Origin: Heteronotia binoei | Taxonomy: Eukaryota | Direction: 5' to 3' | Length of the DNA stretch: 64,000 nt | NCBI RefSeq assembly: GCF_032191835.1 | Contig: NC_083227.1 | Coordinates: 126,170,001 to 126,234,000, forward strand | Part shown: one piece after another, positions 1 through 64,000 of the stretch | Layout of the letters: each line of letters opens with the position of its first letter | Position numbering within the stretch: the first letter of the stretch is position 1 | Notes under the pieces: generated by a model | What the model saw: the letters and a program-made list of their open reading frames with translations, nothing else | Databases searched by the model: none | What the model was told of the DNA's origin: nothing | Made by a program: the position numbers and the translations under genes

Positions 1-360
1 AGAAAAGCTCTACCATCTAAGTTGTTCTCCCTTTGTGTTTCTATGTTTGAAGAAGCTGGTTGAAATACAGCAGATTGTTACATTCATCAGCTCCCAGTGA
101 GTAAATTACCTCGGTGAGATCACACAAAAGTATGGGCTTGTAAACTGTTTATTTTGGCTGCTTTTTGAGCGTGTGTGTGACCCTTTAAACAGTCATGCTT
201 GGAACTGCTTCCAGAGCCTAACAAGGGGACTTGTGGGGGGTTGGGGTATGACAAATTCCATTTTCGTTTAGTGGAAGTGCAGCTGTCAGGGTAGGCAGAA
301 AAAGAGGATGAGGAAATGAAGATTGTATTCAGGGGAACTACACTGTTGTATATTTATTTA

Positions 361-458
361 TTTAGAGAATGGGAAAGTCTCCTGGCTCCACCCCCAAAAT
401 CTTCTGGCTCCTCCCCCAAAGTCCTCAGATATTTCCTGAGTTGGACCTGGCAACCCTA
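361..458. mobile_element. hAT-type MITE end fragment
   Basis: Reverse-complement similarity to the left end of the 1141-1648 element, ending GGCAACCCTA. Confidence 0.6.
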
Positions 459-549
459 GTATAAATCCTAAACTAACTAATAGTTGGGATCTGCTAAAAT
501 GGTGTTTCAATAATCCATACTGATCTCCTTCTTCTTGGTTTTTTGAAAG

Positions 550-659
550 TAATCCAGATGACCCCCACAAATATCTCCAAGACATTGATTGCCAGCTTTG
601 TGGGAACAACGATTTTTCTTCTTCTCTGTATCATCACCTTATTCTACAAATGCACAAAG
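550..659 (+). CDS. CSF1R: CSF1R exon 10 (transmembrane helix)
   Basis: Pyrimidine tract + AAG acceptor (547-549), donor AAG|gtaaga. Encodes IQMTPTNISKTLIASFVGTTIFLLLCIITLFYKCTK, a hydrophobic stretch ending like human LYKYKQ, in phase with the next exon. The acceptor is less certain than the donor. Confidence 0.75.
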
Positions 660-1140
660 GTAAGATTCATCCTGTCTGTGTAGAAAAGTAGCCAAAGAAT
701 AATTTAAGTTCAGAGACTGAAAAAAGCTCTGAAACTCTACTACTGTTAACCTTGATTTCTATAACAGTTCTCCATCCATATATGCTAGTATATCAATCCT
801 TCTCATTCCTCTCAAATCCAACTGTTCCTGTCTCAATCCAAGTAATTCTGTTTTAATGTGATTCTTCATCTATGCATAAGTAAATCTTCATTTTTAACTG
901 CCAACCAGGAAAAAAACCTTCAATGAGACTTAGGAAATACCAAATAAATACCGATAAGGCATTTTTTTTAGGCTTGGGAAAGCCAAATGCACACCCATAA
1001 TAACAACACACTGACAGTCCCAAGACCTGACCTAAACTTGAGCTACAGCCTTCTCTGTGATAGCTCTGGCTCTATGGAATATGCTTCTAATCGAGACCTG
1101 AGCCCTGCAGGACTTCGCTCAGTTCCACAGGGCCTGAGAA

Positions 1141-1648
1141 TAGGGTTGCCAAGTCCAATTCAAGAAATATCTGGGGACTTTGGGAGTGGAGCCAGGAGAC
1201 ATTAGGGGTGGAGCCAAGATCAAGGCTGTGACAAGCATAATTGAACTCCCAAGGGAGTTCTGGCCATCACATTTAAAGGGACAGCACACCTTTTCAATTC
1301 CTTCCTTCCATAGGAAATAATGAAGCATAGGGGCACCTTCTTTTGAGGCTCATAGAATTGGACCCCCTGGTCCAATCTTTTTGAAACTTAGGGGGTATTT
1401 TGGGGAGAGGCACTAGATGCTATACTGAAAATTTGGTGCCTCTGCCCCAAAGAACAGCCCCCCCAGAGCCCCAGATACACGTAGATCAATTCTCCATGAT
1501 TTTCTATGGGAATAAATCTCCATAGGGAATAATAGAGTTCCCAGCAGACATTTCCCTCCCCTCCCCCCGCTTTCTGACGACCCTGAAGCAGGGGGAGGGC
1601 TTCCAAACCAGGGGATCCCCTGCCCCCACCTGGGGATTGGCAACCCTA
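1141..1648. mobile_element. Non-autonomous hAT-type DNA transposon (MITE), 508 bp
   Basis: Perfect 12-bp TIR TAGGGTTGCCAA...TTGGCAACCCTA and perfect 8-bp TSD CCTGAGAA (1133-1140, 1649-1656). Confidence 0.92.
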
Positions 1649-2638
1649 CCTGAGAAACAGGCATATGGGTGAGACCAGTGAGTTTTATCGAAATACTGCC
1701 TTTGTTTTTCCCTTCCCTTTCTCCCAGGGACATTGGAACAGTGAAATAGTTTTTACACCATCTGGTTAACTGATTCTGATGTGCATGCTTAGTTTTAATT
1801 GTTAAATTGTTTATGTCTATCTATTCATGTTGTAATCTGCTCTGAGCCCCATGTTCATGGGGGACAGTGTAACAACAACAAGTCTACTTTAGTATTCTCA
1901 CTTGAATAGTGCCATTTTAGAATGAGGAGAATTTCCAGTTGAACAGTAGGCTGATTTTGTCCTGCAGAGAAATTAACAGTCAGATTCATGACTTGCAAAG
2001 GAGAGAGAGGGAGTTTAAAATGGTGTGTTGCTGCTGTCATGGCCCTGGAGAGAGTAGGATGCCAAGTGAACAGGCAGTACTGAATCCACACCTACCAGCA
2101 AAAGTATACTGTGGTACTCATAATCCCTAGCATTAATTTGTTAGCTTTTCTGCTCTCCTTGTTTTCAATGTTTTATTTAATGTCAGATTTACTAATAGGC
2201 AGTGTACATAGATGCCTAGGGGCCTTAGGAATTTCACAACCTCTAACCAGATCAGCTTTAAGGCCGCAAATAAGTTTAATTATACAATCTTAGTATCTCT
2301 TGGCTATTCTACACAAAATGCTATACAATTACTATTATCATTATTCTAAAAGTTGTGCAGCACAGGAGAAGACCCTCCTAGGGAATGGGATTTTCAACCC
2401 CAGCTTCAAAATGGCATCAGAATAACTCAGGCTAAACTGAGAAGGAAAAAAATTTGACTGAATCAAGCCAGTCCCCATATCTAATCTCTTTTTTAAAAGC
2501 CCATACACAGATTGCTAAACTGAGCCTCCTTTCTAGGAAGTAGACCATGGGCATTTTAGACTATAAGGGATGGTGATAACTGGTACTAACCTTGTAACAA
2601 CAATCCATGCTTGATTTATGGAATTCTTTTCCTTTCAG

Positions 2639-2765
2639 AAACCAAAGTACGAAGTCCGCTGGAAGATCATTGAGTCCTCTGAAGGAAACAATTACATTTT
2701 TATTGATCCCACCCTGCTCCATTATAATGAGAAATGGGAGTTTCCCAGGAACAACTTGCAGTTTG
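2639..2765 (+). CDS. CSF1R: CSF1R exon 11 (juxtamembrane)
   Basis: tttcag|...|gtgagg, 127 nt, [43 protein letters not shown]; class III RTK juxtamembrane signature. Confidence 0.97.
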
Positions 2766-3522
2766 GTGAGGGGCAATCCTAGCGGGCTTGTCTCTGATCC
2801 TGATGTATGTGATTGTTTACACTGATCATGCTCATTTCCTGATGGTCAAAACTGAAATGACACAATCTTAGAATGCCATGCCTGAGGGTAGCACTCCAGC
2901 CCAAGTCCTATATCCATCTATTTGGGGCTTTTGGCACACAATTTATTCTTGTTGAAACACTTGGAATTTTGTAAAATTAACAAAAAATAAAAACACTTAC
3001 TTTCCCCTTAACTGGCAGCAGAAGATAAATACAACAGAAAGTACAACCATGTTTTATAGGGATAGAAAGGGCTAGCAGCAATGGAAAAATAATATGAAAC
3101 CCTGAAAGAAGCTCTTCTTGTTGGGCTTTTCTGCATTCTGATTTTACTTGCTGTAAATTCTTGTTTCTTAGGGAGGGCGAAGGAGGGGGAGAGGGTCTGT
3201 TCAACATGTATTTTGCTCCCTCTAGTGGTCGACTTGATATCACATCAACTTATTGAATCGACCACTACAGGGAACAAAATATATGCAGAACAGAGTAAAA
3301 AATCCAAAGAAACAGGAGCATCAGTGAGTATAATAAGAATGTGAAAAAGCCCATTCTCTGGGTACCTAATCCAGATTTATTGTGATTAATGATACTTCTA
3401 CCCATTAACTTTCAGCCATGTGTCTACACATACACATCCCTGCATGCACACTCCCTCCACTGAAGTCAAAAGTTACTTTCCTAATATTGTTGTGGTTCTA
3501 AACATCAGATTTACTTACACAG

Positions 3523-3627
3523 GGAAGACGCTTGGAGCCGGAGCTTTTGGAGAGGTGGTTGAAGCCACTGCATTTGGGCTCGGGAAAGAAGATTCAGTCC
3601 TGAAGGTGGCTGTGAAAATGCTGAAAT
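3523..3627 (+). CDS. CSF1R: CSF1R exon 12 (P-loop, VAVK lysine)
   Basis: cacag|...|gtgagt, 105 nt, [34 protein letters not shown]. Confidence 0.97.
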
Positions 3628-3935
3628 GTGAGTGCAAGGTAGCAAAACTGCTATTATAAAGAGTACATATATTTAAAGAATAATCCCTATAAGTAAACAG
3701 GTCCTGTACTATTTCCAAAGGCAGTTTATGCCATCCAAGCATACGATTTCACAAAGTAGCTTATCTTTCAGGCGTCACAGACTTCATTCAGGCCAAGTTC
3801 CACTTGAACAGCAGATGCACTTCTAAAAGGCTTTTAGGTGCATTATAAACCCAACAATCCTCCGTTCAATAGAAAGTGCCAGAATGAATCTGACCAAATA
3901 CCCCTTTCTACATCTTCCCCTACCAAACCTAATTT

Positions 3936-4147
3936 GGGGAGGGACGGTGGCTCAGTGGTAGAGCATCTGCTTGGGAAGCAGAAGGTCCCAGGTTCAATCC
4001 CTGGCATCTCCAAAAAAGGGTCCAGGCAAATAGGTGTGAAAAACCTCAGCTTGAGACCCTGGAGAGCCGCTGCCAGTCTGAGAAGACAATACTGACTTTG
4101 ATGGACCAAGGGTCTGATTCAGTATAAGGCAGCTTCATATGTTCATA
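3936..4147 (+). mobile_element. tRNA-derived SINE (Squam2/Anolis-SINE2 type)
   Basis: A box TGGCTCAGTGG, B box GGTTCAATCCC, body shared with copies at 7206-7397 (-) and 23407-23621 (+). Confidence 0.85.
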
Positions 4148-4610
4148 ATTTTTATGGACTAAATATTTCTGCTTCTCAGAATAGCAAGTAAGTGCATCCA
4201 TAATGCCAGTTATCTGGATCATGACCAGACTTTATAAAATATAAACTATATCAAATTTCTATTGTTCTGTAATTTTTGTCCTTCATATCTGCCTGTATTG
4301 TAGAATTTTCTTAATGTGTGTAGACAGCTTCATTAGCCTTTCAGGATACTTTTGTCCCCTATTGCAGCTGACTCTGATTTGCAATCCACCTTGCTTCCAC
4401 AATTGCATATGACCTGTTCATACCTCTTCTTCATACACATACTCCTAGCCCAGAGGCACTTCATGTATTTCATGGTGGCAAACCTGTCTTTGCCATAGTG
4501 AGCACAACTTAGAACTGTAATGTCTGAAAAAGCGCATAACCCTAGTGCTTGGTATTCAGGCCTGCTTATTAAAACCAACCCCAACATTGGATCAAGAGGG
4601 AAATGGGGTA

Positions 4611-5235
4611 TCTCTCTCTCTCTCTCTCTCGGCTTGACTTCGCGAACGAAGATTTAAGAAAAGTGCACGTCTGCTGCAGGCTCGCTGGTGGCTGACAAGA
4701 CCAATGCGGGACAGGCAGGTCCGGCCACAGTGGCTGCAGGGAAAAGTCTGATTTGGGGTTGGTGCTGTAGCAGTGCGATTCTTCCTCAATCTCCTTTTGT
4801 CCTCAAGACCAGCTATGCGTGCGTTCTCAAAAGAAGAGACAGCCTGGTGGATGGTGTGCCTCCATGCTTTGCGATCTGAGGCTAGGTCAGACCACTGGTG
4901 ATGGTTAATGCAACAGGTACCAAGGGATTTCTTCAAGGAGTCCTTGTACCTCTTCTTTGGTGCCCCTCTATTTCGATGCCCGGTGGAAAGTTCGCCATTC
5001 AGGGCAATCTTGGGAAGGCGGTGGTTTTCCATCCTGGAGATATGCCCTGCCCAGCGCAGCTGCGTCTTCAACAGCAATGCCTCGATGCTTGTAACCTCCG
5101 CCCGCTTGAGGACTTCAGTGTTGCTCACAAAGTCACTCCAGTGGATGTTGAGGATGGTGCGAAGGCAGCGCTGATGAAAGCGCTCAAGGAGTCGCAGGTG
5201 ATGACGGTATAAAACCCACGATTCGGAGCCGTAGA
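4611..5235 (-). mobile_element. 5'-truncated RTE-clade LINE (ORF C-terminus with C2H2-type finger, (GA)n tail)
   Basis: Open frame IYGSESW...QLRWAGHISRMENHRLPK...FPCSHCGRTCLSRIGLVSHQRAC followed by a GA microsatellite tail. Confidence 0.9.
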
Positions 5236-5398
5236 TGCAAGAATTAATGGACACGGAATCTATTGATATATTTTTAAGAACAGAGCTTATTGAATTTCTA
5301 TCATTCTTTCCTTCTACCTCTCCAGTCTTTTCCTTTTCTTTCCTTCACCCTGTCTCTATGTTAGATTTTAGATATACCATTCTTCTTTCTGATTCCAG

Positions 5399-5509
5399 CA
5401 ACAGCACATGCTGATGAGCAGGAAGCCCTCATGTCAGAGCTGAAGATCATGAGCCATTTGGGGCACCATGAGAATATCGTCAACCTGCTGGGTGCATGTA
5501 CCCATGGAG
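5399..5509 (+). CDS. CSF1R: CSF1R exon 13 (alphaC helix)
   Basis: ttccag|...|gtaaca, 111 nt, [36 protein letters not shown]. Confidence 0.97.
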
Positions 5510-5977
5510 GTAACAAGCCGTCATGCTGCCACTACATCCCTGTTGCCCCCATTCAGACTCTTCTGAACTTTTCATTTCTACTTAACCACAGTGAAATAAG
5601 TAACCTCTCCTTCTGCCATAACTCTGATCATAACAATAGCCTACTTATACTGCTTTGGATTTTAAAATGGGGAGGGGGGGTAGGGAAGTAAGGTGAAGTT
5701 GGCAGATTTAGTTTGATCCCATGCAATTCTGTGCCACAAAACTCTTTGCATTGTTGGAGCCCACAAATCATTCTTGTCTAACCAGCTATCATCATTTTGC
5801 TGATAGGAACAAATCAGAATGACTCATGAGATGCGTATTGGAGAAAAACATTGCCAGCAATTTCTAATGGGTCAGAATGTACATACACATAAAGGGCTAC
5901 ATCTGAACACTTAAAAAGCATAAAGAGAATGCATTAAAACCATTCTCTGGCAATGTTTTCTGTATGCTTCTTTCTAG

Positions 5978-6143
5978 GTCCCATCTTTGTCATCACTGAG
6001 TATTGTCCACATGGGGACTTGCTCAATTTCCTGCGAAAAGTAGCTGAGAATCTCATAATCCAGGATTTGACCGTGGACTCCTCTTTTGATAGCACGGTGG
6101 CTGACTATAAGAATATGTACCTTGGGAAGAAATATGTCCGAAG
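5978..6143 (+). CDS. CSF1R: CSF1R exon 14 (hinge, start of kinase insert)
   Basis: ttctag|...|gtaaga, 166 nt, PIFVITEYCPHGDLLNFLRK...ADYKNMYLGKKYVR; keeps the DYKN and KKYVR tyrosines typical of CSF1R. Confidence 0.96.
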
Positions 6144-6745
6144 GTAAGAATTGAAGCCATGTGTCACCAAGGGTAAAGTTCAATGAGATAGAGAGACTTC
6201 ATTCACTTCATATGTTTAGGAATCACATATAATTTGTCACAAAAAAATAAAAATAAGTTCCTCTTCAGTCTGAGCAATCAACAGATCACTCAGTCTACTG
6301 TGTTACATTTTGCTATTATGTTTTACAGTATTTCACTTCAGCATCTCACCCTTAATAAACTGGGACTGAATCCCAGCTATACTAATTGCACCACTTTCGT
6401 CGGCAATAATTTATGAATGTAAATAACGGAAAGCAGTTTCAAACAGTAAATGCCTGTCTTTGTGGATTTGAAATAAATGTGCCTGCAAATCCCTTCCAAA
6501 GAAATATATATAAGGGACAGAAAAACATACAGTGGCAGATCTCTTCACAGCCAGATGCACAGAGGCAAAATCTTACATAACAGGTTGTTATATCAGGCTG
6601 TTTTTTTGCCAGAGACAGCAAAAAAGAAAAGGCAATTTTAAGTAAGAGTTCGCTGTCAAACTCCTGATGTCTGCCTGCCTCACCTGTCCATGAAAAATAT
6701 TGGATGCCTACAAGCTTATCTGAGGCACATGATGTGCTTAGTATA

Positions 6746-7102
6746 TAGGGTTGCCAGATACCTCTTTGTAACTGATGGGGGGACTTACCAGGAGAAAGAG
6801 AAAAGCCCAGGCCACATTGCTGGTATCACACAGGATGTGATGTCATCACGCTGCACTGTTGCTGCAACACTCAGGTGTTTGGGCAAAAACTCTATGGTAA
6901 AATGGCTTCTTCCTTAGAGCTTTTGCCCAAATAGCTGAGCTTTGCCTGGACATCACTGGCATGATTGACATCACTTCCTGTGTGACACTGGAGATGTGGC
7001 CTCTTTCTCCTGTTAAGCCCTCCTGTTGGCCAGGTGATCAGCAGCTGGGGCAGGTCCTGGTGGTGGGGGACCTCCACTTCCACCAGGGATCTGGCAACCC
7101 TG
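6746..7102. mobile_element. Older hAT-type MITE
   Basis: TAGGGTTGCCAG...CTGGCAACCCTG ends; no clear TSD. Confidence 0.65.
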
Positions 7103-7205
7103 TTCTGGAATGCATTCAAACAATAGAGTGTTTGCCAAGAATGGGGTCCAGCAGAGACTGTGAGCTATACTATGCACTTCGAAGACCAGCCAGCACAGCT
7201 CTAGA

Positions 7206-7397
7206 ACATATGAACATATGCAGCTGCCTTATACTGAATCAGACCCTTGGTCCATCAAAGTCAGTATTGTCTTCTCAGACTGGCAGCAGCTCTCCAGGGT
7301 CTCAAGCTGAGGATTTTCACACCTACTTGCCTGGACCCTTTTTGGAGATGCCAGGGATTGAACCTGGGACCTTCTGCTTACCAAATTCCCTCCCCAA
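7206..7397 (-). mobile_element. Squam2-type SINE with deletion in the tRNA head
   Basis: Reverse complement of 3936-4147 over most of its length. Confidence 0.85.
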
Positions 7398-7708
7398 TTT
7401 GGTACACCATAATAGATGTGATTTTAAATGTCATATCCTTGGCCATTAATTTGGCTTTAAAAAACCCAGTTACACACTTAGACATTGCACACTCATTGAA
7501 ACAATTGGAAAGAGGAGAAGAATGATCTGCATTGCAAGAAACTGTAGTATGATTGACTCTGGTCAAGTATCCTCTGAGTTGCATAAATCAAATACTGCTT
7601 TGATTTTCTTTTCTTTTTTTTTTGAAGTATTTTTGCTGTATGGCTTAAAGGCCATAGATACTACATTGTTGTTAACTTTTGCTCTCTGGTTGTTTTTCTT
7701 TCATTCAG

Positions 7709-7794
7709 TGATAGTGGATTTGGAAGTCAATGTATAGGAGACAACTATCTGGAAATGAGACCTGTGGCAACATCAGTCTCCATGCCAGCAAAAG
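7709..7794 (+). CDS. CSF1R: CSF1R exon 15 (kinase insert, YxxM PI3K docking site)
   Basis: cattcag|...|gtaaat, 86 nt, DSGFGSQCIGDNYLEMRPVATSVSMPAK (human [20 protein letters not shown]); phases 2 and 1 fit the neighbours. Confidence 0.95.
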
Positions 7795-7899
7795 GTAAAT
7801 AGTCAAAGGAGGAGGATGCATGCTTTGCACCATTGGTGCTTAATATTCAAAAGGTGGTAGCATAACTTTTAAACTCTGTGGGCTGGGGGAAAGTTGATA

Positions 7900-8450
7900 G
7901 GAGCTGGGGAACTGCCATTTCAGACTGACTGAAAGGGATGATGCAGTAAATTCTGAGTGGAAATGAGCTAGCAATTGAGCATGAGAGCAGAGAATAAATG
8001 ATGGACATTTGAGAAGGGCCAAGGGAGTTAAAATGACGTGTAGGCTACAAAGCCAAGATGTAGGGAGCTGAGATGTTTCATGTTAAAAGGCTACTTAAAT
8101 ATAGTAGCATTTCAGAAACCCGGTGGAAGGAAGAAAATCAAATGGGATGTGGTTATTTCTGGATGATAGGGCAGGGAAAGGCATGTTGTGGGTGGTGTTG
8201 CTCTGCTATCATAGAGGCTATCGAGTCAAATGTAGTAGAAATCATAAGGGGAATATATCCCCTTGAACCACTGTGAGTTACCATAACCTAAGGGTAACTT
8301 AGAAGGGGGGGGGGGGTACTGTCACTTGCCTGATGGAAGCAATGAACAAGAGTGGCAGGAGAATTTCCAAGATGAGCACAAGCTATATGGTGTTGCACTA
8401 GTGTGTAACATCATTTCATTGTGAAACCAGAAGCGAAATCATCACATCTT
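7900..8450 (+). mobile_element. Decayed CR1 ORF2 endonuclease fragment
   Basis: atttcagaaacccggtggaaggaagaaaatcaaatgggatgtggttatt aligns by eye to atttcagaaacttggtagaatgaggagaatcagtgggacacggtgatt in the CR1 near 34.2 kb. Boundaries approximate. Confidence 0.65.
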
Positions 8451-8544
8451 TGTGACACTCTAGGATTCACTCAAACCTCTTTAAACCATAGAGTTTTGTG
8501 TGAATCCTAGATTGATGCACTGTTGTAGTGATAGTTTCATTCAG

Positions 8545-8630
8545 TGATAGTGTATTTGGAAGTCAGTGTATAGGAGACAACTGTCTGAAAATGAGACCTG
8601 TGGCAACACCAGTCTCCATACCAGCAAAAG
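8545..8630 (+). pseudogene. Duplicated, donor-dead copy of CSF1R exon 15 (pseudoexon) inside a 178-bp direct duplication (7699-7876 copied at 8535-8712)
   Basis: Direct comparison: same acceptor tttcattcag, 6 exonic substitutions (G>V, silent, Y>C, E>K, S>P, M>I) and donor GT changed to AT. Confidence 0.92.
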
Positions 8631-10069
8631 ATAAATAGTCAAAGGAGGAGGATGCATGCTTTGCACCATTGGTGCTTAATATTCAAAAGGTGGTAGCATA
8701 ACTTTTAAACTCCTTGGGCTTCCAGTGCAAAACTGGAAGTGGTGTCATGCATTGGTGCAATGCCAAATTGCCTCCTCATTCTTCTCCCATCATCTTATCT
8801 CACAGCAATGGATGAAAGGGGGCACAGGCTGGGTGGTCTTGCTAGAGTGCTGTAGTGTGAGAGCTGCCCCTCCCCACCTGGTGATCTTAAGACAGAGAAA
8901 GAAGTGAGGGAGATGACTAAAGTAAACAAAGATTGTACTGTTTACTGTAATACCACAAAAATTGGTCACTGCTTTGCCCGTGGTTGTTGTTGAAATAATG
9001 CACTCCTGTGGAAGAGCAACATTGGATCCAACTTGCAAGACTGGGACACACAGGACATTCAGGAGCGGACAAGAAAAGAAAGATTATTTCCTTTTCTGTG
9101 AACAGGTTTCATGATACCCTTGTGGTGTCAAATTCAAGTGTTTTAACCAAAATTCCATATTAATGTCCATTATGCTGGACTTTGTTTACTATTGTGTGCT
9201 GATTAGGGATGGGCATGAACCGGTCCACAAATCTAAATCTGTGACAAAAATTGCCTTGTTCATGCAGTCTTGCCTGTTACAAACCTCTCATGACCCTCCA
9301 CATGGTTTTTGGAGGTTTGGGTGCTGTATGTTGGCAGTATTCATGGCAGACAAGCTGGCGCAGATCAATTATGATTGTTTAGGCAACAGGAGATGGACTT
9401 CTGCAGCCCTGGAAACACCAATAGCAGCCCTCCAAAGCTCAACAGGCAGTGCTGGCTTCCAATAAGAGAGCTCCCATTCTGCTCTATGGGAGCAGAACGA
9501 TATGCAGTAGCTCACATACAGCCAGTTTTTCCTGTTTGCAGCAAGTATGCTGCATGGCAGTTAGAGGCAGAGAGGGAAGGGAATTGGAAGTCATTCTTCA
9601 GTGTGAACAATAGGATCAAGGGTGCTTACTCAGGATTCTCAGGCACCTATCCTTCTGCTCATGCCGAGCAGAGGGGCTTAGCTTCATTGGTGCCTCGAGC
9701 CTGCAGGGGGTCCTTTTGACACACTACTGAACCTGTGGCTGTGATTTCCCCAAACAGCACTTTCCTGGGGTACCTGTTTTGGAGAGCTGTAACTCAGCCC
9801 CCCCCCCCCCCCCCAGTCTAATCCTCACCAAACTTGGAGGGCAGGTAGAGGAGAGTCAGCTGGAGACAAGATGTGAGTTTGGCATATCTAACCCTAGGGG
9901 AAGACTGTTCTACCACATCACTAACCTCACAAAATGAACCAGTTCAGTAAAATGGAAGGTTCATGTGGCCCAAGAAACCTGGTTCGTACCCACCCTAGTG
10001 CTGAGGTTCAATATTATCCTGCTGGGGAGATGCCTTCTGTTGCTCACCATGAATTTTTCTCCAATCAAG

Positions 10070-10185
10070 GACACAGCTCAGATTCAGAAGAGGAAAAGGA
10101 GAACAAACCAGTTCTTGGCCTGCGTGAATTGCTACGGTTCTCCAGCCAGGTGGCTCAGGGAATGTCTTTTCTTGCTTCAAAAAAT
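10070..10185 (+). CDS. CSF1R: CSF1R exon 16 (end of kinase insert)
   Basis: tcaag|...|gtatgt, HSSDSEEEKENKPVLGLRELLRFSSQVAQGMSFLASKN; an alternative in-frame acceptor would start at 10082. Confidence 0.9.
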
Positions 10186-10310
10186 GTATGTCATCCTCCA
10201 AATAACTTCTTATTAGCAAAATGATTGACATTAGGAGCAGAGAGGCAAAGGGAGATATTCTACAAGACTTGAAAAAGAAACAGAGTGTGCGTGTGAGACA
10301 TGCCGCCTCA

Positions 10311-10438
10311 TAGTGTTGCCAATTCCAGGTTGGGAAATTCCTGGAGACTTGGGGATATAGCCTGTGGGGGAGCTTGATTTCTGTAGTCTGGAGATTCAAG
10401 GAGCTCTTCAAACCTCACTTGGAGGTTGGCAACCCTAC
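10311..10438. mobile_element. Short hAT-type MITE
   Basis: TAGTGTTGCCAA...TTGGCAACCCTA; related copies near 11.2-11.3, 32.2-32.4 and 61.35-61.56 kb. Confidence 0.6.
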
Positions 10439-11383
10439 TTCATACAAAAGAGAAGGCTAGACTAAAGCTCTGTGTCCTAGAATCTAGTATTCTGTATGGA
10501 AGATTTCTCCCCCCCCCCTTATAATTACTACACCCAGCTCTGTGAAAGGTATGACATTTGTATAAAAACTAAACCTGAATACTTCAGTTTGTTAACAGGA
10601 AACTGTAATAGATCGAAGAGTATTTGCAGAGATAACTGTTTTATAAACAGCTAATTTCATATCATCTTAAATTTTTGCCAGCATGTTGATTTTTTTTATT
10701 TTTCTAGAGTGAGCTAAAATTGTCTGGGAGCTAGTTCTTCCTTTTGACAAGTGAATGCCACTGAGGAGGTTGGCTGTCTTAATTATTGAGGATGAGCCTC
10801 TCACCTAATGCAGCTAACAGAGGGTTGGGATCAGCATTTAACAGAAGCATATAATGATGATCACTCTCCCCTGCCTTTGGAAAACAATACCCTTCAGCTA
10901 GTGGAAGACACTGAGAAACAGTTTGAAGCTAATTTGGACTTCAACAGGTTTTAGTTTGGATGAAGCAGCTCCTTAGGATTATACGGCAAGACTGGCAGCT
11001 GAACTCTCTTCTTTCGGGTGATATAAAGACACTATGCGAAAGAAACAAAAACCTATTCTATTCTCCCTTGACTTTCTACTGTTCAGAGAAGCGGAAGCAC
11101 ATAACGTATGATTGAGAAACACTTTGAAGTAACATCTTTAAATGAAATGTTAGAATAAGCTGTTTAATGTTGCTCATTAAATATGTATTATCTTATTTTG
11201 AAAAATCCTGTGAGTTGCCAGAGGAACTGATCTCTGAAGTAGTCTGGACTGGAGATCAGCTATAATTCTGAGAAAACTTCAGGCTACAGCTTGAGGTTGG
11301 CAAGCCTAGTCCTGCACACTCAGAAATAGACTTTCCTATGGTTAGACATGGGCAAAGGGAAACAGGAAAGATCTGCAGTCTCT

Positions 11384-11796
11384 GTGAAGATAGATCCAGG
11401 TGAGCAGCCATGTTGGTCTGAAGCAGTAGAACAAATTTTGAGTCCAGTTGCACCTTTAAGACCAACAAAGTTTTATTCACAGTGTGAGCTTTCATGCTTA
11501 CACATCTGTCTCGTGACATATTTATTGCTTTGCTGTTTCCACAAGTTAAATCAAAACAGATGGTGACCTAATGAATTTAGCTTGCTATTGCTGTTTTACC
11601 TTTGCATATGTCAGAACATCTTCATTAAGTTGTATGCTAATATGCTGTTGACATATGCAGAGGCATCTGTCTATATATATATATGAACTATTAACCTTCA
11701 TTCCAGTGTGTCTGAGGAAGTGTGTACACACATGAAAGCTCGCACCTTGAATAAAACTTTGTTGGTCTTAAAGGTGCCACTGGACTCAAAATTTGT
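11384..11796. mobile_element. Penelope-type inverted terminal remnant with hammerhead-like core
   Basis: Inverted pair of the ...gaaagct...aataaaactttgttggtcttaaaggtgc-actggactc segment; 12-bp direct flank TCTGCAGTCTCT (11372-11383, 11797-11808). Family assignment is recalled, not searched. Confidence 0.7.
11708..11745 (+). ncRNA. Minimal type I hammerhead ribozyme motif (slightly degenerate)
   Basis: GTGT-CTGAGGA-A-[GTGTGT AC ACACAT]-GAAA-GCT-C-GCAC: core boxes intact, stem I GUGU/GCAC, palindromic AGCU stem III, G:U at the base of stem II. Confidence 0.55.
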
Positions 11797-12343
11797 TCTG
11801 CAGTCTCTATTTTAGACTGAGAACTTGAACTTCAAAAAGTAAAAGACACTGATGGATAGAATTCTTGTAGATTATTCCACTTCCTTAAATCTATGACATA
11901 AATAATCAGGATTTTTGTGTGTGCGTGTGAATATTGCTCTTCAGCTAGTATCTTCCACCATAAGCTGCAGAATTTTCACATCTTGTTATGCCTGAATTGT
12001 ATCTGTTCAATGGGTTAACCTCAACGTGTTCTAAAGCTGTAGCTTGCCTTTTTCTTCCTTTCAGGAAGAAGGAACTGAAACTTACCGTTGGGGGTTCTGT
12101 GTCCCTACCATGTTATAATTGGCAATAGCAGCCTCTCTGGCTCGTGACAATTTGCACAGAGGTTAATACCCTCTTGCAGTGGCTTAGTCACCAAGGGAAC
12201 CTGAGAGCAGAGATTCAGACCACCACAACACCACAGTTGTGGTGTTTACATTAACACTGTTCTTTTAATCTGAACCAGTCTTTTAGACTGCCCTAGGCCA
12301 TGACTGCTCTGCTCAGAGAAAGAACCTGACTTATTATACTGTG

Positions 12344-12619
12344 CAGTTTGGTGTAATGGTTAAGTGTGCGGACTCTTATCTAGGAGAACCGGATTTGATT
12401 CCCCACTCCTCCACTTGCACCTGCTAGCATGGCCTTGGGTCAGCCATAGCTCTGGCAGAGGTTGTCCTTGAAAGGGCAGCTGCTGTGAGAGCCCTCTCCA
12501 GCCCCACCCACCTCACAGGGTGTCTGTTGTGGGGGAGGAAGGTAAAGGAGATTGTGAGCCACTCTGAGACTCTTCGGAGTGGAGGGTGGGATAGAAATCC
12601 AATATCATCTTCTTCTTCT
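12344..12619 (+). mobile_element. Squam3-type tRNA-derived SINE
   Basis: cagtttggtgtaatggttaagtgtgcggactcttatct...aatccaatatcatcttcttc; same family at 22837, 35011, 43105, 45288, 53660, 62860. Confidence 0.88.
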
Positions 12620-14048
12620 CCCTGTTTAAAATTATGCTGCCTCCTTATTTAGCATTAAGAACACAACAATCATCTACATTTTTTGAAGTTTGCATATTGA
12701 TAAGATTTTATCAGTTATGCAGTTAGACAAGAGATATTATATGCAGCATTCTGAAATTTGGGAAGATTTAGCAAACATGAATGAACAGTGTCATTGGAAA
12801 CCTCAGCATTATATGGAAGGGGGAAAATGAACTACCATTAACATGCAAATATCGAGTAACCTCATTGGGCCACACAATAGAAAGCTGTTTGCCAAGCAAG
12901 ATAAAAATAAGCTGTAACTGTCATGGCTGATTCATGGCCATTTCTATATGTGGTGAATTGGTGACATTTGTGTAGTATGGGTTATGTTTTGTTTGGCGGG
13001 GGGGGGCGGTTCAGCACAGTAAAAGGAGTAGCCTCCTGTGTGTCCAAATGTACATCAAATGTGATTTTCAAACTACCATTTTCCATTGTACCTTTCTGAA
13101 GTATGCCTGTGAAATTATGATAGCTAGAAGACTACTTTAGCCCAGAATTCATCAGAATGAAATCCCACAAAGCACCACTGAAGGGTGAACAGAAAGCCAA
13201 AAGAAACACTCTAAATCAGTAATCCCCAATGTAGCACCTGCTGATGTATTTTCTGGTGCTCACTCGCTTCTTCAAAGTTTTTCTTCCCTAAAGTAAAGGG
13301 ATTGGCATTCTTCATTGGAGTGAAAGGTGCTTAAGAAGAACCCAGCAACAATCACCTTCGGGTCTGCAGGGAGTAGTACCATTCAGTAGCAGCTGCTTCC
13401 ATCATAGGAAGACAATTGGCTTAGAACCTCCCAACAATTTTGTGATTGCTCCTCATAGGAGCCATTTTGTGATGGATCAGCCCACCTCCCAAGACATCTG
13501 TCGTATAGTTTCAACCATTAGCTTTCCTCAGAATTCTAAAAGAGGTCACAGGCTGTTCAAATCTGGGTGCCCCTGCTCTAGATTATAGTCTTACCACCCA
13601 CAGCCCATGTTGGTAATGAACCCATGCTATAGTTAACATGACCAACTGACACACATGGAAATTGAACAAAACTTGGGATTTGGCTATATTTTTAGTAAGT
13701 TCTGGCAGTGTTCTGGCAAAGCGGTCACACAATCACTTATCTATGCTGAACAACAGAGAAGTGGATGCATGGGTCAGCCCTTATTTATCCAGCCCAGGTC
13801 TCCTGCTTTGGCGGGATACCTCTCATCCCCAGCCAGTTCAATGCACCACCATTCAACTGGGCAGCAAGGGAAGACTGCAGGGAGAAATGGGAGGCCATCA
13901 GGATTGCAAGCAAAATCATGACAGCATGAATCAGAGGTGCTGTCATATCGGTTGATGTTCTAACAGTCACCCCAAACTCACAGAATATGGACCAAAATGC
14001 CATAAAATTGCCAGTGACACAATGATGTCACTTTTGGGTTACACTGAT

Positions 14049-14322
14049 ACCAATTCCTCACTAGCAGTTGCTCCACCCCCAGGCTTCTGCTTTCCACAGC
14101 TCAAGTGATTGATTCCTCATCAGTTGCTGTGTGGGTGCATTTTGACCTGTGGTTCCCGTCAATTTTCCTGAGGCTTCCTGATCTCCAAAAAACAAGATCA
14201 AGTAGCCTCAGGGAAAATTGGAGGAAGCCATAGATCGAAATGTCCCCACGCAGCAACTGGTGAGGAATCAATGGTGGAAAGTAGAAGCCAGGGGGTGGAG
14301 CAACTGCTAGTGAGGAATCGGT
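14049..14322. repeat. Imperfect fold-back element (about 130-bp arms, 10-nt loop)
   Basis: accaattcctcactagcagttgctccaccccc pairs with gggggtggagcaactgctagtgaggaatcggt; inner arms pair up to the loop ccaaaaaaca. Confidence 0.85.
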
Positions 14323-14539
14323 GTGAAAGTGACATCATGATATCATTGGTAAGGCCCTACCGATACATGCTTAGATCTGGATGCCTTCTAGGCCATAAAT
14401 ACTTAGATTACTATCATGACATCTCAATACAATTGTTTCATTTGCTGATCTCACGTGGCTATGGCCATAGCTAGGTACAAAATTCAAGAAAAGCAAAGGA
14501 CAATAATGCGCAGCGTACTCTACTGTCTATCCCATCCAG

Positions 14540-14662
14540 TGCATCCACCGAGATTTGGCTGCAAGGAATGTGCTAGTAGCTGATGGACAAGTGGCAAAGA
14601 TCTGTGACTTCGGCCTGGCTAGAGACATTATGAATGATACAAATTATGTCGTCAAAGGCAAT
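14540..14662 (+). CDS. CSF1R: CSF1R exon 17 (HRD catalytic loop, DFG, activation loop)
   Basis: atccag|...|gtaagt, 123 nt, [41 protein letters not shown]. Confidence 0.98.
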
Positions 14663-14810
14663 GTAAGTACCTGGGATGACACCTGTGTGTTAGATAGCAC
14701 AACAGGCTAAGAGGAGTCACATGCAGGGATAGGTGGAGGCTACCTAGCAGAGTCTGGTTTAGCAAAAAGATCAGTCAAGGCACAGATTTTATCTGCTGGC
14801 TCATGAATAA

Positions 14811-14978
<168 letters not shown>

Positions 14979-15181
14979 TGAAAGAACCTCTGCTAGAAAT
15001 GGATAAATTTTGAGAGAGTGTAGGATACAAGGCTGATATTATTCTTGGAGGAAAAGCATGAAAGAACAGGGAAATTATTCTAGATATTTTTAAAAGCAAG
15101 GCCAGAGCAAGCATGGCGGAAGTCACACACTTATTGGGGTTCAGATCAGCCAGGGTCAGCACTGTCATCTTGATCCTTACC

Positions 15182-16143
15182 TAGGGTTGCCAACCTCCAA
15201 GTGGTAAAAACAACTGTATCTGAAAACAAAACTATTAAGTAACTTATAATATTTCTATAGAATTAACACTACAAATACAAAAGATACACAACAAGATTCA
15301 AAACGATACTTCCCAAGGTCCAGTGTCTCTTAAAGCAACAAGTTCTTTCTGTATGACTCCTCTAAGTTTTCTTTTTAAATTAAGGTCATGAAAGATCCAA
15401 AGTTCAGTCCATAAAGAGTCGGTATCCAGAATTCGGCTCCAAAGGGTAATTTCCCTTCATGCGGTTGCTGGCTAGATGATCCACATTCCGCTTGAACAAA
15501 GCTTTTTCGCAAGCCGAATGACAATTTTACCATTTGCTCTCCAAGCATCACTTTTGTTTGCCCATTTCTTTAGACATTCTTTTCAAGAGCCGTCTTGAAA
15601 GAGCTTGTGAAAAAGCTTTGTTCAAGAGGAACGTGGATCATCTAGCCGGCAACCGCGTGAAGGAAAATTACCCTTTGGAGCCGAATTCTGGATATTGACT
15701 CTTTATGAATTGAACTTTGGATCTTTCATGACCTTAATTAAAGAAAAAAACTTTGAGGAATCATACAGAAAGAACTTCTTGTTGCCTTAAGAGACACTGG
15801 ACCTTTGGAAGTATCGTTTTGAATCTTGTGTATCTTTTGTATTTGTAGTGTTAATTCTATAGAAATATTATAAGTTACTTAATAGTTTTGTTTTCAGGTG
15901 CAGTTGTTTTTTCTATTTTGCTATCACTGTACCGCCATTGGTTTGCTGCAGCCTCCAAGTGATAGTTGGAGATCTCCTGGGATTACAACTGATCTCTAGA
16001 GATCAGTTTATCTGGAGAAAATGCCACTTTGGAAGGTGGACTCTATGGCATTCTATCCCATTGAAGTCCCACCCCTCCCCAGATGCCATAGGTTCCACTC
16101 CCAAAACCTCCAGTTATTTCCCAGCCCAGAGCTGTCAACATTA
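15182..16143. mobile_element. Old hAT-type MITE interrupted by a long inverted-repeat insert
   Basis: TAGGGTTGCCAA start, decayed GAGCTGTCAACATTA end; insert flanked by direct repeat CCTCCAAGTG (15194-15203, 15952-15961). Confidence 0.7.
15206..15911. repeat. Long inverted repeat: 309-bp arms (15206-15514, 15603-15911), 88-bp spacer
   Basis: Manual reverse-complement alignment gives about 93% identity (about 18 substitutions, a few small indels). Confidence 0.95.
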
Positions 16144-16374
16144 TCCTCACCTGAAGCAGGGCCTGGCTAGAGGCAACATACACTGCTTCTGACTCTGCCA
16201 AGCCCAGTGTGTCTCAAAACCTTTAGCAATTCAGAGGCCTCTCTTAGTTTACATACTTGCCCTCCTACAAGCTACTCCAACATCCTTTCATCCTGCTTGA
16301 AAAGTACACATAAATAGAATGGTGCCCAGATTGTTTCTCCTATTAAAGCACTATGCTTCTTGTTACAATTACAG

Positions 16375-16474
16375 GCAAGAGCCCCTATCCTGGTATGAAG
16401 GTGGACAGCAAGTTTTATAGCCTGGTGAAACAGGGATATCATATGGCCAGGCCTGATTTTGCTTCAGATGACAT
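16375..16474 (+). CDS. CSF1R: CSF1R exon 19
   Basis: ttacag|...|gtaagt, 100 nt, [32 protein letters not shown]. Confidence 0.96.
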
Positions 16475-16724
16475 GTAAGTAGGATGACTCAGGGATGGGA
16501 CTTGAACAACTGAATGTTTGAAACTGTCTGAGTCATATACTTGGGTCCATCAGATGATGACATACCATTTTTTTTGCATTTTCCCACTATTACAGATATT
16601 AAAGTTTTGCCCCCAGTGATCTAAACTGAAGTCACAGCAAGATTATTCTTTTCTTAATCAATCATTACTATGAAATAGCTTGAAAATAATTCTCCAGAAA
16701 AATATGCTCCCTTCCATAGCACCA

Positions 16725-17012
16725 TGTGGAATTCACTACCACAGGGCGTGGCGGCAGCTATAAGCATAGCCAGCTTCAAGAGGGGCTTGGATAAAAATAT
16801 GGAGCAGAGGTCCATCAGCGGCTATTAGCCACAGCATATTATTGGAACTGTCTGGGGCAGTGATGCTCTGTATTCTTGGTGCTTGGGGGGGCAAAGTGGA
16901 AGGGCTTCCAGCCCCACTTGTGAACCTCCTTTTTTTTTTGGCACTGTGTGACACAGAGTGTTGGACTGGATGGGCCATTGGCCTGATCCAACATGGCTTC
17001 TTATGTTCTTAT
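16725..17012 (+). mobile_element. CR1 3' end fragment
   Basis: Matches the 3' end of the CR1 at 37.07-37.34 kb, ending ...gatccaacatggcttcttatgttcttat. Confidence 0.88.
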
Positions 17013-17558
17013 ATTCTTACCAGTGAGTTCTCCCCAAAGACCAAAATAGGGATGGAAAGAGCCATCCCCCTTGCCTTTTAGCGACAGAGTCAAGCTTGGA
17101 ATGCTGTGGTTGTCTAGCAACAACCACTGAAGGAATCTGTTGCTTAAAGCTACAGGCACTCCTTTTATCATTTTCAGATTAAGCTGCCCAGTGTTTTTTT
17201 TAAAAAAGATTTCACATCTAGGGCCCTTTTGGGGCTTATAGAAAGAGCAGTGTTGCCCGTTCACAGCTCCAGTCACTGGATTTAAGTACCCAAAGATATC
17301 CTGACTTCGCTATTAGAATATAAGATATTTTGCAAGCTTCCAAGAACCACACAGAAATACAGTACACTGTTGAATCATTTGCTGTCACTGTAAGTATAAG
17401 AAAGAACTGAGCAGCTAAATATATGCTCCAACCTGAAAATCATTGTAAGATCAGCTTTTATCCATTGACAAGAGTTACAAGCTCTCCCCACCTGATTCTG
17501 CGCAGGGCACTACTACAATTTAGTGTGAGGATGTGATAGATTTTTTTTCTCCATCTAG

Positions 17559-17664
17559 GTACAACATCATGAAAGCCTGCTGGAACTTGGAGCCCACTCA
17601 AAGGCCAACCTTCATTGAAATTTGTACTGTCATTCAAAAACAGCTAGATGCCATCAAAGAACAG
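17559..17664 (+). CDS. CSF1R: CSF1R exon 20
   Basis: atctag|...|gtagag, 106 nt, [35 protein letters not shown]. Confidence 0.96.
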
Positions 17665-17949
17665 GTAGAGATTTAAATCACTAAGGTGAAAAGGGAGATG
17701 GAAACCATACCCACGCAGTGTGTTTTCATAGAAAGTACATTACCTGGCTCACCCCTCCCTAATGTAACTGTTTGGGTGAGATTTCCATAAGCAGTATTGT
17801 GGAAAAGGATTTCTTACCATAACAGTTTACTACTGGTTGAGCATATACTAGTTCAGAGCCCATCTGTACAGTGGCAGAAGGACAATCCAGTACTCTTGGC
17901 CATGATCTATTATTTACTTAGGAGGGAGATATTATGCTACCTCTTCAGA

Positions 17950-18400
17950 GCCCTGCTCAAAGTGGCTTACTATTAAAATACTAAATTATTAATATAAAAA
18001 CAAGCCCAGAGACATATAAGTAGTATAAAGTTATTCAAAAAACAGACCAGACTAGAAACAGGTCACAAAACAACTGGAAAGATAAGCCCCAAATTAAAAG
18101 CCTGGATGAAAAGCAATGCTTTGACTTGGTGCCTAAAAAAATAGTAAAGCAGGTGCCAGGTGAGCCTCAAGGGGGAGGACATTCTGAAGGCCAGGGGCCA
18201 ACACAGAAAATACTGTCTCTGGTTGCCAGTGGTCTCACCTCTGAAGGTAGGGGCAAGCTTGGGAGGCAGATCTTAACTGGCAGGCTGGACAGCATATGAG
18301 AAGATGATCTTTCAGATACCCTGAGCCTTAAAGGTAAGAACCAACATTTTGAATTGTGCCCAGGAACAGCTATGCAGCTAGTACAGATCTTTCAGCACAG
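17950..18400 (-). mobile_element. Decayed L2-type LINE 3' fragment
   Basis: Pattern recognition of a squamate L2 3' region; heavily diverged, boundaries approximate. Confidence 0.4.
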
Positions 18401-18598
18401 GAGTGATACAATACCTAGCTATTATTTGTTAAGGGAGCCTTCCACAATTGATATAGTTTTCATGTCAAAGACTAATGGAGCATGAAAAGTAGGCAACAAG
18501 CAGTTTAAATAAGACTTAACTGCATTTCCCTTTTGCGTCAAACTGTGATGATGGCAATTTGGGAGCTAATTTTTTCCCCCCTTACCTATCCTCTGAAG

Positions 18599-18730
18599 GA
18601 CTATACAAACTTGCCAAGGAACACAGAAAATGACAGTGCCTGTGAGCCCACCAGCTTCTGTGAAGAATCCTGTGAAGCCAGAGAAAGCAGGCAGCCCCTT
18701 CTGAGCAGCAACAATTACCAGTTCTGTTAG
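18599..18730 (+). CDS. CSF1R: CSF1R exon 21 (last coding exon)
   Basis: ctgaag|DYTNLPRNTENDSACEPTSFCEESCEARESRQPLLSSNNYQFC*; matches the human LLQPNNYQFC C-terminus (Cbl-binding tyrosine). Confidence 0.96.
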   Translation, partial: DYTNLPRNTENDSACEPTSFCEESCEARESRQPLLSSNNYQFC

Positions 18731-18954
18731 AGACTGTCGTTCGCAATCTTCATGTCTGCTTGAGCACTGTTTCAGCTGGGATGCAGGTCCTCCACAGGTC
18801 TCTCGGGGATTTTCATGTCTGAAAACTAGATGCTTTCATTCACAAGTCCCAGCCTGGGGCTGTAACATGCATTGGCAACAGACTCCAAGCCATTCATTTC
18901 CTCGTCCTTAACATCTGGCATAATGGCTTCCCTCTTGCATTTAGCTTAGCTTGA

Positions 18955-18960
18955 AATAAA
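18955..18960 (+). terminator. Candidate CSF1R poly(A) signal AATAAA
   Basis: First AATAAA about 225 nt after the stop; another lies at 19703. Not verifiable without transcripts. Confidence 0.3.
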
Positions 18961-19769
18961 CAGCTGTCAAGAGGGCAATTGGTATAGCCAAGCACCAACC
19001 TTGTATGAAACCATGCTTGCATGAATGGGAATGGAGCCTGAAACTTTAAAGCCAAACATTCCGCATTTCATATGCACTTCACTGGCCCACATTTTGTAAG
19101 TTCCAAGAGATCAGATGAATGCCTTTCCCTATCTTTAGAGAACTCTTTTTTCCACACAAACTAATTGCCAGAAGTTGATAAAATCTCCTGCTGCAAAGAA
19201 CCAACAACCTATCCACTTTATCTCTCAGACAGGATTCTGCAGGGGGACAAAGAGAACAGGAAGAATCATGGTCATTCACCATTCCACAGTGACTTCCTAG
19301 ACAAAAAAATGAGCACAGACAGAACAAGAAGCAGTGCTTCATCCACAAGTATCTCTCATTTAGAATTACCATGCAGAATGCATTAACCAAGTAAACAAAA
19401 AAATGCATGTTTGTAACTATAGCTTTCAGTGATACAACCAATTAGTTAAGATTTATATATAAGCACACTTATGATTTGAGTAATTACCGATTTTGAATGA
19501 ACTAAGCCAATTGATCGTAGATGAGAACTAAGGAATAGCTATAGTTTATCATTTGTTTAATGGCTTGCAGTAGTTCAAGTAACTAAACTATAATCTAGGA
19601 GTAACTGCAACTCAACATAATGGATTGCTTGCTAAATCATTATAATATTTAGAAACTGATTTATAAACTTTTGACAAACTAGTACTTTAAGTTAATGGAA
19701 AGAATAAAAGGATGCCTATTCCAGGATGTTTTGCCATCTCAGATACAAAGGATGAAAATCCAAAGAATC

Positions 19770-19880
19770 TGAGAATCACAGAATCATAGAGTTGGAAGGG
19801 TTCTCCAGGGTCATGTAATCCAACCCCCTGCACAATGCAGGAAACTCACAAATACCTCCGCCTAAATTCACAGGATGAGT
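19770..19880 (-). mobile_element. CR1 3'-terminal fragment (tctatgattct tail)
   Basis: agaatcacagaatcatagagttggaaggg...; similar pieces at 51115-51180, 54610-54645 and 58858-59030. Confidence 0.7.
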
Positions 19881-22153
19881 TGGTACATCACTTGATTGAG
19901 TTGTGTTCTATACCTTATTCCTGGCAGCTAAATGTGTGAACCAACTCGTTAATTTCACGTGATATGAAGAAATTTAAAACTCTCTCTACAGCTTCACTTT
20001 GTGACTTAGTCGTCAAATTATTACCCATACTGGATTCTATTAAGGTGGTGACTGGATGGTGTAAGCAGAATTTAGCACTCAAATTCATAAGGACTTGATG
20101 CACAACAAAAGCTGTACATCATCCCTCCCCGAATACATTTTTGTTTAGAGGAAAGGAGGCATTCTGGAACATTTGGGTACACCATTACCCCTCATCCATG
20201 GAGTCAGGAAGTAGGGCTGATCATTCCATCTCCAGATGGGAGTACCCACCCTCTTGTTTTTCTTCTGGCCTCGCCTGTAAGAGTAAGCAAGGAAGGAGCC
20301 CTGTGGATTTTCCTTCTGTTCCCCAGAGAGCTTTCAGGGTTTCTAGTGTTTGTCTCTTTGTCCACTGACGCCTAACTTCACCTATAACAAAGTATAGCTG
20401 CTGCGCTAGTTTTTTGACACAGTGGACAGAAGTTCAACAGTGACTATATCTCAGTCTCATTATTCTTAGCCAGGGGCTGCTGAAACTACCTTTTAAGCTC
20501 ACTGGAGATACTCCTGGAAGAAGCACAGCAATGAACCAGAGTAATCTTGGGGGTCTGTTTATGGCTGTGTTTATGGAGCTATAGGATGATCAGGACCTAC
20601 AGTGCAGAGGCACACAGTGCTGTGCTCAAGTGAAATTTTTAAAAATTGCTGAAAATACTGAAGACAGCATAACTTTGTAAAGGCAGACAGCCTTGAAGCA
20701 GAAAAGATTGGCATTTACTCTAGTTGGACAGGGCTGGTTATCATGGAATATTATGAAATTAAGCTAATTTTGTATTTATGCAATAATGTAATTGTTGGAA
20801 TGTATTAAGTTCCAGAACTCACAACAATAGCAGCGAGGCAGACAACTCTGTTAATTGTTCATGATTTCTCCTGAGCTATTTTCATATAAGAAAAATTAAT
20901 ACAAAGTAAGAGCCATGCTGATGTGGAACATTTAACTTACATTTATTCCTCAAAATGTGTTACTTGTTCTATAATTTGCACTTTTTAGCAGTTCTTCATT
21001 TATACATTCGACATTCCCAAGCACTCATGTGAAGTGTTTTGTAAATGTATATATGTGTACAACATTGCAAACATAGCTTGAAAATCACAAATTAGAACCA
21101 AATATCCTAAAATAAGATGTTACATTTTAATCAATGTTCTACTGCAATTCAGCGTATACTGGTTTTATACAGAGATCTAGCTTTTCTAAAGCAGCCACCT
21201 TTGACATGTAAATTAAACAGGAAACCAATGCAGCTTGGCCAGAACTAACTGTGCAATTACAATATCATATGGCGAAGAAGGGAAATCTCATTCTCTACCC
21301 TATATTCTTCTCTTCCTCCCTCTTTCCCTTCCCTGGCAACCCCCCACAGCCTCTCCCTTTTCCTGCTTCCTTGTCCTTTCTACGCACCAGCCAACCTATC
21401 GTTATCTGCCCCCAGCTTCAGCTTTCCTTCCTTCCCTTGCCTAGCAGCTTCTCCCGCAGTGGCCACTGCATGCATAATGAATCTCTGGTGGTTACCACCA
21501 GGTCTGTCTTCAGCAAGTCCTCTTGCATCAGGGCATAAGAGGGGTGAGGGGCTTTTTCCAGAGCTGTTTTGGTCTCCAAATCCACCCTCCCCCCCCCCCC
21601 CACCCAGCCATGGCTTGGAAGGCTAGTCATATTATCCCAAAGATGGCCCTGAGGTGACAATACCATGGTCACAGTGGGCATTTTTAAATTAAAGTTACAG
21701 GTGTTATTTGCATTGTTTGGGTGACTTTTAATCCTCCATATCTAACTTTTAAAAAAAATTTCAAAATTTTCTGCAAGCCTGAACCATCTTTCAGATTTGT
21801 GGAGAAAAGTCCCTTGTCTGCCCTTGTCTGCATTTCATGGATTTTTGGTACACACTCTATGGCCCAGTTCAAAATTAGATATATGATACAGATGTGTAGC
21901 TTTTCTTTTCTTTACTACATGAGATTATACAACTATCTGGAAGGCTGTAGCAAAAGTCAGATTGAAAGTCCCCAATTGAAAGGATACAGGATGTGATCCC
22001 CAGTGCCCACCAATGAGTTTCCTAGTGCCTACTTATTTCTTCCCTGAGGCTTTTCTTCCGTAAAGTAGATTCAGGAGGGTATCCATGTTGGTCCGAAGCA
22101 GAACAAAGTTTGAGTCCAGTGACATCTTTAAGACCAACAAAATTTAATTCTAA

Positions 22154-22320
22154 ACCCTGTGGCACAGAGTGGTAAACTGCAGTACTGCAGTCCAAGCTCT
22201 GCTCACGACCCGAGTTCAATCCCAGTGGGCTCAAGGTTGACTCAGCCTTCCATCCTTCTGAGGTCAGTGAGTACCCAGCTTGCTGAGGGAAAAGTGTAGA
22301 TGACTGGGGACTACCTTTAC
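22154..22320 (+). mobile_element. Sauria SINE (Squam1 type), internally shortened
   Basis: gtggcacagagtggtaaactgcag...gagttcaatccc...ggttgactcagccttccatccttc, tail acctttacctttt. Confidence 0.8.
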
Positions 22321-22583
22321 CTTTTTATAAGCTTTTATGTACATGCACACTTCTTCAGATACTGGTTTCTTATCTCACTACATATACTAATGTAATTCAA
22401 TTGTCACATCTGTTGTAAACTCCTTTACTATGCTGTATGCTAATTTGCTGCATACATCACCTTCATCCAGTCTTAGCTATGTATACTGCTCAGTTACTTC
22501 TGTATCTTGACTCTAATTGGCCCTTCCTGGCATCACTCTCCTCACCCTTTACCCATATGTAATGGTTGGTGACTTGTTTCAGT

Positions 22584-22621
22584 GTATCTGAGGAAGTGTG
22601 CCTGCATACGAAAGCTTATAC
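22584..22621 (+). ncRNA. Minimal type I hammerhead ribozyme motif with intact core
   Basis: GTAT-CTGAGGA-A-[GTGTGC CT GCATAC]-GAAA-GCT-T-ATAC: stem I GUAU/AUAC, stem II closed by G:C, palindromic AAGCUU, predicted CUU cleavage after 22617. Confidence 0.65.
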
Positions 22622-22836
22622 CTAGAATAAAGCTTTGTTGGTCTTATAGGTGCCACTGGACTCTAGTTCCTGAAAGTACTGAGCCAGTCCTGGATTTCCT
22701 CTGCTTCATTGGAGCAGTAGGTGCTTCAGAAGTACCCAGAGGCATGCAAAGAGAACTCATTCAGAAACAGTGGCTTCCATCATAGGAGCATGCTTGGCTT
22801 AGAGCATCCCAATGTTTTGTTTGGCAGCACCTTCCA

Positions 22837-23115
22837 GAGACTCAGTTTGCTGCAGTGGTTAAGCCGCATGGACTCTTCTTATCTGGGAGAATGGGTTTGA
22901 TTCCTTACTCCTCCAAATGTTGATGTGAACTTGAGCCAGTCACAAATTCTTGCAGAGCTGTTCCTCTCAAGAGCAGCTTCTTTTAGAGCCCTCTCAGCTC
23001 CACCTACCTCACAGGATACCTGTTGTGGGGAGGGGAAGGGAAAGGAAAGGAGATTGTAAGCCGCTCTGAGATTCTTTTGGGTAGTAAAGGGTGGGGTATA
23101 AATCCAATCTCCTCC
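22837..23115 (+). mobile_element. Squam3-type SINE (older copy)
   Basis: Homologous to 12344-12619. Confidence 0.85.
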
Positions 23116-23406
23116 CATAACAGTCATTTTGCAGTGGTGCCCACTACCGTTTCTCAAAAGTCTGAAAGTGCCAGAAAGCTCAAAAAGTTTGGGGACCTCT
23201 CAGTGACTCTTTCCAAACAGGGGTCACCTAGATGCTTTTGGGCCCACCCAGTTTTTTGCCCCCTCCCCCCCAAAAAAACAGGGTGGTATCCTTTTGACTG
23301 GATGGTTTGATGAGAGTTTCCACCCATTTTTCAGAGGCTCAAATCCAATTCATCTCACACCTATCATAAAACTCTCTAGGATTTTAACTAACACAGAAAA
23401 TCAAAA

Positions 23407-23621
23407 GGGAAGAGGCTGCGGCTTAGTGGAGGAGTATGTGCTTTGCGTGCAGAAAGTCCTGTTTAATCCCTGGCAATTCGTTAAAAAATGACTAGGCACT
23501 AAGTAATGTGAAGTACTTCCACCTGAGACTCTGGAAAGCCGCTGCCAGTCTGAGCAGACAATACTGACCGTGAAGGACCAATGGTCTGATTCAGTATAAG
23601 GCAGCTTCATGTGTGTTCATG
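23407..23621 (+). mobile_element. Squam2-type SINE (older copy)
   Basis: Homologous to 3936-4147. Confidence 0.8.
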
Positions 23622-23848
23622 TACACAGAACTAATGTACAAAGAACTGATATACTCAGGTGAGGATATCAAGCAACTAGTCTGGGAAAGTTGCTGCCTGA
23701 GGTTTTGGAGACCAACTAGAAGGCAATACTAAACTAGTCTGACTTGATAGAAGCAGTTCTGTTTGTTCTCCTAGCACTGCCATCTACTGGATACTTGGTA
23801 ATTTTTAAATAGTGTAACTGCCATGTTTTAAGTATCCAAGACTATCAA

Positions 23849-24025
23849 GATCCAGGAGGGCAGCCATGTTGGTCTGAAGCAACACAACAAAGTTGGAGTC
23901 CGGTAGCACCTTTAAGACCAACAAAGTTTTATTCAAAATATAAACTTTTATGTGCTAAAAGCACACTTCATCAGACAAAAAAACATTGTTGGTCTTAAAG
24001 GTGCTACTGGACTCCAACTTTGTTT
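23849..24025. mobile_element. Compact Penelope-type inverted remnant
   Basis: Inverted ttgttggtcttaaaggtgcta segments; perfect 12-bp direct flank CAAGACTATCAA (23837-23848, 24026-24037); minus-strand CTGATGA box with GAAA decayed to AAAA. Confidence 0.72.
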
Positions 24026-26306
24026 CAAGACTATCAACAAATTCCAATTAAACTGATTAAAGATGAACAGACTTATACTTTCTCTCAAAATAAATCAACT
24101 TGATTAAGTACATTTGCATGATGGCTGTGTTATTTTTCTTCATTAGTATTTTAAGTACAGTGTGATTTTCAATATTAGGAATTTTATTTTCAAAAAGCCC
24201 AACAGGTCTTTGTCAACTTTTCTAGTCCCCACTCCTCAGAAAGCTTAGTAACTTACAAGCTATGACAGCACAGTTTTGTTCTTTTTGGAGGGGGGAAGCA
24301 TGTTAAGTTCCAGTCATAGGGTCAAGGGCAGGAATCTATTAGACAGAATCAAACACAGTTCTCCAATACATTTTTGGGCTTCCCAACATTAAATAAAACA
24401 GTACTGCGATGAAAGTCAGTTTTTTCCCTCTCAGTAGACAAGACACTCTAAAAAAAGAGAGGAGTTAGGAAAAGTTGAAGGCAGAAGGAAAAGAGGAAGA
24501 TCTAACATGAAATGGATTCACTCAATCAAGGAAGCCACGGCCCTCAGTTTGCAAGACCTGAGCAACACTGTTAATGACGGTTTGGAGGTCATTAATGCAT
24601 AGGGTCGCCACAAATTGGAAGAGACCTGACAGCACATACACAGTTAACCTTAGGAAAGTCAGAACACTGCTGACTTAGAAAGGGAGAATCTCTCTAACAA
24701 TGTTTAAATTATGAATTGCCTGCTTTTATACAACAAGCAACCCAATATGTGATGTCGGCAGGCATTTAAAGTAGTTTAGGTTGTTAACAGCTCTGTGACA
24801 ATGATCCACAAAGCTTCTCCATACATTTCTAGGGAACTGAGATCCCCAGCAACCCAAACCAGTATTTCTTTGGATTTTGAAGTCTTTAGATTGGCAAGTT
24901 AGGAAGACTTATTTAAACACTGGAAGCAATAACTTATTACCGTCCATTACTGACTGAAAAAGTGTCTTTAATAAATTAGCATTTAAGAGCAAATCATAAT
25001 CTTTGTTCAGAAATACAATACATGTTTTTTACAGCACAGTACACACTAGAATCCTTCATAGAAGGGAGCTGAACACCACAAATCTGTTCATTCAATGAAT
25101 AAAACATACTTGAACCCCCCACACACATACACACTCCAGATTTCCTGCTTTCAGCTATAGCAGAAGACTATTTTCACCTCTCAGATTTATGGATGGTCAA
25201 AAGTTAAAGAGACAATGCAATTAGTGGACAATGCAATTAGTTCACACAACACAGCTTAATGCATTATATGGGGAGGGGGAAAATGCTGGTCTCTTCAAAA
25301 CACAATATGAAACTCACCCAGGACAGTTTTATAATTCTAGAACTGGGAAGTATGTAGTGGCTTTCAGAGGGTCCGGACAGTCAAGTGCTGCATATTCTCC
25401 CAAGCAACATTTAGCAAGGGACACGAGTCAGAAAAGTGTCTTGTTGGACTGTGTTTCCTGAATCCAACTATGTTGCACAAGTACTCTTCATAGTGTCCCT
25501 AAATGAATTACAACCTATGGAGTCTATGGATGGGATAAAAAAATAAAATAAAGTGCCTGAAAAGAGATTGCAGAAGCCTGAAGATCCCCTCCTGACCAAC
25601 AGTCTAGTTTCATCATCCCAAACATACAAATCCCTGAACAGCCTGCAAAACCATGCCAGCCAATTATAGATCTATCACACTTTAATTCACATTTCCATTA
25701 ACAAAAAAGTTCACTCCTCAGGTTGAAACAGAATTAGCTAAAGAAGCAGATACGTGCTCATCCCCTTAATACTGATGGGGGCTAAGTTTCTTCAGAAGAG
25801 AGCCCAATAGCAGCTGGGGCTCCAGAAGAGGCTCATCAGTCTATTATAACCATCAAATTTAGGCTATAGCATTGGGGATATATAAACATTCTCTGCTCTT
25901 TTCCATCCCCTAATGATCCCACAAAACACAACAATGTTGTCACGCCAGCTATTGTCAAAAGCAGGTCAAGCTCTTCTGTAAACCCATTTGCCTTCCCTTC
26001 CCAGCTTCCAGCTACCCAAAACATCCTTCTCTCTCCTATGCCATCCTGTCCTGGCTAGCTTATACATCCAAACAACATACTGGAAGGAGAAACTGCCCTT
26101 TTTATATCAAGGTGTCCGCAGATCTCAAACCCACAGGAGTACATCCAGATTTCATGGAAGCACATGACTCTTTGGTCAATGTAAACTGTCGAAGCTGTTC
26201 AGTACTGGAACTCGGCTGTGTGATAAACTGCTTGAACTATCTGCAGAGGTGCCTCAACAACCCAGCTCTCATCTCTATGGCCAGAAGACGCCCACTTCCA
26301 AGTAGG

Positions 26307-26774
26307 TTAAACCACACCATCCTCTGCTTGGATTTCTTCATCTTCCTCCATTTCTGTTTTGATCTGGGCCACACCCAGGCGGTATAAGGTATCCCGGATC
26401 ACCACCTCACCAGGCTGGCAGCTTTGCACAATCTCATGAATCTGCCTGTTCACAATTTCACGGCTAGAGAGGAAATCCATCAGGCGATTGTAGAGGTAAT
26501 AGTGGGTTGCATTGTCAAAGGTTATAGGCCTCTGGCGGACATTATTCGTTTTGCTATCATTGATGGCTGCAATGATGGCGCTGTAGGGTTCTAATTCCCG
26601 GCAGAGGGAGAGGGAATGATGTCGGGCTGTTGGGTCACTCTGAGTGCTCTGCTCTGTTCCAGTAAAAACCACTCGGCGGGATGCAGACTTGGTGACTGGG
26701 TGCTGAATTGTATGTTCAGCACTGGTCATGTCCACATTGTAGTGCCTGTCCAGCAGTTCAGGGCAGGACACATA
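26307..26774 (-). CDS. HMGXB3: HMGXB3 exon 20 (last coding exon)
   Basis: catcag|YVSCPELLDRHYNVDM...RQRPITFDNATHYYLYNRLMDFLSSREIVNRQIHEIVQSCQPGEVVIRDTLYRLGVAQIKTE...*; recognisably the HMGXB3 C-terminus. Confidence 0.97.
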   Translation of the reverse strand, partial: YVSCPELLDRHYNVDMTSAEHTIQHPVTKSASRRVVFTGTEQSTQSDPTARHHSLSLCRELEPYSAIIAAINDSKTNNVRQRPITFDNATHYYLYNRLMDFLSSREIVNRQIHEIVQSCQPGEVVIRDTLYRLGVAQIKTEMEEDEEIQAEDGVV

Positions 26775-27633
26775 CTGATGAGAGAGAAAACAAAAGTTAT
26801 ATATTTTTTTCTTAGTTTCCTCAATCAGAACTGGCTAAATAAAAATAAATTCATAACAGAAACCAGCACAGAGCCTTGAATGCACTGGATTTGCAGCTGG
26901 CTTCAACCCCCTAAGTGTCCAAAACACTCTTCTGGTAAATAATAGAGTCTTCCGCCACAAGCCTGCTTCGGTGGGGAGGGTGGGATATAAATCCAATAAA
27001 TAAATAAATTCCATGCTTTAGTCTCCATTTATTTTAATAGAAATAGCTGATTATTGCTACTGGGAGAAACACTCAAGATAGGATGAGTTCGAGAGATGAA
27101 CGCCTGTCCTAAGCATTTAAAATTTCAGACACACTGGAACATTTTTCCTTACCACGAACAAGCGCAAGAACTAGGTGAGACCAGTAGCTCAGTGGCTACA
27201 TGCATGTTTTGTACACATACTCAGTCCCTGCTACCTCCACATAAAGGAGCTTAAATAACATGACTGGGAATGCCTAAGGCTCTGGGGAACAATGAGTCAT
27301 TAGCATTTGAAAAACGGGTGTCGTCCTTAAAAGGAGGACAGAAGACTGCAAAAGTAACCCATCACACAAGTGTACCATGACAGATAGTGCTATCTTTTTC
27401 ATTAAATTGCAAAAAAAAAACCCTAAAGTTGAACGCAGTAAGCAAAACAAGTATTTGAAAAATGGCATAGGCTGTGGCAAACACAAAACTGTGACACATG
27501 TTATCAAAAACACACACATACAACCATTGGGACCCTCCCCACTTACACCTCTCAGTAACATCTCTAGAGAGGATAGTCATCGCAAGTGCTCTCACTAGTT
27601 TTGAAAACAGTGCAACAGAGCAAGGCAACTAAC

Positions 27634-27843
27634 CCTTAAAGGTTCCATGGGGTCAGAGAAGCAACCCTGGTTTCTCCCCCACATCTGAGCAGTCAAGTCA
27701 GGATAGCAGATATCTGCACACAATGCCACAGAAGTGGCCAAGTCTACCACATAGACTGGTGGCCAGTGGCGTGAAGAGGCTAGGAGATCCACATGGTCCC
27801 GGGGACTTTCCCCTCTCACAATGTATTTTGAGCCACACACGAC
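27634..27843 (-). CDS. HMGXB3: HMGXB3 exon 19
   Basis: cccag|VVCGSKYIVRGESPRDHVDLLASSRHWPPVYVVDLATSVALCADICYPDLTAQMWGRNQGCFSDPMEPLR|gttagt, 210 nt. Confidence 0.96.
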
Positions 27844-28293
27844 CTGGGAAGAAAAAAGTTGTAGCAGGTTTGGTGCAACACACTGGAAGAAAAGGGAAGC
27901 ACCCAGGAAATAAAAAACAAACCAAGCTGAGCTGTTTCCATCCTATGCTTTTCAAATGCTAGCGTGACAAATGAACCTTGTCTGCAAACAAACATTACAC
28001 AAGAAATTTTCCAATGGTGGCAAAAAACACAGACCACTGTAGCACCACAATCTAGCAAACACTTAAAAATTTCTGTCCCGAATTACCACATATGAATGCT
28101 GACTCCTATATTGCAAGCCATGAAGAACAGCATCAGCCAATCTAGCCATGTAACATACCACATAAACCACAATTTCTACTTGCATATATTTTACACTTTA
28201 TAATGTAAATATCAAATCTGCTGAAGCATTCCATGGCTCTCATCAGTTGTCCACACCTACCATGCACTAGTAGAACTTTTAAATCAAACTCAC

Positions 28294-28410
28294 CTGGTGT
28301 GGACACACTTTGTAGATTTTTCCTCCAGTCAAATGTGAGGGGGGCTGTTTGATCTGTGTCCCATTCTGTACAAAATCATACAGAGCCAGCAGAGAAAGAC
28401 AGAGCTGCTC
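28294..28410 (-). CDS. HMGXB3: HMGXB3 exon 18
   Basis: cctag|EQLCLSLLALYDFVQNGTQIKQPPSHLTGGKIYKVCPHQ|gtgagt, 117 nt. Confidence 0.95.
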
Positions 28411-28559
28411 CTAGGAACCATCAGCATATCAACAAAGGGGGGGAAAGTTAGCCATTTGAAAATAGCTGGTTCTTCGAGAGAAGGGCAGGGATGTTAGATG
28501 CAGATATACATGAATAATAAACCTCTTCCAGATAAGCTGCAAGTATTTCAAAGTTCTGT

Positions 28560-28800
28560 GCACGAATTACCTAGAATAATTTCAAACTGGCTTTCAGTCT
28601 GGTTTTCGGAGAGAGACGGCACTAGCTACCACAGAGATCCTGAGAGAAAGATAGGGGAAGCGTGTTCCAATCCTAGATCTCTCAGTGGCTTTTGGTGCTA
28701 TTAGCCAGAACATCCTTCTGGATAGTTTTACAAGTTCGAGATTGAGGGTTCTACTTTGCTATGGTTATGCTCTTTGTCGGACAGTAGATTTCAGAAGCTT
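28560..28800 (+). mobile_element. Decayed L2 reverse-transcriptase fragment
   Basis: Translates to FQSGF(R)...LDLSVAFGAISQNILLDS, resembling L2 QSGFR / LDLSAAFDT motifs. Confidence 0.6.
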
Positions 28801-29583
28801 TTAAGAGACAGTTGTTCTCAAGGATCAATTTGATCTTCAATACTTTTAAAATATCTACATGACATAACTGACAAAGGCCATCTGGAACTACTGAGTACAA
28901 CTGTCACTTTGTTGACACCAAAGCAGTATGTCTTGAAGTTGTGTATGAGCTCTAAATTCAAACCAGTTTTTAAAAAAATACATGGAGGTGCATTCTATGG
29001 ACCAAGTAAAAGTGAAAAGATTTGTCTTGGACTTGCACTCATCCCGAAAGACGAGGTTCATAGGGGAGCTCGTAAGTGCCTGGGATCCGGCTGTGGCCCA
29101 GAACACCTTTTACCACCTCTGGCAGTTGCATCCTGTACTGGAGAACAGAAAGATCCCACTGTCATCATATCAAGAAGCGACTTTTAGATGAGACCTAGTT
29201 TAACACATTGCATGTTATGCTGACTGTGAAGATGGGTTGTGCAGAATACTATGGCTAGATTGATATCAGGCACAAGCAGGCAAAAATCATATGAAGCCTT
29301 TATCAAAGCAGTTACAATGGCTAATGTGTTTCTGAGATTAATTCAAAGTGCTTTGCAGTCTGCATCCTAAGTATCACAAGGAGCACCTGATTCCATTTTT
29401 GTAACTGAGACTGTGATCTTTACTTCTGATGGGAGGGGAAGAGATTTTCTTGTTTTTATTGTTTTGAATAAAGTTTTAAAATTTTAGATAATTCAATAAT
29501 TTTAAATTGATTACTGGCAATAAGAATTATAATTATCACTTTGAAATTCTAATACATTTGGTATTACAAAAAAGCCCTATTAC

Positions 29584-29717
29584 CTTTGAATCACCTGCAT
29601 CCCAGGGAATACTGCACTGTGTCAAGAAATTCTGTAACTCTTCCTTGCTGTAAGAACCAATCTGCTCCATTTTACAGGCTTCATCCTGAATCAGCCTTAC
29701 CAAAACACTTGCATGGC
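29584..29717 (-). CDS. HMGXB3: HMGXB3 exon 17
   Basis: ttttag|(G)HASVLVRLIQDEACKMEQIGSYSKEELQNFLTQCSIPWDAGDSK|gtaata, 134 nt. Confidence 0.94.
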
Positions 29718-30037
29718 CTAAAAAGCAAGAGATCATTTTGTTTAGCTGCTCTTAGAAGAGAATAGCAAACTTTAAAGGCTTCTAAACCCTTAAGCTAACC
29801 AACTATGTCTGTTGTCTGTTGGATAACCCTGGCAAAAATTGTTACAAGTGTGCATAGGGTTTGTCATTGGGCAACAAACGGGATGAGAAATAACATTACA
29901 ACTTTCATGTGGACTAACATAGACGCTGACAAAATTTATATTGGCCTTTTAAGATTCTAGCATACCATGGAAATACAGACATTCTAGAAACAGAGACACC
30001 AGTGACCCTCTTATAGACCAGAATTTCTACAAAATAC

Positions 30038-30257
30038 CTGTCATCATAGGTGCGTCAAAGTTCTTCTCTCTCTCTGTGTTGACGACCACAGAGCCCCTCA
30101 TCAGTGGTGGGAAAAAGGGGGCTATGATAGAGGCATCAAACTTTGTGATAGGGATGCTGGAAGGAAATGCCACTTGCTCTATCACTTCAGTCTCCATAGT
30201 AGACCAGAAATCTTCCACATTTACTTCACTAGATGCCAAGAATTCTGGCCAGGTAAA
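30038..30257 (-). CDS. HMGXB3: HMGXB3 exon 16
   Basis: gttaag|FTWPEFLASSEVNVEDFWSTMETEVIEQVAFPSSIPITKFDASIIAPFFPPLMRG...APMMT|gtattt, 220 nt. Confidence 0.95.
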
Positions 30258-30573
30258 CTTAACAATGGAAGAAGGGGGAGGGAAAAAACAGAAGTATGAA
30301 CAGTTTATAAGATTATATTTAACCAGGTATACATTCTGCTCAAACCTACACATTTAAATGGGTTCTTCTTTCCCTGCAGGTTAACAAAAATGGACCCGTT
30401 GCTGATCTGTTATGTCAGCAAACAAGATAAAGCCTCTGAAAGTCCCCCTTTCTTGTTTTCAAAGGAGTAAATAAAAATATAGCTTAACACAGCAAACAAT
30501 GTATTAGCACTAAAACCAACATTGCGAGAAAAACAATTAAAGGTGCAGCTGGATGTTATGCCTAAGATTATCT

Positions 30574-30630
30574 CCATCCATCCATCCATCCATCCATCCA
30601 TCCATCCATCCATCCATCCATCCATCCATC
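30574..30630. repeat. (CCAT)n microsatellite, about 14 units
   Basis: Directly visible; 33 nt from the HMGXB3 exon 15 donor. Confidence 0.97.
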
Positions 30631-30662
30631 ACTTCTTATATGGCTATTAAAAGGTTGTCTAC

Positions 30663-30847
30663 CTCAATGTTTTTCAGTGACAAAACATTTTCCACATTCC
30701 TCTGGGCTATATCAACTTTGGGTGCAATGCCACAGATACCACAGATCATATCATTATAGTCCCGGACAGTAAGGCATTCAAAGGCCCAATATCCATTGCA
30801 CAGCAGCTCCTCAAGTTGACTCAACTCCTCAGTGCTCAGATTTTTCT
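30663..30847 (-). CDS. HMGXB3: HMGXB3 exon 15
   Basis: caacag|(E)[43 protein letters not shown]...LKNIE|gtagac, 185 nt. Confidence 0.96.
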
Positions 30848-30952
30848 CTGTTGGGAAAAATAGAAAAAGAATCATGTAACCAAAATACCTAAAGTCACTT
30901 TCATACCCAACAACTGTGGGCTGACTAACAAGCCTGTGGCTTTGACGGATGC

Positions 30953-31536
30953 TGTCAGGAGAGAAACCACCACCACTTAACTTTTTTCCTGCTCCCTGGC
31001 CTGGAAGCCCGTGGACTGCTACCTGCCCTCTGACAGATGGGTACTAGTCAAGTTCATCTCTCAAGCCTGTTAATTAGCCCATACATTACAGCTGTAGATG
31101 TGGTCAGGGGAGAGGGCAGCCTTCTCCTGCCCAGAATATTCCTTGGAAACAGCCCTGTCATAGGTTGGGAAAGATTAGTTCATGGCCTGCTTTTTCTATA
31201 AATTATAGCCTATGATGGGTTAGTATATTCTCTTCCCTTTGCTATTTCTTGTCTTCTCACCCCATCCATGCTGCCTAGGGACTTTTGTTGTATGCTCTCG
31301 AACGCCTTTTGCCTTAGTTAAGAAAAGCCAGCATCTTTGCTGCAGAATTAAGTAAGTGAATAGCCAGATAATTTTCTTCTTTTTTGTGTACTTGAACCTC
31401 TCACCAGAATGACATATATTGCTTTTAAAATCTTTTCTTAATTTTCTTCAGTAAAGCTTTCTTTGCTCTATGGTATATGTTACTGGAGCGTTTAAGCTTG
31501 ATTGTATTACGGTACCAAGGCAGGTCACCCTTGACA
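30953..31536 (+). mobile_element. Probable solo LTR
   Basis: TGTCA...TGACA ends, TATA-like CTATAAAT near 31196, AGTAAA near 31451; flanks GATGC/AGTGC match only partly. Confidence 0.45.
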
Positions 31537-33424
31537 AGTGCCTTTAACTGGCCATTGAGCCAGTTGTGTCACTGCAGCAATTCTGAATCCCCAACCTAGA
31601 CCCTGCTGCATCAAAGTCCTGCAGAACTGCAACTGACATCAGGAGGGTAAAGGACCATTTTTGATATCCTCTCTATAATAAAAACACTGTGGGGTGGCCA
31701 AAAGCAGGTCTCCCATTAGCTGAGGGGTATGCATCAACCACTAGCCCATCTACCACCACTCAAGGTCTGTTGCATTCCATTGGCTAAGGATTCAGGCACT
31801 GCTTTGCAGAGGAGAGAAAGAAAGGCTTCCCCAGATTGATTGATGAAGGGAGGAGGCTGAGAGGGAGGAGGGAAACAGTCACAAAAAGCCTTCCCTCAAT
31901 TGGCTGAGGACTCCTCCCCTTCCTCCTCTGGGGAACCAAACAGCCAGAGAGACATAGACAAAAAGTAGCATCCCTTCCCAGCAGAACAACAACGTTTTAT
32001 TCTAGGTACAGAGAGAGAGAGAGAGGGAAAGAGAGAGAGAGAGAGATCATATGGCATCTTGTGTTTAAGATTGGGCCACTGGAGAAGCTGCCTTTGCTTT
32101 CCCCTTTGTGCCTGTTGCTAGTCAACAAACTTGGTTATGTCAGTAAAAAGCAGAGGGAGGAAGCCCTTTCAAGGCCTATTTTGGCCTTTGAGGGAGAACT
32201 CATTGGGGCCATGCCTGACTACAGGTGCCAGCTCCAGGTTGGAAAATTCCTGGAGATTTTGTAGTGGAGTCTCAAAAGCCACACTTTGGGGAGGGGAGAG
32301 GTCCCAGCTGGGGACCCATCCTCCAAAGCACTTATTTTCTCCAGGATGGGGAGAGAAATCTGTTGTTTGAAATTCAATTGTGATACCAGGAGATCTTCAG
32401 CCTCCACCTGGAAGTTTCCTATTCTAGGCCTGGCAGCACCCTCTAAGTGACTTCATGCCATCTGACCAGCATGACTTAACTAGACCTGGCTGCTTGCTCC
32501 TGTACAGCAGCAGCCCCCCTATGACAGTCACTATTAAGCTGTGCCTTGCCAGAGGCTGAGCACATTTCAGAGAGCTCTGAGAGAGCAGATAAGAAGTGCT
32601 ATAAGGGTGAGGTATGGCTTTCTAAACAGCTGGGGGAGTTGCTGAGAATTTATGAGTTTGTGTGACTATGTGACTACTGAAAATTCTGAGTTTGTGGTTG
32701 CTGGGGAACTGCTGTTTGTTTGGTTTGAGTGGGCTGAAGGTGATTGTTGCTGATTGATTAGGAGTGGCTGTGTTCCTGGGGCAGACTGAGGCCCCACCCT
32801 CTTTGCATTATTAAGCTGTGCCTTGCCAGAGGCATGAGCCTTTGGTGAGAGCTAAAGGGCTCTTGGCCTGTGGCTCTTAGCCTGGAGGCTGTGTATGGAT
32901 CAGGAACCCAGATCCCTATTTTCCTTATGTTCCCAATAAGGTAAGTAGACCCTCCAGAAGGTGAGCCACATAAACAAACAGGATTTAAAAGGGGACTGCA
33001 TATTTTAAAAAAGCTATCATGAAGGTAGAATGCCATCAGGGGGGTGGGGGCTTTCCAGTGTTTTGCACTGAGTGTCACATGTATGACTATCTGCACACAG
33101 GACAGAAGTCTTGGCTTAGGTGTGTGCAAGGAGCTCCTGGTACTCAGGGAATGAGTTTGTACCCTTGAGGCCAAGGTGACTGACTTGGAGAAGCAGAGAC
33201 AGTCAGTTAGGCACTCATAGAAGACTCTCAGGGACGTATTAGATGAGCCCCACTCTGAACGTGGCAGTCCCGTTGCTGCCAGGGAGCATGAGGGTCAAGA
33301 GGGAACAGGGCACCGTGCTGAGGATAAGGGGAATTCACCCTCAGAAGGGACCTCTTCTTCAGTTGGTGAGCGGGTATCCTTTCGCACCAAGGAACCATCC
33401 CTGGGCAGGGAGAAAGGGGGGGTC

Positions 33425-33925
33425 TTGGTAGTTGGTGATTCGATCCTTAGGCAAGTAGACAGCTGGGTGGCAAAACCATGTACTGACCATATGGTGACTT
33501 GCCTGCCTGGTGCGAAGGTAGCGGACATTACTCGTGTTGTAGATAGGCTGATAGACAGTGCTGGGGAGGAGGCAGTGTTCGTGGTGCATGTTGGCACCAA
33601 CGATGTGGGGAAATGCAGTCATGAGGTCCTGGAGGAAAAATTTAGGATGCTAGGCAGAAGACTTAAGGCCAGGACCTCCAAAGTAGCCTTCTCAGAAGTG
33701 CCACCTGTTCCACGTGCAAGTCTGGAGAGACAGGCACAAATTAGAAGTCTCAATGTGTGGATGAGACGATGGTGTAGGGAGGAAGGGTTTAAGTTTGTTA
33801 TGCACCGGGATGCTTTCTGGAACAAGCGGGAGCTGTACAAAAGAGACAGTCTTCATTTGTCCCCAGATGGAACCAAGGTCCTGGCGCTTAAAATCAAAAA
33901 GGTGGCAGAGCAGTTTTTAAACTAA
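33425..33925 (+). pseudogene. CR1 ORF1 SGNH/GDSL esterase domain (open segment)
   Basis: VVGDSIL, LPGAK, VHVGTNDV, RDSLHL motifs in one 166-codon frame. Confidence 0.88.
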
Positions 33926-35010
33926 TTCTTAGGGGAAAGCCGACAGGAGATGAAATGTCTCTGGTTCGGGAGGACTCATCGCAAAGAGATGAAGGGTTAG
34001 CTGTTACTTTTCTACCGGGTAATAGATCAGAGTTGTCCACTGAGATGGTGACAAATAGTACGGAGTGTCTGCCAAAGTTTTGAGGCAGCAGGAGGAAGGT
34101 GGCGGGCCTACCTTGCCTGGGAAATTATAGATGTTTGTATACAAATGCTAGGAGTGTTCGAAGTAAAATTGATGAGTTGGACTGTTTAGTGTTGGGGGAA
34201 AACATAGACATTGTGGGAATTTCAGAAACTTGGTAGAATGAGGAGAATCAGTGGGACACGGTGATTCCTTTATATAAGTTATATCAGAAGGATAGGGAGG
34301 GAAGGGCTGGAGGTGGGGTGGTTCTGTATGTCAGAGAGGGTATACAGTCCAGTAAGAATGAATTCAAAGAATTAGATTCCCTTCTAGAAATGCTTTGGAT
34401 CGAAATAGAGGGCCCAAAAGGAAATTTAAGTATGGGAGTTTGTTATCGCCCACCAAATCAAAAGATAGAGGACGATTATAATATGATGGAAGGATTAAAG
34501 ATAGCACCTGAACGTAAAACTGTGTCGTCATAGGTGATTTTAACTACCCGCAGATTGATTGGGTCAATATGTGTTCAGGTCGAGAGAAAGAGATTGAGTT
34601 TCCAGACGCTCTCAATGACTGTGCTATGGAGCAGATGGTCACAGAACCTACCAGAGGTGGGGCGATCCTGGATTTGGTCCTAAGTAATGCCCAAGACTTG
34701 GTGAGAGATGAAAAAGTGATCACACTGCTTGGGAGCAGTGAGCATAATGTTATTGATTTCACTATTTGTTTAAATAGGGTGCTGTCCCAAAAGACCAGCA
34801 CAACCACATTTAACTTTAAAAGGGGTAAATTCTCTGAGATGAGGAGGCATGTAAAGAGGAAACTGAAAGAAAAGGTAAATTCAGTCAAAACCCTTGGGGA
34901 AACTTGGAGGCTATTTAAAACTACAATCCTAGAAGCTCAGATAAAATATATACCACAAGTTAGGAAAGGCACAAACAAGTATAAGAAAAGGCCTGCATGG
35001 TTAACAAAGT

Positions 35011-35286
35011 AAGAAGAAGAAGATATTGGATTTATATCCCGCCCTCCACTCCGAAGAGTCTCAGAGCGGCTCACAATCTCCTTTACCTTCCTCCCCCACA
35101 ACAGACACCCTGTGAGGTGGGTGGGGCTGGAGAGGGATCTCACAGCAGCTGCCCTTTCAAGGACAACCTCTGCCAGAGCTATGGCTGACCCAAGGCCATG
35201 CTAGCAGGTGCAAGTGGAGGAGTGGGGAATCAAACCCGGTTCTCCCAGATAAGAGTCCGCACACTTAACCACTACACCAAACTGGC
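35011..35286 (-). mobile_element. Young Squam3-type SINE inserted into CR1 ORF2
   Basis: Nearly identical to 12344-12619; splits PAWLTK from VMEAVKGKK. Confidence 0.92.
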
Positions 35287-36736
35287 TTACAGTAATGGAA
35301 GCTGTAAAAGGTAAGAAGGACTCCTTTAAGTGGTGGAAAGCTAGTCCAAGTGAGATTAATAAAAGGGAACACAGGCTGTGGCAAATCAAATGCAAGACTG
35401 TGATCAGACAGGCAAAAAGGGACTATGAGGAACATATTGCAAAAAACATAAAGACCAACAATAAACATTTCTTCAAATATATTAGAAGCAGGAACCAGCC
35501 AGGGAGACAGTGGGGCCCTTGGATGACCAAGGGGTAAAAGGATTACTGAAGGAGGATAGGGAAATGGCTGAATGCATTTTTTGCCTCAGTCTTCACTGTG
35601 GAAGATGAGAAGTGTTTGCTCATTCCAGAACCACTAATTTTGGAAGGGGTGTTGAAAGACCTGAATCAAATTGAGGTGACAAGAGAGGAGGTTCTACAAC
35701 TGATAGACAAATTAAAAACTAATAAGTCACCGGATGGCATACATCCAAGAGTTCTGAAAGAACTCAAAGCTGAGCTTGTCGATCTCCTAACAAAAATCTG
35801 TAATCTTTCATTGAAATCTGCCTCTGTTCCTGAGGACTGGAAGGTAGCAAATGTCACCCTCATCTTTAAAAAGGGTTCCAGAGGAGATCTGGGAAATTAC
35901 AGGCCAGTCAGTCTGACTTCAATATCGGGAAAGTTGGTAGAAAGCATTATCAAGGATAGAATGACTAGGCACATTGATGAACACAAGTTATTGAGGAATA
36001 CTCAGCATGGGTTCTGTAAGGGAAGATCTTGCCTCACTAACCTGTTACAGTTCTTTGAGGGAGTGAACAAACATGTGGACAAAGAGGACCCAATAAATAT
36101 TGTTTACTTTGACTTCCAGAAAGCTTTTGATAAAGTTCCTCATCAAAGGCTCCTTAGTAAGCTCGAGAGTCATGGAGTAAAAGGACAGGACCTCTTGTGG
36201 ATCAAAAACTGGCTAATTAATAGGAAGCAGAGAGTGAATATAAATGGGCAGTCTTCACTATGGAGGACGGTAAGAAGTGGGGTGCCACAGGGCTCAGTAC
36301 TGGATCCCATGCTCTTTAACGTGTTCATTAATGATCTGGAGTTGGGAGTAAGCAGTGAAGTGGCCAGGTTTGCAGATGACACTAAATTGTTCAAGGTGGT
36401 GAGAACCAGAGAGGATTGTGAGGCACTCCAAAGGGATCTGTTGAGGCTGGGTGAGTGGGCATCAACGTGGCAGATGAGGTTCAATGTGCCAAGTGCAAAG
36501 TAATGCACATTGGGGCCAAGAATCCCAGCTACAAATACAAGTTGATGGGGTGTGAACTGGCAGAGACTGACCAAGAGACAGATCTTGAGGTCGTGGTAGA
36601 TAACTCACTGAAAATGTCAAGACAGTGTGCGATTGCAATAAAAAAGGCCAACGCCATGCTGGGAATTATTAGGAAGGGAATTGAAAACAAATCAGCCAGC
36701 ATCATAATGCCCCTGTATAAATCGATGGTGCAGTCT

Positions 36737-36767
<31 letters not shown>

Positions 36768-38470
36768 TGCACCTCAAAAAGGATATTATAGCACTGGAAA
36801 AAGTGCAGAAAAGGGCAACTAGAATGATTAAAGGTTTGGAACACTTTCCCTATGAAGAAAGGTTAAAACGCTTGGGGCTCTTTAGCTTGGAGAAACATCG
36901 ACTGCAAGGTGACATGATAGAGATTTACAAGATTATGCATGGGATGGAGAAAGTAGAGAAAGAAGTACTTTTTTCCCTTTCTCACAATACAAGAACTCGT
37001 GGGCATTCAATGAAATTGATGAGCAGTCAGGTTAAAATGGACAAAAGGAAGTACTTCTTCACCCAAAGGGCGATTAACATGTGGCATTCACTGCCACAGG
37101 AGGTGGTGACGGCTACAAGCATAGCCAGCTTCAAGAGGGGACTGGATAAAAATATGGAGCAGAGGTCCATCAGTGGCTATTAGCCACAGTGTATGTGTAT
37201 GTGTGTGTGTGTGTGTATGTATGTATATATGTTTGTGTGTGTGTATAAACACACACACATATTGGCCACTGTGTGACAGAGTGTTGGACTGGATGGGCCA
37301 TTGGCCTGATCCAACATGGCTTCTCTTATGTTCTTATGTTCACTGTAACATGACAGTCAGCACTTCAGAGCACTGTCTGTCAGACCCAGACTCCTACTGT
37401 GGAAGCTGACTGGGTGATTTTCAGCCTAATCAACCTCACAGGGTTGTTATGTCGATCAAAAGGGGGAAAGGAAAATTATGTAAGCGGCTTTGGTCCCCAC
37501 TGTGGTCCCCAGGTGGAGGCTGCAGGGAGTGGGGGAGGAGATGAAAAGCTAAAGTCAGAGGGGCAGATAAAGGTAGGTTGACATACGTTGCCTCCCTCTA
37601 TCTTTCCCTTCCCAGCCCCTTCAAGGCCATGACACTCACCCACAGCAAATTTCTAACACCCGTTGTATTTCTCCCCACAACGGTTATTATTACTAGTGTA
37701 TTCATATTTTAACAACTTATTTATTCAAATTTATTTTAAGGAGGCTTGAAGGTGAAAACGGCAGAAAGCTGGGCATAATTCTTAGAAACCAATAAATGAA
37801 ACTTTCTGCAGATTTCCCAACTCCATGCCTTCAGAAGAGTGCGCACAGAAGGTAGTTCCCAGAGCTAACAAGGACAGCACAACAGTGTGAACTGTGCCAT
37901 AGGCTTACCACAAAATTTCAGTGGTTCCCCAAAGGTGGTACTTTTGCCTTTTCCATGACACTCCCAACTGTGGGACATAAGGAGTCATGCAACTAAAACA
38001 AAGAATATTTAAAGCATTCTAGTCATTGTGGTTTGGAAGCCACGACTGAGCCTAAGGCTTGTTAGTACAAATCCTCTAATTTTGGAGCCTGGACCTTAAA
38101 ATAGTAGAAGGAAAAGGAGTTATTGAACCTGTGAAAGCAACTTTATACTCTGTCAGCAAATAATCCAATGACAGATCACCTTAGAGAACTCTGTGGAGCC
38201 TTATCTGCTCTGTACCTTGGGGCACTTCTAGTCACACTTGCCTGATATTGCAGCCTACAGCACTGCATGCAGCAGATATTCAGCCCTGATCTTTCAGCTG
38301 TCTCTACAGCATATCAACAGCCCCCCTTGCTAGGGTGGCCAGACCGTCCCGGTCTCCCGGGACTTTCCCGGTTCTGGCCACCAATTCCCGGCTCCCAGGC
38401 TGCCTATACCGGGACCATTACAAAGTCCCGGTATAGCCGGCGGGGAGCCGGCGCGCCACGCGTGCGGGCC

Positions 38471-38566
38471 GGGAAGGCGGGGAGTGAGGCAGCCAGCGTC
38501 CCTGCGCGTGCGCACAGCGGTGTGCGCACGCGCAGGGACGCTGGCTGCCTCACTCCCCGCCTTCCC
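38471..38566. repeat. Perfect 46-bp GC-rich hairpin with 4-nt loop
   Basis: 38471-38516 is the exact reverse complement of 38521-38566. Confidence 0.97.
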
Positions 38567-38584
38567 CGCCCGCGCGCGGGGTCC

Positions 38585-38850
38585 GGAGAGGCCGGCGCTG
38601 GTCCCTGGAGGCCTCCAGAGGCCAGCGCCGGCAGCGTGGAAAGGCCTCCGCTGGTCCCTGGAGGCCTCCAGAGGCCAGCGGAGGCTTCGTGGAGAGGCCT
38701 GCGCTGGTCCCTGGAGGCCTCCAGAGGCCAGCGGAGGCTTCGTGGAGAGGCCTGCGCTGGTCCCTGGAGGCCTCCAGAGGCCAGCGGAGGCATCGTGGAG
38801 AGGCCTGCGCTGGTCCCTGGAGGCCTCCAGAGACCAGCGCCGGCCTCTCC
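38585..38850. repeat. 53-bp GC-rich minisatellite, 5 units, each containing the palindrome CTGGAGGCCTCCAG
   Basis: Units start at 38585, 38638, 38691, 38744, 38797. Confidence 0.95.
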
Positions 38851-38943
38851 GGCCTCCGCAGCTGCCGCCAGCCCCGCCAGCAGCCCGGAGGAGAGGCCGC
38901 CACCGCCCTGGATCCAGGTAAGCCAAAAGCGGGGGGGGGGCGG

Positions 38944-39260
38944 NNNNNNNNNNNNNNNNNNNNNNNNNNNNNNNNNNNNNNNNNNNNNNNNNNNNNNNNN
39001 NNNNNNNNNNNNNNNNNNNNNNNNNNNNNNNNNNNNNNNNNNNNNNNNNNNNNNNNNNNNNNNNNNNNNNNNNNNNNNNNNNNNNNNNNNNNNNNNNNNN
39101 NNNNNNNNNNNNNNNNNNNNNNNNNNNNNNNNNNNNNNNNNNNNNNNNNNNNNNNNNNNNNNNNNNNNNNNNNNNNNNNNNNNNNNNNNNNNNNNNNNNN
39201 NNNNNNNNNNNNNNNNNNNNNNNNNNNNNNNNNNNNNNNNNNNNNNNNNNNNNNNNNNNN
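38944..39260. other. Assembly gap (317 N)
   Basis: Run of n preceded by a G-run. Confidence 1.
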
Positions 39261-39502
39261 TGGCCTGATCCAACAGGGCTTCTCTTATGTTCTTATGTGA
39301 CACAGTGTGTTGGACTGGATGGGCCACTGGCCTGATCCAACAGGGCTTCTCTTATGTTCTTATGTGACACAGTGTGTTGGACTGGATGGGCCACTGGCCT
39401 GATCCAACAGGGCTTCTCTTATGTTCTTATGTGACGCAGAGTGTTGGACTGGATGGGCCACTGGCCTGATCCAACAGGGCTTCTCTTATGTTCTTATGTG
39501 AC
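39261..39502 (+). repeat. Tandem array of 67-bp CR1 3'-terminal units (at least 3.6 copies)
   Basis: Unit tggcctgatccaacagggcttctcttatgttcttatgtgacacagtgtgttggactggatgggccac matches the last about 65 nt of the CR1 at 37.27-37.34 kb. Confidence 0.95.
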
Positions 39503-39570
39503 AATACTGACTTTGGTGGACCCAAGCACTGATTCAGTGTAAGGGAGCTTTGTGTTTGTGTCTTCTGGTG

Positions 39571-40469
39571 CAATTTTGTTCTCAGATCCTGTATTTACTT
39601 CATCAGTATATGGGATAAGGCACTTTCTCAACTGTGCTGCATAATGCAGCCTATTTATTTTGTCCTGTTTGCTCTGTTGGCTCTATCTGCGCCACCTTCA
39701 TCACTTTCGGGGTGTGGATCCCCCAGTGGGGTGGTCTCGCGACTCCCTCCGCCGGCTGTTTCTGATAGCCCTGCGCCCCCTCTTTCATTTGATATGTGTC
39801 CCGTGCGGATGCCACCCTCCTGCCGGGAGATGCCGCAAAATGAGCCCCCTTGAGGCTTATGGCGGCAGGGCTCGGGGGAAGCGAGCTAGACTGCTGTTCT
39901 TTTGAGGGGTCATAGAGTGTTTCGAGCCCGTCCCTGTGGCATCGGTCCCATCGTTGTGGGGCCCAGGGGGCCGGCGCAGCGGCACGCTGAAGCAGCCTGT
40001 CGGTCACTTCCGGGTTCCTGTCCTGCATCTCGACCTGTGACAGGCTGCTTCGGCGTGCTGCTGCGCCGGCCCCCTGGGTCCCACAACGATGGGACCGATG
40101 CCACAGGGACGGGCTCGAAACACTCTATAACCCCTCAAAAGAACAGCAGTCTAGCTCACTTCCCCCGAGCCCTGCCGCCATAAGCCTCAAGGGGGCTCAT
40201 TTTGCGGCATCTCCTGGCGGGAGGGTGGCACCCGCACGGGACACATATCAAATGAAAGAGGGGGCGCAGGGCTATCAGAAACAGCCGGCAGAGGGAGTCG
40301 CGAGACCACCCCACTGGGGGATCCACACACTGAAAGTGATGAAGGTGGCGCAGATAGAGCCAACAGAGCAAACAGGACAAAATAAATAGGCTGCATTATG
40401 CAGCACAGTTGAGAAAGTGCCTTATCCCATATACTGATGAAGTATATACAGGATTTGAGAACAAAATTG
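39571..40469. repeat. Long inverted repeat: 431-bp arms (39571-40001, 40039-40469), 37-bp spacer
   Basis: Manual alignment: 13 mismatches, no indels (about 97%). Confidence 0.97.
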
Positions 40470-40499
40470 TTTCCGGCGGTGATATTTGGGGGATTTTTG

Positions 40500-40730
40500 G
40501 GGACGTCACAGGAAGTGCTGTGAAGTCACTTCCTGTTTCCGGCAGTGGCATTTGGGGGAAATGATGTCATTTGGGGGAAGTGATGTCACAGGAAGTGATG
40601 TCACTTCCCGTTTCCGGCAGGTGACGCGGGAAAATGATGTCACAGGAAGTGGTGTCACTTCCTGTTTCCGGCGGTGGCATGACGTCACCGGAAGTGATGT
40701 CACCGGAAGTGACGTCACTTCCTGTTTCCG
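40500..40730. promoter_or_regulatory. Subterminal array of ETS (GGAAGT) and CRE (TGACGTCA) motifs
   Basis: 10 GGAAGT/ACTTCC cores, 2 full TGACGTCA, and CCGGAAGTGACGTCA at 40703-40717. Regulatory function is inferred only. Confidence 0.45.
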
Positions 40731-41186
40731 GCTTCGCACGCGCGCACCCCTACCTTCCACCACCACCCCCCAAGGTGTCCCTGGCTGGCCTTCAGACATT
40801 ATGGTCACCCTACCCCTTGCCCGCTGCCTTTCTCACCAGGCTAAACAAAAAAAAAAATCAGCCTTTTTGGAGGTCTTTTCCCTCAGCAGATTCAGCCAAG
40901 AATATTGTGAAACAGCCACAGTTTTTTAGACAAAATGTGAAGTGGAAGCTAGGGACATTTTTGATACAACATACAGTCAAAATTGCTGGGTGGGTATCTA
41001 AAAGAGGTGGAAACCCCATCGAACAGGAACATCATATTGCTCACTGTAACCGCAAGCCCAAGTTATTCGTTTTTTGAAAAAAACATAACCACCCTGCCCA
41101 CCCCATCCATAACTCTAAACACTGTTCTGATTTTAGCGGACTGATGGAAACTGATTCAAAGACAGAAGGAAGGGGAATATCAGTAC

Positions 41187-41318
41187 CAGTCTGCTCCTGC
41201 ACAGATTCCAAGATACTGCTGACAGCCACCTTAGGATCCTCGCCGAGTTTAATATGATTTCTTATGGCGAACAGAAGGTCCAGGCTCACCAAAAGTTTGT
41301 TACCTACATTAAACAAGC
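41187..41318 (-). CDS. HMGXB3: HMGXB3 exon 14
   Basis: cttcag|(G)LFNVGNKLLVSLDLLFAIRNHIKLGEDPKVAVSSILESVQEQT|gtactg, 132 nt. Confidence 0.95.
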
Positions 41319-41439
41319 CTGAAGTTGGGAAACAAAACAGCTATTAATATAAACGAAGAAATACGGATCATAAGGTAGTGAGAAACTGTCCCAAGTTCAG
41401 CCTTTGCTACTACATGCAATACACATTCATGAAACATAT

Positions 41440-42878
41440 AAATTTAAAATGTCAAACAGGGTTGCATTTTGGCTCCCTTTTTATTCAATCTCTTCCTTAA
41501 TGACCTGGCTATTCAGTTGTCTGGTCCTGACTGCCATAGTCCAAAACTCGGTGCATTACATGTACCCTTGTTATTTTATGCTGACAATACGATGATGCTG
41601 TTGTCCTGCTCTAGAGTGGGCTTAAGACGTCTGTTGTCCCGTTGTGTTCTGTATTTTACTAGTAATAAGCTCCAGCTCAATTATGAGAAGTCCAAAATCT
41701 TAGTTTTCTCAGAAAAGTGGAGACTTTACAAATGGGTTATTGATGGTAAAAAGATAGAGCAAGTCAAGTATTTTAAATATTTAGGTGTTTATTTTCAATA
41801 TAATGTGACTTGGTCTACCCATCGCAAGTATGCAGTGAAGATAGCTAACATCAGTGCATCTGCCATAGCTCGCTTTTTTATGAAAGAGGTAACCAATTTG
41901 TGCCAGCTGCCATAAAAATATTCAAAGCCAAAGTGATTTCACAACTTCTGTATGGCATCCCAATCTGGATTGGATCTTATGAAGGTGCTATCGAACGTGT
42001 CCAATCCAAATTCTTGTGTAAAATTCTGGGCATGCCAAAATGTGTCCCATATGCAGTTATCTGCTTAGAAACTGGCATGTCTTTAATGGTTACTAGTGCA
42101 TGGCTCATGACCTTCAAACTCTGGCTATGCTTGCACTACAACTCTGAACCAGGGAGCTATATCTCTCAAATGCTCTCTGAATTTAATTTGTCAAATTGGT
42201 CAGCACAAATTGAGAGAAAAATAAAAGCAATGGGTTTATCCCTAGAACTATTGTCCATGCTGTCCTTCACCACCACAGTCCAACAAATTAAAAACAGGTT
42301 GCTAGATATTGAGCGCCAAGATCTATACAGTCTGGCTAAGAAAACTTATTCCCCACTGAGTTTTGAGATCTCTCTTAGTACTGGGAAAATGGCCTCATAT
42401 CTATCCGTCTTGCAGGTGCCACAGCAGTGTAGAGCTTTTTCCCTTGCCAGATACAACGCCATGCCCTCTGCCATTCTTTCTGGCAGATTTAACAAGACAG
42501 CCTACTCAGTCAGATACTGTCTCTGTAAGCAAAAAGGTGTGGAGTCAGTTACTCATATTCTTCTTTATTGTAATTTGTATACAGATCTTTGTCACAAGTA
42601 TTTACATCCTCTTTTAGTTAGCATGGTTGATTGTTCTGATGCACTTAAGGTCTATAATCTTTTGAACGATACTTCATCTAGTGTCACTGAGAAAGTGGCT
42701 AAGTTTCTTTATTCTGTTTTAAAGGCACACCAGAGGATCTCATAGAAATAGTTTGTTTATGCTTTTCCTGATGTATATGTATGCAATCGTTCCATTTTAT
42801 CTTTTTTTTTAAAACCAATTTGCTCTGATATATACACCTATATATTTTATGCCAATAAAGGCTAACTTGACTTGACTT
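41440..42878 (+). mobile_element. 5'-truncated non-LTR retrotransposon (RT + C-terminal CCHC knuckle; RTE-X-like, clade tentative)
   Basis: VKQGCILAPFLFNLFLND, LLFYADN, ...RYCLCKQKGVESVTHILLYC; 3' AATAAA then (ACTTG)n tail. Confidence 0.85.
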
Positions 42879-42961
42879 GAAAATGCATCTATCCCAATTT
42901 TGCATTCCTCCCTTTAAAGCCCAGGGCTTCTAAAAACTGATTTATTAATGCACTCACTTAC

Positions 42962-43089
42962 CTGTGTATATATCATTGAAACTATGGAGGGCCAAGCACT
43001 GCACATTCACACACACCTTGAGCTGAGCAGTGACCACTTGCAGTCGGTTAGCTGTCAGCAACCAGCACTCCTGAGGGCCTGCAAGGGAA
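42962..43089 (-). CDS. HMGXB3: HMGXB3 exon 13
   Basis: ttacag|SLAGPQECWLLTANRLQVVTAQLKVCVNVQCLALHSFNDIYT|gtaagt, 128 nt. Confidence 0.95.
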
Positions 43090-43104
43090 CTGTAACAATG
43101 GAGA

Positions 43105-43388
43105 GATGACGAAGAAGATGATATTGGATTTATATCCCGCCCTCCACTCTGAAGAGTTTCAGAGTGGCTCACAATCTCCTTTACCTTCCTCCCCAACAAC
43201 AGACACCCTGTGAGGTGGGTGGGGCTGAGAGGGCTCTCACAGCAGCTGCCCTTTCAAGGACAACCTTTGCCAGAGCTATGGCTGACCCAAGGCCATTCCA
43301 GCAGGTGCAAGTGGAGGAGCGGGGAATCAAACCCGGTTCTCCCAGATAAGAGTCCGCACACTTAACCATTACATCAAACTGGCTCTCC
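43105..43388 (-). mobile_element. Squam3-type SINE abutting the HMGXB3 exon 13 acceptor
   Basis: Homologous to other copies; tail ends about 15 nt from the AG at 43090-43091. Confidence 0.9.
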
Positions 43389-43619
43389 AGAGAGGAGATT
43401 AAATTAACCATGTACGATAAACTGGTCTCCATCTTTAAGTATAAAAACCGCAACACACAGTCTGATGCTGTTCGCATTATTCATATATGTGTTTGTGTGT
43501 TGTAAAAACAAATGAATGGAAACTACAGACATAGTGCCTATTCAAACCACACTAGAAATGTGAGGGCTTAAGACACACATGAAACATGGAATCTTTCTTT
43601 CTTATGTGTGCATGTGTAT

Positions 43620-43835
43620 GAGTTCATGTGCACCCGGAAGTCATGGTAACCTCTCGTGACTGACCCCTACTGGGACCTGGAGGATATTCAGGGAGGTGGC
43701 TGAATAAAGCCTGCCCCCACCTCCTGCCTCTGGTATTCCAAGGAGGTCTCCCATCCAAGTACTTGTCAGAGTCAACCCTGCTTAGCTTTCAAGATCTGAC
43801 AAGACTGGGCTTGCCTGGGCTATCCAGGTCATGGC
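43620..43835 (-). mobile_element. 5S rRNA-derived SINE (5S-Sauria type)
   Basis: ggtctcccatccaagtact...ccctgcttagct...agatc is a diverged reverse complement of the 5S rRNA 5' portion, joined to a non-5S body. Confidence 0.75.
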
Positions 43836-44136
43836 AAACATGGAATTTTTCTGAACTGCCATCCATAAAGAGATCAGAATACACAAATTGCAAGCTGTCT
43901 TCAAAATTCTCAAGAGAACAGAGGTGGAATCCTAATTTCAGCACACAGAAGGTATACAGAGAACAAAGATGCAAGTTAAAACACAAATACAACTTCCTAA
44001 GATTCTAAAAACACAGACTAGTATTGAAATAAAGAGAATTTACAATTAGTGAGATTTCAATCCAAACATTAAACCAAAGGCAATCTTGTACACAAGGTCC
44101 CTAAAATAAATTCCATTTTCAAAGTTGAAAACTTAC

Positions 44137-44438
44137 TTCAAGTCCCCTTTGAATAAGGGGCTGCTACAGAGAAGACACTGAGAGGATGGAAACTCATAGT
44201 AATTTGACCAAGACGTTTGCTCAATGGTGACTGTCTCCTCATTCATGTTGGAAAGGATGAGCCGAGAGCTGTTGAGTTCATGAATCAGTGCAAACACATC
44301 AGCCAGCTCAGATTCGTTCTCTGGGATCTGTATCACTTTGCGTAGAAGCTGGAGAGTAGATTGGCGCTGGATTTCTTTTTGGGACTGCATTAAAGGCTCA
44401 CTGGTGTTCAAGACATCTCTGGGGCCAGTGGTGACCTC
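44137..44438 (-). CDS. HMGXB3: HMGXB3 exon 12
   Basis: ttctag|EVTTGPRDVLNTSEP...EIQRQSTLQLLRKVIQIPENESELADVFALIHELNSSRLIL...CLLCSSPLFKGDL|gtaagt, 302 nt. Confidence 0.96.
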
Positions 44439-44879
44439 CTAGAAATAAAGGGAAAATTTCACGTTGATTCTCTGCCAAGACATGTGAGAAATCTGAAGCA
44501 TCACAATAATGGGATTCATCCTACTCATCTTATGCCACTCCGCTGAGGAATTCCATTATTACAGTATTTAACCTACAGCCCACCTTTCCTTTTGGCTCAA
44601 CTTTGAAGTGTTCCTCCAATCCAAGCAGCTCTTCCATTGGAGGATAAGCCACTTAAGTTGGAACTCCTTAGAGATGGCTAGATCCACCTCACTCTCTCTG
44701 TTTGAAAGCAAATGTACTGTTACTGCTATTTATAGATGCTGTTAGAATAAATTTATCAAATCATGTTAAAAGTTTAAGAGTTTTCTGACCACTCAGCCCT
44801 GCTCTTGAAAGAGCAGTTTGGAGTGGCAGCCAAGAGTGCCTTTTATTACCTGCTCCTGCACTCAGCTGCTAAATAAGCA

Positions 44880-45260
44880 GGTTGGTGCTGCCTCATTCAG
44901 TTACAGCCAGCTGCCCCCTTATCAAGATTCTGCTCACCCAGCTATGCTGATCTATGCTACTGTAATCGCCATTTTGGATGAGTGTAATGTGCTCTACACA
45001 AGGCTCCTCTGTGGAGTCAACCACTCAGAACAGAAAACTCCAGTGCTGGGTCAACTACACTGGCTACTTACTTGTTTCCAGGCACAAATCAAAGTGCTGG
45101 TTATTACCATTAAAGCCTTTGGCAGCCAAGAGCCCTCAGAGTCACCAAACCATATTTCCCAGCAAACTCCTCTGTGCCAGTTACATTCTGCAGACAGCCT
45201 CCTCCTTAAGGTGCTCTCCCTTAAGATGGCAGCTGTAACAACATCATGGGCATAGTGGGC
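44880..45260 (+). mobile_element. Decayed L2 ORF2 C-terminal fragment
   Basis: LIYATVIAILDECNVLY...TPVLGQLHWL...QIKVLVITIKA resembles L2 LIHA...LDYCN...LHWLP...FKVL. Confidence 0.7.
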
Positions 45261-45287
45261 AAGGTACCTTCCACCGTTACACTTAGA

Positions 45288-45570
45288 AAGAAGAAGAGAA
45301 GAGATTGGATTTATACCCCACCCTTCACTACCCAAAGGAGTCTCAGAGCAACTTACAATCTCTTTTCTTTTCCCCTCTCTGCAATAGACACCTTGTGAAG
45401 TGAGGAGGGTGAGAGAGCTCTCCCAGAAACTGCTCTTTGAACAGAACAGAACTGAGAGAGTTGTAACTGACCCAAGCTCACTCCAGCAGGTACATGTGGA
45501 GGAGTGGGGAATCAAACCCAGTTCTCCCAGATAAGAGTCCCTGCACTTAACCACTACACCAAACTGGCTC
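45288..45570 (-). mobile_element. Squam3-type SINE
   Basis: Homologous to other copies. Confidence 0.88.
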
Positions 45571-46927
45571 TACACCAAATGGCATGGAAGGCAGTGCTAT
45601 TCCAGACAGTATTTGGTGGAAGGTAAGCTGTTTCAGCAGATCTTGCTGAGAGTTTGTCAATCTTATATGAACTCGGAGCAGTTCAAGTACCAAAAGTACC
45701 TCTTCTAACTACTCATAGCTGCCAGTTATAATGAATGCAGTACATTCCAGGAGACAGTCAGCTATACTGACACGGTCACTTGCTTGGGTGACCTGCTGAC
45801 CCACACAATCTTTTCATCCAATTACCACCAGAGTGGCATGGGATTCCATCACAGGGAATTAGCAACTATGCTACTGCAGAAATGCTTAAATTACGCATGG
45901 GAAGCCAAGCAGAAGGAATATGGAAATGAAGGGAAAATAAGGTAACCACATGTCGACAGAGTCATCTCTGCTGCAGAATTCCAATGCAATACCATTACAC
46001 CCAAGAAAGCCGTTTCAAACCAAGCCCATTTTTACTAAATAATGAAATCCATACCTGTTATTAGGGATAAGCAGGCTCAAAATGCAAACCAGCACGTGCT
46101 TTCCTTTAAAAAAGCTATCTAAATATTATTTTTAAAACTATTTTGGAAATAATTGGGAAAGGTAAACCCCTGCAATCTGGTGCCTTGATGACACCATTTC
46201 AGTTCACTTCAGCAAGGGCAACAGGAACTAGAGAGTGGGAAAAGCAACAATGTAAGCAACAAACCAGTAACACATATATGGGTCTTACAAAACAGGATTG
46301 GACTGATGGGTTTCTGTGACCATGTTTCAGCCAATCATTGATTTGTTTTGCTGGCCTAGGGATGCTTTCTGGATTTGTACAAACAAGTTCAGCACCAACA
46401 TTTCCCTGCCCATGTGTAGTAATTTGAGGAATGTGTAAATGTGTCCTCTCTCAATAAATCACTTTGCCATTGAAACTGCTACTATGTGGCTGAGCTACAT
46501 TAGGCATTTCCTGCCCTGGGACTCCAGAGGGCCAGCTCTGCATGCTTTGTAATGCTTGCTGCCAAACATCTCCGAATGCCTACCTGCCAAACATGGGAAG
46601 TCTCATTCTGTTACGTTGTTTTTTTACTTATGTTTTAAATCTTATTCATAGTTCTGTATTTTACTATGTTTTTTTAATGTTTTAATTTTTATGGCTAGAA
46701 GTAAACTGTATACTTTGGGGGGTTTGCTGGGTTGTTATGGCCTATGGCTACAACAATAAAATACTTTGAACTACCAGCCAAACACCTCCCTGTGCTCCTT
46801 CTGGAACCTTGCCTTTCTTGGATTGCTAAAATAATTGTGCAGCATCTATTTTTTAAAAAATTCTACACAGCATCTAATGATTCCAGGTATAACAATAAAT
46901 TAAAAAATTAAAAGAATCACAACTCAC

Positions 46928-47077
46928 CAGTGGTTTCACTGTTTTCTCAGTTCTGTCTTTGGCAAGATTGTAGCCACAGCTGGGGCAGATCCGTGGCTTG
47001 TGCCGATTAGTATATATATAGTTGCAAGAAGGGTTCTTACACTTGCCTCTACCTCGTGACGTTGCCAGCCCCAGATC
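46928..47077 (-). CDS. HMGXB3: HMGXB3 exon 11 (Cys-rich Zn-binding motif 2)
   Basis: ctgcag|DLGLATSRGRGKCKNPSCNYIYTNRHKPRICPSCGYNLAKDRTEKTVKPL|gtgagt, 150 nt, phase 0-0. Confidence 0.96.
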
Positions 47078-48915
47078 CTGCAGAGAAACAGACCACATCT
47101 CTATCCTCCTTGCACTCTGTGTTCCACAAGGCAACCAGATGTCTATGTTTACTTCCTGCTTATATTCCAACAGGAACACTGGAGGTTTATATTAACAAAA
47201 AGGCAAAAGCTCCATCAGGGAGCCAAGGCAAATCTTATTCAGAAAGGATTAATGTCAACTAAAATAAAGCCTGTACATGTTACATTTCACTGCATCATTG
47301 TGAGCCACAAGCAGATGACAAATGGAAACCATGTATGCACTCACACTAGCAGTTGCAACATTTATGTGCAAATCAAACCGTAAACAGTTAAGGACTGAAA
47401 TCATGACAAGACATAATCCAAGAGGAAGAAGAGGAGATAGATGGTGAGCTAGAAACCAAACCACATGGGACTCAAACAATGGATAAATGACACAGAGCTT
47501 TCATCTTTAAATTTGGTTAAAGTCAACTGCATAATTTTCATCTTTAGACAACCTGCTTGAAATCTGGAAAGTGGCCAAGGTTTCAAATAGCGCCTCAAGA
47601 AAGATTTTGCCAACATCCAGTTGACCACGTAACTATTCACCTTGCTTGATATACAAGTGATTCTTACTAGTCTATTTTCCTTTGCATCTTGCCAAAAAAA
47701 AGACAACGTAGTGTAGTGAGAAGATTTCTAAAGTAGAGATGTGACCACCAAAAAAAATGGTATTTTTCAAATTTGGATATTAGGGAACAAAAAAATATTG
47801 GTATACTTAATTACTCAGGTTCCAACTAGTGGTTTGGTACTGGGATCAAGGTTTATTTTTTCAGGATTCTGATATTATTTGGCTCCATTATTCCCTATGC
47901 GGAATCTTTCCATGGGGCTAGAGGGGCTGTTTTTTTCAAACAAATGACACTAAAAGACTTCTGCTACTCCCAGGGAGCATCATTCATTTGGGGGGGGGGG
48001 GCATTATTCCAGCCCCACAGCAGTCTATCTGGTCCAGAGACTGTAATTTTAAATCTGTTCCACATTTTCACTGAAACTTTTGTGTGCTGCTGTGACCGAC
48101 TGCACTTTTTAAGAGGCTTTAAAGTGCTGTACATAAAACTACAGGACTGTGAAGGGTTAATACTTCATAGAGGGAGACTCTTGAGTGACAGGCTGTTCCA
48201 GGCAATCTAATTGGTTGGCATCAGCTTAGCAAAGAAAGATTGGTGCAAGCTGTATGCTGAGAAAATTGAGTCTGATTTCTGACTTAACTGTGATGAGTAA
48301 AGAGCTTAGGGCTGACAAACTCAGAATTCTTCCATGGCTGAATATAGTCTTAATTCAGCATTAGCTGAGAACAGTTTGAACACAAGACAGCGAACTGGGG
48401 AAAACTTTAGCAAGGATGTTGGGTACCATAAGAAGTCTCCCATTCAAGCCAAAAGGAAAAGGGAATAGATCTTCTAGGGAGAGAAGAACAATCCCTGCCC
48501 AGTTAAACAGGGAAAGTTATCTCCGAGAAGTAGAGATCTCTGGTCTAGTGTGATTGAAACTGCTTGTGGAAACTTTAAAAGTCACTTAAAAATTCAAGAA
48601 GATTTCTAGTGATCCAAGAGAAGGGGTTTAGGTACCAGGAAGCACAGAATTCAAGCCAAACCAACCTGGCAAACCGATACCATGCCCTAACAAGAAGACA
48701 CTGACCCAGATGGTTCTGGGAGCCTTAAAGCACAGCCCCTCCCCTTCCCAATATTCCTGGTTACTCCCAAATATTCTGAGGCCCATTTAGAAATATTTCA
48801 AGACCCATCCTAGAAAATCCTAGCTACCATCTGGACACCCAGGAAATACTAATAAGGTAATTTTTTAAATATTTAATCAGACCGGAAGTATCTGAATGCA
48901 CATTCAGATTCTTAC

Positions 48916-49014
48916 CAGGGTTACAGTGCAGCTGTACTTATAAGAAGGGAATACATCTGGCTTGACCTCCACCACTTTGACCTGAGATGCTGAGCTGTTT
49001 GTGTTGCCAGGAAG
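48916..49014 (-). CDS. HMGXB3: HMGXB3 exon 10
   Basis: ataaag|LPGNTNSSASQVKVVEVKPDVFPSYKYSCTVTL|gtaaga, 99 nt. Confidence 0.93.
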
Positions 49015-49377
49015 CTTTATATAGAGAACAAGGAGACAAAAGAGAAATGAGACTGTCAGATTAATTATTAGTTCCTCCCTAGATCTGATTCTTTCTCACC
49101 ACCATCACTTCATTATTCACTTCACAATCCATGTAACGTACCTATGGACTATCAAGCTGTTGTCTGAAGAATGGTTCCGACTACTACTGATACACGGTAC
49201 TGGACCCACACAAACCCCAAGGAACTCAAGTATACAACCCCCACTCAAGTACATCACTTATGTACCATCAGCCTATTTCCCCTGTCAAATCACAGTAGAG
49301 AACCAAATTATCATTGCATACTAACATATACATTCCAGGATAATAAAATAACAAGTATTCAGACAAAGCACAGTTAC

Positions 49378-49469
49378 CTTGTGTTCTTCTACACTGGGCA
49401 GTGGGGACTGGCCCAGCTGCTTCAGAGTATTAGGCTTCAGTCCTGAGATTCTTACAGGGGAATTTTTTT
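49378..49469 (-). CDS. HMGXB3: HMGXB3 exon 9
   Basis: ttcaag|(E)KNSPVRISGLKPNTLKQLGQSPLPSVEEHK|gtaact, 92 nt. Confidence 0.92.
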
Positions 49470-50078
49470 CTTGAAGAAAAAACAAGAACAGGATGCTTAG
49501 CATATCAAGTGTGCACTGATGCAGCTGTGGGTTGTGCTGCAGCCAATGAACTATTCAAGGCCGCACCTGAAATCTCTGTAAAAGAGGCTCTAGAGCCACA
49601 TGTACTACATGTGGCTTTTCTGAGCATTGCTCCCCAGTGTGGCACCTGCCCCATTTCAGGAATGTGGGCAAGGCCCTTGCCTGATGGGGCTACTGGTGGT
49701 TCCCACAGTAAAACAGTCACCACCAGAGTTGGTGTGGGTAAGATGAGGAATGGATAAGATGAGAGTCTTCGAAAAGTGTAGAGTTCCTGCTAGGGTGGAA
49801 GTGGCTCTTTCTGTTGATGGTAATTGCAAATATGGCTGCTCAAGAGCTGCGGAGTCAGTGCCATTGTTGTAACAGTTGTCTTACAAGGGTAGGTGAAACT
49901 GGTGTATCAGGGTGCATTTACAGAACAGAAGATCATGGCATTGCATCACACAGGGAAATTTTGCTCTAAGTACTGTCTTTCCAAAAGTTGCACTAACAGT
50001 CACTCCTAACCACCAAACCTCCAGTTGTAGTGTCAAGGCCTACTAGTCAGAAAATACAACCCCTCTCCTGGGCTTTAC

Positions 50079-50254
50079 CATTATTTGGAAATGACTGTCG
50101 GCAACTGGGCTGCTCTGCCTTGGTTTCCCTCGCCATGCCAAAAGGTGCAGGCAAAATTGCTCTCATGGGTCTTGCAGCTGCTAGCAAGGATGGCTTCGGT
50201 CTCACTTTGCTCTTCTGCTCCTGGCCTTTGGGTGCAGTGCCCAGAACGTCACCC
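50079..50254 (-). CDS. HMGXB3: HMGXB3 exon 8
   Basis: tttcag|GDVLGTAPK...KPSLLAAARPMRAILPAP...RQSFPNN|gtaaag, 176 nt. Confidence 0.93.
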
Positions 50255-50570
50255 CTGAAAAGGTAAAAAATGCAGTTGAGAACTCCAGAGTCCACATATG
50301 CTAGCAACAATTACAATTTGCCTGTGAGACAAAGTTGTGGGTTTGAAATTCATCAATTGTCATCTAAATGAGGCATGGTGAAAAGAAGATAGTTTTGGCT
50401 CATAGACTTGTAAACAGATAGGTTAAGGACTTTTCTAAACAGGCTAGAAGGTAAAAGTTGTTTTAATTCACTGATTCAAAGTGCACTAAAAATGTATGCA
50501 GCCACTTGGATCTGAACTACAATGATAGCTGGAACACACCACCCATTTCCTTCACAGAAAACTGACTTAC

Positions 50571-51004
50571 CCAATTGTTTGTTTCATTGCAGATGTTGGG
50601 TTTGAAAGCACATTTGCAGAGTTCACCACTTCAGTGGATGGCTGGGTCTCCGGCCCTTCATTTTCCCTCTCCTTCTGTTCTAATGAAGAGTCTACAGATG
50701 CAGAGTTCTCTTGAATCTGAATAACTGTAGGAGCATTTCCGTGCTCCTCTGGCTGAACATTGTTCGCAAGGATGTGAGCCTCAGAGATTATTACTTCTTC
50801 CCACTCAGTCTCCTGCACCTGCTCACCAGCAGGAGCTGCGTTCAATAGCTGGCTAACAGCTTCAGAGACCTCTTGAGTACATTTTGATGCACCATCCTGT
50901 CCCATTGCCTGTCCTAAGGTTGATGGTGGCTGACTTCTTTTGGGCCCCAATGTTTTTATAGGCATGCCTGAATTTGGCTCAGATTTACCTTTTGGCTGCT
51001 TCAC
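50571..51004 (-). CDS. HMGXB3: HMGXB3 exon 7
   Basis: tttcag|VKQPKGKSEP...EVSEAVSQLL...ETEWEEVIISEAHIL...MKQTI|gtaagt, 434 nt open frame with matching phases. Confidence 0.92.
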
Positions 51005-52013
51005 CTGAAAGCACAACATACAACTAATATCACACTTACTTCAGTTTGGACATTCACAACTAATCATATTTAAATCAAACTGACTTGAAAAAGAAATTAA
51101 TGATTCCACAACTGTGAAAATGCATTGTGCAGGGGGTTGGACTAGATGACCCCGGAGGTCCCTTCCGATTCTAAGACTCTGTTAGTATTGAGGGCCAATT
51201 CTGATTCTACCAACATTTGATAGGAAGTTCCTTAAAAGGATTCAATGTAGTGGGTACGGTGTGCAGAAATGTTAAAGGTAAGTTCAGCATCTTCCTCTTT
51301 TTGTTTTAAAGCAAAGTCTCACACACTATCTGGAAATACACCACAGCCATCTGCCTTCCATAGTCTTTAAACCAAACTATAACTGGCAGATCTGTTCTAT
51401 GTGAGACTTGGGGTTTTTCTGCATCCTTAACTGACTCCTGATTTTCTTGGCAGTTGATCCACAAGCACTAGAATGGGTTAAGGAATGGTTCTTCTGCATG
51501 TCTGCCCTCCCTCTGCATTTTCACAGTTGTGGAGTAATCTTTTTTGCACTTATGCTTTAAATAATCAGTGTTTTCAACAGAGAGTGTTGTCATCAGTGGT
51601 GTCATCAGTGACACCACAGCATCCCTCCTTTTTATTTTTGGTGCATGGTAATATTGATATGCTGTTGTAGTGATAGATTCTCTGAACTGCCAGCTTTCAT
51701 TTAAAAAAAAAAGTCCCAAGTCCTCATGAAAATGTAAGAAAAAAGGCATATCTCCATAAGGAAAGAAGCTACAGACTTTTTCTGAAGCTGGAAATTCAGA
51801 GCTGAAAAATCTGTCACTACAATGGTATACTCATCTATCAATATTTTAGTGTCTTTTTAAAAAAAAATGTATACTCTTCTTGCTATGAACAACAATAAAA
51901 GAGATCTACTACATCTACAAAAAATGTTCTATCATCACTTCCATGCTTTTATTTTCTGGATTAGAAACCAATGCAAAAAGGCTAGATGTGTTTGTCTATA
52001 ATCTGAAACATAC

Positions 52014-52145
52014 CTTTGGGATCCATTTTCCCCCCAGGAAGTTTCCACACAGAGGACATTTTGGTGGTTTGTGTCTGGTCACATAAGTAAAGGAACAGCC
52101 AGGATTGGAGCAATTTCCATGCCCTCTGCGAGTGTAAGTAGTTGT
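52014..52145 (-). CDS. HMGXB3: HMGXB3 exon 6 (Cys-rich Zn-binding motif 1)
   Basis: cttcag|TTTYTRRGHGNCSNPGCSFTYVTRHKPPKCPLCGNFLGGKWIPK|gtatgt, 132 nt, phase 0-0. Confidence 0.96.
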
Positions 52146-52267
52146 CTGAAGTGACAGGGGTATAAATTACTTTATAAACAAGAATTTACATCATAAGTTT
52201 CCTGCCTCTCAACAAAGATACAAACATGAGGCCCCACAGTTATCCAGCAGAAATTACATGCTTTATG

Positions 52268-52426
52268 CAGGCCTTGGATTCAGCAGGAGCTCACAGGAGC
52301 ACAGCTCCTGAACCTTTCTGAGGGTTCCCCCTCATCCTCCCCATCTTGTCCACTGAATAGTAGGTGCAGCTGCATAACAATCCCTGGATGAGCTCCACCA
52401 CCTATTTTTCTACAAAGCGACCCATG
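52268..52426. mobile_element. hAT-type MITE, 159 bp
   Basis: Perfect 8-bp TSD GCTTTATG (52260-52267, 52427-52434); imperfect CAGG/CATG ends. Confidence 0.8.
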
Positions 52427-53012
52427 GCTTTATGACTACTGAGACTTACAGAAAGTTAAATATTTCCCACATAATGGAGGGACAGGCTATAAAAAATAGT
52501 GTTTTCGGCCGGGGGGGGGGGGGGGGAGAGTGCTTCTTTAACTAAATAAATGACACAATTTGTCAATCAGTGAAACTGGTTTCCATTTGATGGAACATCA
52601 GAACAAGTGTGTGAACAGATTACTGTCAGGTGATGGGAGTGGAAACAAGACTGTATCAGTAGGACAGAATCAAATGCACTACTTCACGTGGCTCTCTAGA
52701 CAGAAGCCTAATCTGGGCAGCCCCAAATGTAGCTCATGTTCGCCAGAGTTTCTAGGAAGTTGATGAGAATGAGATTCCCTTGCCACACTCTCGTCAATCT
52801 CACTAAACTGGTACGCTTTATAACAGCTCATTTTCAGCCTCAGTAAGCCAAAGGTTACTAAAACCATGCCCATTATACCAGTTTTGATTTGCATTATATT
52901 AAAGCAGACTTGCTTTATATCTTAAACTATATGAGCAGGAAGGAGAATAGGAAACGCACAATTGCTTTTGCTTTGTTGTGCAGCCAGAGAACAGAGACAG
53001 AAAGTGGCCAAT

Positions 53013-53400
53013 TAAGAACATATGAAGAACACCACTGGACCAGACCAGTAGTCCATGCAGTCCAGCATCCTTTTGCAAAAGTGGCAAACCCTCTGGAAGC
53101 TCAACAACTTGGCATAGAGGCCCAGACCTTCCCCTAATGTTGCTTCCTGGCACTGGGATTCAGATGCTGACTGCCTCTGAATGTGGAGGTTCCCCTCAGC
53201 CACCATGCCTAGTAGCCACTGACAGACCTATCCTCCATGAATCTACCTTTCAAAGCTGTTTATTCCAGTAGCCAATCACTACATCCTCTGGCAGTGACTT
53301 CCACATTTTAATTACTTTCTGTATAAAGAAGTATTTCTTTTTGTTCATCCTGAATCTACTGCCCATCAGATAATAGGATACCCCTGAATTCTAATATTTT
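53013..53400 (-). mobile_element. Older CR1 3' fragment
   Basis: Reverse complement resembles the CR1 RT end and 3'UTR; a smaller piece lies at 55725-55830. Confidence 0.7.
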
Positions 53401-53659
53401 GGAAGAGGAAGGAAAACTTCTCCAGTTCCCTCCTGGACGGCAGAAAGGAACCAGAAAGATGACTGTGTGCCTATTTTCTGTCTGGCAACCAAACATGGGA
53501 GGAACCTGGTCATGGATTTGTGGTCCAAGATAGGCACCCACTCTCCCACCTCCTAGGACGTTTTAAGCTGTAAGGAAAAATACCCCTTCACAGCTTGGGA
53601 TTTTGTGCAGACCAGGAACTGTATTGGTTGAATTCATCTACCAATCAACCTGGCCCACT

Positions 53660-53950
53660 GGAGAACCAGTTTGGTGTAGTGGTTAAGTGCACGGACTCTT
53701 ATCTGGGAGAACCGGGTTTGATTCTCCACTCCTCCACTTGCAGCTGCTAGAATGGCCTTGAGTCAGCCGTAGTTCTCGCAGAGCTTGTCCTTGAACGGGA
53801 AGCTTCTATGAGAGTTCTCTCCCCCCCCCCCACCTAACTCACAGGGTGTTTGTTGTGGGGGAGGAATATAAAGGAGATTGTGAGCCACTCTGAGTCTCTG
53901 AGATTCAGAGCGGAGGGCAGAATATAAATCTAGTATCATCATCATTATCC
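53660..53950 (+). mobile_element. Squam3-type SINE
   Basis: Homologous to other copies. Confidence 0.88.
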
Positions 53951-54206
53951 TCTTGTCTACCATTTCTACAAAGCCATGACACACATTGCTGTGAAGCAGC
54001 AGCAACACTTCCAGCTCCCAGGGCACAGTTACCACTTCACTGCCTGATATCTTTACCAGGGTACCTGGGCAAAAGAAGAGCCCAAACGCTAATCCTTCAA
54101 GTTATGAGGAAGACCACTTCCCACAGAGCTAGACATGTATTATTATAATACAAGTAAAATGAAAAGCTTTTCTAAATCAGACGGCCTCAGCATTTCTTGC
54201 ACTGAC

Positions 54207-54305
54207 CAGTTTGATTGATGCTGGATTTTCCAGAACAGAATGCGCTGGCAGAGGTAGCATAATGAACTGTGCAGTAGGTGTTGAAGAATTACTTTCTCCT
54301 CTATC
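54207..54305 (-). CDS. HMGXB3: HMGXB3 exon 5
   Basis: ttgtag|DRGESNSSTPTAQFIMLPLPAHSVLENPASIKL|gtcagt, 99 nt. Confidence 0.93.
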
Positions 54306-55127
54306 CTACAAATAAAAATCAGTGTAAGAAAACATGGACAACTTTATCTGTGCTGTAGTGATCCATCACAGGCATCCATCAATATGAAGGTCATACAAAA
54401 CTAACAAGACCTACAGAAATTAAGTTTGCTTAACAGACTATTTGTTTTCCAGCTGAAAGTGTTTAGGATCATTCTAAAAGTAATTATTGATTTAAACTAA
54501 GCTAAGGCAGTCCTTCCTGCTCCTCTGTGCCTGGAGATCTCCTAAACAATACTTGAAAGAAATTACTGATGTTTCTGTTTATTAATAATGACTCAAACAT
54601 TCTTACATAGATGACCCTGGAGGTCCCTTCCAACTCTATGATTCTATTATTTCAAACTGTAATTGTGCTAATCAGCCCAAAAAGGGCTTTAATGATTCCC
54701 CCACCCCTTGGAACTAGAGGTTTAACAACAGGAGCAGGACTGTATCTACTGCTTGTCATCACCACTATATGATTTATGCTCCCACTCAATGCAGACCCCC
54801 ACTGCACTCAGCACCGTACCTCTAAGGTCCTCTGAACTCCCACAGTAACATTTCAGAGAGCACAGTGGGCCGCAGAAAGAAAAGCAGGAAGCAGGAAACT
54901 TGAACAAGCAAAGCTCTACTCAGTTTCTTGGATACAACCTATTGTGACTAGGGATGAAGCTACATAATGGTACAAATCCTACATGAAAAGGAGCAAAATG
55001 AATCCTAAATACACTTACTTAGGAGTAAGTGCCACTGATTTCAATGGAACCTCCTTCCAGAGGGGAAATGCCTCAGACTAGCATAAATCTAGAAACAGGA
55101 AGAGAGATTACCATAATCTTTACTTAC

Positions 55128-55694
55128 TCTTCTGGTCAGCACTGTTACCACAGAGAGGCCATCTGAAATCTGTGGTTGTGCCACACTAACACACCCATTG
55201 GAGGCATCTGAGGAGCTGTTAACCAAAGTCTCTTCAATAACCACGCTGGTTGTTTGATAAGGATAGCTGTCTCCCACTTCCAAAGGGGTCTCATCCACGA
55301 TGACATCTCCAGCTACCTTAGGTGCTGTAGGTCGGGCATAGTGAGACAAGATTTCTGATGCAACAACTTCTTCTATTGTGTCTGACTGAACAAATGAGGC
55401 TGCGTCTTCTGCAATGCCTTCAATGGCAATGCACTGCTCAGAAATGCCAACCTGGCTAGATTCTACAGAAAGGATGTTCTGTACAGCACTGTGGGAAGCA
55501 CCCGTGGTATTAGCAGATAACGTCAGTCCTTCTGATGGTGTTTGGCCCTGGGCAACACAGAGTTCCAAGTGCTGTTTACTCCTCTCCTCTTGGAGAGTAC
55601 CTTTGGGAATAATGATGTAATCTGAGCGAGGAAGGATTTTACGGAAACCTGGAATGTCCGGAACTACAGCAGTCAGGGAAGACAACTTCGAATT
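55128..55694 (-). CDS. HMGXB3: HMGXB3 exon 4
   Basis: ctatag|NSKLSSLTAVVPDIPGFRKILPRSDYIIIPK...LSVVTVLTRR|gtaagt, 567 nt. Confidence 0.96.
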
Positions 55695-56636
55695 CTATAG
55701 AAAAGGTGAAAAGGAAACACAAGACTATAAGAGAAGCCATGCTAGATCAGGCCAATGGCCCACCCAGTCCAACATGCTGTGTTACATAGTGGCCAAAACC
55801 CAGGTGCCATTAGGAGGCCCACCAGTGCGACCAGACAACTGTTGTTTTGATGCACAATTTATTTATTTATTCATTTCTATTTACAATCTGCCCTCTCCAC
55901 AAGTGGGCTCAGTCAAGAAAATATCATAACATCAAATATGGATTAAAATATCAGATAAAATATTGATTAAAATGCCAGAACAGTAACATAAAATCATATC
56001 CTATATGTGGCCCCACAAATAGGCTAAAGCAGTCAGATATTGGTAATCCTTCAGAAGGCAAAAGGCTAGCAAGGCCTCTTTATTTTTACAAAAACTTTCA
56101 GTACCTCACTCACTTTTTCCATCTGAAAGCTTAAGGAAATCCCTCCACTGAGGCACACATTCTTACTGTAGTGTGTAGATATCCACCCAACATTTGCATG
56201 CATTCATTTCATGCACAGGTGGCTGTTTTACAGCAGTGGATTTTGTAACTGCTTAAAATAGCTGCTTTTACCGTGCAAATATGAATGACCTATAAATGCT
56301 AGAGATTGCACTGTATCAAGCATCAGCAAGTTGCCCTTTTAAGTATTTTGTGTTACTGGTAAGACTCCTGAAAAATGTACTGTAATTAGGCCACTTTAGG
56401 TGCCCTAGTTAATTGTACCAAAATTTTCAGGGACCCATCCTCCCAGATTCTTGGAATTTTTTCCACCCAGTGGCATTGTAAGACAAGACAGACTAGCTGT
56501 TTAAAGAAACCTAGATGCTTGCAGCTCCACAAAACTGCTCTTCCTTTCTCAAAATACTGAAATTTCTCAGAATAATAATGAAATAAAAGACTACAACAAT
56601 GTCAGCACTTTATTAGTGTAGGTTTTCAGTGTAGAG

Positions 56637-56919
56637 CAGGGGTGATCAAACTTGCTTAATGTAAAAGCCACATAGAATAGATATCAGATGTTTCAGAGCC
56701 ACGAGACATGAATGTCAGATGTTTGAGAGTCATAAGGGAGGGGAGGGAGGGACTTTAAATGCATTTTCCAAGCTGCCAGCTGGCTTGGCTTGGAGAAGTG
56801 ATTTAAAGAGAGAAATTTCTTTTCCAAGTCAGCCAACAGGGTGGTAGAAGCTTCAAGAGCCACACAATATGTCTGAAAGAGCCACATGTGTTTCCCGAGC
56901 CACAGTTTGGCCAACCCTG
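56637..56919. mobile_element. hAT (Charlie-like) MITE
   Basis: CAGGGGTGATCAAACT...AGTTTGGCCAACCCTG; TSD GTGTAGAG/ATGTAGAG (7 of 8). Confidence 0.82.
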
Positions 56920-56993
56920 ATGTAGAGCAACACACACTACAGTAATCCCCATGCCTGGAAGTATCATGAAAAAAGGCTACTTAAGCAAATTAC

Positions 56994-57168
56994 CGGGTCT
57001 AAACCTTCTTTCTCTAATTTAGCCTTCTCCAAATAATAACTTTTCTCAGCCACACTGAGCAGCCTCCAGCTTTCACTGATCTTCTTGTTAATTTCAGACT
57101 GAGGGAGATGTGGGAGCTCCTGTTGAACTTTCAGGTATATGTCATAATAGTAGAGAAGGTATGCAGAT
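56994..57168 (-). CDS. HMGXB3: HMGXB3 exon 3 (HMG box)
   Basis: tttcag|SAYLLYYYDIYLKVQQELPHLPQSEINKKISESWRLLSVAEKSYYLEKAKLEKEGLDP|gtaatt, 175 nt. Confidence 0.97.
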
Positions 57169-57411
57169 CTGAAAAGAAAACAAAATCCAGCCTTTTAAAA
57201 ACTACTCAAAATATCACACTTGAATCAAAGAACCCACCTATTCAACACCTGCCAGGACTGACAGATGTGTTTTTAGATAAATAGAAAGAAAATATAAGAT
57301 TGCCTTCTGTGAATAAGATTGTGGCTGAAAGGAGATTGTGTAAGCTGCTCTGAGACTCTGATTCAGAGAGAAGGGTGGAGTATAAAACTACGTTCTTCTT
57401 CTCCTCCTCCT

Positions 57412-57910
57412 CAGGGGTGTCAAACTCATTTGTTAGGAGGGCCAGATCTGACACAATTGAGACCATGTTGGGCTGAGTCATGTGTGTCATAAAATGTAAT
57501 GCCAGGTAGCAGAGATATAAGCTTTATAAAGGGCACAAACACAATTTTTTTAAAAAAAAAAACTTAAAATAAAACATGCTTAAAACATTTAGCACTCTTG
57601 AAATATTTTGTTTATTTAACAATCTCTGATAACTGACAATTCTTGCTCTGAGGAGCCTCAGCCAATAGAAAGAAGAGAGGCTTGGCTCAGTAGCTCTGCT
57701 GTGTGATTGAAAAAGCTCTCCCTCCCTCGCCTTCCTCCCCAGCCAATGGAGAAAACAGAGGCTTTGCTCTGTAGCTCCTGTGTGATTGAGCAAGCCTAGC
57801 AAAGGAAGGTGTGATGCAGAAGGAAGGAGAGAGAGAGAGAGGAGGAAGCAGATGACAGCCAGTTGCTCTCGGGCCTGATCTGGCCCTCGGGCCGCATGTT
57901 TGATACCCCT
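57412..57910. mobile_element. hAT (Charlie-like) MITE next to a Squam3 3' fragment
   Basis: CAGGGGTGTCAAAC...GTTTGATACCCCT ends; no TSD seen. Confidence 0.7.
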
Positions 57911-58422
57911 TTAATTTATAAATTACATAGTGAGGTGCTTCTGTCATCCCAGTTAGAATGCCCACTGCAGCTAGAGCCACTCTGTATCATATCACAGTAA
58001 ATCATCTGCCTACTTGCGCTTTGCAACTCTGTCAGGCCCAAAAGCCTTTGTTCTATAAGGTAATATGCTGCTGCTGCAGGAAGCAAGGATGAGAAAAAAA
58101 ATGGAGAAGCATTTTAGGCATGAAAGTGGCAATTCACTGCCTGCCCTACTTTCAGAATTCTTTTTCATAAATACAGAAAATGCAAGGGGCACTTCAATAC
58201 TTCTTAGACGAGCTAATAGTGTGGACACACATTCCATCTGCATTGCAAAAATATGCTTTTTACTGTAAACAAATTGCATGAGTTTTCTTTGTACTCTTGG
58301 GCACTCAAACATTTCAATAATCTGAATAATCTCTGAAACAAATTCAAAATCATTTTATCTGTTACCAAGAGTTACCATGCTGTCATTGCATACTGAGTCA
58401 TAAAACAAAGTCAACAGTGGTC

Positions 58423-58668
58423 GATTTCGCACTTAGCTTACCCCATTGGTCATGTTCCTCTTCTCTGCGCAGCGTCCGTCGGATTTCCCACTATCTGCAC
58501 CAGAGTTACAGAAAGTGTCGCAGCTTTTGCGCAGCACACGGAAACTGGTTTTTAGCGGTTTCCGTGTGTTGCGCGGAAGCCACGACGCTTCCGGTAACTA
58601 GTGGGAAATCCGACAGACGCTGCACAGAGGAGAGGAACGTGACCGCGGGGTAAACTGAGTGCAAAATC
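58423..58668. mobile_element. Fold-back MITE (Harbinger-like, tentative)
   Basis: Long imperfect terminal arms plus central hairpin gcgcagcacacggaaac...gtttccgtgtgttgcgc. Confidence 0.75.
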
Positions 58669-59039
58669 AGTAATAGCCTCACATTTCCCAACAAGGTTCT
58701 AACAAAAGAGGATGGGCTGAAGCTCAGTAGAAAAGCCTTTGTTTTACACACAGCAGGCTGAAGATTCCATTCAAAATCAGGTAAGAGGTCATGCAATAGT
58801 CCTCTGGCTGAGATCCTGGAGAACTGGTGTCAATCTGAGTAGACGATATGGGCTGTACAATCATAGAGTTGGAAGGGACCTCCAGGGTCACCTAGTCCAA
58901 CCCCCTGTACGATGCAAGAAATTCACAAATACCTCCTCCCATGGACCCCCACTGACACCCACTCCACACCCAGATGGCAAAAAAACCCTCCATGATCCCT
59001 GGCAAAACTGACCTGGAGAAAAATCACTGCCTGGCCTTG

Positions 59040-59416
59040 GAAGACACCCCAAATTCCAAATAGGGAAGAATTTATTGCAAAACTATTGGAAGCCGCAGAG
59101 ATGGACACGTTGACCACAAGATTACAAGAGGGTAATATGCAAAAATGTAATGAGACATGGAATCCAGTTTATCTTTGGGCGAAAGGTAAAGGTCTAGAGT
59201 TGGAGTAATAGACTTGTAAACTGACGGACCCCGAACGCTCCTCGTATGAGTGAGGAGTTTGTAGTGTGATTGTTATTAGGTGGGATGGTGGTGGGTGTTT
59301 TTGCTTGTTGTTCATGTTATTTATGTTATCTTGTGATTGTTATGTTTTATTTTGTCTTTTTTTGTATCACCATGTTGTTATTTGTAATAAACTTGTTTTG
59401 AAACTGGAAAAAAAAA
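59040..59416 (+). mobile_element. 5'-truncated L1-clade LINE with poly(A) tail
   Basis: Short frame WKTPQIP...DTLTTRL...W..VY..; A-tail; 22-bp TSD GAAAAATCACTGCCTGGCCTTG (59018-59039, 59417-59438). Confidence 0.85.
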
Positions 59417-59622
59417 GAAAAATCACTGCCTGGCCTTGATGGTTTGACTCAATATAAGGCAGCTTCACATATGTTCAAAATGAATATGTCAATAAGACTC
59501 ATGACAGACTGTTTCTATTCACAACACTTAAGATTTGGGTTTTTAAAAGATCTATTTTAGCCAAGCATGAGTGTTAGGAAATCATTCTGTATGTAAAGTC
59601 ACCCTAAAGAAAAATCACGCAC

Positions 59623-59768
59623 CTGGGTTTTTTAGCTTTTTCCCCTTGATCTCCAGGACTTCTGTATTTCTTCTTCTTTTTAGATGGCACTGGAGATGAG
59701 TAGGTGTATGTTCCTTCTATCTCCTCCATTACTACAGTTACTTCACTACCATTATATGGAGCCTCCAT
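59623..59768 (-). CDS. HMGXB3: HMGXB3 exon 2 (start codon, basic NLS-like stretch)
   Basis: ccctag|TA ATG; MEAPYNGSEVTVVMEEIEGTYTYSSPVPSKKKKKYRSPGDQGEKAKKP(R)|gtgcgt. Confidence 0.95.
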
Positions 59769-61719
59769 TACTAGGGGGAGAACCCAAATTAGACACTGTA
59801 AATCGTTATAACACTCTGTTATATGGTATAAAATTGGTCCTCATTTACAATTCAGCTGAAAGGTGTAGATCCAGAATACTTCATTGTCACAAAGGAACTC
59901 TTAAAGCTACCCAGTATTAAACCCCTATACCTTGGACAGCTTCTAGTCCAGTAAAAACAACTATGGGTCTAAATATCTCAGGCTACTGGGATGATCTGAG
60001 ATTTGAGAGGAGGGCAGAGTAGAAGGGCTTTCCACACAACAGCCCTCTCCAACGGAAACTCCGTTGTTGCTGCAGCTACTCATGCAGCATAGCAGCAACA
60101 AGCTTGCTAGTAGACAGCTTCCCTTGCATTTTGCCTGCCCCTATTTTTGTGCCATCCAACACTGGGTCTTTTCTGAGGATTTTTTTTTTAAGACCATAAT
60201 TTACAAAACTTTTCTATCAGTATGTTGAGAACATTGATTACTGTTTTTTAAAACCTCCCTCCCTCCCAAAAAAAGCCTTCTGGTAGCTTTTAGGAGAATG
60301 GCTATTACAGTGGTGGTTTCCACACAGGGACAGACTTGTGTGGTTTCCCTTACCTGGTACAGCTACAGATACAGTACAGCAGCAACAAGGTTTGTTTATT
60401 TATTCATGTATTTGATTTATATCCCACCCTTCCCACCACTGCAGTGCACAGTGCCTGTATACCCCAGGAGGGCCACAGTGGAGCATTCACATTGTTGCAG
60501 TGCGCCATCCCCTTAGTGTAGTCTGGGTTATTGTTTTAAATATTCCTTGCATATGCGCACCATGGACAGCAGAATGGGGAGAAAAACCTGGAACGAACTC
60601 GTGGGTTTGCGCTGCCAATTCGTTGTGTGCACATTCTCCCACATTCAGCCATCTGGGAATGTTCAATGCATGCACAGGAAACTGTCAGCACCGGGGTGTC
60701 ACCTGATGGCTGTTTACTCCATCTCGGACTCATAAAGCAAGGTGAGTGAGACTGGGGAACAGCTGACAGCTGTGTCTGTCTGACCAAGCCCTTTTAATCC
60801 ACAGGGGAAAAGTGACTATGTTGGGCCAAAATGCCCATTTGATTGCAACTGTGGGTAAGACCAGGAAAATCCAGACTTTCCCACCTACATGGCAGCCATC
60901 TTGTACATGCTGTGATTGTTCTCAAAACTTTGCAGCAATGCAGAGTTGGGAAGGATCAGAGAAAAGCTTGGGGAAACCCATGAGCTGCACGACTATGTCA
61001 TGCTGCTGTGGAAAGCAAAAAAAAAAAAAATTCTGTTTACCAAAAGCACCACTAAATATCCCATGTAGAAAAGCCCTAAAACAAATAAATACAACTTAAT
61101 ACAAAGCAAAGCTTTTAAAACTGCCACTTCAAGTCCCACCTTAAGTAGCTTCTGCTCAACAACATTAAAGGCATGTATAACAAATCTACACCTACTGCAT
61201 ATATTATTTCTCACAGATAGAATTTCTGCCAGAAAAATGCACACATGAGCTTGTACAGTATGCTTTGGATTCTGTCATACAAATCCTTTAGGGCCATCAC
61301 AACAGTTGTGATGCAAAAACTGTGAAAATCTCAATGTCCAATAAGGCAGCCAAATCTAGCTTGGAAATTCCTGGAGATTAAGGGATATTGCCTGCCGATG
61401 GGAGCATTTGGGGAGGGATTTCACCTAGAATCCATGTGATACCATGCTGTTTGCCCTTTAAAGCTGCCATTTTACCCAGAGGAGCTATCTCTGTGATCTG
61501 GAAACCAGTTGTCATCTCAGGAGAATTTGAGGCCCTACCGGGAGGTTAGCAAACCTAATTGCAGGGGGAAAAACCTTCTAGAAGAGACTTTATCTTTCAT
61601 TCCATTGGAGAACGGCTGTAAATAAGAATTGTGCCCCGATCTGGGCAGTTTTTCTGTAAATCTTTCTCCATCCTCCTACTAATGGACCCCACAGCCTCCA
61701 AGCGCCCCTCCATCACCTT

Positions 61720-62300
61720 CACTTGCCTCCGATATTAGTGCAGCACTTAGCATCGCTAGCAGCAGGCTGACGTACAGGGAAGCAGAAGGGAACACATGTC
61801 CCGCACAGCTCGCTTACTAAAGAGGAGCCGATCCATCCAAGGCAACCGTTCCTGGGGATGGCGCGAGCCCGAACTTACCCGGGCGCGCGGGACGGGCCGG
61901 TCCTGAGGAGAAAACTCCGCAGCCTCAGCATGCCGAGGAGCAGGATTGGGCCACTCTACTCAAGACAACCGTAACATCCGCAAAGGAAAAGAAAGAGAGA
62001 GAGAGCGGGAGATGCCTCAGCAATGAATGCCTTGGCGGGGGCACCACAGCCTAATCCAGGCACCGCACCGGAACTTCAGCCTCCACAAGTTCTTCCTGTG
62101 TCTATAGGTCATTCAAGGTATGAATATCCTGCGTAGGGGAAATCAGCAAGGGCGAAAAACCATAGACTGAGAAAGTCCATAAGTGAGAAGCGCCAGTCAA
62201 GAGCCTATCTAGGAACAAGGGATGATCATAGAGTGTCTTTGCTTGTCTTTCGGGCGCGCTTGGGACGGGCAGGATCGCATAGCCAAAAGGAGCGGCACTG
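61720..62300 (-). promoter_or_regulatory. HMGXB3: CpG-island promoter and probable non-coding exon 1 of HMGXB3
   Basis: Local CpG/GC enrichment and a strong minus-strand donor GG|gtaagt at 61879/61878. The TSS position is not determinable. Confidence 0.7.
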
Positions 62301-62859
62301 AAGTTCTTAATCATGGTTATGATTAACTTATTAAAACACCGTGGCTATGTCATATTTTCAGTGTAGAATAGCTAAACTTTAAAAAAAAATTCAGGTGGAA
62401 AATTCACTTAGATTTTTTAGTAAAAGCCGCAGACCAACACCGTTACGTCTGATAAGTAACCCTCTGCCGGTAACAGTAAAGCATGTATACTCCGTGAAAA
62501 GTCATTCCAAAGCTTCTAGCCTGGAAATCTTCTTTCTGGGGTGCTTTTCTACTGCAAACCAATGTGGCTATCCACCTGAAACTTTGTCAGATACAGGAAC
62601 ACCTGGAAGGCATAGTAAGCACCGACTTACAAAAATCCATACCATTAAATTACAATTAACATAGCTATCCTTCTGGAATTTAAGTGGTGATGGAGGAAAC
62701 TGGGGACAGTGCAGATGAACTTAAGTGCCAGGGCAGGCTATCAGAACTGATTTAATTCAAGATCAGCGGTCATTAATTTGCCCTTCTTTTGATGGCACAT
62801 TGGAAACATAGAATTATGTGTTTGCTGGAGGTCCAATAGGACAGAAGAAGAGGAACTTA

Positions 62860-63285
62860 AGTTGGTTTGTATATCCTGCTTTTCTCTATCCTTAGGATAG
62901 AGAGTCTCAAAGTGACTTGCAATCACCCACCCTTCCTCTCCCCATAACAGACACCTTGTGAGCAGTGTTCCCTCTAAGCTGAGTTAGTGTGAGCTAGCTC
63001 ATGATTTTTTAGCCTTTGGCTCACACATTTTTGTCTTAGCTCAAGAAAAATGGCCCCAGAGCAAATAATTTATGTAGTAGCTCAAAACTTTAATGCCAGT
63101 AGCTCATGAAGTAAAATTTTTGCTCACAAGACTCCACAGCTTCGGAATATTGCTTGCGGAGATAGAGTTTGGAGAGAACTCTGACTGGCCCAAGGTCACC
63201 CAGCTGGCTGCATGGGAGGGAGTGGGGAATCAAATGTGATTCTCCAAATTACAGTCCACCACTTTTAACCACTATTCCACATAAT
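62860..63285 (-). mobile_element. Old Squam3-type SINE interrupted by a hAT MITE (62963-63152)
   Basis: SINE halves on both sides of CAGTGTTCCCTCTAAGCTG...cagcttcggaatattg; flanks CTTGTGAG / CTTGCGGAG. Confidence 0.7.
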
Positions 63286-64000
63286 CAATAAAAGACTTAG
63301 GGTACAAGTCTTTCCACTTAATGTAGCCTTACAAGGGGGTCCAGAACCAACTTTAAACAGGTGGGAGAGAAATCATAAATACAGAACAAATTGAACAGTG
63401 ATCAAATAACAGCAAAGACCTAGGCAACTAAAAACATTTTAAATTGATGCCTAAAAGGGAACAAAGTAAGTGTTTGACACACAGTCTGTGGGGAACTGTT
63501 CTAGAATCTGGAAGTCACTAGAGTAAAACTCCTGTATTCAAAAAGTGAGAATACTGAGCAGGCTCACAACACAGGATCTTATAGAATTAGTAGTTTTGGA
63601 ATTGGGAAGGGGGTGTATGAATGTATGTGCATTAGTGGGAGGTTTTCTTTGAAAGCAGTATGAATTTTTGGAAGTCCCCAGTTTCTGTCCTGCCTGCCAC
63701 CAATTTACTAAGTTATCTTGGGCAATCTCTCAGATTCAGCACCCCCCTCCCTTCCAGAGCTGTAAAATAAATTATAAGATATTGTATGTTAAATGTTTTC
63801 AGTGCTCAAAAAATTTCTCTATTGATGCTGTGATTTCCAAATTCCTATGGATATTTTCCCTCTTCCCCACAGCGTCATGGTACTTTGTACACCTCTCCAA
63901 TCATTCCCAAATGTGCTTTGCTGTGAAGTCATTGGAATGCAATCACAACAAATGGGGGGGAGGGGGGGACTACCTTGTAGGTGAGAAATTTTCTGGCCCT

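Follow-up and report, generated by a model that had tools for sequence, protein, structure and literature searches.

A copy of the CSF1R kinase-insert exon within an intron of Heteronotia binoei: a lineage-specific duplicate that is probably a silent pseudo-exon

Introduction

Introns of animals commonly harbour unannotated copies of a neighbouring exon, some of which become mutually exclusive exons (PMC9013439; PMC8373072). PMC9013439 summarises the work of Letunic et al. (2002) on such unannotated tandem exon duplicates, and human cases are among those covered in PMC8373072. The exon considered here encodes part of the kinase insert of the receptor CSF1R, where the tyrosine of a YxEM motif (mouse Y721, human Y723) forms the pYVEM docking site for the p85 subunit of PI3K (PMC5483887).

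The intronic copy of this exon in a gecko belongs to the known class of exon duplicates in introns, and its features fit a dead pseudo-exon rather than a new isoform. Like tandem exon duplicates, it has splice-site flanks and lies in the adjacent intron on the same strand, with the same length and frame as its source; unlike them, it has a dead donor, showed no expression in thin RNA data and occurs in a single lineage. It is also not strictly tandem, since 643 bp of native intron lie between source and copy. As in mutually exclusive exon pairs, the duplicate is adjacent and on the same strand, its phase is kept and the architecture would permit an in-frame swap. In contrast to such pairs, functional splice sites and conservation across species are absent, the donor is destroyed, a key residue is lost and no transcripts were seen in the thin RNA data, so that the copy resembles a failed or never-used candidate. 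The gecko parent exon has a YLEM motif orthologous to the pYVEM site, whereas the copy reads CLKM; as expression of the copy was not seen, it has no visible signalling consequence for CSF1R.

Results

The CSF1R locus and the working exon

The window, the whole stretch of 64,000 nucleotides that was analysed, is part of chromosome CM063329.1 of Heteronotia binoei (Bynoe's gecko), and record positions equal window positions plus 126,170,000; the locus of the annotated H. binoei protein P0172 matches the window with 100% identity over 4601 bases. The gene on its + strand is CSF1R, as a preceding sequence-only reading had proposed: the top phmmer matches of the exon at 5980-6144 were human CSF1R kinase chains, the open segments of the + strand resemble CSF1R cytoplasmic exons, and a search with the juxtamembrane exon gave full-length reptile CSF1R proteins. 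Exon ends were set from the sequence plus RNA joints, which yielded the following three exons.

5978-6143, + strand: CSF1R exon upstream of the kinase-insert exon, encoding the end of the kinase N-lobe and the start of the kinase insert (phmmer; RNA joint 6143 to 7709 across GT..AG).
7709-7794, + strand: working 86-nt kinase-insert exon, encoding DSGFGSQCIGDNYLEMRPVATSVSMPAK with the YxEM PI3K docking motif (RNA contig with 0 mismatches; annotated protein P0172; one orthologue each in three geckos).
10070-10185, + strand: following CSF1R exon, 116 nt, which encodes the last part of the kinase insert and continues to ...FLASKN (RNA joint 7794 to 10070 across GT..AG; translation).

Around the working exon, the annotated H. 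binoei CSF1R protein reads ...YVRS / DSGFGSQCIGDNYLEMRPVATSVSMPAK / GHSSDSEEE.... The tyrosine of the YxEM motif is conserved in all 104 fetched CSF1R proteins, which range from salamander to primates, and this together with its equivalence to mouse Y721 confirmed the prior identification of the exon as the carrier of the PI3K docking tyrosine. A comparison of the exon peptide with the PDB found no solved chain that contains this part of the kinase insert. A very abundant SINE is located at about 7200-7400 and was the source of small shares in the first sequencing-run search.

Extent of the repeat

Direct reading, a repeat finder and an ungapped comparison all recovered positions 7699-7876 again at 8535-8712, at an offset of 836 and with seven differences (7717 G>T, 7730 A>G, 7747 A>G, 7752 G>A, 7773 T>C, 7784 G>A, and 7795 G>A), exactly as described from the sequence alone. 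The six exonic differences cause, in this order, G>V, a silent change, Y>C, E>K, S>P, and M>I, and the seventh turns the donor of the copy from GT to AT; these coding effects and the exon length of 86 nt, likewise proposed before, were borne out by translation and by the exon ends. When region 7400-9600 was compared with the whole window by blastn, the match extended to 7884/8720 and thus had a length of 186 nt and an identity of 95.2%. The additional 8 nt contain two more differences, 7877 T/C and 7878 G/T, both of which are intronic, so that the full 186 nt hold nine differences, seven of them in the exon or the donor. A derived T at 7879, absent from the outgroups, is common to parent and copy and places the end of the copied stretch at or beyond this position. 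The segments defined in this way are listed below.

7699-7884, + strand: source segment, in which the exon is flanked by 10 nt of intron upstream and 90 nt downstream (ungapped comparison; blastn; derived T at 7879).
8535-8720, + strand: inserted copy of 7699-7884, whose last two bases (CT) are common with the target, a 2-bp microhomology (alignments; absent at the orthologous site of Sphaerodactylus and Eublepharis).
8545-8630, + strand: putative pseudo-exon, 86 nt, reading DSVFGSQCIGDNCLKMRPVATPVSIPAK, with five derived amino-acid changes including loss of the docking tyrosine (polarisation with three outgroups; absent from the annotated protein).
8631-8632, + strand: dead splice donor AT, as opposed to GT in the parent and in each of the three outgroups (alignment).
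7885-8527, + strand: native intron between source and copy (collinear with the introns of Sphaerodactylus, Eublepharis, and Paroedura).

An 836-bp tandem duplication was considered and rejected, because the repetition is confined to the 186 nt. The same blastn gave no additional copy of the repeat within the window, and the flanks had no further copy across 98 kb of local sequence, which comprised the window and the fetched locus.

Comparison with other geckos and polarisation of the changes

The orthologous loci of Paroedura picta, Eublepharis macularius, and Sphaerodactylus townsendi served as outgroups, and tblastn of the fetched loci revealed one copy of the exon in each of them. The Sphaerodactylus intron matches the window at 7618-8511 and then at 8736-9202, with 30 bp between the two blocks, and that of Eublepharis matches at 7648-8480 and resumes at 8719; the flanks of the insertion site are 30-50 bp apart in these two species. 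Paroedura matches at 7863-8366 and 8853-9202 and has lost the intervening stretch. Alignment of the spacer 7885-8527 with all three gecko introns identifies it as native sequence and the copy as the insertion. The converse arrangement, in which the spacer would have been inserted and the 178-bp repeat would be its target duplication, was rejected on the same grounds. The duplication is real and lineage-specific relative to the three gecko families compared. A protein search with the 40-aa open frame of the copy gave no match.

Alignment of orthologues had been proposed together with the original reading, and a five-sequence alignment with the three outgroups did polarise the changes. The differences at 7717, 7747, 7752, 7773, 7784, and 7795 are derived in the copy, including the donor loss, whereas 7730 (a silent CAG>CAA) and probably 7878 are derived in the parent, and 7877 is ambiguous. 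All five amino-acid changes hence belong to the copy, and the working exon changed silently only. The distance between copy and parent is K = 0.05 overall (0.085 in exon plus donor, 0.02 in intron), compared with an intron distance of about 0.29 between Heteronotia and Paroedura and about 0.35 to the other two geckos. The insertion is therefore much younger than the Heteronotia-Paroedura split, and judged by these sequence distances its age may be roughly 7-17% of that split.

The insertion site and its junctions

According to the three-species alignment, the insertion is bounded by positions of approximately 8528 and 8718 and has a size of about 191 bp. It is situated within an old palindrome and carries a short filler at its left junction.

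8382-8527, no strand assigned: left part of an old imperfect palindrome around the insertion site, including the hairpin 8438-8480 / 8490-8532 (repeat finder; folding; present in Eublepharis and Sphaerodactylus).
8719-8770, no strand assigned: right-hand part of the old palindrome, adjoining the end of the insertion (alignment; folding).
8528-8534, + strand: filler (G)TGATAG of 6-7 nt at the left junction, which matches 7708-7714 exactly and may be templated (three-species alignment).

After removal of the insertion in silico, the pre-insertion site adopts a long, imperfectly palindromic fold with an energy of -83.8, whereas shuffled sequences average -45.3 (z = -8.2). The probability of a chance match of the filler within the source was estimated by hand as roughly 0.02-0.09. 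Rfam searches of 7600-9300 returned sub-threshold matches of hairpin type only, such as mir-7973, which scored 29.7 bits where 90 were required. At the insertion, the three-species alignment showed neither a target-site duplication nor terminal inverted repeats nor a poly-A stretch. A transposon carrying the exon was rejected on the basis of the lack of terminal repeats, target-site duplication and other local copies, and because the flanks are native intron.

The absence of the segment from the orthologous outgroup site and the presence of its template nearby in cis are traits of a template switch, and the 2-bp CT overlap and the 6-7-nt filler may be junction marks of such an event, albeit weak signals from a single old event. 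As far as can be read from these marks, they point to a template switch in repair or replication at a hairpin-prone site. The near cis template, direct orientation, 2-bp microhomology, possible filler, lack of a target-site duplication, and palindromic site resemble insertions formed by FoSTeS/MMBIR or by polymerase-theta end joining; the mechanism in the gecko, however, is deduced from one old event whose junctions have been free to mutate since. A length of 186 nt is long for polymerase-theta insertions.

Splicing, RNA and reading frame

One RNA contig (471 nt, depth 7) joins 6143 to 7709 and 7794 to 10070 across GT..AG and bypasses the copy; it has zero mismatches to the upstream exon, and the annotated CSF1R protein uses the same junctions and omits the copy as well. 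Four RNA runs contained the 3' end of CSF1R, and two raw-read runs had zero CSF1R depth at 6% sampling. No RNA depth was detected on 7811-9133, which includes the copy, in four runs in which one depth-7 contig covered CSF1R here, and since neither raw-read run covered CSF1R, the missing reads on the copy are weak evidence; rare inclusion could have escaped detection at this coverage. A further splice site was considered in the copied intron.

8690-8695, + strand: possible cryptic donor AAG/GTGGTA, with the break after AAG (sequence; motif also found at 7854 in the parent).

Use of this site would produce a 145-nt exon with an in-frame stop, and junction reads at it were not seen in the same thin RNA data. 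Inclusion of both copies would cause a frameshift and a stop 10 codons into the copy, also with the cryptic donor at 8690, in accordance with the earlier proposal that double inclusion would frameshift the receptor. If the copy alone replaced the parent, translation predicts that the open frame would be kept and the tyrosine lost.

The donor of the copy reads AAG/ATAAAT versus AAG/GTAAAT in the parent. With just 10 nt of the acceptor region carried over, 10 of 18 positions are pyrimidines in the copy as opposed to 15 of 18 in the parent. On these letters, the copy would have started out with a good donor but a poor acceptor; it now has neither, and it is presumably not spliced at all.

Distribution of the differences

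The sequence-only reading had stated that all divergence lies in the exon or the donor and that the chance of this is about 0.007. The first part holds inside 7699-7876 but not over the full 186 nt, owing to the two intronic differences at 7877/7878; the second is arithmetically right, as (87/178)^7 = 0.0067, but with the true boundary the refined p values range from 0.01 to 0.06. The pattern of clustering was picked post hoc and the following p values have to be read accordingly: p = 0.062 for seven of nine differences within the 87 exon-plus-donor sites of 186; p = 0.010 or 0.044 for the copy lineage alone, with six of six or six of seven changes in these sites; p = 0.012 if each intronic site is counted twice, because either copy can change; and p = 0.05 for an identical run of at least 81 nt among nine random differences. 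In Fisher tests, the rate of the copy (6-7 changes in 186 sites) was indistinguishable from that at neutral sites of the parent (2-3 in about 121), with p = 0.49-1.0.

Since the true boundary leaves only a marginal excess, neither selection nor gene conversion is required. The clustering in the exon half most likely reflects chance or, at most, a weak effect, and the asymmetry between exon and intron is largely an artefact of the placement of the repeat boundary. A non-random process may lie behind the clustering, considering that six of the six or seven copy changes fall in exon and donor and that 81 identical nt follow the donor.

Discussion

Proposed origin of the copy

Taken as a whole, the copy is probably a template-copied insertion that arose in the Heteronotia lineage and is now a silent, dead pseudo-exon under drift. 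The event would have started with a break or a stalled fork within the old intronic palindrome in this lineage, after its split from the other gecko families compared. Repair would then have copied about 186 nt from a same-strand template 830 bp upstream, which happened to be the CSF1R kinase-insert exon with its intron edges, and the product would have been a non-tandem intragenic duplicate exon with an intact donor at the start and only 10 nt of acceptor region. Purifying selection would have maintained the working exon, which shows one silent change, and the copy would have drifted, accumulating five amino-acid changes, among them the loss of the YxEM tyrosine, and losing its donor until a silent pseudo-exon was left. 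The copy shows three marks of a dead pseudo-exon, namely clear homology to a functional exon, a destroyed splice site and the loss of a residue invariant in the family, and it appears to have evolved neutrally.

Alternative explanations

The identical 81-nt block, flanked by differences at 7795 and 7877/7878, also suggests a history in which the duplication is older and a short conversion tract re-homogenised approximately 7796-7876, with selection possibly blocking tracts that carry the Y>C change or the donor. The p value of 0.05 for the run and the K of 0.085 in exon plus donor versus 0.02 in intron are consistent with such a tract, but these statistics are marginal, one species was compared for concerted evolution, and repeats of 186 nt are rather short for efficient gene conversion, so that this history appears unlikely. 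Selective silencing of a harmful, frameshifting duplicate, with the donor loss and exonic changes such as enhancer losses fixed because they lowered inclusion, is decidedly unlikely. The donor was GT at birth, as judged from the parent and all outgroups, inclusion would lead to a stop after 10 codons, and the copy lineage has an excess of changes in exon and donor, all of which agree with silencing. A single donor mutation would have sufficed, however, the acceptor was weak from birth, the excess has p = 0.01-0.04 after post-hoc choice, and five non-synonymous changes with no synonymous one fit drift (about 0.25, hand estimate 0.76^5). More doubtful still is a combination of the two, in which the copy was spliceable at birth, silencing selection left the excess in exon and donor, and conversion kept the intron identical while selection excluded conversion tracts from the exon in both directions; if true, it would be a worked natural example of a genome disarming a harmful exon duplicate.

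It is very unlikely that error-prone repair synthesis made the clustered changes at the time of copying and that the copy is accordingly very young. The palindromic site, the microhomology and filler, the adjacent double difference at 7877-7878, and the identity of the rest of the intronic block would suit this explanation, but 7730 and probably 7878 changed in the parent, which means that time has elapsed since copying, and five transitions to one transversion represent an ordinary germline spectrum. The required error rate of 3-4% is far above that known for such repair synthesis. An assembly or haplotype artefact is highly improbable, because the flanks are unique and collinear with the outgroups, the copy is 95% and not 100% identical to the parent, and it retains ancestral letters that are gone from the parent (at 7730, probably also at 7878). 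Typical false assembly duplications are moreover of kilobase scale, whereas the insertion comprises just 191 bp. The proposal that the copy serves, or served until recently, as a mutually exclusive exon producing a CSF1R isoform unable to dock PI3K was also part of the original reading and is hardly credible. The copy does match the parent in length and frame, and inclusion of the copy alone would be in frame, but it has an AT donor facing an AG acceptor at the next exon as well as a weak polypyrimidine tract, it showed no depth in the thin RNA data, it is unannotated and absent in three gecko families, and the tyrosine that it lacks is invariant in 104 of 104 CSF1R proteins.

Significance

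If the preferred reading of a templated insertion followed by drift is correct, the locus would provide a cleanly resolved and datable case of the birth of an exon duplicate, formed by a nearby-templated insertion at a palindrome and not as a tandem repeat by unequal crossover. It would equally show the death of such a duplicate through donor loss and drift. Its practical value lies in the caution that it advises in annotation and in its use as a phylogenetic marker within Heteronotia.

Elements of the intron downstream of the kinase-insert exon

A TGCATG motif of the RBFOX type lies 23 nt downstream of the splice donor in both the parental exon's intron and the exon copy.

Window 7817-7822: TGCATG motif, parent
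Window 8653-8658: TGCATG motif, copy

In the alignment, Paroedura picta also has the motif, Sphaerodactylus has part of it, and Eublepharis lacks it. Conservation is slightly higher in the proximal intron than in the remainder, so that a lower divergence of the parental lineage would be expected in that part.

The palindrome into which the exon copy was inserted (window 8382-8527 and 8719-8770) is imperfect and about 190 bp long, and three gecko families have it at the same place in this CSF1R intron. It probably derives from an ancient foldback or MITE-like element; an Rfam search returned miRNA-like hairpin matches below threshold only. In Paroedura picta, the intron segment of about 490 bp in which the palindrome lies in the other geckos is deleted, and the kinase-insert exon is 18 nt shorter, the residues ATSVSM being absent.

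L002:37751-37830 and L002:42107-42129 (Paroedura picta gene locus): exon shortening and intron deletion

Repeats and other features of the window

Window 7209-7384: SINE-like repeat, with RNA depth and a second copy
Window 4595-5344, minus strand: 250-aa open segment inside a CSF1R intron
Window 38944-39260: 317 consecutive N, from an assembly gap or from masking

In each of the four RNA runs, depth over the SINE-like repeat lies between hundreds and hundreds of thousands and variant letters are numerous; an inverted copy of 96.6% identity is located 3 kb upstream, at about window 3971-4147. The open segment resembles the C-terminal portion of a LINE reverse transcriptase.

Length of the gecko CSF1R ectodomain

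All gecko CSF1R proteins that are annotated comprise 781-792 amino acids, whereas those of other squamates, turtles, and birds have 956-974. In BLASTP comparisons, the gecko signal peptide directly abuts the region that matches residue 203 of the Salvator protein. The ectodomain was searched for in the CSF1R gene loci of Heteronotia binoei, Paroedura picta, Eublepharis macularius, and Sphaerodactylus townsendi (L001-L004).

L001:1001-1075 (Heteronotia binoei gene locus): CSF1R exon 1, upstream of the window
L001, at about 20500: first Ig exon of CSF1R found, upstream of the window

When residues 1-330 of six non-gecko CSF1Rs were used as tblastn queries, Ig domains 1-2 (residues about 26-195) had no match in these four gecko loci, and among the hits listed in a literature search there was no publication on such an absence. 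Domains 2-3 are involved in the ligand contacts of CSF1R. Gecko CSF1R may be devoid of its first two Ig domains, which would be surprising because of these contacts.

Follow-up and report, generated by a model that had tools for sequence, protein, structure and literature searches.

Positions 38331-40812 of the 64,000-nucleotide stretch of Heteronotia binoei DNA analysed here (the window) hold parts that resemble several transposon classes side by side, which raises the question of whether they form one mobile element, and which of them belong to it. A sequence-only reading had listed, in order, a hairpin, a minisatellite, a gap, CR1 tails, a Squam2 scrap, an inverted repeat and an ETS/CRE array, all of which are indeed present (Table 1), enclosed by hAT-like terminal inverted repeats (TIRs) and a perfect 8-bp target site duplication (TSD). 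The enclosure is equally real: one element copy is bounded at 38331-40812 by CCCCTTGC on both sides and by 11-bp inverted ends, and further inward no useful similarity between the two ends was found.

Table 1. Features of the element and its insertion site (positions within the window; strand cell empty where none applies).
Feature	Positions	Strand	Observation
Left TSD copy CCCCTTGC	38323-38330		Identical to 40813-40820
Left TIR TAGGGTGGCCA	38331-38341	+	10 of 11 bases match the right end
Left subterminal region, TCCCGG x5 and CCGGGA x2	38342-38455	+	Common to most family copies only up to ~38400-38420
GC-rich hairpin	38456-38581		61-nt arms, 95%; bin depth 40 (X21) to 163 (X22) vs flank ~1
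53-bp minisatellite, unit itself palindromic, 4.8+ copies	38585-38886		Depth 8-280; also in organism B contigs
GC-rich stretch before gap	38887-38943	+	Depth 3-34 over a half-filled bin
Assembly gap, 317 N	38944-39260		Real length may differ from 317
Concatemer of 67-bp 3' tail of CR1-like LINE, at least 3.6 units	39261-39499	+	Left side cut by gap
One unit of 3' tail of tRNA-derived SINE	39500-39560	+	Joined to LINE tail at GACA (39500-39503)
10-nt linker TCTTCTGGTG, SINE tail to fold-back	39561-39570	+	No repeat of the sequence beyond the other arm
Left arm, 431-nt inverted repeat, family core	39571-40001	+	Depth 750-5700
Fold-back loop, 37 nt	40002-40038	+	Crossed by reads at depth 770-2570
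Right arm, 431-nt inverted repeat	40039-40469	-	Contiguous with array in other copies and another species
Array, about 5 units GTCACTTCCYGTTTCCGGC with TGAYGTCA (ETS/CRE-like)	40470-40732		Depth 1200-1850
Right subterminal region	40733-40801	-	Terminal-bin depth about 540-670
Right TIR TAGGGTGACCA on minus strand	40802-40812	-	Reverse complement compared with left end
Right TSD copy CCCCTTGC	40813-40820		Read depth ~1 from 40816 on

The TIRs of hAT elements start with the motif YARNG, and TAGGGTGGCCA and TAGGGTGACCA, with their TAGGG... ends, conform to it, as the length of the TSD does to the superfamily. Depth from genomic reads of the same species, taken in 97-bp bins, is 0-2 over the flanks (both read orientations summed), which are single-copy, and reaches ~300-550 in the left-terminal bin; the jump coincides with the ends defined by TIRs and TSD to within one bin, and at that resolution the repetition stops at the TIRs, an agreement beyond chance. 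Because depth is about 1 in the flanks and hundreds to thousands inside a segment framed by an 8-bp TSD and TIRs, this is one real insertion, and 38331-40812 is a single insertion of a non-autonomous, non-coding hAT-type element. None of eight internal ORFs contains a Pfam domain, and no hAT transposase ORF was found in the element or among the tested long ORFs of the window; that no autonomous partner came to light there counts against the account that we favour below. In Rfam, the GC-rich palindromes gave no more than sub-threshold, miRNA-like matches that stay below the gathering scores, a generic hairpin signal; a spurious 125-aa ORF from the fold-back, used as bait against a collection of 5.8 billion proteins, gave zero matches and no other copies, and a literature search with the TIR string brought up nothing but human primer sequences. 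Other elements of the window with an 8-bp TSD have related TAGGGTTGCCA ends, such as a second element at 1141-1648 with the TSD CCTGAGAA. The target preference of hAT elements, nTnnnnAn, is weak, and CCCCTTGC departs from it with C at position 2 and G at position 7; this is a single site set against a statistical preference, and it, too, counts against the favoured account. Taken by itself, the copy is an ordinary young DNA transposon.

The sequence-only reading took the fold-back and the ETS/CRE-like array to be cargo from other transposon classes, and this we have to reject: fold-back, loop, array and both termini together form the family's conserved core. The family numbers roughly 10^3 copies, the loop is crossed by reads, and a second species (organism B) has a 515-nt contig that is colinear over 40088-40602 with 7 differences and spans the arm/array junction, which is multi-copy and shared with that species. 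The family architecture is drawn from binned depth rather than from aligned copies, 150-nt and 100-nt reads give depths that are 2-10-fold apart (most in GC-rich parts), and the depth figures for the arms depend on how the tool handles reads that fit both arms; these points weigh against the account preferred below. The two arms differ at 13 of 431 nt, and at nine of these mismatches (39809, 39821, 39911, 40059, 40158, 40215, 40290, 40329 and 40331) the read majority carries the base that restores pairing, so the palindrome is older than this copy. With 3% divergence between them, each arm has decayed by about 1.5%, most mismatches being private to this copy, and the ancestral palindrome of the family was near-perfect. 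Complementary departures from the read majority at 39739 and 40301 mark a subfamily, and the loop itself varies by a 9-nt insertion at 40036 in 24-39% of reads. The array, in which we counted TTCCGG x5, CCGGAA x2, GGAAGTGA x4, TCACTTCC x4, TGACGTCA x2 and TGATGTCA x5, is the family's right subterminal repeat region; an exact-pattern scan of metagenome contigs with its unit gave 19 loci, all of them 19-28-nt chance matches without extended similarity, and viral contigs gave no match. When every module was searched by BLAST within the 64-kb window, only the LINE and SINE tails recurred and no second family copy turned up, as expected at about one copy per Mb. Among the listed pile-ups of read begins and ends there was none at 38331, 39571 or 40812; as the true ends are thus missing from the list too, it carries no weight for internal junctions.

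The segment to the left of the fold-back behaves differently from the core. In run X22 the single-place depth falls from 683 at 38397 to 226 at 38421, 108 at 38439 and 79 at 38454, a drop of about 3-fold up to 38421 and of about 10-fold up to 38460, and the left interior as a whole lies 10-50 times below the core. The GC-rich hairpin, whose perfect 46-bp stem (38471-38516 with 38521-38566, loop GCGG) gives a DNA fold of -97 kcal/mol (z = -15), is present in tens to low hundreds of copies. It is followed by the minisatellite (core 38585-38839, 4.8 copies at 94%, with a weaker extension to 38886) and by a stretch with a G run at the gap edge. Beyond the gap, the 67-bp LINE-tail unit is repeated 3.6 times at 98% (39261-39503), and the same tail ends a LINE at 37270-37339 that carries a GDSL-esterase ORF and a reverse-transcriptase ORF and is CR1-like. 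In units 1 and 2 a T stands at the same place (39306, 39373), against an A in 93-96% of genomic reads, and this shared derived base indicates that the array grew by local duplication. The adjoining unit corresponds to the final ~60 nt of a tRNA-derived SINE found at 3940-4140, 7222-7390 and 23561; elsewhere in the genome it occurs in ~70-bp tandem arrays (joint 39560 to 39500, 9 extra letters). Only 3' tails are present, and the joint between the two is a 4-nt microhomology. A TSD around each internal module would have been expected of nested retroposons, and the sequence-only reading had named it as a sign against its own proposal. We looked for such duplications: the flanks of the fold-back, TCTTCTGGTG and TTTCCGGCGG, do not match, which leaves it without a TSD, and LINE tail and SINE tail meet at the microhomology instead, the left edge of the LINE-tail block being hidden in the gap. 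On both counts, what can be read of the interior is not made of insertions nested in one another. The hidden edge, where a TSD of nested retroposition could lie, remains a point against the account preferred here.

We consider it probable that this locus is one hAT insertion consisting of the conserved family core plus a variable filler segment, a derivative of the kind produced by gap repair in Ds elements or by template switching. A transposase made elsewhere would move the non-coding element in trans, recognising the TAGGGTGRCCA ends and, probably, the TCCCGG/TTCCGG subterminal repeats, and the 8-bp duplication would be created at integration. The core would comprise ~80 bp of left end, the near-perfect 431-bp palindrome, the TTCCGG/GGAAGTGA/TGAYGTCA array and the right end, and the segment 38420-39570, with hairpin, minisatellite, gap, LINE-tail concatemer and SINE tail, would be filler. 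This filler was most likely built before the present insertion, perhaps by interrupted gap repair or by replication template switching beside the palindrome, as suggested for maize Ds and Anolis hobo-N, would then have been carried to the present site inside the element, and may be common to at most a minor subfamily. Rubin and Levy reportedly described in 1997 that maize Ds-type elements formed by abortive gap repair.

Taken in full, the sequence-only reading would make the composite, with exactly these junctions, a discrete amplified non-autonomous family that carries pieces of LINE and SINE along to many loci. Part of this holds: the parts moved as one unit at least once, rather than as serial nested insertions, as the intact TSD, the lack of any visible internal TSD and the microhomology joint indicate, and the genome has tens to hundreds of copies of the GC-rich module. 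A uniform composite family, however, is contradicted by depth that is far from uniform, with its 3-fold and then 10-fold fall toward a left interior far below the core. Words sampled across 39474-39600 (LINE tail/SINE tail/fold-back) were absent (0/7) from five small read sets of the same species (organism A), although four of these sets (X3, X6, X7 and X8) hold 17-31% of the words of 39261-41300, which, judged by depth, should be mostly those of fold-back and array. Among the organism B contigs, none crosses from the SINE tail into the fold-back. On the other side, five of the seven words occur in an 11-million-letter run of a relative (organism C), where SINE-tail-only words could supply as many by chance in about 4%, and three of the seven in a whole-genome-size run of organism I; seven words are a weak sample for either argument. 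We regard an amplified composite as unlikely. The organism C count nevertheless fits an amplified composite subfamily better than a one-off filler, and to that extent it speaks against our favoured account.

Serial events after insertion are another alternative: a plain member of the family would have landed first, and the LINE/SINE block, perhaps with the GC-rich palindromes, would have arisen in place by retroposition or rearrangement. Both tails are hugely abundant (depth 10^4 to 10^5) with copies of each within a few kb, palindromic DNA rearranges easily in place, the gap conceals where the block starts on the left, and the junction words are missing from the small organism A runs. Yet the block consists only of 60-70-nt 3' tails joined at microhomology, without poly-A or TSD on the readable side, the GC-rich module exists in many copies and its depth continues from that of the left end, and junction words are present in organism C, all of which makes such a sequence of events quite improbable. 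That the GC-rich left interior is a captured host promoter with a first exon, amplified by the hAT element as in Pack-type capture, is more doubtful again. Its GC content of 0.74-0.79, its CpG observed/expected ratio of 0.5-1.0 and CAG|GTAAGC at 38915-38923, which by its letters may resemble a splice donor, are compatible with this, and multicopy Pack-TIRs tend toward GC-rich DNA (PMC8277862); but an ATG-led exon is absent, as is any protein or Pfam match, and the segment is made of palindromes and a minisatellite rather than of gene-like DNA. Wrong scaffolding of two loci or element copies across the 317-N gap, which lies in GC-rich, palindromic and tandem DNA that assembles badly, is barely credible, because the same 8 bp stand directly beside matching inverted ends (~1.5e-5 by chance at fixed positions) and both flanks are single-copy. 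The matching TSD on the outer flanks supports the scaffold join, as had been claimed from the sequence, a point of use to annotators.

Under the reading of a conserved core with variable filler, this copy illustrates how a hAT derivative is built, with a variable segment beside a long palindrome and a microhomology joint, and it shows that a fold-back and an ETS/CRE-like array can look foreign and yet be a family's own parts. In the FoSTeST model, replication forks are proposed to stall at element DNA that is repetitive or palindromic, which would favour switching (PMC8277862). One might extend this to the present family and suppose that the 431-bp palindrome is a standing hotspot of fork stalling and template switching in ~10^3 copies, where the adjoining segment repeatedly captures GC-rich or CpG-island DNA and retroposon-tail concatemers. 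We hold this to be rather a long shot. If true, this vertebrate would have a 'Pack-hAT' capture system that is active and high in copy number, with CpG-rich ETS/CRE promoter-like arrays and hairpin-RNA templates scattered through the genome; transposon-mediated sequence capture in multicopy form has been found only rarely in animals (PMC8277862).

Among known systems, Foldback-type elements (Drosophila FB, Galileo) share long inverted repeats, internal tandem repeats and a strong hairpin potential with the present family, but their long inverted repeats are the termini, whereas here the palindrome is internal and the element ends in short hAT TIRs with an 8-bp TSD. For multicopy Pack-TIRs, e.g., Pack-hAT-N8_XT in frog and Ssk-FB4 in Drosophila, the FoSTeST model (Tan et al. 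2021, PMC8277862) has the TIR element gain foreign DNA when the template is switched at microhomology, and transpose with it afterwards, much as is proposed here. They are defined, however, by captured non-TE (genic) DNA, for which no parent is shown here, and that survey found very few multicopy cases (4 in all). Maize Ac/Ds (Ds-del, Ds1, Ds2; PMC3260210) also belongs to the hAT superfamily and has an 8-bp TSD, 11-bp TIRs, short subterminal repeats and, in Ds, a heterogeneous non-coding interior with filler joined at microhomologies; it is a plant family of unrelated sequence, and its subterminal repeats are bound by transposase, whereas binding to TCCCGG/TTCCGG is only presumed here. The sequence-only reading had suggested an undescribed chimeric family, but in Anolis carolinensis hobo_AC and hobo-N1 to hobo-N15 form non-autonomous hAT families of 1.3-3.4 kb whose ends are conserved while their interiors vary greatly, and in which filler with CR1, SINE, Penelope and Chapaev fragments was amplified with the element (Novick et al. 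2011, PMC3014272). The present family differs from them in its long near-perfect internal palindrome, its ETS/CRE-like array and a retroposon filler that consists only of 3'-tail concatemers, and the likeness to hobo_AC and its relatives is one of architecture. It shares with them the plan of a squamate hAT element with conserved ends and retroposon filler in its interior; composite hAT elements of this kind are already described in lizards, and the insertion at 38331-40812 is best read as another example.

The sequence-only reading had described a composite hAT-type insertion at 38331-40812, and its target-site duplication (TSD), terminal inverted repeats (TIRs), hairpin, minisatellite, gap, retroposon tails, inverted repeat and array were all found by direct read and repeat scans (see table). 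The two TIRs agree at 10 of their 11 positions and are not usefully similar further inward. The DNA fold of the hairpin reaches -97 kcal/mol (z = -15). Because the identical 8 bp adjoin matching inverted ends on both outer sides (chance probability about 1.5e-5 for fixed positions) and both outer flanks are single-copy by read depth, the data support one insertion event and thereby the scaffold join, as had been proposed; this is indirect evidence of continuity and covers the join only, not the length or the modules hidden in the gap. No reading frame is affected by the gap.

Features of the element and of related repeats in the window, with read depth in runs X21-X23 (summed over both read orientations, per module)
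Feature	Position	Strand	Description	Depth
Flanks				0-2
TSD CCCCTTGC	38323-38330 and 40813-40820		direct read of region	
Left TIR TAGGGTGGCCA	38331-38341		directly inside left TSD	
Left-terminal bin				about 300-550
Hairpin	38471-38516 / 38521-38566		perfect 46-bp stem, loop GCGG	40-160
Minisatellite	after hairpin		53-bp unit, itself palindromic, 4.8 copies at 94% (repeat scan)	8-280
Stretch before gap				3-34
Assembly gap	38944-39260		317 N	
LINE-tail array	right of gap		67-bp unit, 3.6 copies at 98% (repeat scan)	37,000-92,000
Mixed bin	39458-39554		LINE-tail end + SINE tail	20,000-32,000
SINE scrap	39500-39560		61 nt, after LINE-tail array	
Inverted repeat	follows SINE scrap		431-nt arms, 13 mismatches, 37-nt loop	arms 750-5,700; bin holding loop 770-2,570
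Arm mismatches with pairing base in read majority	39809, 39821, 39911, 40059, 40158, 40215, 40290, 40329, 40331			
Array	last module		rich in TTCCGG, GGAAGTGA/TCACTTCC and TGAYGTCA	1,200-1,850
Right TIR TAGGGTGACCA	40802-40812	other	directly inside right TSD	
Right-terminal bin				540-670
CR1-like LINE	about 33400-37339	+	GDSL-esterase ORF 33425-33925, reverse-transcriptase ORF 35598-36503	
hAT MITE	1141-1648		508 bp, TAGGGTTGCCAA ends, perfect 8-bp TSD CCTGAGAA	
One end, same family as MITE	448-458	-		
Further TAGGGTTGCCA / TAGGGTCGCCA termini	6746; 10427-10437; 15182; 24600	+; -; +; +		

Reads of one sample labelled as this species, from three raw whole-genome runs (X21-X23; between about 1.1 and 1.9 thousand million letters taken per run, flank depth about 0.6-1.2), were aligned at 90% identity or more, alongside a small contig set (X2) of a second species, organism B. 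Repetition begins and ends at the TIR/TSD-defined ends, within one 97-bp bin, and the two ends are similarly abundant once the terminal bins are corrected for the flank bases they include. The family core has on the order of 10^3 copies, a figure that leaves out older copies (by the identity cut-off), in which reads fitting both arms may be counted either way, and which comes from 150-nt and 100-nt libraries differing up to 10-fold in depth in GC-rich parts.

The fold-back (the inverted repeat with its loop) and the ETS/CRE-like array had been taken for cargo; they are instead the core of this hAT family. Read depth across the loop is close to that of the arms, and 24-39% of the loop-spanning reads carry a 9-nt insertion variant at 40036, so the palindrome exists with its centre in very many copies. 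In organism B, a 515-nt contig matches 40088-40602 colinearly with 7 differences and spans the arm/array junction. No TSD of the fold-back was found beside either arm. At 9 or more of the 13 arm mismatches the majority of genomic reads have the pairing-restoring base, which indicates a family ancestor whose 431-bp palindrome was near-perfect. In the 3% divergence between the arms, each arm thus accounts for about 1.5% of private decay, a level suggesting that the copy is fairly young. The CpG observed/expected ratio, 0.6-1.0 inside the element versus 0.16-0.36 in the flanks, agrees with a young age. Complementary departures from the read majority at 39739 and 40301 mark a subfamily. Within a region at about 800, depth in X22 collapses locally to about 14 at 40329-40331 (observed across 40320-40335), where two changes in the right arm (CACACACTG versus the left arm's complement CACACCCCG) are private to this copy, and many reads start at 40332. 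About 90 reads, in X21 only, skip 413 nt (39802-40216) roughly symmetrically about the palindrome centre, a pattern that looks like either a subfamily derived by deletion or an artefact caused by the long hairpin in that library.

The segment between the left end and the fold-back (about 38420-39570) is variable. Single-place depth in X22 falls from 683 (38397) through 226 (38421) and 108 (38439) to 79 (38454), hence in most copies the match to the left side of this element ends after 70-90 bp. Next comes a GC-rich module, which is present in organism B too and recurs from tens up to a few hundred times. It is repeated rather than unique DNA and is probably a subfamily marker.

The retroposon labels given to the next pieces appear reasonable by match to LINE and SINE copies in the window. 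The 67-bp unit is a LINE 3' tail, 93-94% identical to the end (37270-37339) of a LINE whose upstream ORFs match GDSL esterase and reverse transcriptase, an esterase ORF1 being a trait of the CR1 clade; a (TG)n microsatellite (37190-37260) lies just 5' of its conserved tail of about 70 nt. The SINE scrap aligns with the last 60 nt or so of a tRNA-derived SINE at 3940-4140, 7222-7390 and 23561. A tRNA-Pro(GGG)-like ARAGORN call at 3940-4012 is the head of this SINE, not a tRNA gene. Both retroposons are represented in the element by 3' tails only, joined at GACA, letters common to both sources. LINE-tail units 1 and 2 share a T (39306, 39373) where 93-96% of genomic reads have A, and the array therefore grew by local duplication, not by separate insertions. 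Tandem arrays of the SINE-tail unit, about 70 bp, are seen elsewhere in the genome (about 1,500 X21 reads) and in organism B (one contig). Their joint runs from 39560 to 39500 plus 9 extra letters such as ACTGGAGTA, so the filler could simply have copied a genomic feature. Taken with the LINE-tail array, they suggest that concatemers of retroposon tails recur in these genomes much as satellites do.

Depth is uninformative on the retroposon junctions, where any signal is drowned by LINE and SINE reads in the tens of thousands. Seven 31-letter words were sampled from 39474-39600, where about two thirds of words cross a junction. They were found at 5/7 in a run of a relative (organism C, 11 million letters), 3/7 in a genome-size run of organism I and 2/7 each in sequence sets X1 and X2, and at 0/7 in the same-species runs (organism A) X3, X6, X7, X8 and X9. 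Of all words in 39261-41300, a longer stretch, X9 contained 11% and the other four same-species runs 17-31%. Five of seven from SINE-tail-only words is unlikely (about 4%), in a thin sample of seven words. On our reading, the junctions lie outside the bulk family of this species and may characterise a subfamily commoner in a relative.

With an intact TSD and none seen internally, the composite most likely predates the present insertion and moved here as one unit. This part of the sequence-only reading stands, but a uniform composite family is not supported, given the falling depth and the absence of the sampled junction words from the same-species runs. Interrupted gap repair or replication template switching would produce several of the traits seen: ends and a 3' core that are conserved, a variable segment immediately next to a long palindrome, duplications both inverted and in tandem, and a microhomology joint. 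Such a mechanism is established for P elements and Ac/Ds. It has also been proposed for Pack-TIRs (PMC8277862).

No coding capacity was found in the element, which thus depends on a transposase made elsewhere; no hAT transposase was found among the long ORFs tested in the window. TIR-pattern matches number 10 in the window against 2.1 expected, and the ends at 10437 and 15182, with at least 22 nt in common (TAGGGTTGCCAACCTCCAAGTG), belong to one family. Subterminal repeats (TTCCGG at the right end, TCCCGG at the left) resemble the short repeats that transposase binds near the ends of Ac and other hAT elements, and are putative binding repeats of this kind, instead of or besides ETS/CRE sites.

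The element had been thought to be possibly of an undescribed family, but its kind is known in lizards: Novick et al. (PMC3014272) described fifteen hobo families from Anolis, non-autonomous and 1.3-3.4 kb long, with similar ends and very different interiors. Compared with these families, the present element is distinguished by a long perfect palindrome in its interior, an ETS/CRE-like array and a filler made of retroposon tails only.
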